Assembly: GCA_009103225.1 (NCBI GenBank)
Contig: RHPI01003156.1
Coordinates: forward strand, 864,159 to 928,158
DNA: 64,000 nt
Origin: Chlorokybus atmophyticus
Lineage: Eukaryota > Plantae > Mesostigma and Chlorokybus algae
Direction of reading: 5' to 3'
In this document: positions 1-64,000 of the stretch, one piece after another
How positions within the stretch are numbered: the stretch's first letter is position 1
Layout of the letters: each line of letters starts with the position of its first letter
Notes under the pieces: generated by a model
Told to the model about the DNA's origin: nothing
Database searches by the model: none
Seen by the model: the letters and a program-made list of their open reading frames with translations, nothing else
Program-made: the position numbers and the translations under genes

Positions 1-1195
1 TCAGCGCACTGCACGGACAAAGATTTTTAGAAGCTACAGAAATTATTCAATAATGAAAACGCAAGGGAAATGGCATACATTGCACTGAAGCCCTCGCCGA
101 GAGAAATAGGCTGGCACTGAGGCGGAGGGCAGGGATGCGAGGCGCAAGCTAACAGGACTACCTAAGCGGCAACAAGCAGGACTTCATCGAACACATGGAA
201 TGGGAGTTCAAGACGTGGCATGGGCTGATATGCTTGGACAATCATGGCACGTTTTCAGAGATAGCCCACCGCAAACCACTTGCCAAAATCAAGAAGAGGG
301 AGAAAGACCTTATCAAGTGCATCATGTCCTTGGACAACATCTAGACGTTGCCTACCATCCTCAACCGGATGAGGCATGCTAATAAAGACTTTCCCTGCGA
401 TTACGCGGCATACAAGCGCCTGGAGAAGGTGCACCAAGAGCTCCTTGAGTGCTCAGCTGCCAAGGTAGCTGCTTAGTATTCTTGGCACAGCTCTATCGCC
501 GCCACCGCCGCCACTATCGCCGCCACTGCTAGCTAGCATCACCGCCAAGTTGGCGGCGCAAACCACAAGCAACTATGGCGGCCAGGGCTGCTGAGCTACT
601 CCACCGATGCGGGGTAACAGGTCTTACAGGTTGGGGTTGGAAAATGAAACAAGATGTATGATGTGTGGCAGACCAACCCCTGCGCCGCGGTGGTACTCCT
701 GTGCCTAGTATAGGCTATATATACTAGCGCTATACCGCTACCGGTAGACTGTATCGCGCTGCCACAAAGGCAGCGCTATTCAGTGCTACTCTGGTACTAC
801 TATTCTCCTTCGCTGCGCAGTTTGTATTAGTAGTAGCAGCAGTAGTAGTGGCAGCGGCATAAAGAGACATGATGTAAGTGGTGCATGTAGTTGTAGTCTT
901 CCTGGTGCTAACTTTGGGAGGGGTGCTTTGTTTACAGAAGCCTCTGCAATCCAGGCAAAGCACTCCACCACCAGTGGAACTGTGAAGATGCAATGTCCTG
1001 CGCATTTGTGACAACTACACATCAGCTTGTATGCTCATTTACAAACAGCAACAGCCTGTCTTTGTGCGTACATGCAACTAGCCACCACACTGACTGCTGA
1101 CAGGGTTACATACAACTACACTGGGCTGTTCCCAGTCCTGCAATACTCGGCAATGAATTACACAACCTAAGTGCACAACGCAATCAACATCAATG

Positions 1196-4100
1196 CTACA
1201 CCAGCGTCACACCGGCGGCAGCGCAATACTTGGCAAGCTTGGCCTGATCTGGCGAGGGCAGCGTTTGAATGACGGGGGCAAAACGCCCTCTATGTGCAGA
1301 GGTTAAGCGCCCAAGAGCAGCCGCCAGGAACTGCCGCGCGTCTTTCACGTTCTGCGCCGGGTCCTGTTCCGGCTTGTGAGCATGATGCAACTGAGCATAT
1401 ACAGCAGCATAGCCAGGCGTCTCGAATGCATCTTCGTCAGCATCATACTCTGCCTCAGCGGCCTCAACTGCCTCAGAGGGCTCTTCACACAGAGCGACAG
1501 CTGTATGCAAGAGCTTTGCCCAAAGTGGAAGCGCCGCATCAGCCTGCATGACACAGTGAGCGATGAGCATGCATACTTGTATGATTGTTCTGTCTCACAT
1601 TAGTCACACCCAAGTCAAAGTGACACAACAAAAGGCAAATACGAACCTGCAGAGTACTGCAATCTGCGAGCGTTCTTGAAAGCGCAACAACCAGCAGTTT
1701 TCGTTCCATCCGGCCGGCGATGGTGGCAGCAGCAGGAACCCATACAGCTTCCAACAACATGCCAAATACCCCTCTCTGCACGGATTCAATGCTCTCAGCC
1801 ACGACGACAGGCCCATGAACTGATATAAACAGTGCCAGAAATACTGCCAGGCCTCGGACATATTTGGGCGTCTTGATGGTCTGCAACAAGTGGTGACTCA
1901 GTACGGTGTTATTCAACGATGCACGACGCACAACGGCGTGTGATATACACCATAAGGTGGTAGTGCATGTTAGAATGCGCCAGATGCGGGTGTGCAGATA
2001 ATTACCTGCAAACGATTGAAAAGCAATGACCAGACATTGGGTAGGTATGGTGCAAGAGTAGCCGGTGGAAGCTTTTCAACGACCGCGTTCACAATATAGA
2101 AGCCTTCATGATCATGAGACTTCATTCCAATCAACCGCTGCACATCAAGGCACGTTAGCAACGACAAAGATGATCCAGCCTCTGCCCAAGTTTCATCAAA
2201 CAACACAAGACAGACCTGGAAGACGCCCAAGATGGCTTGCAGCTGGTTGCGAGCTACAACCTCTTGCGAAGCCTGTGAAAGGTACGCCTGGCCCAGCACA
2301 TTGAAAGGTAAATGACGGCATTGGGCATTTCATGGCATGATACCTGTTGCAGGTTAGCTTTGCACAGAAAGCCACCAACGCAATTGGCTCGGTACCTGCA
2401 AAAGACGCACAAGCGCTGGGACATTTCCTGGCCTTTCCCATAAAACAGGGGAGACGAGGGCTGGCAATAGTGCAAGGTATGGCTCTGAAAGCGGAGCTGG
2501 CCGGCACTCCGCCATGAAAGCCAGCAGCTGGAACACATAAGGCGAAAACTCCTGAATGTCTTGTTCAAGCACCTGTTTGCATGAAAATCAATGGCAAGCT
2601 GACACAAAGACTGGTAACCATACACGTGTCGCTGCTGTCTGCTGGGCTGACAAAAGCGCAGCTGTGTGGGCCAGCGTGCTTACTATTTGAAAGACTGGGA
2701 AAAGTGCAGCCTCCAGTGAGGCGGCTGTCGCTGCATCCAGCTTTGTGTCGGTTCCTCCTGCTGCTCGTATCAACGCCGCAATAGACTCAAACAGGTAGTG
2801 GTTGAAGCCAGGATGCGTTGGGTTTTGGCATACACGCTGCACGAATTGCCAAAATATTAAATGCGATGTGTGCCTTCTTTTACCCCGCGGCCGAGGGGAG
2901 GGGGCGGGGGGGGCATCAACCAGGCTGCATACTCCTCAACAGCACAACGTCTGACCAGGGACAACCGGTCACACTACGCACACACCTGAAGGGTCGCAGT
3001 GAGGTGGGAAAGGATGGTAGGAACAAAAGGTCGTGCTGTGTCTGCAGCAAACGCAACAACTCGCAGCACAGCGTGCATGATGTACTCATTTTCTCCGGAC
3101 TCCGGTTGCGACAATGCACCAAACAACCCGCCCAACAAGCCCTGCGCGGTTGCTTAGAATGCAATGTAGCACAGGCCAGAAAACCGCACTTCCTTTTGCC
3201 CACTGTGACAGCGTAGTGCAAAGCGCCATTCACTATGTATGCATGTGACGCAAGTAATATGTGTAATTGCTTGTAGCATGTCCACACCAAGGTCAACCTG
3301 CAAATGAGGGGCAATGTCCGACGTTTGGAAGCGTGGCGACCGTCGTGTAGGTGCACTCTGATCAGGATCCTTCACTGATAACAGTCTCTCCAGAGCATGC
3401 GCAGCGTACGAATGCACCACATACGAGTCAGACGCCAGCAAAGATGTGAGTGAAGGAAACAGTGCAAGTGCGGTTGCCTTTGGGATCTGCCACAGCACAG
3501 AGTCGTAAATATGTGCCTCAATGTCAACAGCTGGACACACCAGGCAGTTGCAAAACCTGTGCTCGAAACGTGGTGAGGAACTTCAATGCAGCTGCTTGCA
3601 ACACAGGTTGAGCGCGGTTGCCAGTGGCCTGCAGAAAGGTGTGCGTTGTGATGCATATGCATAGGCACAGACAGAAGTTTGCATGAGACTCGACCAGCTA
3701 AAGTGGCTTTCACACCTACCTGTAACTCCGGAATAATCTGCATTGTGAAGAACTCTCCAATGTTCACCAAGCCACTGACAGCAGTAGCTCCGTGTACCGC
3801 AGACTTCTGTCGCACCTGTTGCAATTGGGCAATGAGACGCCTGCTGCTACTACTCACCTTGCACATGAACCGACTGCATGAATGCAGTACCGCAAGTGCG
3901 ATGACAAGAGCAATGGCGGCATCTTTTGCTCTCCAGTTGGCGGCTGAATTGCTTGCATATTCCTGTAACATGCAGAGTAAGAGCACTGGTGCTGTGGCAT
4001 GATGCTACACACACGTGAGTATGGCGTGACAGCATTGCATGGGTTGATATGACGAAGTCTTGGACACGTTCTGTCGACCCTTAGCGCCAATTGCAACCTC

Positions 4101-6578
4101 TTGCGTGCAATTGCAACCTCTTGTGTGCATTGCCACAACATTATGGCAAAGGCCTTTCCCCACCTGTAACACCGTGGTAGGCAGGGAAAGGCCCGTTAAT
4201 CGGGTGCTTCGTGCATAAGACGAAGGAAGTCGGCAATCACGATTGTCTTAGATACATGCAAGACATGCAGTCCAACAGTCCAAGTCACATGGTTGTGATT
4301 GCCAGTGTGAGTGCAGTTTGTCGATACCTGCAGCATGCTCCCGACATAGGTTGAGCACAATCCTGTCACAGCCTCCTCATGTCTCGATGCCAGCCCACGA
4401 ACCAACTCACAGGCAGACCTCCTGCGCGTATTGCTATCGTTGCCCTCCATGTCACGCCGGATGTACTCAACAGGGTTGAGGTCAAACAACTCATCGTCGT
4501 CTGCACGCAAGCGCAGATTGGGAAGAATAATCCGCTCGCCAATCTTCTGCAAGGTCGTCGGATCAGAGAACAACCCTGAATGCACTGAGCGGCTGACCAG
4601 CATCAAAAACCTGCAAGCCCACAACAAAAGCACTTAGCCAGGGATTGGTTATCTCTAAACGTGCATTGCATCAAACACAGCAAGGCATCAACCTCATTGC
4701 AACTGTTGCCAGCCCATCTTGACCAGCGCCTGGGCCGACATGCACGAGCAACTCCCAGACATCCGCAACGAAAGTAGGAAGATAGCTTTGAAACTCTTCT
4801 TCATTCTTCTCCATGAACTGTGCTTGACGCACAAAGTATTGAGATCAGCCTCCTTCATGCATGTTCTGCATTGCAGGTGTTGCAAGCGCCATGTACCAGG
4901 CAAATGTTATCGCAGATGGCCGCTTTCATTAGATCCACTGGTGACGGCATGTCTGGATCCATGGCAGCCACTGCAGGATCTTCAAAGGGAAGCAGCTGGT
5001 GGAACTCGTTCATCCACTCTGCTCACATTGACAAGATGTTGAGCACAGCAGAAGATTTGCTTCAACAATGCCTGAGACGCACTCAGCAACACACCTGCTA
5101 GATGGTCCTCAATAACATCAGGTAGTTCAACTGAGTTGAGCGAGTAAAATATCCTGTTGCACCATCGGGAAGCGGCGAGCAGTGGTATCAGCGCATCAGC
5201 CTGGCCCCTTACGGTGTTTATTCTCTGATTCGTCTTTTTGAAAACTTCCAGAAGAGGAGCGACAAACAGGTCCAATACATAGCGGAGTTCCAACTGTAAC
5301 AGCACAGCACAAGGTCAGCACACGCCATATTGGCTCCGCGCACGCTTAACATGTCATGTTAGCAAATGGCCTACCCGCAATTGCTGCGACGGAAATTGCC
5401 CCCTGAATCTTTTGAAGATGGTGTTTGCCGTCTGCAAAACACCATTGATGGTGGAATAGTTATCAGTGTTCAGCTTCGCCACAAGGTCGGGTAGCAGCCC
5501 CCTCCATTTGTCGGGGAAGTCGTGGCCACTTATGATTGCAAGCGCCTCAGCTAGCTGCGCTTGCACACGTGCAGGCTGTACGAGCATAAGATCTGGCAGC
5601 ACCGCCTTGATGTGATCCTTCTCTTCCTGTGAAACACCAGGAGCTTCCGCTGGCTGCCATCTGTACTTCACCCAGTTCTTGAATGCAACCGCTGCGGCCT
5701 GCTGGACAGCTTCCGGGACAGGGGAAGCGCCGCTTGCGGGCAGCAGCTGCAAGATAGTAGCACCGAACCCCGGCTTTTTCTGCGCATCTGCAAAGCGGGT
5801 GCACATCAGCAAAATAACAGGGGGAAGGCAACTCACGATGTGCAGAAAGCAAGCATGTACACAGCGTATGCATAATTCTGTCGCTGCAGATGGTTGGTGG
5901 CATCATCAGTTGTCCTTCCCAAGCTAGATACAGCACCAACATATGCATGCATGGTCATACCAGCTATGCAACTGCATGCATAGCTAACAGGACATCCAGA
6001 TAGCACATCGAACATCGGACCTCAATTTACTACTGCAGTCATATTGCTAAACGCAGACGCGAACACTTAAGCATGCTGCAGCAAGCTTGTTCTGCGGTTC
6101 CCCAATTGCAAATACGAGAGCAATTGCTTCGTGACTAGTTGTGCGATGTTGTACACGTTTAAAGCACTGGCTGAAAAAGTACGTCACGTAACGGAAGGTT
6201 GACAGATGTTACCCCCGAACCCTGTGAACTAAATAAGACGATTTAGTGGCAGACTTCCTACATCATATGATCACAAACAAGTCACAAGCAAAATCCACCT
6301 CTGCGGCATGACTGTACTCACAACACGCTTGTCGGAGGTGTGGTGATGATGAGCTCGTAGAGTGCTGAATCAGACATAATAGCGCACAAGCCGGTGATAG
6401 AAGTTGAGCATACTCCTGTTACAAAAATCAGCAACATACAAACCGTGACCATCACTAATTGGTCAGGTGGCTTGGCTTGCTTGCCTGCTAGAAAGCGCTC
6501 CGCCTGCTGTCGAGCTTCCCTGTCCGGCGAGAGTGTAGCGAGCAGGCAGGCAGAGAGCTGGTTGATGTCAGCAGCCAT
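1196..6578 (-). CDS. CSE1: Exportin-2 / importin-alpha re-exporter (CSE1/CAS), multi-exon
   Basis: Spliced exons read MAADINQLSACLLATLSPDREARQQAERFLA/DAQKKPGFGATILQLL..., VEYIRRDMEGNDSNTRRRSACELV, HPGFNHYLFESIAALIR, QEFSPYVFQLLA, LWERPGNVPALVRLLQ, ending ...CAAAGVTLV*. These match plant/yeast CSE1. ATG at 6578; first intron 6484-5788 has a GC donor. Confidence 0.93.
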
Positions 6579-6916
6579 CTCAGTACTGATCAACACATCA
6601 ACAAAGACGACAATGTCGCTGGCGACTACGACATCCACACCGATCCCGCCGCCGCCCCCTCTGCTGGCTACTTCACAGCATACATTTGAATGGCCGGCGG
6701 GAAAACCCTAGCCGAAAACCCAGTCAGACTTCGCTGTTATGTAACCTGCAAATGCCCTTTGCATCGGGATATCAGCAATTCCGCCGCAAGACAACGTCGA
6801 ATCCCGAGTCTTTATCATGGAAAAAGTTGAAGGAGAAATGGCTGCGGTCAGTGGCTTTGTGTGCTGCACAACGCCACTGCAATTGCGCCTGCCATTAAGT
6901 GACCAGCTAGTTCAGC

Positions 6917-9900
6917 ATGGCAGCCCCCACGGCGGCGGCGGCGCCGGTGGGGTCGGCGGGGGAGATGGAAGACGGGCACGACGAGTTTATGGGCTACAAA
7001 GCGCACGAGGTTTTTGCTGATGTGCTGACGGACAAGCCTGGCTGGTTCAGCCCTGCCAGGTCAGCTGAGAGGGGAGGTGGCAGAGTAGCGAGTTAGGCTT
7101 TGTGTGCATGAGCGTGCGCCTAGAGTTCGCACGATTAGAATGAATGTGCACTTGGAGATTGCATGCTGTGTCATTTTGTTTGTTGTAGTGGAAGTGTTAA
7201 CTGGTTGCTTCAATTATGCAAAGCAGCAATCAAACATGCATGCATGCTGGTCTTGAGATCTGTATGCCCTTGTGTTTTCAAAAAGAGAAATCTGTCGTAA
7301 TCTCCACCATTTGACTCTCTTTCGGTAAGTTGTCTCTCTCTTGCTTGTGTTAATTTTGGTATTTATTATGGGTTTCGTTTCCTACTCCCTACTGTATGGT
7401 TGATCGTGGATAATGCTATTCTTGCCTCATTGCAAGTGAACCTTTTGCGTGTGTTGGAGGCTCATTCTGGGTGGTTGCATGTTGTACTATTGTGTTTCTC
7501 ACCAAGTAGACTTCTTCATTTTCTCTAGTACTGCAGTCCAAGTTATATGCACAAGTTTTCGGTGACACACCAGTAGGCTGCTAATATATCTTGAGCAGGC
7601 TGCTGGCGCTGTTTTGCGTAATCAACTTGATTAACTATGTGGACCGCGGCGTGATTGCCAGCAACGGCGTCAATGGGGCGCCTGCCGTGTGCGTCTCCGG
7701 CGAGTGCGACAGTGGATCTGGCATCCAGTAAGCCTTGCATTGTCCATACATACTCCTTTCTGAGTGCAGTTTGCATTGTAACACGCGGTGTACACAGCCC
7801 GAGCTTGAACAAACACATGTGCATGCTGTGCTGATAGTATTAGTACTGGTTATGAAACTGCTGCACCGTGCCGTCCTCCCTAACTACTACTACTACTACT
7901 ACTACTATGCATTGTTGTTTCTCATTCATGCCCGTTACCATGGGACACACTTAGTTATGATCGTCGGTGGTGTTTAACAGAGGAGCCTTCCGGCTCAGCA
8001 ACTTTGAGGATGGTGTGCTGCCGGCAGCGTTCATGGTCGGGCTGCTCGTGGCTTCTCCAACTTTTGCTGATTTGTCCAAAAGGTGAGCAGTGCACATGAT
8101 GTAGCTTCTGCATTGTTACCTGGATGTTTATGTTGCATCAGCAGAAGTTTGTTGTGAGGTCTGCAATTGGCCCACACTGCTGACACAAGACAGGGCTGTG
8201 CTGGCAGGTATAATCCATTTCGCCTGATTGGTGCAGGCCTCGCGGTTTGGACCGTCTCAACCGCTGGCTGCGGGTTTGCGCCAAACTTCATCATGCTGGT
8301 GCTCTGTCGCATGTAAGCTGTGCACGCTAAGCATGTCGCGTAGCAGTCAGGGCAAGCTTAGTGATGAGTAATCTTCTGGACAGGTTCGTTGGAGTTGGCG
8401 AGGCTTCGTTCATGGCGCTGGCCTCCCCTTTCATTGATGACTATGCGCCGCCTGCGCAGAAAGGGCGATGGCTGTCGCTGTTCTACATGTGCATTCCAGG
8501 TTGGTGGCTGTCATGCACGGCTCAGATTGATGCAGGACACCTAGGGCATCACACATGATTAGGTAAATTGTGCACATGTAGTGTGCATACAGGGATGCAG
8601 TAGCTGAGCAAGCTTTCTGGGCGCCTGTGCACACCCATACGTGTGTGCGTGCTTTGGTGTCAACATCAGGTTCACACATGTCGTCATGTTCGGGCATGTC
8701 CGTGCATGCTGCATGCACAGGCTCCTGCTCTCAACTATGTCTGGCAGAGCTGCTGTCGGGGGGGGAGGGGGTTCGCAGAAATCTCCATGCTTCTGTTGTT
8801 GACGCACTGAAACTCAATGCCTCTGTACACTCTTTGCAGCTGGTGTGGCTCTGGGATACGTGTTCGGCGGTTTAATCAGCAGCGTCCTGTCCTGGAGGTT
8901 TGCTTTCTGGGTGGAGTCGCTTCTGATGGTGCCATTCGCTGTCTTTGGTTTCACTGCCGCACCGCTCACGCTACGCATGGGAGATGCCGGTATGGTGGTC
9001 GGTGTACACGGCCTGTGTCGCAGTTGCCGCCGGTAGTGTGCGGTTCTGCATTGCGTGGTTGGCACATGCTGCTCTAAGGTCGTCTAATATTGACATCTGT
9101 GTGTATCACCTAGCTTCTTTGCTGTCTTACATAGTCAGCAGTTTCACTACAATGACATGAAGTGTTCCAGCAGGTGAAGGCTGTGCGCAGAGAGTTGACT
9201 CAGATGCTTCAACCGCCAAGGGTTCAAGGCACTCCAAGTATGTTGCAACATGTGGGACTGTTGTCTCATGCCGCATGTGCTACACCTGTTAATGTATCGC
9301 ATCCACACTCTCTTTCTCGTTGCTGCGTCAACTAAACACATGGTGTTACTCTGATACAGGGTTGCAGGTCAGGTAAAGAGCTTTCTGGTCGATACGCGCA
9401 CTCTGGTGCGAAACAAGATCTACTTCTTCACAACTCTTGGCAATGTTGCATACACGTGCACGCTGGGGGCGTATGCTTACTGGGGTCCCAAAGCTGGTAA
9501 AGCGGTGTTCAACATGGACAATGCGGACACCGTCTTTGGTGTGGTGACCATTCTTACAGGGGTGAGTTGCAGTGATTACAACCTTCAGCAAGCTTAGTGA
9601 GTCTCAATTACTCATTGCAAGTGTTGCACAGATTTTTGGTACCGTTGCTGGTGGTGCTCTGTTGGACAAGCTGGGAGCTTCAATCCCGCGCGCTCTGTTG
9701 CAGTGTGCCGTGTGTGCACTCGGGGGTGCGCTCTTCATCTTGCTGGCCTTCTCTTTCTCGTCCTCCGCGGCGTTCATACTGTGTTTCGCCATCGGCGAGT
9801 TCTTGATGTTCTCAACTCAGGTACACACGTTACCTCCATGCCAGCGGTTAACTTGGGGTTCCATTGACTGGGTTATCTCTATGTGACAGGGGCCAGTAGC

Positions 9901-10467
9901 GTTGACTGTACTTTGGTGTGTGCCCACGCAATTGCGGTCTGCTGCGATGGCGCTCATGACAGTTGCTGTGCACATATTTGGGGACGTGCCGTCTCCTCCC
10001 CTGCTTGGATTGCTACAGGTGTGTTGTTGTATCAACAGTACCATGTATCATGTCATACCTTGTTTGCTGCTTGAATAGTCCAGCTGCTGCATTGTTACTT
10101 GCATGCTTGCAGCAGCTGTGCGGCTTGCATAAAAGTTGCACCATCCTGCATGTGCACATGTCACTCGTGCATACCGTTGTGCTGACAGGCACTGTCTTGT
10201 GCCTAGGACCACTTGCACAACTGGCGAATAGTCATGTGTATCGTCACGACTGTGCTCTTGCTAGCGTCCGCTGCTTGGGGCATAGGTGAGTTGCCTTTCA
10301 ACCAGAGTTGACATGAGCCTCTTGTTTCATGTTTTCATGAGGCATTCTGTTGTAACACAGGTTGGCGTGTCTCCCGTACGCACTCTTCAGCACATGGGTC
10401 CCAAGACAACAGCACAGAGCACCCAAGCAGTCAACAACATGAACCGTTGTTGGGTTCAGGGGGCTGA
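6917..10467 (+). CDS. Spinster-family MFS transporter (sphingolipid transporter-like), multi-exon
   Basis: Exons give PGWFSPAR, INLINYVDRGVIASNGVNG, FVGVGEASFMALASPFIDDYAP, LGAYAYWGPKAG, HIFGDVPSPPLLGLLQ, DHLHNWR, and a C-terminal EPLLGSGG*. Closely follows plant spinster homologues. Start and last exon are inferred. Confidence 0.86.
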
Positions 10468-12479
10468 GTGGCATGCAGCTAGTTATGTCTTATGTATCAG
10501 TAGTCCACATTCCTTTGTACATATTATTCACGAGTTGTCTCTCTCTCACTCTCTTTAGGTACATGCCGTGCTGCACTTGAATATAACGGTGTACTGCATA
10601 TGATTGCTCTGACTGTTTGTTGAGTTGGTTAGGGTGTCAGTTACTCAGTCTTGCCTACGACACGCTTGATTAAAAGGAACCTACCTCAGCCAACACCAGC
10701 TGGAGTTACTGCCTTTCTTGCATGCGCTTCTGTAGTCATCAGCGTTGGACTGCATATTGACTGACCATGGGTGAAGGCTGCCGCTGGCTCAGCAGATGTG
10801 AGGAGGCTATGGCCAAGCTTGTGTGGTAAACAGGTACTCGTGTGCTGCTGTTTGTGGGTATATACTTTGGTCTAGCTACAGGTAAACATAAAAGTATGCT
10901 ATCTGCATCGAGTGTGAGAAATTGTGTTGATTTATGTCTCACAACAAATCAAAGTAAGGCGCGAAATATAGTATAAACACCCCTTGGAATGCATTGTGAC
11001 AAACGGCCCGTTAACCTAGTGCATGGCACGGTTGATGGCACACAGAGTAATTGTGCGTAATATCAAGGTATTGTGCATATGGTATAGCAGTGCAAACGCA
11101 TTCATTGGCACATGCACAGTCAACTAAGCAAGCGCACACACAGCCAAGCCAACACAATACATGTCAGCAACCTATCAAACTAAGGGGGCTGGGCTATGTG
11201 CATAGTGCTGACGAAGGCATGACGGCTGCAGCGTTCAGCAGCGGTGGTGCAGGCGCAAGAGGAGGAGGAGGAGGAGAAGGAGGGAGAGAAAGAGGTATAG
11301 GTGAGACCACGAGGCAGGCATTACAAGGACGTCCATGACCGCGACTACGTGAATGCCCAGTCCCACGAATTGCCTTAGCCGCAAGTCGCTTATCTCCTGT
11401 TCACGCAACTCACAACAGCCAACGGCCGCCACCAAAAACGGCTGCAGGCAATATAGCGTCGCAATCATGTTATGCAGCAATAGCATGCTAAGAAAAGTCA
11501 CATAGCAAGTTACACATAGTCACATACAGAGCATCGTTGTCAAGTTCAAAGGACTGGCCTAAGCAACTCTCAGTTCCTTACTTATACGGTAAGGAAGAAG
11601 GACTAAGTGAGGTTTCCATAAAGTCATGGTGAGTGTAGCACCTTGGCATACGTGCTCATGAAATTAGTTCTTATGCATGTAGTGTATAAGGAGCTACACA
11701 AGGCACTGTCTACTAGTACAGGATCGGTTAGTGTCAATGCGCATTGTCGCACAGGCAGCAAGTACGCTGCCTATGTTGACGTGTCTGAGGGTGGACAAAG
11801 TTTGCATGTGCTGACAGGTCAGCGCACTGGTGGCGAGGGCTTGTTGGCTTTGGACATCATATGTGCCAGGCCGGATGTCACAGCCCACTCGACCACAAAA
11901 GACTTGGTGCTTTTATGGTCGATTTGTGGTAATTTAATGTACCTTCCCGTAACACCGGAGAGCAACAGGTAGTATAAAGGCGTGACTACCACCTTGTGGT
12001 GGCAATTAGTTGCTGGCCTTGCGGAGCTACTTGTGTGTGGGGTGCTTGGCTGAAGCTGTTGTAGGGTGCTCTTCTTATCTACTCCTTGTGGGGGTATTGC
12101 AAGGTATAGCAAGTTGAATTGCTTGCGGAAGTTTGCTACGCTCTCGGCAGGTAAGTTGAATGGTGGACGTGACATTGGCATTGGCGCGGTGTTCCAAGCC
12201 TTACATGCTTGTGCATCAGCTTGCACACATGTTGCTGGCATACGTGTTGCATTCTTTGCTTGCATATGCTTTGTAGCAGTGTTGCTGGCTAAGATTGCAT
12301 GCTAGTTGGCTATTCCAATTGCGTGCACACTTGCATATTCGGTGTGGGCTGTATTCCACGCTATCTCTGGCATCTGATTGTGTGCATCACTGTTGCATAC
12401 AAACGGAGCAGTGTTGAGAGGGTGTGATTATCGCATTCACACTCATTGCGTGCTGACATAGCAAAAAAGTTTCAGAATG

Positions 12480-13603
12480 GATTTGGCTGGTGCAAATGCT
12501 GCCCACCCGCTAGCAGCTCAGGTAACCAAGCTTCGGAACCAAATGCAACCCATGTTGGCTGTTAACACATCCATGAAGGAATAGCATGAGGAGCAGCTGG
12601 CTAAGTTGACAGCTGCAAACGCGCACAAAATGATGCCATGCCTTGAGTTCTTCTCAGGCGCTCATGAGGGGAAAGGCAAGGATCTTGGTGTTGCTATGCG
12701 TGCCTGGTAAGTCGGATGCAAGCGTGTGTTGAGTGCTGCTGAGGTTTCGCCTGGGCATGAGGCCAAGGCAATTGTACTGTTGGCACCCTACTTGCGGGGC
12801 AGTGCTGCACACATGTGGGAAGGGGCTTTTCCACGCCTAAAGGCCGCTGGCAAGGATGTCACGAGCCTGGGTGTGCTTAAGAGTACTATATTGCTTATGG
12901 GGGTGTGAACCCATCGCAGAAAGCACGTGACAAGCTAAGCTTGGGCGTTTGAAAGTCAAGCCTGGGCAATGAAGGACTTTACTGTCTTCTTCAGGTCAGT
13001 GTGTGCCGTGGTCGGCCCTGACATGTTGCTCTATGATGCGAAGAAGATGGATAAGTATTGAGTCGCTCTGCCAGAGGATACAAAGAAGCAGCTAACCTTA
13101 AAGAAGGCCTTGAATCCTTCCCGCATGCTGACTACGAATTAATGAAGCGCACGGCTGTCCAGCATGACAGCAGCCAGCGCATGATCAACCTGGCCAAGAA
13201 GCTTACTCTTGTAAACAGCTCCTGGCCCTCATCGTTTACCACCACAGTTGCTAGTGGCAATGGCAATGGTAGAGGCAACAACCGCAAGCGCGGACGCCCA
13301 GACAGCAAAGGCAAGCACCCCTTTAAGCCTGCCAATAAGAAGCGCACCAATAACCTTCCAGAGGTCAGCCAAGAGCTGAAGGGTGCTCGCTTTAAGGCCG
13401 GAGTATGCCTGAAGTGCCGGGAGAACGGCCATCCAGTGGTCACCTGCCTCAACCCCGCCAATAACAAGCCCGTTGCATCAGATAACGAGGTGGAGAGCTT
13501 CTTGTCAAGCAGGAAAGCCTTGCCAGCTACCGACATTGTGTTGTACTTTATTGGTAACGTACACCCATCTTTTCGCACATGTGATGTTAGTGTGGGACAA
13601 TAA
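12480..13603 (+). pseudogene. Degenerate retrotransposon gag with CCHC zinc knuckle
   Basis: ORF 13058-13603 contains CLKCRENGHPVVTC (C-X2-C-X4-H-X4-C) after a basic/Asn-rich stretch. Upstream fragments (LEFFSG, APYLRGSAAHMWE) are gag-like and broken by stops. Confidence 0.6.
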
Positions 13604-13931
13604 AATGGCTGTGCCTGTTGACTCCTCCAATGCATGACGGTGTGGGCAAGCATGTGCTGCTTAAAGCGACCTTTGACAAGTTGTCAACAGTGCTCAAGCA
13701 CTGTGTAAAGTGCAAGAGCAAGAGTTCGCATAACACAAGTGCATGTATCACTGTGCCGAAGTATAGAGGACCATGGTTGTCCTATAAAAAGGGTATGCAA
13801 GTGGTGCAGGAGATTGACAGGGCTTAGACTGGCTTGGGATGGGCGTATCATGTATAACCCGCCAATTCTCCTTCGGGGAAATCGCTTGAATTTGACATGG
13901 CTGTTTAAGGTGACAGGTGCACGTGTGCCAG

Positions 13932-14919
13932 TGTAACGATACCACTCACTTACTTGCTGGACGGCTTGGCAAACTTATGCACAAGCACAAGGACTTACTT
14001 CCGAAAGCCCGACCAGCAACACACGGTGCAGTACCTTGAACGGGAAGTCACAGCACTGCACCAAGGAAGGAAAGAATGCCACCAACCTCTCTACTCAGCT
14101 CCCACACACATGCACACTTAAGCACACCCCACACACATGTGTGCAGAGCTGCCACAAGCATCGCACCCCACATGGGATGAGAGGGAGAGCCCTTGAACAA
14201 CTAAACTAGGCACCCCACACACAAGAGTCGAGTATGCACATGCTGAGCCCCTCCAACACTTGTTGAGGCCGTTCATATACCCCCTCTTTGCTGCTCTCCA
14301 ACTAAATCATCCAAGTCCAAGGCTACTTGCCTTGTCATGGCTGCGTTGGCCACAAGTCATGTCTAGGGCTGCCACATCAGCCCTTGGACCTCTTTTTTAA
14401 TGTCCAAGACTGATCACACATCAGCCTCAGACATTGTGAACGTCCTTGGCTGGTCACACCAGCCTTGGACATCACAAACATCACCTGTGGGCAATGTCAA
14501 CGTCCTTGGCTGGTCATATCAACCTAGGACATTACACATATGCATACATATGCATCCCTATGCATACATATGCGCGCATATGCACACATATGCGCATGCA
14601 TGCATACATTTAGTACGTACCTCATATCCTCACATATGCACTCATATGCGGACATATGCACATGCAAACATATGCACACCCATGTGAACACATGGCTCAC
14701 ATGGCCATGTCTCAATGGTACCGACCAGCTCTGTGCTTGCTGATATGCAATACCTTGTGTAGTTTCTCACTCAAGGCCTTATAGGCTCAAGAGCAGACCA
14801 CGTGAGAGCCACCCCACAAGCACTACACATGCTTATGACATGGAAAACGCACTCGGTCTCATCTTACTTACATAAGTAAGACACAGAGAATGACTTTGGC
14901 CAGCCTTATAGGCGTGACA
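13932..14919 (-). repeat. Probable 3' LTR of the chromoviral element
   Basis: On the minus strand the polypurine tract AAGTGGGGAGGAA (14920-14932) is followed by TGTCAC at 14919. A candidate end GTTACA lies at 13932. No second LTR is present to confirm the boundary. Confidence 0.5.
14430..14690. repeat. Tandem and low-complexity arrays inside the candidate LTR
   Basis: Two ~60-bp copies (aacgtccttggctggtca..cc.ggacat) followed by ~160 bp of CATATG/CACA-type purine-pyrimidine repeats. Confidence 0.8.
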
Positions 14920-15173
14920 TTCCTCCCCACTTGCATTGCAACGACCTCGTTGCAAAAAAGGATGAAACACATGTCCCGCACAGCTTCTGGAAAAGTTGGC
15001 CAAACCCGCCGATAGCTGCACTCCACGCGTGAAAGTAGTGCAAGTTACGGGAGTGACTAAACCAACTCTGATGCTAAGTACCAGTGCATGCGGTGTTGGT
15101 ATGTCACATGAAGCGGTTGTAGGCACGTGCACATGCTTTGACAACTGAGCACAAGCTCTGAGCACACGCTCTC

Positions 15174-17390
15174 TCAAGTGGCATCTGTGGATTTAAGCTC
15201 ATTCTTAAACTCCTCTAGCTTGGCAGCACAGTTTGCCAAGTTGGAAACAGGCTCCCAGGTGTTATGCTCTTCGCCATAACCAAGCCACTTCACCAAGCAT
15301 TGGGTTTGAAAGCTTTTTTGTACTTTCTGAACCGTTTGCCAACAATGGCCTCGACCTCATACTCAAGGTCGCCCTCCAACCCAACTGGAGGAGGAGGTTG
15401 CTGCACTAGACCGTCACTTTTGTATGATTACAGCAGTGCTACATGAAGCACATCATGTACACGCATGCTCTTTGGCAACTCTAGCCGAAAGGCACGCTCA
15501 CCTGCACTATCAGTGATGTGGAATGGACCCAACCATCTTGGTAGCAACTTGCGTACCCAGCTTGTTCTGAGTCGAATGTTCTTCGAACTCAACACTTGGT
15601 CTTCAACTTGGACATCATTTTCAGGCCTTTGTTTCATGTTGGCATACATCTTTTGCCTATCTTGTGCTGCTCTCAGGCAGTCTTTCGCATGTGCCAATGC
15701 GGCATGCATGCTTTCAGTGAAGTTTCTGGCCATAGGCACTTTTTTGAACGGCTCAACACTCAGAGACATAGGTGTCAACACATGGTGACCGTAGTTCAGA
15801 TCGAACGGAGTGCTACGTAGCGACTCACGCCGTGCATTGTTCACAACGAGCTCAGCTAACGGCAAGAACACATCCCACTCAATGACGTGTAGCGGCGCAG
15901 CACATCTTCAAGCACCTGGTTGACGCACTCCGTCTGTCCATCATTCTGTGGATGGTAAGTAGTGCTCAAGCTCTGCTTAATCCCCAAGTACCGGCACACA
16001 GCCTGCCAGAACTGGCTCACAAACTTGGGGTCACGGTCTGATACCAACTCTTTGGGTACACCGTGTGATCTGAACACCGAGTTCACAACGACAAACGGCA
16101 AACTCTTGCGCATCAGTGTCCATGCGACACGGCTCAAATTTGACCATCTTGGTCAAGCGATCAACAAAGACAATAACAGCACTGTGTCCTTTATTTGTCT
16201 CAGGTAGATTTGTGATTGGATCCATGCTCACATTTTCCCACTAATAGTTGGGAATAGCTAAGGGCTTCAGCAACCCTGCTGGCTTCCTGTGCGAGGCTTT
16301 GTCTCTTTTACATGTGTCACAACATGCGATATACTTGGATGCATCAGCACCCAAGCTTGGCCACCAGTACCATCTCTGCAGCTGCTTGATGGTCTTTGTC
16401 ATTCCCATGTGCCCACTGTACACGGAATTGTGTGCCTCAAACAGACACTCTTGCCTTAAGCCGAGTGCATCTGGCACTATCAACTTGCCCTCACGGTACC
16501 ATAGGCCCTTGTGACAAGCGATCGTGTCGTCTGCTTGCTTCAGCAACTTAAGAAACCATGTGTCAAGTGCATAAGCATCAGGCAAACGCTGTATGATATC
16601 TTTCACATCGACGGCCATTGGGTCCTCCTCACTTGGCTCGTGAACTGCCAACGGTGCTTCATAGTCTGCATTCTCAAGCTCAGTTGGCATCTCATTGGTC
16701 TCTGTTGCCACTGCTATCTCACTAGCAGCGAGCTCATGCTCAGGTGGCAACTCAGAAGTACTGGCACTGGCATTACTTGCTTGTGCCCATCCTTGGCTTC
16801 GTGCACGTGCACGTGTTGTCACTGCGAACAGCAGCGACGAACGGCTCAAAAAATCTGCCACATTTACTCTCCCTGGTCTATAAACCCAGGTGAGTTTGAA
16901 TCTCGACAAGTACTCAGCCCACCTTGCTTGTCTTCTTGACAAGGTTGGTTGGGTCGAAAAGAACACAAGGGGGTTGTGGTCCATGATTGCACTGAACCCG
17001 CCTTCCACCCCCTCAAGATAGCAACGCCACTCCTGTAGCGCATGGACTACCCCCAACAGCTCGTGCTCAGTTGTTGTATAGTTCCTCTCAGCTAGAGGAA
17101 ACTTCTTGCTAACATAAGCAAGGGGGTGCCCACTCTGGAGCAATACAGCATTAGTGCCCTCAACAGATGCATCATAGAACATCTTAACAGGCTTGGTAAA
17201 GTCCAGCAGCTGCAACAAAGGCGCTGTCACCAAAACCTCTTTGATGGACTCGACGGCTTTTTGCTGCCTCTGTAACCACCTCCACACCACTTTGTCACGC
17301 AACAGATTAGTGAAAGGGGCAACACGCAATGAATAACCCAAGATATACTTGCATAAGTAGTTGCTCAATGTTAAGAATGCGCGCAGCTCA
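15174..17390 (-). mobile_element. Chromovirus-type Ty3/Gypsy pol remnant (RT thumb, RNase H, integrase, chromodomain), 5'-truncated
   Basis: ELRAFLTLSNY; FYDASVEG; ERNYTTTEHELLGVVHAL; HNSVYSGHMG..CDTC; SMDPIT..VDRLTKM; VSDRDPKF; HPQNDGQTE. A frameshifted C-terminal chromodomain reads EYEVEAIVGKR..LVKWLGYGEEHNTWEPVSNL, with the stop at 15174. Confidence 0.9.
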
Positions 17391-19057
17391 TACAGCCCTC
17401 GAGGTGGCACACATGGAGGAGCAAGCAGCAGTGACAGTCGAAGACATTCCCGCGGTTGCCAATGCAACCTCATGGGATCATGCCATTGGCCCTCTTGCCA
17501 CAAAAAACACGTGAGAAAAGTTGGAGGCTCTCTTCAACAACTGGAGGAGCCAATTCAGCTTTAACGTAAAGGAGTTTGATGCATGCTCAGTATCAAATGG
17601 ATATCGAGCTAAATAAACTGACAGCTAGTGTTCCGACGGCAATACAGGCTCTCCAAGTTGGAAGAGGACCTGGTGGAGCAGAGATGCAAGGCTTTGCTGG
17701 ATGCTAGCCCTATTGAAGAGTCCACATCGGACTTTGCAGCGGCAACCGTCATGCCATCAAAGAGGATTTAGCAGGCAAATTGAACAGAACGGCGCATGTG
17801 CAGCGACTATCGCCCCCTCAACAACAAGACTAAGCAAGACAGGTACCCCATGCCTACCGCAGAGGGTACGCAGAGGGTACCTTTGATGATGTGAGAGACT
17901 ACACGGTCTTTAGCATCCTTGACATGCATCAAGGGTACAACAAAATCGCCATCAAGGATGAGGACAAGCACAAGACCTCCTTCTGGGGCAACTGACAGTT
18001 GCACCAATGGAAGGTGGTGCCGTTCGGGCTGAAAAATGCCCCCCCCAAGTTGTAATGCGTTATGGACAAAGCCTTGATGAGGTTGGACTTCGCGCGGTTC
18101 TACGACGACGACATCCTCATCTTCAGCCGCAGCAATGAGGCGCATCCAGCACATTGAAGCAGTGCAAGCAGTGGAACGGCTCAAGGGAGTGGGGATGACT
18201 GTACACCCTGACAAGTGTACTCTCTTCACCCACTTTTAATAGTTAGACATATGAGACACACTACAACACTACTTGAGTTTGGCTATCAACAACCATACCA
18301 TGGACATCATGATAGTGCACGCACAATAGAGGCTACACAAGCAGTACAGCATGTCAAGTGAACTACTACTCATGCTTACGCATGTCTGATATATTGTGGT
18401 ATTGCTATTTGCTATAGCCACGGCCTTTTGCATAATATCTAGAGCTACCACCACATTGTGCTGAGCATCTATTGGCTTCTGGTGTTGACATTCAGTTTAT
18501 TGACAGCATCCGGACCCTTCAGAGCCTTCAGAGCTTCCACTGATATTGCTATCAGAGACTCCAATTTTAACGATATCCGTCTTACAAACCCTCGACCTCT
18601 AATATCCGCAGTCAGACTCACAACTCGTTGATGTCTGCACCATTGACAGCCCCAACGGCTGTCCATACTACAAGTTAAGGACTTAGCCAAATCTAGCAGT
18701 TCTAGGCTGACTGTCTACATGAACAGCCGTGCAAGTGCCTATCACCAACACCCACAAGCTGCCATATTGTAATAATGATGTGTATGTGCAACATGCAAAA
18801 GTAGAGGCTCTGGCAGCTATCCCTACCCCAGCGGACCTCACACGCTTGCGCGCCTTCTTGGGTTTTGCCAACCATTATTGCTGGTTTGCAAAGGACTTCG
18901 CTACAGTTGCAAGGCCCTTCAACAAGATATTGAAGAAGAAAGTGGAGTTCGCGTGGAAGGAGCCACAACAGCAGGCCTTTGAAGAGCTGAAGAGCGGGCT
19001 CACCACAGCTCCCATTCTTCAACATCATGATTATGCCAAGCCTTTCATTCTTCGCAC
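17383..19057 (+). mobile_element. Degenerate sister copy of the PHD-Gypsy family, left part (RT to start of RNase H)
   Basis: Frameshifted homology to 22300-23460 of the main element (AAHTALE.AHMEEQAAVTVE, RLSKLEEDLVEQRC, LTRLRAFLGFAN, KPFILRT). Interrupted at 19057/19058. Confidence 0.88.
18234..18748. mobile_element. 515-bp insertion in the degenerate RT, flanked by CACCCAC direct repeats
   Basis: CACCCAC at 18227-18233 and 18749-18755. RT homology stops and resumes at these points. 18602-18638 resembles the terminal repeat sequence at 42032-42067. Confidence 0.5.
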
Positions 19058-19062
19058 CACAC

Positions 19063-19301
19063 TGTCGTGCCTGCCATGGTCGAGGGCAACCTTGTCTCGG
19101 ACAGGCTGCAGAGGAGTGCTAGTGCTGCACGCATGCTAGTGCCGTGCACTGCATTGGAGTCATGCAAGCAAAAGACAACCCCCCAATCGTGGGCATAGGC
19201 TTGAAGATGAGCCTACGCGGTGTTTAGTGCAGTGGACGAGCCGATGCCGCTCGCCACCTTTGTGTACAGACTGTGTCGTAGGGCACACAGTCAACAAGCC
19301 A
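19063..19301 (-). repeat. Repeat B2 (239 bp), 3' terminus of the element
   Basis: Direct repeat of 19954-20192 with about 5 mismatches by eye; ends CACGACA on the minus strand. Confidence 0.93.
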
Positions 19302-19951
19302 CTACGATAGGTAGTGCTGTGGACACAGTTCTTTGCATGAGTGGATAGAATGATACACTGTTAAGTGAGGTGAATGAGTGTGCAACACGTGGATACAACA
19401 CCCTGACTACTGAAACAACACACCACCGTCAAGCTCACAGCAATGGCAGGCACAGCGCACAAGAGCATGCACCGTGTCTCACGCAGTAAGGGAATTCTTG
19501 GCAACCGGGGCAGCGTGCTTCCAGTTCAAGTCGCTTCACAAGCTCTTTAGAAACAGAGTCTTTACTTCTTAGTACTCCTAGTACTCACAGTACTCACTTA
19601 CAGTGTCACCAGCCAGTCTGGTGACGTGACTTCCTACTTATACATGTCAAATCATGACTGTGCAGTGCCACGCGGGCACTAGGCCAACGGTCACATCGAG
19701 GCCTCATGCTATTTCGGAAATCTCCTAAGACTTGATATAGCACATGTGTTCTTAACAGACTTACAACTGATCAGCTACGCGCGGTCCCTACAGACAGGTC
19801 TATAAAGTAGCCCTAGCTACATGCTACATGAGTGGTACAGTAGCTAGCAGTAGGCTGGGGCTCGCGCGGTCTTCATGCTGGTAGCCCGGGCGTGGGGCTG
19901 GGTGTAGGCATGCTCGAGAAGGACTGGCATGCGAGGGTAGATGGCATGACA
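19289..19951 (-). repeat. Repeat A2 (663 bp including a 13-bp overlap with B2)
   Basis: Direct repeat of 28735-29397 with about 5 transition differences by eye. Confidence 0.93.
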
Positions 19952-19953
19952 GC

Positions 19954-20192
19954 TGTCGTGCCTGCCATGGTCGAGGGCAACCTTGTCTCGGACAGGCTGC
20001 GGAGGAGTGCTAGTGCTGCACGCATGCTAGTGCCGTGCATTGCATTGGAGTCATGCAAGCAAAAGACAACCCCCCAATCGTGGGCATAGGCTTGAAGATG
20101 AGCCTACGCGGTGTTTAGTGCAGTGGACGAGCCGATGTTGCTCGCCACCTTTGTGTACAGACTGTGTCGTAGTGCACACAGTCAACAAGCCA
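19954..20192 (-). repeat. Repeat B1 (239 bp), directly after the PPT
   Basis: Minus strand reads AGGGGGGG then TGGCTTGTTGACT...CACGACA, then GC, then A2. Confidence 0.93.
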
Positions 20193-20238
20193 CCCCCCCT
20201 GAGATTCTGGGGTAGCCCTCTGCTCCAGAACTCAGTTC

Positions 20239-23200
20239 CTACCGACTGTGTGGGGGACCGTTGATGCGGCAGTCATCGCACCAGTACTCCCACAAGGGTA
20301 CTGCGTCCAGTGGAGGGTCAAGGCAATAGCAGTGCATGCCTTGATTACAGCCGTCGCATAACATCATCAATGGGTCGTCGTCGGCGCTGCCACACTTCTC
20401 GCATCGGGTGCTGCGCAGCGGACGCGGGTGCTGGATCTTGGTGAAGCCAGCAATGTAGGGGAGATGACAGGGCGCACAGTTGACCATGTTGTCCTTCATG
20501 CGCTCGCCTCGTTGTCCCAACAGGTCCAGTACCCCTGTGGGGTGCACCTTCAATACCTTGTAGACAGCACGCCCGACGGAGGTATCGAGGGTGTCGCGTG
20601 TAGACGCCATACGGTAGACGAAGTCTCCTGACTCGAAGCGGCGCTCCCGCTCCTTGTAGAAACCACTGCGCACACGCTCGTAACGCAGCGTGTCGCGGTG
20701 CTGCGCGATGCGCAGGTTGTTGAAGGCCATGGGGACTGTGTGTTCGAACAGCGCACTGCGCACTGTCAGATCATACAACATCTCGTCGGGGTTGTCGAGA
20801 TTGTCCACCACTCTGTCGACCTCCTGCTGTGCGCGGAAAGGGAGCAATGGCTGCCTTCCGAACAGTAGATAGTATGGGCTGTACTCTCGCAGGGCTGCCT
20901 GCTTGGACAGCCGGTAGCCCATTGCTACCCATGGGAGGTGATCATCCCAGGTATTCTTCTCGTAGGCGAGGACGTACTTGCGCAGTGCCTTCTTGATGGT
21001 CTGCACGGTACGCTCGGCGAGGCCGTCGGCCTGCGGGTGGTCGCGTGAGGTGCGACGGTGGTCGATGAAGCATCTGTCGATAAGCTTGTCGAAGGCTCCT
21101 CTGAACTCCGTACCCTGGTCGGTGATGACTTCAGCGCAGCTGCCGAAACGTCCGAGTACATGGGAGAGGAAAGCCTGGGCTACTCCCTCACTGCTCTTGT
21201 CGGGCAGGGGCACCAGCTCCACCCACTTGGAGAAGTGCTCGATCATGACGAGGATGTAGCGGTTGCCTCGCGCTGAGGGCGCTAGGTCTCCGAGGATGTC
21301 CAGTCCCCAGCGGTAGAACAACCCGGAAATGGGAAGGGGATGCAAGGTGGCATTGCGCGTGTTGAGGCTGGCGCGAACCATGTCACACTGCTGACAGTTG
21401 CTGACGAACTCCCGCACCTGTCTGTGCACCCCATACCACCAATACTGGGTCCTGACCAGGCTGACCGTGCGCTTGACACCGAAGTGCACGAGCTCGGTGT
21501 GAAGGGAGGAGATGATGCCTTCACGTGCAGCTGGTGTGGGGACCTCCGGATCTGCATCTTGTATCCGTCGATACAGCCTGTCGTTGGCCCAGCGGTAACG
21601 CTGAGTGCGTTGTCGGACGCGGTCCTTCTCGCGTGCGCTCATGCCTACTGGAAGTTGTCCAGTCTGAAGCAGTGCGAGGGATGGCTCGTCCAGCCAGATG
21701 TCTTGTCGTGTGTCGGTGGGTGCCAGCTCCTCATCATCCACCTCAGGGTCGGCAGCGATTGCTTCTTCTGATAAAGGATCGGTGGTGATGGCGGGCTCGA
21801 GAGCGGGCATGTCCCCGTCTGCTGCTGCCTCTGTGGTCTGAGTCCTGCGTCCCGAACGTAGCGCAGCGACAGCGAACATGGTGGCCACACCTGAAGGTGC
21901 AGCTGTAGGACCCAACTCATGTCGGGCGCCCGTGGTGTCGTTGGTGCTGAGGTGGGGGTTACGGCTGATGCCATTCGCATCCTGGTTGGCAAGGCCTGCG
22001 CGGTGTTCCACCTCGAAGTCGTACTCTTGGAGCAGCAGCGCCCATCGTGCTAACTTTCCTGTCAAGTGCTGGTTGTTCATTAGCCACTTGAGGGGTTAAT
22101 GGTCAGTGACCAGTTGGAACTGCCGTCCAAACAGGAAGGGTCGGAAGAAGGAGATGGCCCACACTGCGGCGAGACACTCCCCTTTGTAGCTGCTGTAGTT
22201 GGCCTCAGCACTGTTGTTGCTGCGGCTGGCGTACGACACTACGCGCTCCTTCTTGTTGTTGTCATGCTGTACGAGCACGGCCTCCATGCCGAGCTTGCTC
22301 CAGTCTGTGTGCAAAATGAACGACCGGGTAGTCAGGGCGTTGCAGAATGGGAGCTGTGGTGAGGCGGAGCTTCAGTTCCTGAAAGGCCTCCTGTTGTGCC
22401 TCCTTCCACAAGAACTCGGTGTCCTTCTTCAGTAGTTCGTTGAGAGGCCTTGCGATCTTGGCAAAGTCTTGAACAAACCGTCGGTAATAGTTGGCAAGGC
22501 CGAGGAAGGCCCGCAGCCGCGTGAGGTTTGTGGGGGCAGGGATAGCCACCAGTGCCTTCACTTTGGCCTGCTGTACGTACACACCATGGGGCACAATCAT
22601 ATGTCCTAAGTAGTGTACCTTGTGGGTGAAGAAGGTGCACTTGTCAGGGTGCACCGTCATCCCGACTTCCTTCAGCCTCAGTAGCACCTCTTCGATGTGC
22701 TGGAGATGCTCCTCATTGCTGTGACTGAAGATGAGGATGTCGTCGATGTAGCAGCGCGCGAAGTCCAACCCCTTGAGGGCTTTGTCCATGACGCGCTGGA
22801 ACTTGGCCGGAGCGTTCTTCAGTCCGAAGGGCATGACCTTCCACTGGTACAGCTGCCGGTTTCCCCAGAAGGAAGTCTTGTGCTTGTCCTCCCTCCTTGA
22901 TGGCGATCTGGTTGTACCCTTGGCGCATATCCAGGATACAAAAGACCGTGCAGTCTCCTACATCGTCAAAGATGCCTTCTGCAGTAGGCATCGGATACCT
23001 GTCCTGCTTGGTCTTGTTGTTGAGGGGGCGATAGTCGCCACACATGCGCCGGTCTGTCCAGTTGCCTGCTGAATCTTTCTTCAGGGGCATGACGGTCGCG
23101 GCCGCAAAGTCCGATGTGGACTCCTCGATCAGGCCTGCATCTAGCAGCGCCTTGCACCTCTGTTCCACCAAGTCTTCTTCTAGCTTGGAGAGGCGGTACT

Positions 23201-26200
23201 GTCTTCTAAACACCGGTTCGGTGTCCATTAATTCAATGTCCATCTGGTATGCTGAGCAGATGCCCAGCTCCTTCACACTGAAGCTGAATTGGCTCCTCCA
23301 CTTGTTGAAGAGAGCCTCGAGTTGCTCTCGAGTCTGGCCTGTGGCTAGCGGTCCAATGGCGTGGGACCACGAGGTAGCGTTGGCCACCACTGGAATGTAT
23401 TCCACAGTGACTGCTGCCTGCTCCTCCATGTGGGCGGTCTCGAGGGCGGTATGTGCTGCTTTGGTCTCTGAAAAGCGAGCAATCCACCCCCCAGCCAGGT
23501 GTTCGAGCTCCTGGAAGGACACATGGCGGTCCTGGAGAGCAAAGCACATTTCCAAGTACCACACCATGCTGTTCTGATCCATGGCGCGCCCTAACAACTG
23601 ACATTGTTGACTGGTTGTCAGCGTGGAGCTTGTGATGCTGCCTGGAAAGAATCCCATAGCACGCTCGCGCTCGCGGGCATTGGGTTCTTTCAGCTGTCCA
23701 GTGTTGGAGTCCAACACCATGCCGTCGCCTGCATTGCGGAACGCGTAGGAGCCTGGATAGGATACAAGTGTGGGTAGCGCGCGGCGCGGCTGACCAGGCT
23801 GGTTGCACTGGTAGAAGTGGTGGTGGTCAAGGCGTGTGACTGGTTGCGCTGTGCATCCTGGGTCCAGGATGTCATCGACGACGAGATTTTGTGGCCGGGT
23901 TTGTGGCCGGAAGCATCCGCCTCACAGGACTGCATCATCCTCATCCCAATGTGGTCGAAACCATGCCTGCTCAGTCCAGCAGTCCAGCCCCATGCCGACA
24001 GGGAAGTTGCAGTCCTGTCCCAACAGTAGGTCAAAAGACCCGGCATCGGTGACCACACACCTTTGTACAATCTCGGTGCTGTGGGAAGGGTTTAGTCCTG
24101 TGAGGCGGATGCTCACAGCCTGCTTGGTAAGGCCGAGTACCTTGTCGCGGTTGCCGGTTGCGATGTCCAGCTGGTAGGGACAGGGAAGCAGCTCAGCGCT
24201 GGTGATGCCGAGATCTCGTGCGAGATAGCGCCCAATGATGACAGGCTGTGCTCCAGTGTCCAGCATCACGTGTTTGGGTGCCCGCCCATTGACGGTCACG
24301 TGCTTGCCTTGGTTGGCGATCATGGCTGCATTGGCGTTGATGCGCAGCCTCTTCAAGCGACGGAACCTCTTGCGTGGAGAGACTGTTGCTTTATTCTCAT
24401 CTGCGGGGCCTGACCGTAGGGCAGCCAGGGCTCCTCTGCCTGATGGATCTTGTGGGCCTCCTTGTCCTCGGCTTTGTCCAAACCGTCCTTGTCGCGGTTG
24501 CTGGTACACGCGTGGTGGCCTAGGCACTGGAGGTGCTGCTGCAACCTGTCCAAGTGGAGGTGCAGGAGGGTTGACCCTCTGTGCAGCTGTTGTCATGCCA
24601 GGAGGAGTGGCCAGTGGCTGTGGCGGGAACCCTGGAGGACCTGGTGTTTGCGGGACTGCCTCTCGTGCAGCCTGCTCCTCTGCATAGGTCCATCGCACAG
24701 CATGGGCTGCCTCTCTGACTAGTGTACCTTCCCATGTCGCCGTCGCATTATTTTCCGCATCTATATAGCGATGGTTCTGAGGCATGGGCTGCAGGTACAC
24801 TGCGCGTAGGAGCCGCGCTCTCATGTCGTGGGTGATGGTGGGCACCCTGAGGATCCCTGCCATGTAAGCATCCCATTTGCCGTTGACCACTCCCACTTCC
24901 AGCACTGTGATTGCTCGTGTGCGTACAGTGAGCCGGGTCTCTGGCTGTTGGACATGCTGCTCGTAAGCAGTGGCGATGCGCCTGCGCTGACGTCCTGCCT
25001 CCACTCCTGGCAAACTCAGTATCGCCTCCAAAGCTCCCTCCAGAGTGTCAGTGGCGGCGGAAGCCACTTCATTATAGGCTTGCCGTATGGAGCGAAGGAA
25101 TGCGTCCACCCACGCTATTCTGGCGTCGAAAGCGAACAACGGGACTGCAGGATGGTTGGTAACCAGCCACGTCACTAACCGTGCGCGTGCCGCGTTGCCA
25201 TTGTCTCGCATCCCAAGCATCTGCCGCAGTCCGATGCCTTCTTGCCGATGCAGCATGGTTGCTTGTCGCAACAGAGCAGTGCGTAGTTGTTGCTCTCCAA
25301 CCAGTCCTGCTCCATCTCTTTGTGTACACCCTTGTGGTGTAAGGTAGCCCCTCCCTGGCTCCCTTTGGTCCTTAGGTAGATCCTCCACCAGCGCAGGCAG
25401 CAACGGGGCGATCACCCCCCTGGTTTGTTGAGCCAACGCCCTCGCTTGGTCAGAGTTGGTCTCGACGAAGAGCGGAGTGGTGCTGGAGGATGGACCAGCA
25501 GTTGGTGACTGAGGTATTGGTGCACGTGTAGCTTCAAGAGCTTGTTCACGTGCAGCAATGGCGGCAGCTTGATCCTGTCGCCAATGATATGCTTGTTCCA
25601 GTGCGTGGTAGCGCTGATGAAGACGAGCGGTTGTAGGAGGTCCGAGTGCTTCATCAGTGCCCAAAGGCAGGTCGGCTGCGTCGGCGATTCGCTGCTGGAT
25701 GGCGTCTCGGCGGTCCCGATATGTGTCCAACGGGCTGGGTTCAACGGTGGTGGTTGGCATGCGTGCAGGCTGGCGCGGGGCGGTCTGCATGTTGTTGTGC
25801 AACGCCCCGAGCAGCTGCAGAGCCAACTCCAACACTACAGGTGGGCTGTAGCTGATCAAAAACACCCTGTCACGCATCGGCGGTGCAGTGCCAGCAAGGA
25901 TCTCATCTTCTAACTGGTGTTGAGTGAGTGCTGGAAGGGTGTGAACCTCTGGTAGCGGGAAGACGCGATCATCGCGAGCGACACGCGTGGTGCGCTCCCC
26001 CCCCCGACCGAAGGCGATGGTAGTGGGGTCTGCTCCGCGCAGGATGGTCTCTCATGCTCGCTCAGCTTGCTGACCAGTTGGGACAGCCTGCGTGACGTCG
26101 AGAGCGGGCAGAGTGGCTGCGCGCGTCGCTGCAGAGACAGCGGGCTCGACGATGGCCATTGTGGCAGTTGCGACTGTATCGGTCGGTGGTGCGAGAGTTG

Positions 26201-28533
26201 TCTCAACGCCTACGGACAGAGGCACTGCTGCAGTGGGAAGTGCACCGCCCACTGGTGCAGATTCGGTAGAGATGGCGGCTGCTGCCAGTGTGCTCACCAG
26301 CGTCGGCGTCACGGTGCCCACCGGTGTACCAGGTTGTGGTGCAACTGGAGTGGGTACCGCTGACGTTGGTGGAGCCGACGTTGTAGCCGGTGTGGCTGTT
26401 GCTACGGAGGCAGCACCACTGGTGGCTTCGGAGGAGGTGCCTGCTGATGTTGTTGCAGCTTCCCCTCGTGCTCGTCGTGATGGTTGAACGCGGGACGGAG
26501 TGTTCCTGTCTCTCTCGCGTTTTGCAGCCATCAGCGCCCATCGGGCAGCGTAGCAGGCGCGGTAGTCCTGCTCCTTGTCTTCCTCCAAGCGCGCCATACG
26601 CGCCATGAGGGCTGCCATATGGTCATCAGCTGGTGGGTTGGCTGAAGCCTTGGCGGCAACAGCAGCAGCGCGCGGACGTGTCTCTGGTCCCTTACGCTGA
26701 GGAGGTCTGTTCTTCCCCCTGTAGCCTTGCTCTTCCTTGCGAACACTGGCGTTGTTGTTGTTGTTACTGCCACCAGCGTTGTTGCTGTTGTGGGCTCCAG
26801 TGTTGTTGCTATTGTAGCCACTGAAGTGGTTGCCAGTGTGGCCCCCAGTGTTGTTGCTGTTGTAGCCACTGAAGTTGTTGCCAGTGTGGCCTCCAGTGTT
26901 GTTGCTGTTGTAGCCACCGAAGTAGTTGTGGTTGTAGCTGTTGGCGGGCCTCAACTCTGGGAACTTGAGCCAGCAGACTGACTCCAAATGACCAGTCTTG
27001 TGACAGTGGTCGCAAACCAAAGTTGAGTATTCTTCGGTGCACTCCTTTTGGTAGTGCCCATGCCGTCCAAAGCGATGACACAGCACAGGGGCAGCAAGTG
27101 CAGCATGAGCTGACCGTTTCCCTTTGTCGCGTGCTGGTGGAGCGTCCCGGCCACGGTCGCGGCGAGGAGGCTCAGTTGTCGTGCTGACTACAGGCCGTAC
27201 GGCGCTGCGGTTGGTGTCCAGCACTGCCTTCTCATACACCAAGCGCTTGTGGATGGCTTGTGCAGTCTCGAAGGCTTCTTTGAGGGTGTAGCCAAGGGGC
27301 CTGCTGTAGTTCAGAGTCAGGCGTGTCGACTCGCTCAGAGCAGCATCCAACTCATTGACGTATATTACTGCAGCAGCCTCCTCACTGACAATCTTGTAAT
27401 CAGTGTCCTTCAGCAGACCTTCCAGTCTGGAGTACAAGCGGAGGGGATCCTCATTGGGCTTGCGTCGGAAGCGTCTCAGCTCCTCAACCTTGCTGGTGGT
27501 CTGAGGAGGGAAGGTACGGCGCAGGGCAGCGTACAGGTCCTTGAGTGGAGAATCAGAGATGGCAGCACCTACGGTGATGGCTGGTGCGCGCAGTGNAGCT
27601 GGTGCGCGTAGTGCTACTGACCCGAGGGTGAAAGCGCTGCCTCCTGCACGAGAGCCAGGTGTTGCTGGAGGTAGAGGAGTACCCCACTCTGCGGCTGCCG
27701 CTTGCTGTACAGCTCTTTGTTCCTCAATGATGATGGCAGAACGGTCAAGGATGCGGACTCGACGTGTGGCCTCCTTGGACTCAACTTCTGCAGGGGTCAA
27801 GTTGACAAGTACCAACTCTGGTTCCTCCTCCTCTGCCTGCTTGAGAGCTGCAGCTATGGTCAAGCCTGTTACTGCAACTGAAGTGGCAGGTGGAACGACA
27901 CCTGCTGGACGGTGCAGGGATGNTTTTGGACTCAACTTCTGCAGGGGTCAAGTTGACAAGTACCAACTCTGGTTCCTCCTCCTCTGCCTGCTTGAGAGCT
28001 GCAGCTATGGTCAAGCCTGTTACTGCAACTGAAGTGGCAGGTGGAACGACACCTGCTGGACGATGTAGGGATGCAGACGCTATGGTGCTGGCAAGCTCGC
28101 CATAGCCGTCTACTCGATGCAGTTCAGCAACGGACTTCCAGACATCGTGTGCTTCATAATCAAGATACTGAGCAGCAATGTGGAAAGAGATCTCATCTGA
28201 CCAGTCTTTGTTCTTCAGTGCTTGCTGCCGCATCTTTGAGTGGAACTTGATGATGAACTCATCCAGCGAGGTGGTGCCGGCACGTCCGGAGAAGCGCAGG
28301 GATGTGGTTGAACTGGAAGATTCCATCTCGTTGTCGTCGCTGTCCGATGATAGTGGAGAAGCTGGATGACGAGGAGTAGAGTGGAGCGGGGTGAAGCTGG
28401 AGATGGAGCGCGAGCCTCTGCTGCTGCGGTCGATGCTTCCGTCACTGGTCCGCTCGTAGGTGAGGTTGGTGGTTGGGCTCCAACTGCTGAGGTCACCCTC
28501 GTCTATTGGGGAGAACGGGGTGGGCCTGCTCAT
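20239..28533 (-). pseudogene. Disabled polyprotein: Gag (2 zinc knuckles) - unassigned domain - protease - Dnmt3-like remnant - RT - RNase H - integrase - PHD finger
   Basis: Zinc knuckle CDHCHKTGHLESVC; protease VMLDTGA..DLLLG; RT RMCGDYRPLN, LDMRQGYNQ, MPFGLKNAP, YIDDIL; RNase H HTDWSK..YKGECLAAVW; integrase H..FG..CQQC, WGLDILG, ITDQGTEF, QADGLAER; PHD at the C-terminus. In-frame TGA stops at 26052 and 23922, TAA at 22096, frameshifts near 22890 and 22320. Confidence 0.9.
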
Positions 28534-28734
28534 ACAGCTGGTCCAGAGGTGAAAGGGTAGAGTGCTTGTGCTCTACCGTCTATCCTGATGCTGTTACCAC
28601 CCAACACACTAGTGCTTGTGCGCACTATGTGATGACAATGATAACGAATGCCCAGCGATGTATCCCTGGGTGCAGACTGCACTATCTGATGCAGATTGCA
28701 ACACACTCACTTGTGCAAAGAGGGTGACACTGTA

Positions 28735-29397
28735 AGTCAACAAGCCACTACGATAGGTAGTGCTGTGGACACAGTTCTTTGCATGAGTGGATAGAATGAT
28801 ACACTGTTAAGTGAGGTGAATGAGTGTGCAACACGTGGATACAACACCCTGACTACTAAAACAACACACCACCGTCAAGCTCACAGCAATGGCAGGCACA
28901 GCGCACAAGAGCATGCACCGTGTCTCACGCAGTAAGGGAATTCTTGGCAACCGGGGCAGCGTGCTTCCAGTTCAAGTCGCTTCACAAGCTCTTTAGAAAC
29001 AGAGTCTTTACTTCTTAGTACTCCTAGTACTCACAGTACTCACTTACAGTGTCACCAGCCAGTCTGGTGACGTGACTTCCTACTTATACATGTCAAATCA
29101 TGACTGTGCAGTGCCACGCGGGCACTAGGCCAACGGTCACATCGAGGCCTCATGCTATTTCGGAAATCTCCTAAGACTTGATATAGCACATGTGTTCTTA
29201 ACAGACTTGCAACTGATCAGCTACGCGCGGTCCCTACAGACAGGTCTATAAAGTAGCCCTAGCTACATGCTACATGAGTGATACAGTAGCTAGCAGTAGG
29301 CTGGGGCTCGCGCGGTCTTCATGCTGGTAGCCCGGGCGTGGGGCTGGGTGTAGGCATGCTTGAGAAGAACTGGCATGCGAGGGTAGATGGCATGACA
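28735..29397 (-). repeat. Repeat A1 (663 bp), 5' terminus of the element
   Basis: Starts TGTCATGCC on the minus strand and ends ...TCGTAGTGGCTTGTTGACT; not followed by the rest of B. Confidence 0.93.
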
Positions 29398-31337
29398 ACA
29401 CCAATTGGCGTCAAACGACCAAGAATGGTCCGTACCCTCAGACCGGCGTTTTCCCCTGCCAATTAAATTCTGTAAACCATTTAAGGTTCGACTGTCATTG
29501 ACAATCGGACCATGCATAATCCAAACTCCTCATGAATGGTACCAAGATTTTCATGGGTCGCACTATGTATGACCCGGCGTTTTTTGCTCGCGTCAGGACC
29601 AGCTAGCGTTCGGGCAGCGGACCAGGGACCAGATTATAAACTTTTTACATGTAATCATCACTGGTCCGGACAGAGTATCTTGACCGAAACATCAAAGTAT
29701 AACAATCAAATTTGAGGCTAAAATCCTTGAAAGTGGCTTGATCTTATGCTGACGGCACTGATCACGCTGCGCGACTCACGCACCTACGTCGCACAAGGCT
29801 GCAGCATTTTAGAGATGATTTTGCAAGAACACAAGCACGCACAAGGATTTGACCCTACAACCTCTAACATTGAAACGACGCCCTAACTACAAAGCCACAA
29901 GTGCACGTACCGGTAGAATTGGCAACATGCCGACGGCCACTTGGCGACTGTCGATTGATATGCCCATATTATGCATGGGCTAAGCTAAAAGTTGAGCCCA
30001 TGCAGTGCATGCTATAAACATGCAAAGGCTGTGCAAGTATCACCTTATGAAAATTCGAAATGGATGGACATCCGCAACTCCGCGGCTGCTAGAATAATTA
30101 AATACACCATTTAGTTGGGGGGCTATCTAAATGTGCCGGGAATCGTGTTACGGGCTGTCAATGACAGCCCGTTTCTAAGATGAATAGAAACATACATATA
30201 CACATGTACACACATGCATATGTATATATGTGTGTGTATATATACACATGTGTGCGTACGATGTCATGTAACATGCACAGTACATATATACCTTGAATAT
30301 AAGTATATATGTATGTATCACGTTGGCATCGCAGCGCCGGCCCTTTAACGGCTAGTAAAAAGGCAACTGCATGGTTGGGGTCTGTTAATAAGTTTGTTGT
30401 GCCACAAAGGGCTATCATTAAAATGCTACTTGTGTCATGACTACATTTCATATATTATATAACACATACAATGTTAAGCGCATGTGAAGATGCAACACTT
30501 GCGTAAAATATCAACATATTAACAATCCAATTTTTAAAAATTTATAACCGCCTTATACACAGCAATCCACCCGATGATGCGCGAATCGAAAGTTATATAT
30601 ATCGATCACATGACGTTTTTGTAATAATGTTCATTTATGTATGACGTACATATATATCAATGCATGTCACGAGAACATTCCTATGTATATAATATATACT
30701 CGCAACTTCGTGCACATGCAATTATTATGGTTATAATAGTTGCAAAGATAGCCCCTTAAAGCTCATTAATTGATAACTGACAGCCCGGCTGTCAATTGGC
30801 CGCCGACCATTTGCGACTGTCCACCTGTCGGTGAGCACTTTTCGACAGTCTGAGCGGCCTGTTAAGAAGTTCATACGGACCAGCAAAGTTACTGGTCCAT
30901 GCCGCACCTTATATGGTACAGTCTAACCTCGATAAGTGCATACCATTGGGAACACCTCTTTCTATGCACTTGTTGCGGATATGCACTTACGCTGCCTTAT
31001 ACCATCAGTAAAGTGCATTGGTGTCGGGCAAAACCATGCACTTGTTGCGGATATGCACTTATCGAATATGCACTTATCGAGGTTAGACTGTAGCAAACGG
31101 ATTGGGTACGGTGCACGACAGCAGGGACCGCACGGCCGCGGAACCGTACCTGATGCAATTCATAAACCAGCGTGGCTAACCAGTCCATGCCGCACCATAA
31201 TTGGTGTGGCTTAGATTATGTTTGGTACGCGCCAGCACACCAAGCATTGGGGTCCTGAACGGACCAGGAACGGTCCGTCCCCCGCGGACCAGGCGGTCCT
31301 AGCCCGCGTATCTGGTCCTCGAATGTCAAGCCGTGTG

Positions 31338-33661
31338 CACCAACTATAGCAAGCTCGGGATGGGAGCCGTGCCGGTATAGCACGATGAGAACAAAAAGGA
31401 GCGGGTAGTGTCATACGCAGCGGAAGCAACAACAGCAGCTACGAGGGAGAGTGCCTCGCTGCAGTTTGGGCAATCTCCTTCTTCCGGCCATTCCATCTCG
31501 GCCGCCAGTTTCACTTGATCACCGACCATCAGCCACTCAAGTGGTTGATGACCAACCCACACATGACATGCAAACTTGCCCGTAAGGCCTTGCCCGTTGG
31601 GCCTTGCTGCAGGAGTATAACTTTGAGATCGACCACAACGCTGGCCTTACCATTAAAGACGCCGATGGACTCAATCGTAACCATCACCTCAGCACCAATA
31701 ATGCAATCGGAGCTTGGCATGAGCTCCTACAGTGGCTCCCCATATTTGCTGCCGCCGCGGTACGCTCAGGGCGCAAGACCGACACTACTGCCACAGCAAC
31801 AGCTTAGGAGATACTTGAGCCAATCGGTCCCCGCAATGAACACACCCGGAGGAGACACTCGCGTTGTCGAAATCGAGGTTAATGACATAGAGATGGCACC
31901 CACCGACACCAGGCATGACATATGGCTGGACAAGCCATCCCTCTCTCCTTTAAATTGGCCAGCTTCCCGCCGGCATGAGTGCGCGTGAGAAGGACCGCAT
32001 CAACCAGCGCACTCAGCACTATCGCTGGGCAAATGACAAGCTGTATCGCCGTCTCCATGGTGAAGATAAGGAGGCCGACACCAGCCACATGCGAGGGCAT
32101 CGGCACTGCCCTTCACACGGAGCTTGGACACTTTGGTGTTAAGTAAACGGTCAGCCTTGTAAGGGCACAATATTGGTGGCATGGTTGTACAAGCAGGTGC
32201 AAGAGTTTGTAAGTTGCTGCCATTAGTGTGACATGGTGCACGCCAGCCTTAACACGTGCAGCGCCACATGGCACCCTTTCCCCATCTCCGATCTCTTCAA
32301 TCGATGAGGGCTCAACATCTTGGGAGACTTGTCACCCTCAGCATGCGGCAACCGCTACATCCTTGTGATGAGCGAGCACTTCCCAAGTGGGTGGAGCTGG
32401 TGCCACTGCCCAACAAGAGCAGCAGGGGTGTCTCATGTCCTCAGCCAATTCGGCAGCTGCGCTGAGGTCATCACCGATCAAGGCACTGAGTTCAGAGGAA
32501 AGTTTGACACCCTTTTGGACAGGTGCTACATTGATCATCGCAGTACCTCACGTGACCACTCTCAAGCCGCTGGTCTTGCCGAGCGCACGGTGCATACCAT
32601 CAAAAGAGCATTGCGCAAGTACATGCTGGAGTATGCTGGAGTATGAGAAGAACACCTGGGATGACCACCTCCCATGAATGGCCCTCAGTTAACCAGCTGT
32701 CAAAGCAAGCAGCTCTGCGCGAGCACAGCCCGTATTACTTGCTGTTCGGGCGACCGTCGTTGCTTCCCTTTCGTGCACAGCAGGAGGTGGATCGTGTGGT
32801 GAACACACCTCAACGACCCCGACTGGATGCACCACGACATTACCACGCCCGCATCACTGTTTAAGCTCACCGTCCCAATGGCCTTTAACAACTTGCGCAT
32901 TGCGCAGCACCGCGTCACACTGCGCTACGAGCGCGTGCTTGGTGGCTTCTACAAGAAGCGTCAATGTCGGTTTCAAGCAGGGGACTTTGCCTACCGCATG
33001 AAGGCCACCAAAAACACGCTCGACACTTTCATTAGCCGCACTATCTACACGGTACTCAAGGTGTACCCCACAGAGGTGCTGGACCTCCTCGGCCAGAACG
33101 GCGAGAGGTTGAACTTTAACCGACGCCAATGGCAACATGAATTGCGCGCCATGTCACCTCTGTTATGTGGATGGCTTCGGGCGCATTAAGCACCCCCGCC
33201 CGGCCCGCAGCACACGTTGTGAGCGCTGTGGTAATGCCGACGACGACCTGCTTATGATGCTGTACAATAGCTGTAATAAAGGGCTGTATCGCTCCTGCTT
33301 GGAGCCCCCCTTGGGTAAGGTACCGGTGGAGGAGTATTGGTGCGATTACTGCCGCACCAACAGACCTCCACACTTGCGCTAGAAGCTAAGCTCTGGTGCT
33401 GGAAGCTTCTCAGAAGCTCAGGGGGGTGGCTTGTTGATTGTGTGCCCTACAGCACAGCATGTGCACTATAGTGGAGCACAACTCCCCAAGTCCGTATTAC
33501 TCAGCAGTGGACAAGCTCCACCAAGCATTTATCCCATGAGAGCTGATTTACCTTTGCTGTTGTCGACATGCTATTGTATGCTGCAGTAGCATATTTAGCG
33601 AGCGTGTCTTCTTTTACAGCTATCTGAGACAGCGTGACCCTCGACTCTCCCCGGCCCGACA
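31338..33661 (+). mobile_element. Degenerate sister copy of the PHD-Gypsy family, right part (RNase H, integrase, PHD, PPT, B-like terminus)
   Basis: SKLGMGAV..KKERVVSY; VITDQGTEFRG; QAAGLAER; decayed PHD CERCGNADDDLLMML..YWCDYC; G-run PPT ending at 33426, then TGGCTTGTTGA (33427), ending GGCCCGACA at 33661. Confidence 0.88.
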
Positions 33662-35502
33662 AGAACGCATTAATTTGAGGGCTAACATAGAGCTGTTGTA
33701 ATGCACAGCTGAAGCCGTATGTGGCGTCAGTTTTGTCTCAGGTGCGTGATGGCTCATTGAAACTTGTTGCATTAAAAACTACCATGGTGACCCACACAAT
33801 CTTCACAAGCTGGTAATGAAGTACTAACACATCATGAGGACAGTGCTAGCATCGTCGCTTATTAATACATATGGTGAACAACAATTAACCTTATATTTTG
33901 CAGTCTATCGTAGTTTTGAAACAGTGTAATATTAAAGCTGCTAAGTCCATGATTAGCAATGAGCTGTTAGCCAATCGAGTACTTGTAGCTATGTTATAAT
34001 TCATTTGTACTCAGATTTTACAAACAATGAACTTGCAAATCTTAGGCTTTGCAAATTGCTACTTGCTATGTGAAGTTAAGGCAGCAATAGCTGCGGTGTG
34101 TGCACACATCACATGTGTATGTGTGTGTGCACACATAATCAAAGCATCTTGAACAATGTCATCTTAAAACGTGTATATGCATCCGGTTGCAGCAGCAAGT
34201 GGTACGTGTAACAAAAACGCCACTCACCGGCGGACAAATTAATGCGACTTGATAATGAGCATTGTGTTTGCATTCGTTTGAGGGTTATTGTGTGTTGGTT
34301 GGAGGGTTATGCAAAATTTCCGAACAATGCATATCGACATGTATGTATATAATTTATGTCATGAATAAATACATTGCGTCACTGAGTCAGACTTTAATTA
34401 TGGTGATTGCGCATGCAACATCCCAAATCATGATGTGCAAATCTCTCTACATCAAGCGTGAACTCAAGCCAATATTGTATGAATGAAATGTTGGTTAATA
34501 CATGTTTTACCATAATACACTTCCTTTCAGCTCATCACACATTTCAAATTCAAAGCAAGTTGCCATTATAGAGCGCAAATTGCAATAGCATTTTAATCCA
34601 ACAAATACTTGGCTAATTCAGATACAAAATCGATCCATGCATTCTTCTTGAGTGCACATAACATGTTGCAATGCTATTGATGTATGACAATGCATGTCGA
34701 TAAAGGACAATGTTTGCCATACAATTACGAAAGTGACTACAAATAATGTGGTTTCAACATTCTTGTTGATCACTTTCCATTTTCCTTATGTATGCATGGC
34801 ATGTTGCAATGTCAACCATTGTTTGTGACGAATAACACTTGAGACAAACTTCGCCATGCCATGGCGAAAGTATGTGACGGGAATGATGTTTTAAGATGGT
34901 AATTGGTATATACTTGGACAATGCCCCTTTTAGCTATCAGAGACCCTCCCGCCTCAATGTTAAATGCATTATACCAAGACTTAATGCTTTACTAATAGAG
35001 GTGATGGGAGGCTTTGATTAAGGGGGGTTGTGTACGGGTACCTACGGGTTCCTGCCATACAGCAGTCATACAGTAGTGTGACTTAAGGATAGTTTTAAAT
35101 GACTTAAACTGTATTGTTAATTATTATTTTTGGCCCTACCAACACTAGTTGAATGTTTATTAGTTGATCACTCTATAAAAGAAAAAGGTTGGACTGATTT
35201 AACTTGTAAAAGTGAGGTACATTGTATACGGTAATGTATGTTGTTGACAAGACCTCAATTGTTTGTTGAATTGCCAAGCTTGCTCTCACATTGCATGCAG
35301 TTGCCTTGACACGCCAGGTACAGTACCAGGTATTCCTTTATGCAAGCCGTCTGTTCGTTTCAATTTCAATCAGTGCCGTCGACCAGCACACGGACGGCTG
35401 CGATCGCGCCGCCGGTCATACTCAGGCGGCGAGTTAGGGTTGTAGTGGGTCTCTTTGGCGGCGACGGCGGCGGCGGCGGGGGTCTCCGTCTAGCCGGCCA
35501 CG

Positions 35503-37015
35503 ATGGTGAGCGGATCCGGAGTGTGCGCTCCCGTGGTAGTGGTGGACGCCAGGCATCATATGCTGGGCCGCCTGGCGTCAATCGTCGCCAAGGAGTTGCT
35601 CAATGGCCAGAGGGTTGTGGTCGTCCGCTGCGAGGCTATCGCCGTCTCTGGCGGCCTTGTCCGCCAGAAGCAGAAGTACCTGCGCTTCCTCAGGTGCGGC
35701 AGCTGCGCATTGTGTTGGCGCTGGTTGAGCGTGTGTGTGGACTGGTAGCGGCGTTTTGTGCAGCAAGCAATCTTTTAGGGTTTTGTAAGTTTGAGAGTGC
35801 TGTGTCATCACCATACGCATGTACTTGCGCGTAGTATTTTGGTAACTTTTGTATTTGAGGTTCTCGGCCTGGAGTGTGTACGCTTTGCAAGGCTCGCGGT
35901 CAGCAATGCCGCAAAATTTAGAGCAGGGGCTCCGCTCGCAAGCATATACAGAACATCTGCTGCTGTGGCATGTTGTTAGCTACACTTCCCGCTGCGTTTG
36001 TATAAAACAGATTTGATCGAGTTGGCGGCATTGCTGTCGGCTTATGCGCTCTGGTTGCGACTGGCGCGGCAATTGTTTCGCATTAGTTTTGGTTGCAGAG
36101 CGCCGGCAGAGTAGCCGTACTTGATTGTTATGATTATCGCTATAATCTCAGTGGGGTCGAAATAGGTATCCTTCCAATCGGGAGCTCCCTGGTGTGTTAT
36201 TGGTTGCTGCACGTTTTCATGCAGTACTGGCGCAAATTTTGTGCTTGAGTTGGTTGTTTCTTCTCCATGCTCTTTTGCTGAACTGCGTGTGACGCATTGC
36301 AGGAAACGCATGAACACAAACCCCTCTCGCGGCCCGTACCATTACCGCGCCCCAAGCAGAATTCTGTGGAGGACACTGCGCGGCATGATGCCCTACAAGA
36401 CTCCCCGCGGTGCTGCTGCCCTCGAGCGCCTTCAGTGCTACGAGGGTGTGCCTCCTCCCTTTGACAAGGTGCGATTATCTACTTGCCGCATATCTAGCAT
36501 CAGCAATTTATGCATCAGCCTTGTATACAGGTTGTCAAATAGGGTTGATTGGAATGTGTTTGCACCATCACTGTCACCTCGGTGTCTTCCATGCACGTGT
36601 TTGTCAATCATGCACCATTAGGTACTAAGTTGTTGACAGCAAATCGAGCAATGGTGCTCAATTGTTCAGCATTCTAAACAAATGGGCTCTACAATCAAGA
36701 AGCGTGATTTCAGGTCGCACTTGCTAACGTGTCTGGGGATGTTTTTTGCAGAAGAAGCGCATGGTCATTCCCGATGCCCTGAAGGTGCTGCGGCTGCAGC
36801 CAGGCCACAAGTTCTGCCTTTTGGGACAGCTGTCTGCGGAGGTTGGCTGGAAGTACGGTGAGGTTGTGGAGGAGCTGGAGGCCAAGCGCAAAGCCAAGTC
36901 CGCTGTCTTCTACCAACGCAAGAAGGAGCTCACCAAGCTCCGCAACCAGGCCATCGCTACCGCCTCAGACCAGCTCAAGGACATCCAGCCCATTCTCGCC
37001 CCTGTTCAGTACTAG
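35503..37015 (+). CDS. RPL13A: 60S ribosomal protein L13a (uL13), exons 35503-35693, 36303-36468, 36752-37015
   Basis: [68 protein letters not shown]; canonical GT-AG junctions that keep the frame. Confidence 0.97.
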
Positions 37016-37885
37016 ACTTGACTCTGTCTGCTGGCAACTATTGCAATGCTGTACAATTTGTCGTTCTGCCTTTTTGAGGAATATTGCTGCGCAATGGGCA
37101 AGTGCAGTGCTTCTCAAGTTATGTTGCAAGAATGCCGTGGCTGACAGCGTAAGTGACTGCCTCGCTACATGCATGACTGAGTGACTACATGGGGTCGCCA
37201 TTGTGTGGATGTGCTGCACATTATGTGTATGTATATTCGTGAGTAAGATGATATTTGCTAGCAAACTCAGTTTTGCTGCTTCGATAGTAAGACTTACAAG
37301 TGATGGATTTTACCAATTGTGTACGATCCAGTGGTTTATATGCCACCACTATGGCATTGAGGCCATGATGTGAGGGTGTAGATGTGTGCCACTGCGTCCT
37401 AGCAAGCCTTGTGTGTGGTCCCCGACGATCTACACTTGTGTGCTAGTGACTGAATAGAGCCACATGGATTATTGTCGTCGTTGTCATCGGTGTAAGCACT
37501 CGGGTCGTTCTTGTTGTGACCAGCAAATCTCTACCCCTACCTTTGCCCCCGTGTGCTGCTCTGCAGGACATAGCAACCAGCCTGCTTAGGTAGAGCTGCT
37601 GCGTTGCTCTTCTAGTCCACATCGCAATGCCACGCACGACGCCCTGCATGACGAGGTGTCTATCATGTTCTACGGGAGGCGGGACACCCGGTCAGCAGGA
37701 AGCGCTCTGGTTTCACGCCGATCTTACCATGGGAGGTGCAAGGACGCCGATTGGACCTGGTTGCTTCGAAGCAGGCCACCAACGCCTATTACTTGACACT
37801 ACTATTACCACATGCGACGCTCAGCCGGGAGGAGCGCGCATGGCGGAATTGGCTTAATGTCTGTAAGTGTGGCGACCACGCCGCG

Positions 37886-40800
37886 CGTAACAGTCGTGGC
37901 CAAGTTTCATGATTTTAGGACCTGTTTTGGCCCATTTATTGAGCACCACGTTTTCATGACTTGTGGCAGATATAGACGAGTTATGAGTCTGCCGCGGATA
38001 TCGACTGGAGCCTCAGGACCAGTCCGGAAGGTGCCAGGAAACGGAAGGCAGTCGAGAAGGGCTCAACCAAATTTTTGGAAGGACCTGGCGCCAAGTAGTA
38101 TAACTTGACCATATGACCATAAGCACCTAATCAGGAGATCTTTGGTGCGTAAGAAAGGTTACCTTCTTTACGTTAATCGGGGCAGACCATTTGCGCACCA
38201 CTTGCACTTTGTTAGGGTCCGGCTTGATCCCTTCGTGTGAAACAATGTGGCCCGGGTACTCCACTTCGCGTAGCAGAAACTTGCACTTTTATAGTTAAGC
38301 GTACAACTTGTGCTCGCGTACACGCTGCTACACGCGCCGTAGAAGAGTCACATGCTCGTCCTTGCTCTTCGGATGCACTAGATTGTCCTCGAGGTACACG
38401 AGGACTCCCTTACCCAGCAAGTCAGCCAAAGCGATGTTCATCAACGTTTGCAATGTCGCTCGTTCGTAAGCCCAAACGACATCATTAACCACTCATACTG
38501 TCCATAGCGCGTTAAACGCTGTTTTCTCCACGTCCTCAGATGCGATGCGAAAATCTGATGATAACCTCCAGCAAGATCAAGTGTGGTACAGTACTGCGCA
38601 TGTACGGGAAGGTACATTGAATTATATTGGTCATTGAATTATATTGGTCATCGGATTATATTAGTCATTAAATTATATTGGTCAAAAAATTATATTGGTC
38701 ATCGGAGCTTGAGACCCGGGTTCAATTCTTGCCTTGCACACGAATTCCGCGGTCGTTGTTTCTTGGTACAATAACATCGTAAATGGTCACTTCATAAGTG
38801 TCATCATCGATAGGTCGCGACTTGCCTAATGGCAGTCGCGTCGGATTGACCAGTTCAGTCGGCAGGACGCGACCTGCCTGTCCCGAAGCGACCTGTGGGG
38901 CCGGCAGCGGTGCGCTATGCGCGCGTTGACCTGTATGGGCCTGATTCAGCCGGTCCTTGCCGTTGGGGCCGGTGACCGACCCTAGCAAACCCCTGGGATG
39001 ATTCCCCAGCTGATGGGAGCCAGCTGCCGAGGACGTCAGCGTTCTTAAGTGGGGAGGAATGTAACGGGAAGGTACCTTATATAACCACAAATCGACCTTA
39101 AAAGCATCAAGTCTTTTGTGATTTTTTGTGGGCTATGACAGCGCACCTTGTAGCTGCTCTAGCAACTCGTCAATACGCGGTAGTGGAAAGCAATTCTTCT
39201 TTGTAATGATGTTAAGCGCACGGTAGTTAATGCACATACGCAAGCTCGCGTTCTTCTTTCGCACGAACAGTATTGGTGCACCATAAGGTGACTTAATTGG
39301 CCGGATGTAACTTTTCTTTACAAGATCCGCTATCTGCTTCTCGGCCGCCTCCAACTCCAGAGGTGACAACTTATATTTAGGTCTGTATGGTGGCTTGTGC
39401 ACGCCCTCAATCACTTTCACACGGTGATCAACGCTACGTGAGGGTGGCAGACCAGCTAGAAGTCCGTCCACCATAATATGTTGGTAGTCCTGAACAAGTT
39501 TGCACACCTCGGGGTCCATCGTGGCTGTCTCAGTGCAGTCACTCATCTTCAGTGCTGACTTTGATGTGCTCTGACGCACCACGCACAACCATGCAGCCTT
39601 CGCTTTTTGTGGGGATAGCAACCTCCTCAGTTGCACATATGAAACTTGAGCAATGCTCATCCCACCTGATTGCGCGTGCCATGCCTTTCCGGTGCTTGTA
39701 TTCCCTTGCAGGTGCTCAACACATGTGCGCATACTTGCCTTAGCGACGTCCGACGCAGCTATGACAAAGCCCTTATTGCTTTCCTCGCAAGAGTGGTTTT
39801 CCACTTCGATGGAGCACACGCGTAGACTTTTAATGGACTCTACATCGTTTCCCTTGATGGTGAGCACACGCTTCCTCCATTCAAAATTTGTTATGTTGCC
39901 ACAGCCACGGTAGTCCTTAAAATTCCATCAAACCTGTTCCGTAGGGTAATGCAACAGAAACGCATATTCTCCTTCAACTTCCCCATGTGAACACACAACT
40001 CCTTGGTTAAAAACGCAGCACCGGTACCTCTAGAGGGTGGTTCCCCATCAGCGAGTTTCACTTCTCGTCCACGTAATGGCGAAAGCCAACCGTAGCGCCG
40101 TGCAACCTCCTCACTCATGAAGTTGCTGTTTGCTCCACTATCAACCATAAGGTTGCACTCCCTCCATTGTCCTCGGTCATCGCAAATGCGTGCTAGAAGC
40201 TCAACGTACTTTGTTGCCTCCTCGCTTACATAACTTACCGCCATGGGCGTATTCATAGCCACCTCCATTTTCTTCCGAGGTTGCGATGTCACAATCTTCA
40301 TTTGTGCGTGAGGCTCCCCCTCATCCCCAGCAATGGCCTCCTTACCTACTTGGGGGAGTCGTTTCCCTTATCCTCCGCGCCATCTTCCTCCATTGCGGTA
40401 ATGCGTCGTGCGCGATGTGTTGCCAGCTGATGCAGACGTTTGCGTGCGCCGCTTTAAGCAATTGGACGTCAAATGTTCTGTCAAACCGCACACGTAGCAC
40501 TTGCACACGCTGCTACATGCCTCACCACGTCCACCGTGCTTCGTCACGCCGTTACGCATGTGTACGGCACCTACCTCTATTGGTGATGGTCCAAAATCAG
40601 CTCCACCTTCCTTTGCAAGTTGTGAACTTGGTTCCCTTCGTGTTCATACATGTTGAAAGCTTCCCCTAAGCAGATCACCACGCTCTTGCTTGCTCCCACG
40701 CCTCCAGTCAGCGATTTTGCAAAAGACTTGAAGTACAACGCGTCGAGACGCTCCGCGATGCATATAGCTTCCACCAAAGTTTTAGGGTCCCGTAGCTCCA

Positions 40801-42146
40801 TTTCTTTGCGTCCAAAAGGTGTTAAACCACGTGTGTACCTGTCCAACTACTTTTCCTCGGTCATATTGGGTATGGACATTACCAAACGCTGAAACGTAGC
40901 CGTGTACGCCGTCACCAACCCCGTTTGCAAAAGGGCTGCAATTTAATTGTGTGCGCCCTTCACACTCTCCACGGGAACAAACTGATGCTGATCTCCAAAG
41001 CCAACTTTTCCATGGTGGTCAATGGTAGCGTCAACCCACTTGCAACACGCGTACAACGATATCTTCATCATATAGGTGCTGCACCTTCAAGTCATGTCGC
41101 TGCAACCTCCATGTGCAGATGCTTGGGCACCTCCGTGAGCTTCAACCAAGACGATTCTTGAAAACATCCATTCGTCTACTGCATCTCCATCACGGTGACC
41201 CTTGAATGGCTTGAGCTTTGGCACCTTCACATGCACTCGCGAGCTTGATGCTATGGGAACTTGTACACGCGCCATCGCATGCTCATACACCTCGCGTTAT
41301 GCTTGTGCCGCCGCTTGAGTGTGATGAAGCTCTTACCTCAATGCTTGGATGTCAGCTTGAAGCTTTTCCATGCGAGCATCCTCCATCTCCACTAACACAC
41401 TACACTCCGGTTCCGCATGAAAAGTGTAAACGCCCACACACTTCCTCTCTCACCTTCGTAAACCGTGCACCGATACCAGTTATGACTTTGCTCGTGCCTT
41501 GTCACCTGTGAGTTGGTCCAATCAACAACCCTCTCATCAAGACACGGTATTCACACCGGAACCTTGCCCCCTTTGCCAAGCACACACGCGCGCCCCGCCA
41601 CTCGCTTACGCACGCGCATGCGCTCGAAGCTACACACCGACTTGGGTAGCGCCTTGGATCGTCACACAAGCAAGCACACACCAGTGGACACACGCTAGCA
41701 ACCCCTGCTAACCACCACCAGGCTTGCACACAAGAAATTAGGGAGCTAAAGGTTGTATTGCACATTGTGGAATGTCGCTTTTTAACCTACCAGTCTGCAC
41801 ATGCTACTGTATAGACGATTACCGTGCTACACAAAACTAGATACTGAGATGTTATTGCAGAACCTTGTAGTAAACTACTAGACCTATCTTGCGCACCAAC
41901 GATCTCCTGATTAGGTGCTTATATGGTCAAGTTATACTACTGGCGCCAGGTCTTTCCAGAAATTTGGTCGAGCCCTTCTCGACTCCCTCCGTTTTCTGGC
42001 ACCTTCCGGACTGGACCTGGGGCCCCAGTCGATATCCGCGGCAGACTCATAACTCGCCGATATCTGCCACAAGTCATGAAAACGTGGTGCTCAATAAATG
42101 GGCCAAAAAGGTCCTAAAATCATGAGACTTGGCCTCGACTGTTACA
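37886..42146 (-). mobile_element. Internally deleted Ty3/Gypsy element (gag, protease, partial RT) bounded by ~270-bp inverted repeats
   Basis: Gag KLKPFKG..VDEW and CYVCGLTEHLTSNC; protease LMVDSGANSNF; [26 protein letters not shown], continuing at 38595-38165 (LDLAGGYHQ..VYLED..KWSAPINVKK). 37886-38159 is the reverse complement of 41882-42146. Confidence 0.85.
38601..39140 (+). mobile_element. 540-bp TG..CA mini LTR-like element inserted in RT
   Basis: TSD GCGCA at 38596-38600 and 39141-39145; the RT frame rejoins (QGA/QYCTTLDL). Starts TGTACGGGAAGGTAC; internal PPT AAGTGGGGAGGAA then TGTAACGGGAAGGTAC at 39060; ends ATGACA. Confidence 0.8.
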
Positions 42147-43243
42147 TGGCGGGAGACAAAGTTCATCCCCTTGGCAGCGGAGACATTCGGCACGTTGGGA
42201 GCTTCTTTCCACGAGATGATTACAATTTGCGCGCGCCGTGTAGTTCAGCATCGGAGGTTGCATACGACACGTATATCTGAGTTCGTGTCCATGTATAGGC
42301 AACCGATTTCTTGTGCACTACAACGGGCGTGGGGTGTGGCTCGATTGGAGAGAGCGACGACCATCGTGTGTGCAGCTCCGAAGCGTCGTGGTGGCGGCCA
42401 ATCCGGTCGGGTTGGCCGTCACCACGACTGCTACTATGATGACTTAATCTGCCTTGGCAATGCTCGTGGCGTGAGGCCTACGCAGCTGATGCCCGTTGGC
42501 GTGCATAGTTGTATTGTAATGTGTTTGCGCGTTGTGATCGTTTTGGGGTTTCCGTTTTTTGTTAGCAATAAAACTTTGACACTAGGACCTTGTGACCGTT
42601 TGACTTGATATATGTAGAGAGATTGGTTAAAGTGTTTCGCATGTGTGGTTGACCTTTGGGTTGTGTCTACTTGTACTGTATTGGGCCCCTCTGATGTACG
42701 CTATGGACACGCCTGCCATGACCCATTCGTCATGTTGATGTCTTGTTTTACAAAAGGGGTATGCTGTACACAGGTTTTTAAATAGTGGCTGTAGACAGCC
42801 AATGTGGCCATTTTCTAGAATCGTCTCGTGTAAGAGAAGTGGCGTTTGATTTGCTGATTGTCCCCGGGAAAAAGCCACTTCAACAGCCAATAAACTGATG
42901 TGCCGGCCACACAGTGGCCGATGCTTATTCCAAGTCCCGTAGGAAAAAGCCACGGCTCCTCCTATAGGACTAGGGCCAGCGGGCGCCCGGCACTGGGCCC
43001 ATTGTGCCGGCTCTGCCCGCCAATATGCCGGTCAAATGCACTGGCAGCGAGCTACCAGTGGCGCGCTAAACTGGACGGAATTACCAATTTAAGCATATGC
43101 ACGCAGCTTATATAAGCACATTGGCGGCTTGCAAATTCAAAACAATTAGCCACTAGTTAGCTTGGTGTAATTACGAATGTAACATGAAAAAGCCACATTG
43201 GCTTATAGCTTAAACCCTTAGCTGCAGCACAGCCTGTGCACTG

Positions 43244-46200
43244 TTATCCTTCTTGCTGCTTCCACGCGCGCAGTTGCTGCTGTGCTTGCTCCGAAGAAGA
43301 CAACATTATGAGTGGTTTGTGTGCCTTTCCTACATCCAACGCAATGTGATGAGGCGTTGGAAGTCATCACTAGGGTGCTTCCTGGTTAAGTTGGCAACCT
43401 ATTGACGATTCTCGGGGAAGAAGATTTGTTAACACCAGTTCACCTGATCGGTGCAAAGATAAAGGCGTAGGTGGTGCAGCAGGAGCAGGATGAAGATGTC
43501 GCCCTGTACTGTTGTGAACAACACTTGACTTGCTGTAACAACAGTCCAATGGCAGGTACAATGGCAAAAGTGCTGAATCAATCTAGGGTTCTTCACGCCG
43601 ATTTCACACTGTACACAACATACACACTAGCAACACAGCAAATCTGTACACAATGGCAATAATCTAGGAACAAGCACTTCAGAGCTCCTGGCAGAGTTGC
43701 TGGAGGAATTGCTTGTACAGGTCTGCGGTACAGGTACAAACAGTACGACTTAGAGTAGAGTAGTTGTGCGGGCCAAATTGGGTGTGCAAATGAAGTAGCC
43801 ACTCACCATCTCTGATCTTAAGAATGCCCTGGACGTTTAGCTTATACGCACGCAGCTGCGCCAACTCTCTCTTTGACAGCACAGGCAAAGGTCTCCAAAT
43901 CCACTGCACAAAACCGCACCACAATGCTCTATGCCATGCAAGATATGCGAATGGACTGCATTTGTTTTCGTCGTGCGTGCAAGCCTGATATGTTCACAAG
44001 GAAACTTCTCCCACCTGTTTCGCGAGCTTCAGCACCCAGTAGATGCCAAACAGCCATGTGATGAGCTTGAGCCTGGCAGTATTGAAGTACAGCACCTTCT
44101 GTTCACCACCGTTGGCATTTGAGGCATCCAACCGCAACAGCGCTGATGTCGACCTTGTCAGCTGTGACGGGTACTGAGACCTGGCAACAACGAATGAGTC
44201 AACAGACATACACGCGCTTAGTTGGAATGCAGACAAGGTGGATACACACTTACAGCAGGTTGCGAGCATGCGGTCTGATGATTGGAACAGCGCAGATTTC
44301 CGTCAGAACAAGCCAAAAGGAAGCCAGCGCACTGGTGAGCATCAACAATGCAAGCGCGAGCCCTGTATTTGCCACAAGTATCAGGTCTCCATCGCTTCAC
44401 AGCAAGTCAGCATACAACCCAAAGACTCCAACTTCATGTCTCACCATAGTTCCGCATGCGCGCGTTCATTCTCTTCTTCTCAGCTGTTTCTGCTTCCCTC
44501 CTGCATTCGCGCCATGTCACAACATTGAACATACAGTAATCTATACAACAGCAACAGTCGCCCCATGGCTCATCGGCAGCAGATGTATGTCATACAGTAT
44601 GTGGATGTAATGTGACAACACACGACAGACAAGCTCACTCTGAGATGCGCGCCAGGATGCGGTCGCAGTCATGCTTCAACAAACCAAGGTTCTTCTGCAC
44701 TGTCTGCCTTATAGCCTGCAACGAACTCAAGGGTGAAGTGGATGTAACGCAATCATGAAATGAGCGTGAGACGCAACTTTCAGCTGTGGACAAGCGCCTC
44801 CCTATTCACATGCACAGTAGAAGCATTGCCACTGGCGAGACATGGAGCACAGTTGCAAGACAGTGTGCACAACACAGCACACGAACAAGTTCACACACCC
44901 TATTGATGTCATCGCACACTTCCTCAATCGCATTCGGGATGGTGAGCGGCGGCCGCAAGTCGTCAGCGGGTCTGGGAAGGTAGATTGTCGGCAGATCAAA
45001 CGCGTGCGTGTTCTGTTTGAAGACGAATGATGTCACACGAGAGAGTCCACCAGAAAGCAGAAAACAGCGTGCTTGCTCTTGCCTTTATTCTGGAGGACAA
45101 GTTCTGAGTGATCTGTATCAACACGCGCTGCCTGTCGTGCTCTCTCTCCACCTGCAATTCGATCCAGCAAAGAAGTCAACAAGCTCAGTGAGTTGAGACA
45201 ACCAAACACGCTTCACATCGCCAAGTGCAACTGGTCGAGAGAGTGTGTGATATTAGTAGATGACACCTGGTACAATGAATAAAGAGTTGCACCTTAACAT
45301 ACGCACCTGATCAGCCTTGCTCATGTAGTACTTCATCTTCTCCGCATGGTTCACGTTCAGCCTCTGTATGATGTCCATGGTGCGCGCGCACAACGCTTGC
45401 CCGATTGGATCAAAAAACACTGCACCAACAAACAGACCACTCACCCAAAGTGAATACTTCAGCATGTATGCGCACGCGCACACGCACAGCAACTTACCAA
45501 GAATCAAGTCAGCATGGTCGGCAAGCCAGACAATGACGGAGTCCACGTCAAAAGGGTACTGCAGGTCTCCGTCGACAAGGCCCGGAGTGTCTATGAGCTC
45601 TGTGCACGAGAAGGACCGCTCCTTGGACGGGGACACCTCCGTGCTCAGGTTGTGATTTATGCCCGCTGAGTAGTAAGTAGTTTGCCTCAATAAGGTCATA
45701 TGCACAAAGCAATGCAAGTGCACGACATGTGTGAACAAGACGAGTCTTACAAAACTTCTCAAGGCCTGCAAGATGCTCGTAAAAGTTCAGCGTGGCATCG
45801 CCCTGCATCATGACAAGGGGGATCTAAACAATCAGTGGCGAGCATACCAGCTTGCAAACTTACATGCATATGCAGGTACATTGCACGTTTGTAGCTGATT
45901 GAGGCTGCATATACTTGCATATGCGCACACATGCAATTGGCATGCATGCACCTGTATGCATGCATGCAAGGCAGACCACTACGTGTAAATTCCACCAATA
46001 TGATGGTTACACAACCAGCGACATGCTCACACAAACCTTGAGGGTTTCGCGCTTCCTTCCGTTCGTGATGAAGGAGAAGCCGCGTGTTTCAATCGCAACG
46101 CCAGTGCGCTGAATGGTTTCACCAATATACCTGACAGGATGAAGTTGGGGTTACAGTCTCCTCCTTTCACCACGATACATGTTTGACCATCGTTTTATCA

Positions 46201-47189
46201 TGACTGCATACCAGTTGATGAAGGAGGACTTGCCGGCGGAGTGGTTGCCAATGATCATGACGGTGACCTTGCGTCGGGGCCGGTGGCACCTTACGCCCAG
46301 TATTGGCGACTCCGCTATACCCACCAGACCTACGCCTCCCGTCGCACCTGCATTTATATGATGACACACACTCACTCACAATGCCATTCACACTCACGTC
46401 CACATATGCATCCAATACTCATTGGCACGCAACCACTGCTGTGTTGCGTGAAACAACATGCATGGCACGAGTGCTGTTGTTGGTCAACTGAAGACTGGAA
46501 GCTTACTACGCACTCCTTTGAAACATAATCCTGCGCATGCGTGCACCAGCAACCGTGACTCTTTCAATGCAAGTGTGCTACTCTGCTGGCTGCTGTGTGA
46601 CTATGCTGTGCAGTGACCAACACACAAGCAAGCGCAAACAGTGTATCTATGGTTGAGACACGCTGTGCAGTGAAACAACCATAGCAAGTAACTTTGTGAG
46701 CAATGCAATTTCAATTGAAGTGAAGGCACGGCTAATGCTGCTGGTCTTGCGGCAACAACCAAGCATACTTGAACTGGTTGCGCGTCAAAATATTTCGTTA
46801 GGGTGGAGCGTACCAGGGTGGTACACATGCTCAGGCTGAGGCTCAGGGTCAACTCACAGTTAAGACAACCGGAAACATGCAAGGCGGCACAACTGTGAAC
46901 AAAGCCATGCTAACGTGCCAGCAAGGTTGAGATATCGCCCTTTTGGGGGCATGCGCAAGCACCGACCTCCGGCCAGGCCCTTGTCGTAGATGTCGGCGAT
47001 GTCCTTGAGCACCCTTTCGTCGACGCTCACCCCGGCGGCCTCCGCATCCTTCGCCGCCGCCGCCGTCTCCAGCCGCGGACGTTTCCCAACCCCGCCCCCA
47101 TCGCTGGAAGCAGCCGCGGCAGTGGCGACGCTCCCGCCGGCCATCCCGCCAGCGTCGCCACCGCCGCCGCCGACAATCCAGTGTGCCAT
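43244..47189 (-). CDS. EHD/dynamin-superfamily GTPase-like protein, multi-exon
   Basis: P-loop IIGNHSAGKSSFINW, ETRGFSFITNG, LIDTPGLVDG (G3), VFFDPIGQALC, YMSKADQ (G4). The 5' exon reads VDERVLKDIADIYDKGL. The 3' end is uncertain. Confidence 0.75.
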
Positions 47190-47489
47190 AAGAAAAGAAG
47201 ACTCTGCTGCTGAGTTTGAACTTCACCAACGGTTCATACAGTGCCCGTAGCCTGTAGCCTGGCTGGGCGGTGGTGGCGGCGGCAAGGATGGCGACTGTGG
47301 CATGTTGTGTGTGCAGTGTGCTGTGGTGGTCGGCGATATGCTCGTGGTGTCTGGGGTGAGTGACGCTAGTGTGTTCGGCGTGGTGTGACTGCCATGTAGC
47401 GAGCAATGGCGCTTTGCCGGGACCCATGTACGCCTACAATTAAAAAGCTGAAGAGTGCAAGGTTGTGCGTGCATAACAACTAAAGCGGT

Positions 47490-50450
47490 CTACACAAGCC
47501 AACACAAGCAACTCAATAACGATGGCACGCAAGCAAGCAAGCCAAATTGGAGGCGGCCCTTCATTCTTCCAATTGTGTTTACTCTGCGGCCTACCTGGTG
47601 CCTGCCGATGGGTCTCTTCTCTAGTTGAAGCTGCTGAATATAATCCCTTGCACAAGGGATTAGGTCTTGAGCTGTCTGCATAGTTGCTGGAGTCACTTTG
47701 CTCCGCATCTTGGTGACAGTTTCGACTCTGTGCTGTGCTGTTACAGTGGCATTCAACCAATTGGCCCTAAGAACTACCGCCTTTGCCATACTCCGTCATG
47801 TTGACTTTGGCGTGCATGTATGATTTGTGTGCAACGCTGGCAAGCTGGCAACCACTATCAACTAATGTAAGCCACACGAACTACACCAACCAAATCCAGA
47901 ACGAGAGTGTACACAATGAAACAAGAGCACATGTCAGAGGCTGCAGCGGCGATTTGACATTCTCAGGGGCTGATACATGATAGCAATGCAACGATATGCA
48001 ACGGTGCAAGGGTAGCAACATCTGCACCGTCACAATTGCATGCTTTATCCGCAGTGCTTTACAGACAAGTCCCTCCACTTATCTGGCCTATGGCTTATGA
48101 TACAACGCACATGCGAAATGATAACTTCACGACAGTGCTGGGCACTGTCTCCAGTACAGCTGACAAAGTACCCCTAGGCCACATGCGCGCACATGTGTTT
48201 GCAATGCCAGCACGCAGCTGATTGAGGTTGTTGCGCCAGGACCAACTACCACTTGGTCACCGGATACAATAGTGTGTCCTTGATGACAGGCATGCAGCAT
48301 ATCAAGAGGCTCTGCAGAAGCATAATCTATAAGTCGCACACAACATATAATTGGTGATTGCAGCAAAGGAAAAAGGACACTGACTTACCCCAGCAATAGC
48401 CGCAATCACCAGGATGATGCCCATGCTGAAAGCAATAACTCTTCGCGTGAAGATGAGCACTGCTATCGCAGGCTCGGCAAGCACAACACCATCTGATGAT
48501 GATGCGTCCAACAAGCGGCGCGACCTCAGTGCCACTTGCGATATGCTGGGACCATGCGAGATGGAGCTCTCAACAACCAGCTCCACCACCAGGCGATCTG
48601 ATTGAATAGGATTGCGAGGTTGACACTTGTGACATAAGGTAAGGTAGAATGTGACCTTGTGTCACAATTGTGAGCCTATTTGCGTTGACAAGCGATCTCA
48701 AGACTGTTTGTCTACTGACACAGCTTGAATAAATCTCACCTTCAAGAACGTGTGATGCTAAGTCAATCATACTCCTGATGGCACCAAAGGTGACCGAAGC
48801 GATTGCTCTGTACCGGTCTGAATGTGCGCCAAAGCCCTGATTGACCTCCTGTTGCAACAATAATGCAAGCGTTCAAATCACCAACAATGCTTGGCAATGA
48901 GGCATTGGCTTTACACATGAGATAGCTGCATTTCTGGCTCAGGGCGTGCTCACCTTGAGCGAGTCGACAACCAGCATCAACAGCTGCCCTGGTGATGACT
49001 GCGCTAACAACATGGAATTGTCCTCGGCTAGAGTGGCGAGCACACAATGAAGCGACGCCACCTCCTTGGCCCATTTGTGTATGAGGTACTGCACGCAGCA
49101 GGTGTATATATATATGAGAGGCGAGCAAACTCCAACATCAGCCTACCTGCAGAAAAGTAGAGCATTTGATACCCACAAAACACGCACATCATTGAGGTCC
49201 AGCTGCACAGTTTTCCCATTGAGAGGCACGCCAATGGCACCAGACAAGATGCTGTCACCCGAGGGGAAGTACTCCGCATGAGCAGACGAAGCCTGCGCAT
49301 GTGTGCATGTGAAGCTATTGCGCATGTTACATTGTGTCTTCAACTTCAACAGCTCAACTGCTTACCACAATGCTCATCATGCGGTTGAGGTCTTCACTGG
49401 CGCAGACTGGTCGGAACAGGTTTAGTAACCGGAAGGTGAAGGTCGCGCCTTGATCCGGCTCAGCTGAGGCGACATCTTCGTATGCGCTGAGCACCGACTT
49501 GGCTGGGAAGTAGATGGGCCTGAAGAGACTGCTGCGGTTGCTGGTGACTATTTCAATCCCACCTACTCCCTGCAAAGTATCTGCATATGCATGTGTTTGT
49601 CACTGTTGCTCTGTCCACTGTGCAAACAGTCCGGTACAGATTGCCATTGCGTGTATGCTTTGTCACTTGTCAATAGCTCTGTTCATTGTGCAAGAAGCAG
49701 TAGAAACCGCAATCCGGAACAGCTTGACAACTGTTTGACTGAGGCATACATGTAATCACCTTCATCTGCGCCACTGACAATGACTGTAAGCACTGTTTGT
49801 GGCCTCCGAAACGGGTCGGGTCGCAACAGAGAGTCCATCTGCAAGACGACATCAAACGCACACGTTGGTACGGGCTTGCGCAGTCCTGTGTTGACGCATC
49901 ACAAAGCAGATTTTACTCTCCGCAGATGGTGGATAAGGGTCATTTGTACCTGGGCTGAACCTGCAGCACTGATATCAGCAGGCGGATTGACTCCGACCAG
50001 CGTAGCTGTCACAGCAGCAAGAACTGAAGGCGACAACCCCTGCGCCTGTAGCAAACGGTTAACATCAAACATGCCTTGCATGCGCAGCGTAGCTTGCGTG
50101 GCTGCCGTACTCAGACTAGCTCAAGAAGACAACCCAGAAACTGCACACATGTGGGAGAGGCAACAACACTCACATTGTCATCTAGCGCTGCAGCAGGGGA
50201 AGCACGCTGCAAGTAGTCTCCTGCAGCATTGTCAACAAACCAAGCTGCTGACGACCCACTCTCGCCCTGATATAGAAAGAATACAAAGACAGAGACATTT
50301 TACACACAAGGCCACAACCACCAACAAGCGGACCAAACCGTCAATGCGAGCTCCAACCCACAACCAAACCCAACACCACTCGCAGGTCAAGTTTGCGGTA
50401 CCTGAACAGCCAATAATAAAGATGCTAATACCGACAGCACAACGACGCAT
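47490..50450 (-). CDS. Unassigned multi-exon secreted or membrane protein
   Basis: Signal-like start MRRCAVGISIFIIGCS; coding-like exons bounded by splice sites (GVGGIEIVTSNRSSLFRPIYFPAK, EYFPSGDSILSGAIG, RSRRLL..VIAFSMGIILVIAAIAG). No family recognised; boundaries approximate. Confidence 0.4.
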
Positions 50451-50519
50451 CCCGCCGGCGCCATCACCGCCGCCGGCGCCAACGACGACGACGCCGTGCA
50501 CCTCAACAACCAGCACACA

Positions 50520-50550
50520 TTAGGGTTAGGGTTTCAGTGAGTAGGGTTAG
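50520..50550. promoter_or_regulatory. Telo-box-like TTAGGG repeats in a divergent promoter
   Basis: TTAGGGTTAGGGTTT..TAGGGTTAG lies between the ATG at 50450 (-) and the ATG at 50686 (+). Confidence 0.5.
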
Positions 50551-50685
50551 TCCTAAACCAAGGCAGGTCCCGCACAAATCTCAGCAAGAGGTCCTACAAG
50601 AAGTATGCCGTGTGTTGGGACTTTCCAGGCTTTGAGTGCAAAAGTGAGGCACTACAAGTGGGTGGATGCGGCCTGAGTGGCGGTG

Positions 50686-53600
50686 ATGGCGGCGGCGGGG
50701 GCGGCGGTGTTGTCTGGGGCAGGGGTCTCAGCTTTGATTGCGACGCAGCGAACCATCGGGCTTCGTCCAACTTCAGGCAGCAGCCTGCGCCGGCCGGCAG
50801 ATGCCTCTCCTGTCTCCTTCAGGCGACAGCAGCAGCAGCGTTCGCGCAGGCGACAGCTTGACCGCCTGACTGTGAAGTAAGAGTGAGATCCGCTTCTGCA
50901 TGCAAAGGCTGTCTTAGAGCTGATTCAGGGGTTCTTTGTGGTGCGACTTGCAACAATGCATGCCAGCAGTGAACATCTCCTGCTAGTCTACCTCTCCAAG
51001 TCCCTGTGCTTGGCAGTGCAATCAGTTCTTCTGCATAGCGAGGTTGCATCCAGCACCGTGCACAAGTCGCTCACAGCGCGCCTATCCTCTGTCTTGCTGC
51101 ATGCAATGTTGCTTGTGTGAGCACTGTTGCATGCACGAGGACGTCATCCTCCAGGGTGTCCATATCAACTCATGGATGCTGACAGGGCGCAGGTTGACCC
51201 CAAGGATGTTGGCATTGAGAGTCCCACCGTTGAGCTTCCCACCAGCCCCCCTCCCAAACCCATCACATTCCTCGACACAGTCAGCAAGTAAGTATGATCA
51301 GCAGTGCTTTGCAAGCTCAGAGCAGAGACCCTCTCTTATAACGTTGCATCTATGGGTGATTGACACTCGATTGTTGGAGATGGTTGTTTACAAGTATTCT
51401 TTTCTGCTTGCAGCATGATCGACACGATGCTAAGCAGCGGGGACCAGAGCATGCCTGTTGCAAAAGGCCAGCTTTCTGACCTTGTCGGCAAGCCATTGTT
51501 CTTCTCACTTTACGATTGGTTCCAGCAGGTGAGTGATGATGTGTACCAATGCATGCTGCAAGTGATCTGCATCATCATCATCGTCATCATCCTTACAGTA
51601 TGGCGGAGTGTACAAATTGGCTTTTGGGCCGAAAGCGTTTACAGTCATTTCCGACCCGGTTGTTGCGCGTCACGTACTACGTGAAAACGCCTTCTCATAT
51701 GATAAGGTGTGTGTTTCATCCGAGTTTGCTTTGTTCGTGTCAAGAAAGCTTGCGCTTGGTTGTTGTGGCTGACGCATGCAAGTACTTAGGGTGTGTTGGC
51801 TGAGATCCTGGAACCTATCATGGGCAAAGGCTTGATCCCGGCCGATCTGGAGACATGGAAGGTGCGCCGCAGAGGTATGAAGTTTGGCTATTCAACCACA
51901 TGGTATTAGATAGGCAGCGCGTGCGACTATTGTGTACACCGGCGTCGCATGTACTGTGTGTCAGAAAACTGTATCAGGCAGGAACTGTGGTCATGACTAG
52001 TGCGCTGCTTGCGAGTGCATGATGTTGGCTAACACTGACTTAATTTCTACAGCTGTCGTGCCGGGCTTCCACGCAGCTTACCTTGATGCGATGGTGGCAA
52101 CTTTTAGTCGCTGCGCAGAGCGCACCGCGCAGAAGTTCTCCCAGCTGTTGGAAGGTACACAATGATCTTGACTAGTGCAATGGTCGGAGTGTACATGTTT
52201 GGATCAAATCCTTTCAATGTGTGGCGTTGGCGTGTAGGCCAGAACGAGGTGCTGCTCGACATGGAGTCGGAGTACAGCAGTCTGTCGCTGGACATTATTG
52301 GGCTTGCCGTGTTTAACTACGACTTTGACTCCGTCACTGAGGAGTCTCCCATCATCAAGGCAAGTGGTCAAAGCAGAACTGATGTTGGGTTGGGTCTTAT
52401 ATTAGAGGGAGACTGCAACGCAGTCATTGTGTCATTGCCAACCAACAACAGGCGGTGTATGGCGTGTTGTATGAGGCGGAGCACAGAGCCACCTTCTACT
52501 TCCCTTACTGGAACTTCCCTCCCATGCGGTGGATCGTACCGAGGCAGCGCAAGTTTGCTGCTGACATGAAAATTATTGAAGACTGCCTCGACTCCCTCAT
52601 CGCCCGCGCCCTCGACACGCGTCAGGTCCGTGACAAACAAGGCCTGTCTTGTTGCATGCTGCAGGTGCTCATAAATGCAATACTGTCATGTGATACCATC
52701 ATGCAGTGGCCATGATGCTGAGTTGTTCGGGGCAGGAAGGCGATCTGGAAGCTTTGCAACAGCGCGACTACAGTCGCGTTCAAGACCCGAGCTTGCTGAG
52801 GTTTCTTGTAGACATCAGAGGGGAGTCCTGCGACAACCGGCAGGTCTCTCACCAGCCTGATGCAATATGGTGGAACTTGCCTTTGACTTATGCACAGCTA
52901 TGCACAGTGTGTGTTTACGCGTCACTCATCGTATGCAGTTGCGTGATGACCTTATGACTATGCTCATCGCTGGCCATGAAACGACTGCGGCTGTTTTGAC
53001 ATGGGCAACCTTCCAGCTTGCACAGGTGCTCAGCGACAGTAGATGCCCTTGTGACCGCCAGCCGTTGACACTTGTCTCTAGAAGTACTTGGATGCCATGT
53101 GCAAGCATGTTTTTGTTAAGACTCGGCGCACAATCATGTGGCTCTGTGCCTCCTCAAGTTGATAATTGCCTGCTGACCTATACAACAACACGAGTGTACG
53201 TATGCGACTGTCCAGCATCCTGAGGTGGTGGCAAAGGCACAAGAGGAGATCGACCGCGTGATTGGTGACCGCACACCCACGCTTTCCGACCTGAAAGAGC
53301 TGCAGTAAGCAACACCGCACAATCAACCCCACACGTCAGCAGGCATTGCTCGTATCCTGTGCTGGTACTAAGGTGGACATTATACACACGCGTGGCCATT
53401 TTTGTGTTGCCAGGTACGTGAGGCTTATAGTTGCAGAGGCCCTGCGGTTGTACCCTCAGCCACCGCTGCTCATAAGAAGAGCACTGGAGACGGATAATAT
53501 TCCAGGTGTGCCAATAGCTAACGACTTCTCCAATGGCTTGTACAGGCTGCCCTTAATGCACACCTCTGTGTTGTTGTCACTTATACAAGCGCTGGTTGTA

Positions 53601-54359
53601 GGTGGCCACAAGGGTCCAGCAGAAGGGTATGTCATCTCAAGGGGTGACGACGTCTTCATCTCCGTGTACAACATCAACCGCTCACCTTACCACTGGGATG
53701 AGCCGGACCGCTTCAACCCCGACCGGTTCCTGGAACCCTACAGCAACCCTGAAGTTGAAAACTGGGCCGGTTATCGCCCGGAACTGATGGGCACCTTGTA
53801 CCCGAATGAGGTGAGTTTTGGTGCATTCCTGTGTGACTGCCGACTTTGTATTGTAATGTATTGTAGATGCGCTTTGGCAACGCCAAGCACTTAGCGTGTA
53901 ATCTGAAGTGTAATCATTGACTGTGATTGGTGTGTTTGTATAGACTACGGCAGATTATGCATTCTTGCCATTCGGCGGTGGCCCTCGCAAGTGCGTGGGC
54001 GACCAATTTGCGTTGATGGAGTCCACAGTGGCACTTGCCATGCTTCTTCGCCGTTTCAATGTCGCATTGAGGTACGTGCGCCCTATTCGCGGTGACAGTT
54101 TGGCACTCATGTGGCAGTCAATCTCCGTATCTTGAGTGTGAGCGCATGATGATGTTGGCTCATGTGGCTCTCTGTGCCGCTTGCACTGCTTCATGCTGAA
54201 GATTTATGATGCAGGGGCCGACCAGATGAGGTGGGCATGACGACAGGTGCAACAATACACACGTCCGATGGTTTGTGGTGCCGGGTCACCGAACGGAATC
54301 CTGGCGTACAGTCGACACAGACAAAGCAGACAGGAGAAGCGCTTGCGAGCTCACGATAG
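50686..54359 (+). CDS. CYP97B: Cytochrome P450 CYP97B (carotenoid-pathway P450), multi-exon, with transit-peptide-like N-terminus
   Basis: [87 protein letters not shown], heme motif [26 protein letters not shown]. Confidence 0.93.
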
Positions 54360-55859
54360 CGTATGCCAAGCTCATGTTCAAAAGTTTGATAGATATCCTC
54401 GTATGTAGTTTGGTAGGGGAGCTCAAGCTAGATTTTGTGGGAGGCTGGTCATGTTACTACTTGCGCTGCAGTAATCTCTTTTTGTACCACCTCCGTGCCC
54501 GGCGCATACCCTTCTTAATTTCGCTACAAGTCGGCGTGCATCAGCATACCCCTGTTTCAGGATTATTGATCCTTATGTAGAAAATATGCAATGCTGTGCA
54601 TGTGTGGTAAGGCTGTCAATGAGAAGATCTAAACCACTGTGAAAAGTCATTGTCGTTAACATACTGTGACCTCGTTGCTATTGCAGCGCCATTGCCAATT
54701 TGGTGGCTACCATCTTCTATGCAACATCAAAGCGTCGCTGTTGCGGTGCCTTCGCGGCACCATTGTAATCTTACTGCACACATATTAGCACAATACCTTA
54801 TGCAATTGAATAACGTGCATCAATTGGCTATGATCTAACAAGCGACGATTGCACATGGCCATGCGTCATGTGACGCTGCATGTGTATTGGATGAATGTAT
54901 AATCTATTTATACGTAGGTATGTATCTAATAGTCAAAGCCACCTGTGGCATTTTATACTAGTGGTCAGGTTTTGGGTAGGATGGAAGTGCTAGCAGGCAT
55001 GAGCGGTCTAGGCCTAAGCAGCTTCTTAGTGAAGACGACAAACCTTGGAAAAGCCTCGCCGAGGAATGCTACGATGGCGTGCTGAACGAAGTCGTCCTTG
55101 ACGACGTCACCGTACATCGTCGCGGCCTTTTCAGTCGTACAGCGGCGCTTCAACGAGCGGGTAGGTGCATTGTAGTGAAAGTAGGCATCGGCTGTGTCGG
55201 CAAAGACCCATTGATACTTCAAGCATGAGAAGAATATCATGTACGCGAAAAACCCTAATCTTAGCGGTCTCTTAGTCATAACGGGCCTCCGAGGTGCGTT
55301 TTATGTTATTAGCGACGACGGCTGCAAGTATGATGTAAATGTACATGAATTTTGGCATGTTTATATTCTTTGTTGCAGAGTAAGCCATAGAGGGTATAGC
55401 ATTTACCTTGAAGCGTTCAGCTGCGGACCGAACTCCTTTATACCAGGACTACTTGAAGCTTACACAAGGAGGAGAACTTCTTGCGCGCTTTACACGCAAT
55501 AAAATGGTTCCTCCGGGGCAAAGAAGCACACCGCCGTGCTTGTGCAAAGGGGTGAGCAACATTATTTTGTTGGTAAAAGTCAATGTGCTTTCATGTTCAA
55601 CTTACTTAGCTTGTTTGCATTAAGGATAGCCATCAATTGCGGGATTAAATGCTTGTACAGCATTCTCTCGGTTTTGATGAGATTTACATCATGCTATTAC
55701 CCTGTAAGCCGGCGCGATTAAGCCCACCGCCTTCGCATCATTTGCTGAGAGTCACCTCATTCAGCACCACGTGACATGTAAAACGAATGCGGCCGTCGGA
55801 TCCCCCGTTTTTACAACGGCATCGTCGCGTGATGTTCAGCGCCTTTCATCAGTAGCAGG

Positions 55860-56340
55860 CACATGAGAGAGAGCTTGGCTCCCGCGCATACCCATCCAAG
55901 CGGAGTTGCAGCTGGTAGAGTCCGAGTGTCGCACTGCTATGTGCCACTTGTTGAAGTTGCCGCACTTGTTGCTATTGAAAGTCCGTTTTGGTTCGTATAT
56001 GGAAGGTTTACGCGATGCTGTGGTTGTCATCTCACGGATTGCATGTGGGAGGGTCACAAGACGCACGTGCACGATATTATGCGCGACAATGTGATGCGAG
56101 AGGGGGCATACTCATTGGCCCAAGAGCAGGTCGGCGTGTTGCCTGCTGTGGATGACGGGGGGGATTGGCGCCGTATGGACATCGTGGCTTCTGAGGCAGG
56201 TCGGGATGCACGGCTGCTGATGGACGTCGCGGTCACTCCGTATCACACACTACCAGGAGCTAGCGTTAGTGGAGCAGAGCAAGCCAAGCACGCAAGTACA
56301 GCGTATGCCATCCGACCGACATCTTCAACCCTCTCGCTTT
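55860..56340 (+). pseudogene. Second CRE/NeSL-type non-LTR fragment (Cys/His motif plus restriction-like endonuclease)
   Basis: CCGCHLTDC..HDIMRD..RRMDIVASEAGRDARLLMDVAVT, homologous to the fragment at 37640-37860. Confidence 0.65.
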
Positions 56341-57336
56341 GAAGACGCACAGTTTGAGAGGGGAGCCTGTTGTGGCGATATAGTATCGCCAATACTGTCA
56401 TCAGTGTGCGCGCCAAGCGATGGAGCACTTGGGCTTGGAGGCCCGTAACTTGTCTCGTCAGCGTATGGCCGTGATGTTCTAGCGCGCACACGCCTCCGCG
56501 GTGATGGCACTGGCAGCTTCATCCATCAGGGCGACGAGGACGCATGGGCCCACAACAGCGGGCACGGAAGTTGTTGATATAGCTAAAACGATCTAACATG
56601 ATCTTGTGTAGATAAGTTATTGTGTGCTAGTGTGGTTGCGTAGTTGACTCTAAACTAGGCTATGCCCATGGAATATATGGTGATTTGCCCTACGTAATGG
56701 CATGTATCGCGGTGAATCAATGGTAGATTGATGGTAAAATGGAGTCCAAAAGCGTCCCGCGTCTGTGTCACCACCACCACAATCAGCATGCGATCAAGCC
56801 GCTCTTGCTTATAACTTTTATTGTTTGGAGTACTCCGTACGCCGACCCCAAGCTGGGACATGCCCGTTCTGCAAAGGCCGGACTGTCCGCCCGGAGTTGT
56901 GGTGAATGCTATGCAAATCATGCCACTCTTGCGATTTGCAATCGCGCAAGGCGGCAGCACATTGCCAAAGCTACATCACAGCATGCTGCTGCTAACAGCC
57001 ATACACGAGCTTGACTGCTGGTGGAGTGGCAGCGCACATGCGTGCTACATTCGCGACCAAACAAAGAGGCCATACAAATCGATTCTTGGTCACCTGTGGT
57101 ATCTGTCACATTGGATGGACGTGCCATTTATCTTGATACTCAGCACTACCTGACCTTCTGTTCCGCACAGTTGGTCTGCTATGCGCAAGGCAGGTCAAGC
57201 GAGCTGCAACGTATAAATATACTACCATACAAGAATGATATACGACTTCTACAGATTTATTCATGAAGCTCTCTGCGTGGCTCACCTCGCAAGAGATCAA
57301 TGGCAACAAACAAGTTTCTGGTCACTTACTCCAATG

Positions 57337-60300
57337 CTAGCACACCAACCCAGTTTCGTCAGGCACCATGAGCGTAATGATGCCGTCCGTGAGCGACGCC
57401 TGATTGTAGGACCCGACAACAATCGCGCCATCGGACCGCTGGCAGATAGGCAGCGGGTCATTGAAGCCATCAGCAAGCACCGCAGTGTACCTGATGGCTT
57501 TCCCTGCAGCCGCCAGCTTTACTCGCAAAATGTTGTCGGGAAGGGAGAACTATACACAAACACATCTGTAAGTCCACAACAGCAAAAACATTGTACACAC
57601 AACAAGGACTGCATGCGGAAACAGTACCACACACTGAGCGATGTACAAGTAAAGTACCTGAGTGAACAACAGATCGCCTTTCATTTCGCCACAAAACTTG
57701 TCTGAGGCGTACTCAATAACACCGTTGGCCGACTGGTGCATGCCCAGGTCGAAGAACGGTTGCTGGTAATCGGGGTCGGGGCCGGCGACAGTGCCATAGT
57801 ACACCTGGGTGTTGTTCTGCGCCACGCCGTCCATGAACACGCACTGGTTCTTGGTCGGGTTCGGATGTCCATAGTAGGCCCCCGGCATCACCCTGAAGAT
57901 GTAATCCGGCTGCGGGCCTGGGTCCCGCGGATCCGAAGGCAACTGGTAGGTTACCGTACCAGAGCAAGGCGCCTGTTTCAAGAGCTCAATCAGAGGCTGG
58001 GTGCAACCGTGCCAAGTCACTAGCAAAGTGCTTGAACTGCTAGACCTGCAACTGGTTTGTTACATACCGTGGGTTGGGGAAATGTGGAAGCCAAGCCCAG
58101 ACCATTGCTTGCTGCATAGATTTGGCCGTTGGAGTGGACCACATGGTCGTAAGCATTGCGCATACCGTCCGCGATTTGCTCCACCTTGCATGTGTCTGGG
58201 AGAGTGTTCTGCGCGGTGCCTGTGCTGCCATCAAGCGACGTGGTGCAATTGCCGTGAAGGTTTGGGTCCCAGGCGGGGTTCAGCACGTCCGCGCAAAACA
58301 GCCCGGCGGTCAGCAATTCCTCAGGTCGCTCTCCAAAGTTGTTGGGATAATTGTTTGGTGAGCCCGCACCCGTGTTGCTACCCTGTGTCCAGCACAACCT
58401 ACCATCCGGATGCCACCTGATCGAGTTGGTTGCTGCAGAACAGCACAAAAACACAGCCGTCAGGTCTTTGTGTGCATAAAACCAAACACAGGGACATATG
58501 CAAACGCACCATCAACAAGGCAACATACCGTGATCAGCGAGCGAGCGCGGCAGCCCGTAGATCATGTCCATGCGCGTCTTGAGAGTTGAACCTGATAGCC
58601 GTGAGATGGTGCCGCTTCCTGCTACACCAGGGCTGCTCTTACCTCCTTTTCCAACGGAGTGCGAGACCCACAACGTCAGGTTGCTTGCAGTGGAGTACGG
58701 TTCCACCTGCAGGAAACATCGGCGTTACAGCTAATGGAACCAGCAGTGCACTGGGATGCTTTGCTTCTGGTCCGCTTACATTGTTGTTCTTGTACAGAGA
58801 TGAAACCATGTCAATGTGGTGTGCACAGCCACAACAAAGACTCACCGCTATCCCAAGAGTGAGCTTGTTGACCAGAATTGTGTTGGCAACATCGGTGGTG
58901 ATGTTGCCAGCAGAGTTGAATGCAATCTTGCGTATTCTGCCAGTGTATTCGGCGACGTACAGATAACCATCTGGCCCCCAAGTGCAGCCTGTTGGCGAGT
59001 ACTTCACGGCGCTGTCAGTGCGACGGAACTTCACCTGCATTGAGGCCAGCGCAGGTCAGCACAAGCGGTGGCTTCTCACATGTGCACAATGCGAGGACAG
59101 TACCTTTGTGTTGCTTTGCACTGGAGGTGCAACCTTGGGTAAAGAGTATGCGGTAAAGTCCAAGAACCTGAACACGGTAGGTGTCGCTGTCCTGGCACTC
59201 GTAGCATATATGCCATAGAATGTGGATGTTCCAGCGCGTGGATCAATCGTGGCTGCGTCAAACGACCACAGGTTGTTGCCGGTGGGATACGTTGCGATGG
59301 TCACGTTGCCCCCAGTGTCCTGATTGAGATCGTAAGAGGCCGTGATGGTCTGCGTTACAGGGTCGCACACCAGCTGCAACGTGACATTAAAGTTGGGCGT
59401 TTTGTTTGGAAGCACCACATAGGAGCTGTTGATGATGACGCCACCGTTTTCATAGATAAACTCCACGCGGTACGACTTTGCGGTTGGAGTCACCAAGTCC
59501 AATTTGACATAGTTGTCCTGGTCCGCACCAAAGTGCAACCCAGCTTGTTGGAAGAAGGCACCGTTTGGTGGGTATGCGATTGTCGTGCGTATAACAAGCG
59601 GTGCCTCGAGGGGCGCCACGCCAACACCAAGCTTATTGTCCTGAGAGTTGGTTGATTGATACGCTTGTCCTTGCGTTGTCGTGTAGGAGAGTCCATAGTT
59701 GGTTGGAGTCTGGTCGACAGCCAGGTTCTGAGGGATGTAACCAACGCCATAGCTACTGCCCTCAACAAATGTGAAGCCGAGGCCGAGGCCGTTGGTGTCA
59801 TACACGTTCCCTCCATTGTCTTTGTTGAACGTCCACGAGAACGGTACGGGGATTATCACTTTCGGGCAAGCGCTGGACGGGAACTTTAATGGTGGGCAGG
59901 GATTGGGAGGAGGCGGGGGCGCACTATCTGGCGGGGGAGGTGGAAGTGATGGTGGTGGAGGTGGGGGTGATGGCGACGGTGGGGGTGGTGAAGACGGAAG
60001 TGGTGGCGGAGACGGTGGTGATGAAGGCGGAGGAGACGGCGGTGATGGAGGCGGAGGCGATGGAGGGGATGGTGGAGGCGGAGGCGATAGAGAGGATGGA
60101 GGGGGAGTTGAGGGCGAGGATGGGGGTGGAGGTGGAGGTGGAGGTGGAGGTGGAGGTGGAGGAGGTGGTGGTGGTGGAGGTGCGCTGCTAGCCGAGCTCT
60201 GAAGGGGCAGAGACCGCAAGTTTAGCAGGGTGTTATGCTTTCTGTCGAGTTGTTGCATAAGCGCAATGCCATACTCACCACGGAAGCAACGGAGAACCCG

Positions 60301-61428
60301 CTGAACTGGAAGTCCAACATCGTGTAAAATGCTCCAGCAGTAGATGCAAAAATGCCCACAAAGGTGTTCGTACCAGCTCGTGAGTCGATTGGCGTTGAAC
60401 CCTGCGGCAGGCACATGTCAGCACAGGTGACGAGCCCGCAGCCAGTGCCTATGCTATGCAAAACAATGGGCGTGATGCGTTCATGCAGTTTTGGAATAAA
60501 GAGACTCTCTGCTTCGCCATGCATGCTTCCACATGCAATGTGTAAGCACATCCTACCTTAGAAAACAAGACCGGTGGCACTGGATATGTTCCAATGCTGC
60601 GCGTACTGCCAGATGCGGTTTTGAAGTAGCCAGTTACAGTTGAGGCAACAGGATCGCCTACGAGTTGAAGAAGCACGCTCGTAGTGTCAACGAACCCGGT
60701 AGTGAGGAAGGTGCCATTGACCTTCGTGCCAGCATTCTCTTGGTACCATTCCACACCTGTGACCACCAGGAGTGTGTTAGCTACATGCAGAACACAGGCT
60801 CATGGACAACAGAACTGTTTGCAAAGGTGGCGCGTACCGACATTCTTGTTGTTCGTTACAGCTATCTTGACAAGATTGCTCTGGTCATATGCAATGAATA
60901 TGCCAGCTTGCTCTCCAAGCTGCTGGCCACGCGGGGGACGGACCATAGTCACTTGCACCATGAAGGGTGTTTCGGGTGGCGCTATGCCGACAGCTAGCAT
61001 GTTGGTCTGGTTGTTCTGGGAGTAGATAACCTGGCCAGAGTTCGCTGTGACCGTCAGCGTGCCCTCCGTTTTGTTCACACGCATATCGGATGGCACGTAC
61101 GCATTGGGAAGGTTCTTTTGCTCGACGACATATGTGAACCCAACTTGGGCTCCGGCAGCATCAATTGTCTGCACCCATCAACAGTCAAGGTCAACGTATT
61201 GTCGTGGGGACGTCCAAGAGAGGACTCATCAGTGAGTGCACCAAAGCCACTACAACGCGTGCGTACCTTGCCAGTGACAGCGTTCTTCCAGTTGAGTGTG
61301 TAAGGAGTTGACACAATGACTGGCTTGCAAGTGGTTGCAGGGAAGCGAACTGGTGGGCACTGGGCGGCTACGAGCTGTAGCGCTGATAATCCCAGTACCA
61401 GAAGCGCGAGGCGCCATGACAGCGGCAT
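57337..61428 (-). CDS. Large secreted protein: signal peptide, two related lectin/LamG-like domains, Ser-Pro(n) linker, six-bladed-propeller-like C-terminal region
   Basis: MPLSWRLALLVLGLSALQLVAAQ. Repeat 1 (QAGIFIAYDQSNLVK..IDSRAGTNTFVGIFAS) and repeat 2 (QAGLHFGADQDNYVK..IDPRAGTSTFYGIYAT) flank a poly-Pro linker. The C-terminal region has WGPDGYLYV, GLPRSLADH, HPDGRLCWTQGSNT, GMRNAYD, YYGHPN. Product assignment is inferred. Confidence 0.75.
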
Positions 61429-63656
61429 GCTGCGACAATGACTGGCAATCGGCGACAATGCACACCGCATTAAATGTTTGCCTGTATGTGTCAATGTCAG
61501 AAGCAGCATCTCTAGGTTGAGTATCTCTGCTCATGTGACGACAACAGCTGTCTGCACTGTGCACTGAAGTGGACTAATTGCGTGATCCGCAGCTTGAGTG
61601 CTAGCTTTCAGAATGCAGGCTACAACTACTCACACATACAGAGGTGCAATGCAGCCACACAACACCAAGTCACTAGATCTGTCGCACCAGTGTATGAAGG
61701 ACGACACCTTTCAACATAGCAACGCTTTGGCTACCTCTTCATGCTGTGCTCACACCGACCCAATGCTGGACACCTTTGGGTTGCGTCTAGTCGTACCTAC
61801 TAGTAGTGATTATGATTGGCACGCATAAATTGGCGAGGTAACTTTTGTTGCGATCGCCCATGGAGAACGAATCTGATATGCTTTCCTGCGCTCGGCAATG
61901 CTGCAATGGGGTGCTCGGTCCACTGATAGTGCTTAACTTGACCTAACCCCTAACTAACCTGACGAGACCTGTAATGCGTGCGTGAGTAGTGACCAGTGAC
62001 AGGTTGGTGGGTGCAGATAAACTCTAACCCTGTATGGAGAAGAAGCTGGCGCAGCAAACAAATGCAACAGCAATAGCACTGAGCTGAGGCCCAGATAAGG
62101 CTGCATTTGGGGCTTGGTCTCTTGGAGCTGCGACCCAATGTCACTTCATTCACGCATGCTAGCCTCATTGAGCTGATCTCAGCTGACACTGTTTCGTGCA
62201 TTGCTTGTTGCTCGCAAACATAGCTCGTCGCCAAAAACGGACAGGCAGCTTTGACTCTCTGTTTCAAACTTGGCACTGTAGACAACAGGCAAAGCACCTG
62301 CACAAGCACTGACCTAGCTTAAAGAAGCGTGGCAGAAGTGTTATATATAGATCTCTGGCGTAGGCGTTGCCTGCAGCCGTGGCGACTGCAGCCTTCCATG
62401 ACACGGCGGCGGACCAGCTAGGTAAGGCTCATTGAGCTGCCTACACAGCGATCCTGCCCATCTCCAGCAATGACCCCCGCACCTCGCTAGCCGCCCAAGC
62501 GCGCGCACAGCGCCTAGCACCAGCTAGCCAGTCTGTCACGTCCTCCTCCGCCGCTCTGTCCGCCACCCTCACCACCTTCAACTCAGGGGACATGCACTTG
62601 GTTCTAGCTCACGTTTGCATGTTCCGTCAAAGCCGACAAATTAAGCACAGCACGCTCACTCCGTCTAACTTCAACCGCGAACCCGCGATAATCTCACAAA
62701 GCTTGTCGAACACCGTGTACATTCGCAGTCAACGGAACAACGGCGGCCGAATTGCATGGTTAGATGCGAGGTAAAGCTGCTTTTAACTTGGGCAAAGCAT
62801 CCGAGCAGCGGGGTGGTCAATAAAACATATGACCTTGTGGTGAGCGTCGCTTCAAGACGACTCGCTTGCCAAGCAAGCAGTCTTCGAACCAGGACTAGGG
62901 CGTCCGGTCATTGCTTTCACGGCATCACGTGGTGGTCGGCGCCGATAGCTCTTCTCGCGAGCCGGTAAGCTGGCGGTCGTAATGCAACATGTCATGTTCA
63001 TCCGCTGTTGGGATAACCAGCTGGCTCGGTGGTACCTTGTTGCACATGGTAATAAGAAGACGACGACGTTGCGCTGGGTGGGTGGGTGGGGCCGGTAGCT
63101 ATGATGTTGACCGAAGCTAGCCGCCGTACTACTGTCATGATTGCGTCTTGATTGCACGCGCATGTGTACAATATATATAGGATGCAGAGTGTGCTGTCGT
63201 AACCTGCGTGGCAGTAAGTACGTTCGTATGTAGTATAGTTCCCTTGTAAGGAAGTCTGCCAAGTGTAAATTTAATGGTATGTTATGTCTACTATTTCAAG
63301 CATTATCATAGGGTTAAACTTTGATCAGTCAACTGTTTAGGGATATTTTCCAGATATTAACATGTTCTGAGCAAGGCCCCAATACAACATACGGCATAAT
63401 GGTTGATTGGTCAATACCGTATCCAATTGAATACAACTGGTCGTGTTGTACAGGTAATTACACGTGCATGCATGTGTGTTGCACGGGGTATGGGCTGTAG
63501 TGAAGGTAAATAAGTAGTGAACTTGGACATCCCGGTGGTGAGTATAAGAGTGCGATGGTGTGGTGTGCGGACTGCATGCATGTTTGCTACATTCTCATGC
63601 ATGCCACAATCCTTGCATAATATATTATACAACTCGCCTTTATAAACTTAGCCCCC

Positions 63657-63933
63657 NNNNNNNNNNNNNNNNNNNNNNNNNNNNNNNNNNNNNNNNNNNN
63701 NNNNNNNNNNNNNNNNNNNNNNNNNNNNNNNNNNNNNNNNNNNNNNNNNNNNNNNNNNNNNNNNNNNNNNNNNNNNNNNNNNNNNNNNNNNNNNNNNNNN
63801 NNNNNNNNNNNNNNNNNNNNNNNNNNNNNNNNNNNNNNNNNNNNNNNNNNNNNNNNNNNNNNNNNNNNNNNNNNNNNNNNNNNNNNNNNNNNNNNNNNNN
63901 NNNNNNNNNNNNNNNNNNNNNNNNNNNNNNNNN
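63657..63933. other. Assembly gap
   Basis: Run of N. Confidence 1.
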
Positions 63934-64000
63934 GAGTGGTTTCCCCCTTGCAAACATCAATCCAGAGGTTGTACTGGGGATGCATGCAAATGTAAGAGCT

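Follow-up and report, generated by a model that had tools for sequence, protein, structure and literature searches.

A recent, disrupted copy of a split-repeat Ty3/Gypsy-type family of the green lineage, with a predicted integrase attachment site inside its repeat

In textbook LTR elements and retroviruses, the integrase uses the ends of the copied DNA. Canonical Ty3/Gypsy elements, including Tf1/sushi and plant Tcn1, encode protease, reverse transcriptase (RT), RNase H and integrase (H2C2 zinc finger and rve core) in this order, and have TG..CA termini, 4-bp target site duplications (TSDs) and a polypurine tract (PPT) (PMC6317226, PMC11042837). PAT/Toc/kangaroo, Ngaro and VIPER are tyrosine-recombinase retroelements with split direct repeats, A1-coding-B1-A2-B2, and their ends are those of the internal B/A junction (PMC4157794, PMC6681497). 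KnitGypsy-Dnmt3 of Klebsormidium nitens has DIRS-type repeats with Gypsy domains, according to the legend of Fig. 4c in de Mendoza et al. 2018 (PMC5890265). The layout described below is thus not wholly new, contrary to the first-pass annotation, which knew of no description; the legend precedes us, without a mechanism. The main text of that article does not mention target site, circular form, priming, primer-binding site (PBS) or PHD finger, and its accessible text describes neither an attachment palindrome nor a TSD, priming or a mechanism. In the literature open to us it is the only source of a split-repeat layout for a Gypsy element; subscription papers, theses, Repbase and figures may add more. 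A preprint names a streptophyte Gypsy-DNMT3, its accessible part giving no repeat structure (10.64898/2026.05.21.726589).

The window, a 64,000-nt stretch of Chlorokybus atmophyticus DNA, contains at 19063-29397 an element that reads A1-coding-PPT-B1-GC-A2-B2 on the minus strand and has TG..CA ends (Table 1). The split repeats, outer termini and ACAC TSD of the earlier annotation were all re-found, and the length of B is revised, from 239 to 240 nt, because a 14-nt word in which A and B overlap recurs at the PPT/B1 and A1/internal boundaries. A1 and A2 differ at 5 of 663 positions and B1 and B2 at 5 of 240, with no difference in divergence between A and B in the window (Fisher p 0.14). The termini, TGTCATGCC...GGCACGACA, match each other as inverted sequences at 8 of 9 positions.

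Table 1. Positions of features of the element and its flanks in the window.
Feature	Position	Strand	Remarks
TSD, element 3' side	19059..19062	.	4 bp, ACAC
B2	19063..19302	-	240 nt; terminates in GGCACGACA = right attachment half-site
A2	19289..19951	-	663 nt
A2/B2 joint	19289..19302	-	14-nt overlap; predicted junction of two cDNA ends
Palindrome GACA-GC-TGTC, B1/A2 junction	19948..19957	.	Predicted intact internal attachment site
GC spacer between B1 and A2	19952-19953	-	
B1	19954..20193	-	240 nt; terminates in GGCACGACA
Purine run, PPT candidate	20194..20200	-	7 nt (short); adjoins B1
Integrase	20239..22095	-	H2C2 zinc finger, rve core D..D-x34-E, C-terminal PHD finger
PHD finger, integrase C-terminus	20269-20403	-	
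RT and RNase H	22098..23300	-	Frameshifts near 22891 and 22327; stop near 22097
C5 cytosine methyltransferase, C-terminal remnant	23565..23897	-	Between protease and RT
709-aa frame	23922..26051	-	Aspartic protease aa 585-680; N-terminal 580 aa without assignment
Gag-like frames, in pieces	26052..28572	-	Knuckle-like Cys/His motifs seen by eye; without Pfam match
151-bp duplication with N in gag	27775-28073	-	
Predicted primer-binding site	28723..28737	-	End of A1; lacks TGG tRNA-type start
A1	28735..29397	-	663 nt; begins TGTCATGCC = left attachment half-site
Predicted transcript 5' end/self-primer	29042..29056	-	15 nt, perfect complement of A1/internal junction
TATA-like box	29083..29088	-	A position 310; spacing to self-primer match equal in 6 relatives
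TSD, element 5' side	29398..29401	.	4 bp, ACAC on +

The coding region is of the Ty3/Gypsy kind. Its order is protease-RT-RNase H-integrase, as in the intact relatives L026 and L050, and the best 2 of 14 PDB matches of the RT are Ty3 RT entries (E 1e-37) in a comparison that held no DIRS RT. The integrase matches PF17921 (E 1.7e-14) and PF00665 (34.3 bits against a cutoff of 32.6). The textbook D-to-E spacing of integrase is 35. The rve type called at first pass holds for the catalytic triad (D141, D201 and E236 of a 493-aa query), the spacing does not: 34 residues separate D from E, ungapped across a 31-row alignment. In line with the initial reading, Pfam found no tyrosine recombinase in 31 ORFs, whole or in pieces, from the elements, where a 580-aa stretch is without assignment; none is listed either among the domains of 120 related polyproteins. 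An atlas look-up of a 237-aa unassigned stretch gave no usable match. The family thus differs from PAT, Ngaro and VIPER in its DDE integrase, aspartic protease, Ty3-type RT/RNase H, PPT, 4-bp TSD and want of a recombinase match, and shares with them the A1-coding-B1-A2-B2 repeats. Two complete TG..CA LTRs bounded by PBS and PPT, as in Ty3/Gypsy elements, are not present.

Between protease and RT, the window copy retains about 110 aa of the C-terminus of a C5 methyltransferase, and an intact Dnmt3-like enzyme is absent; longer domains occur in L026 and L050. Over 120 aa the remnant matches the L026 polyprotein at 37% identity (E 1e-14), and this polyprotein itself gives a weak PF00145 match; identity to P0225/P0230, whose order is PR-MT-RT-INT, is 50%. 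KnitGypsy-Dnmt3 likewise has a Gypsy domain set, A-coding-B-A-B repeats and a C5 methyltransferase in Pol (PMC5890265), of which the window copy differs in keeping only the C-terminal remnant. Three K. nitens proteins share 45-52% identity with the window integrase and group with it on one starred (97) branch of a quick unrooted tree without outgroup; these proteins need not be KnitGypsy-Dnmt3 itself, which we compared by its description.

The window copy carries stops, frameshifts, two single Ns and a 151-bp gag duplication that is skipped by the contigs of sequencing runs X1 and X2. Four of seven listed runs contain this DNA, with no RNA run listed among them, and contigs of four runs were placed on it. 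Summed depth of these contigs is ~40-340 over the element and 0-10 over the flanks, with no piece spanning the element; the contrast is in keeping with a repeat, and the depth is not a copy number. The Ns, the duplication unseen in two runs and the lack of a long read across this copy could be taken to mean that the layout is an assembly artefact or the product of a single rearrangement in an ordinary LTR element. We consider this extremely improbable, as the layout, palindrome and distinct TSDs recur in independent insertions in a distant host, no ordinary LTR pairs occur among 51 loci of at least 5 kb, and an equal geometry has been published independently for K. nitens (PMC5890265).

Five independent metagenome insertions (L017, L019, L027, L032 and L054) have A1-I-PPT-B1-NN-A2-B2 with 4-bp TSDs, three further metagenome relatives have A-I-B with TSDs, and a partial insertion of the full layout, L049, lies in a 65%-GC contig. 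The eight complete relatives are all from a single AT-rich type of host and belong to two subfamilies. With the window copy, TSDs are found in nine of nine elements with both ends (five perfect, four with one mismatch), within the 4-6 bp of Ty3/Gypsy LTR retrotransposons. The window TSD is corroborated by its context, because removing the element and one ACAC restores the intact end of a ~1.95-kb insert, which in turn interrupts an older relative within its RNase H region. The first-pass annotation had proposed looking for independent copies with distinct 4-bp TSDs, which exist, and had named ordinary LTR pairs in relatives, or a misassembly or one-off event, as findings that would overturn it; the former are absent from the 51 loci and the latter is contradicted at the level of the family. 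The split-repeat layout is a family trait and not a misassembly, and the window element, though recent, is a broken copy of a Ty3/Gypsy-type family, of algal and bryophyte type, that is widespread in the green lineage. A search of a viral collection gave one weak locus from 43 stretches, which was discarded.

The copied unit is probably marked by its candidate priming sites. A G-run lies immediately 5' of B in the window and in both AT-rich subfamilies, and the PPT-candidate motif is repeated in the older relative at 33420. At the other end, the 15-nt match between the end of A1 and the predicted RNA 5' end compares with a longest match of 10 nt in 2000 shuffles. The primer-site complement lies 29-33 nt past the TATA box in seven of nine elements from three families; in L028 no convincing match was found at the expected place. 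Predicted pairing probability is 0.47-0.98 in six of seven relatives folded, and the whole-leader minimum free energy fold of the window leaves the 5' end unpaired with the primer site (-120.1 kcal/mol free vs -114.3 constrained). Judged by TGG alone, which directly follows A1 in no family, tRNA priming was rejected. The complementarity between the A1 end and the region ~32 nt past the TATA box suggests Tf1-like self-priming. The PPT adjoins B and the candidate primer site adjoins A at its end, which makes B-GC-A the best reading of the replication LTR, as first proposed; R is predicted inside A, also as before. A reading as an ordinary A+B LTR whose B has been displaced was rejected on the same positions of PPT and primer match and on the shared layout of the relatives.

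The B/A junction, CA-GC-TG as pointed out at first pass, proves to be a palindrome of deep conservation. Within 5 kb downstream of the integrase, exact GACAGCTGTC occurs in 14 of 21 clusters (65% identity); the seven clusters lacking it have at most 1736 nt of sequence there. It is exact in 16 of 52 loci, where 0.15 would be expected, occurs 0 times in 320 kb of control DNA, and is scattered across the whole integrase tree (a quick tree, unrooted and without outgroup). Upstream of the integrase, the palindrome was found in none of 80 loci, 14 of which have at least 7.5 kb upstream, and an ordinary B+A LTR pair was rejected on this count. A1 was not seen in 6 of 14 loci with long upstream DNA; a candidate A1 in L002, at 1603, was unconfirmed on checking. 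Inserted copies begin and end mid-repeat at this 10-base palindrome, so the integrase likely cuts inside the copied DNA and not at its ends, to judge from the sequences. In canonical Ty3/Gypsy elements, which the family resembles in domains, TG..CA ends, TSD, PPT and predicted self-priming (PMC6317226, PMC11042837), the PPT and primer site lie at the TG..CA termini; here they lie away from them, the termini are inside the replicated repeat, and the provirus is in consequence a permutation of the cDNA.

We propose, at a probability of roughly 60%, that a self-primed (B-GC-A)-I-(B-GC-A) cDNA has its ragged ends joined before the DDE integrase cuts at the palindrome in its left repeat. In A1, transcription would start ~32 nt past the TATA box; it would end in A2, and the RNA 5' end would prime minus-strand synthesis as in Tf1 to yield (B-GC-A)-internal-(B-GC-A). 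The ends of this product, the start of B and the end of A, lack CA/TG and would go unused by the integrase; they would be joined head to tail, most likely in a circle. Staggered cutting at GACA^GC-TGTC would leave CA-3' ends with 2-nt 5' overhangs, and their insertion with a 4-bp stagger would give A-I-B-GC-A-B. Unjoined cDNA, from which the left TG half and right CA half were used, would give dead-end A-I-B copies. About half of the resolved copies end as I-B-flank; A-I-B copies can also arise by recombination between B1 and B2 or by assembly collapse.

The joint of A2 and B2 bears on how the ends are brought together. Among nine copies of one subfamily it has a 2-nt overlap in five, is blunt in two and deleted in two, whereas the B1/A2 spacer is a constant 2 nt in every copy inspected. 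The overlap of A end and B start is unconserved (14, 2 and 0-1 nt). A joint that differs among copies is as expected if it is remade each cycle, although the variants could instead be inherited by subfamilies: the copy tree is poorly resolved, with 2 of 15 branches starred, though the two blunt-joint copies flank one of these. A and B are homogenised within copies, the B1/B2 distance being 0.072 within and 0.115 between copies and that of A 0.112 and 0.152. In Tf1, PBS/PPT single strands and untemplated bases are often retained at the cDNA ends (PMC11042837), a precedent for ragged ends.

The circle itself is the part of the first-pass route that fared less well, while its attachment site in the middle of the LTR and its permuted provirus remain likely. 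Equivalent sites on a circle predict A-B-GC-A-I-B copies at parity, with none seen against six full A-I-B-A-B copies, so a preference for the left site must be assumed. The same internal site could be used without a closed circle, either through an extra end-to-end RT jump giving linear B-A-I-B-A-B-(A), of which palindromes 1 and 3 would be used, or through cutting of the left palindrome of linear cDNA, insertion of both halves and joining of A2 to B2 by host repair. RT has clamp activity on 2-nt overlaps. Five of nine joints with 2-nt overlaps and two with deletions fit microhomology-guided joining, and the RT jump predicts A-I-B and A-I-B-A-B without A-B-A-I-B, as observed; yet the two blunt joints and the 0-1-nt overlap of the second subfamily need no pairing, and host repair would still require the left-site preference. 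We regard a circle-free route as unlikely, though worth weighing. A DIRS/PAT-like route, in which the RNA runs from A1 to B2, a B1-GC-A2 splint rebuilds the B2-GC-A1 circle junction and the DDE integrase cuts it, would account for the single permutation among full elements and has the repeat geometry of PAT, Ngaro and VIPER in its favour (PMC4157794, PMC6681497). It appears improbable, since TATA box and self-primer match stand mid-A (at 310-356 of 663 in the window copy and at 133-203 of ~300 in relatives), making transcription of the first half of A1 unlikely, the PPT stands before B1, and the A2/B2 joint varies where RNA copying would fix its sequence.

For the joined cDNA that we favour, related chemistry is known. 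IS3/IS30-type bacterial insertion sequences have DDE enzymes acting on abutted inverted ends with a 2-3-bp spacer in a circular intermediate, which our family resembles in the enzyme and the short spacer; they involve no reverse transcription, and the transposase makes the junction, which is not encoded inside a repeat. Foamy-virus integrase cuts the palindromic LTR-LTR junction of duplex two-LTR circles on both strands after CA, leaving 2-nt 5' overhangs (PMC1180852), and may by analogy serve as a precedent for the proposed cut. There the palindrome comes from ligated normal ends and cutting restores a normal provirus (PMC1180852), unlike the present one, a templated internal site that is apparently the sole attachment site. 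Gypsy-7a_cRei of Chlamydomonas reinhardtii is an active Gypsy element with a PHD finger in its polyprotein and LTR 'subparts'; compared by description, it differs in being described with left and right LTRs, the left lacking its last 8 bp (PMC9940879).

Somewhat less firmly than the route itself, we lean towards an old clade of elements, found across chlorophytes and streptophytes, in which integration has become uncoupled from the ends of reverse transcription and a retroviral-type integrase acts as a site-specific double-strand cutter of an internal 10-bp palindrome on joined (circular) cDNA, this being the normal and sole productive route. This would be a third way beside LTR/integrase and DIRS/recombinase, with the split-repeat geometry convergent. 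It is an old question whether joined-end circular cDNA is a normal substrate of a retroviral-type integrase, the retroviral evidence being for a side route. If our reading is true, integration at an internal site is obligatory in this clade, with a defined 10-bp substrate for biochemistry, and split direct repeats stem from the position of the attachment site and not from a recombinase, which would offer a testable model for PAT/Ngaro replication. LTR finders that require a pair of LTRs with TG..CA ends and a TSD (PMC6317226) miss such elements, so a large green-lineage Gypsy clade carrying PHD fingers and methyltransferases has probably been under-annotated.

Self-comparison of the window confirmed the split layout proposed in the first-pass annotation, A1-I-PPT-B1-GC-A2-B2, in which A and B are the two parts of a direct repeat and I is the internal coding region. 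The dinucleotide GC separates B1 from A2, and the end of A overlaps the start of B by 14 nt. The termini are TGTCATGCC and GGCACGACA, with ACAC at either flank. The element lies a few bases inside a ~1.95-kb insert, and this insert in turn interrupts an older relative (70-78% identical) in its RNase H region. Because the insert and the older relative are both consistent once the element and a single ACAC are taken out, the perfect ACAC target site duplication (TSD) described earlier is considered real. The older relative has a 236-nt B ending in GACA and followed directly by flank (I-B-flank form). The insert, with a 3-bp (or 5-bp) duplication and imperfectly inverted ends (CACAC..GTGTG), resembles a non-autonomous DNA transposon, possibly of CACTA-like type.

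Positions of the element, its relatives and other features (window coordinates unless a metagenome locus, L, is named)
Feature	Position	Strand	Remarks
Element	29397-19063	minus	self-comparison
A1 / A2	29397-28735 / 19951-19289	minus	663 nt each, 5 differences (self-comparison)
B1 / B2	20193-19954 / 19302-19063	minus	240 nt each, 5 differences (self-comparison)
Older degenerate relative, same clade	17383-19058 and 31348-33661	plus	PPT/B-start motif as in element
~1.95-kb insert	19058-19062 plus 29398-31337		AT-richer, no long ORF
27-nt inverted repeat	23905-23931 / 24094-24120		straddles protease/methyltransferase-remnant joint
580-aa stretch 5' of protease	24300-26051	minus	no Pfam or Atlas assignment
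gag 24-nt tandem repeat	26753-26952		encodes Asn/Gly-rich stretch
TGTAA	29044-29048	minus	A position 350, just past predicted transcript start
Distant Gypsy fragments	15889-17533, 38160-39927	minus	RNase H and H2C2 matches at 16244-17533
Inverted-orientation repeats beyond element	37887-38159 / 41882-42145; 11876-11954 / 39060-39140		91%; 84%
Host exons	3372-4004; 59056-60417	minus	Cse1/exportin-2 match (intron-containing, eukaryotic); proline-rich frame, weak DUF1349 match
Methyltransferase-bearing relatives	L026:4860-11408, L050:4281-10601
Additional 794-aa frame	L026:11450-13834		between pol and palindrome; no Pfam match

Pfam domains follow the Gypsy order (protease, RT, RNase H, H2C2, rve, PHD), and the nearest solved structures to the RT are Ty3 entries. 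No tyrosine recombinase was found by Pfam among 31 ORFs or pieces, in agreement with the initial reading of an rve-type DDE integrase. PAT, Ngaro and VIPER share the repeat geometry (available sections of PMC4157794 and PMC6681497) but not these Gypsy-type enzymes, while strictly defined Gypsy LTR elements have two complete LTRs, which the element lacks. Since its repeat geometry is PAT-like and its enzymes are Gypsy-type, it belongs to neither class as strictly defined. Between protease and RT, a C5 methyltransferase is present as a C-terminal remnant; the 27-nt inverted repeat may mark the deletion of most of this domain. Stops and frameshifts break the copy. Local assembly errors are possible, as both frameshift sites read differently in contigs from two sequencing runs (X1 and X2), which also lack a 151-bp gag duplication.

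At least 307 proteins are related to the integrase; those with names come from Klebsormidium nitens, Calypogeia fissa and Haematococcus lacustris; a polyprotein search added Monoraphidium, Chromochloris (Chrzof label), Pleodorina, Volvox and Pseudoscourfieldia. DNA of relatives came from a metagenome scan (38 of 64 parts; best 80 of at least 219 relatives). Among 51 loci of at least 5 kb, five independent insertions (L017, L019, L027, L032, L054) have the arrangement A1-I-PPT-B1-NN-A2-B2, NN being a 2-nt spacer, and none has an ordinary LTR pair. All nine elements with both ends, the window copy included, are flanked by distinct 4-bp duplications (five perfect, four with one mismatch). The layout is real, shared across the family and odd in mechanistic terms. 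The host of the five insertions is AT-rich and probably a bryophyte, because its integrases are sister to Calypogeia proteins. In this host, I-B-NN-A was seen in 12 insertions and B followed by flank in 13 (same-flank loci merged). In L049, a locus of 65% GC, the start of A1 is free and B-GC-A lies 3' of the integrase; three insertions (L028, L036, L063) have the form A-I-B. Fourteen loci extend at least 7.5 kb upstream; of these, six showed no A1 and one is a collapsed circle. The methyltransferase-bearing clade reaches chlorophytes, beyond the published Klebsormidium case. The order is RT-methyltransferase-integrase in 96 of 120 related polyproteins (P0121-P0240), with the methyltransferase 5' of RT in four others and the window; by eye, several related polyproteins have a second methyltransferase-like tail behind the PHD finger.

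The signals for reverse transcription agree with the earlier proposal that the replication LTR is B-GC-A. A G-run adjoins the start of B, and no tRNA-type TGG follows A1. Instead, 15 nt at the A1/internal junction are a perfect complement of A positions 342-356, 32 nt past a TATA-like box; 2000 shuffles gave no match longer than 10 nt. The complement lies 29-33 nt past TATA in six of eight relatives; L054 retains the match with a decayed TATA, and L028 lacks a convincing match. Pairing of this putative self-primer was predicted at 0.47-0.98 in six of seven relatives folded; for the window leader, an alternative fold is predicted to be better by 5.8 kcal/mol. Self-priming has been reported in Tf1/sushi and predicted in plant Tcn1 elements (PMC6317226, in the text available). 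Read from sequence, the two signals define a predicted cDNA (B-GC-A)-I-(B-GC-A), whose ends would lack CA/TG. The TGTAA in A corresponds to the poly(A) signal of chlorophytes; R would be very short if the A2 copy of this motif were used.

Of 52 loci with sufficient sequence, 16 have an exact palindrome, GACAGCTGTC, within 5 kb 3' of the integrase (0.15 expected); 320 kb of control DNA (integrase plus upstream) has none. By integrase cluster, it is present in 14 of 21, and the other seven have only 217-1736 nt downstream. The positive loci are scattered over the (unrooted) integrase tree, and the palindrome is conserved across 35% to 66% GC despite divergence of adjacent bases. The element termini are its two halves minus the central GC. 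If cleaved after CA on both strands in a staggered manner, the palindrome would yield exactly the ends used by a DDE integrase; foamy-virus integrase makes such a cut on an LTR-LTR junction in vitro (PMC1180852, available portion). The idea of a mid-LTR attachment site and a permuted provirus gains from these termini, but its plain symmetric circle does not: as integration substrate, this should also yield A-B-GC-A-I-B copies, of which none was found, against six full A-I-B-GC-A-B copies. Their absence therefore points to a preference for the left site, an extra template jump or repair after insertion. The left palindrome might be preferred because it would be completed first in standard reverse transcription.

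B2 would then derive from the B at the left end of the cDNA, joined to the A at its right end. Distances are smaller within than between copies for B1/B2 (0.072 vs 0.115, with private variants shared in the same copy) and for A (0.112 vs 0.152). The A2/B2 joint varies over nine copies (five with a 2-nt overlap, two blunt, two deleted), unlike the constant 2-nt B1/A2 spacer. The within-copy similarity and the variable joint are consistent with such joining. The A-I-B copies could be later products of B x B recombination, but their branch lengths make them no older than full copies, which mildly favours an origin at integration; assembly collapse could also account for them. We infer these steps of permuted integration at an internal site from sequence comparisons.

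The layout, of which the first-pass annotation knew no description, has been noted once: according to the legend to Fig. 4c of De Mendoza et al. 2018, KnitGypsy-Dnmt3 combines DIRS-type repeats with Gypsy domains (PMC5890265). The element most likely belongs to a wider KnitGypsy-Dnmt3 group. The available main text of that paper does not mention target site, circular forms, priming or PBS, and its three supplementary text files, as available, add no mechanism. No account of the palindrome, TSDs, self-primer or clade range turned up in our literature search, which reached few subscription papers, theses or Repbase entries. Three aspects appear to be new to the literature and are open to direct testing: the palindrome as an internal attachment site, the mode of priming and the model of permuted integration.
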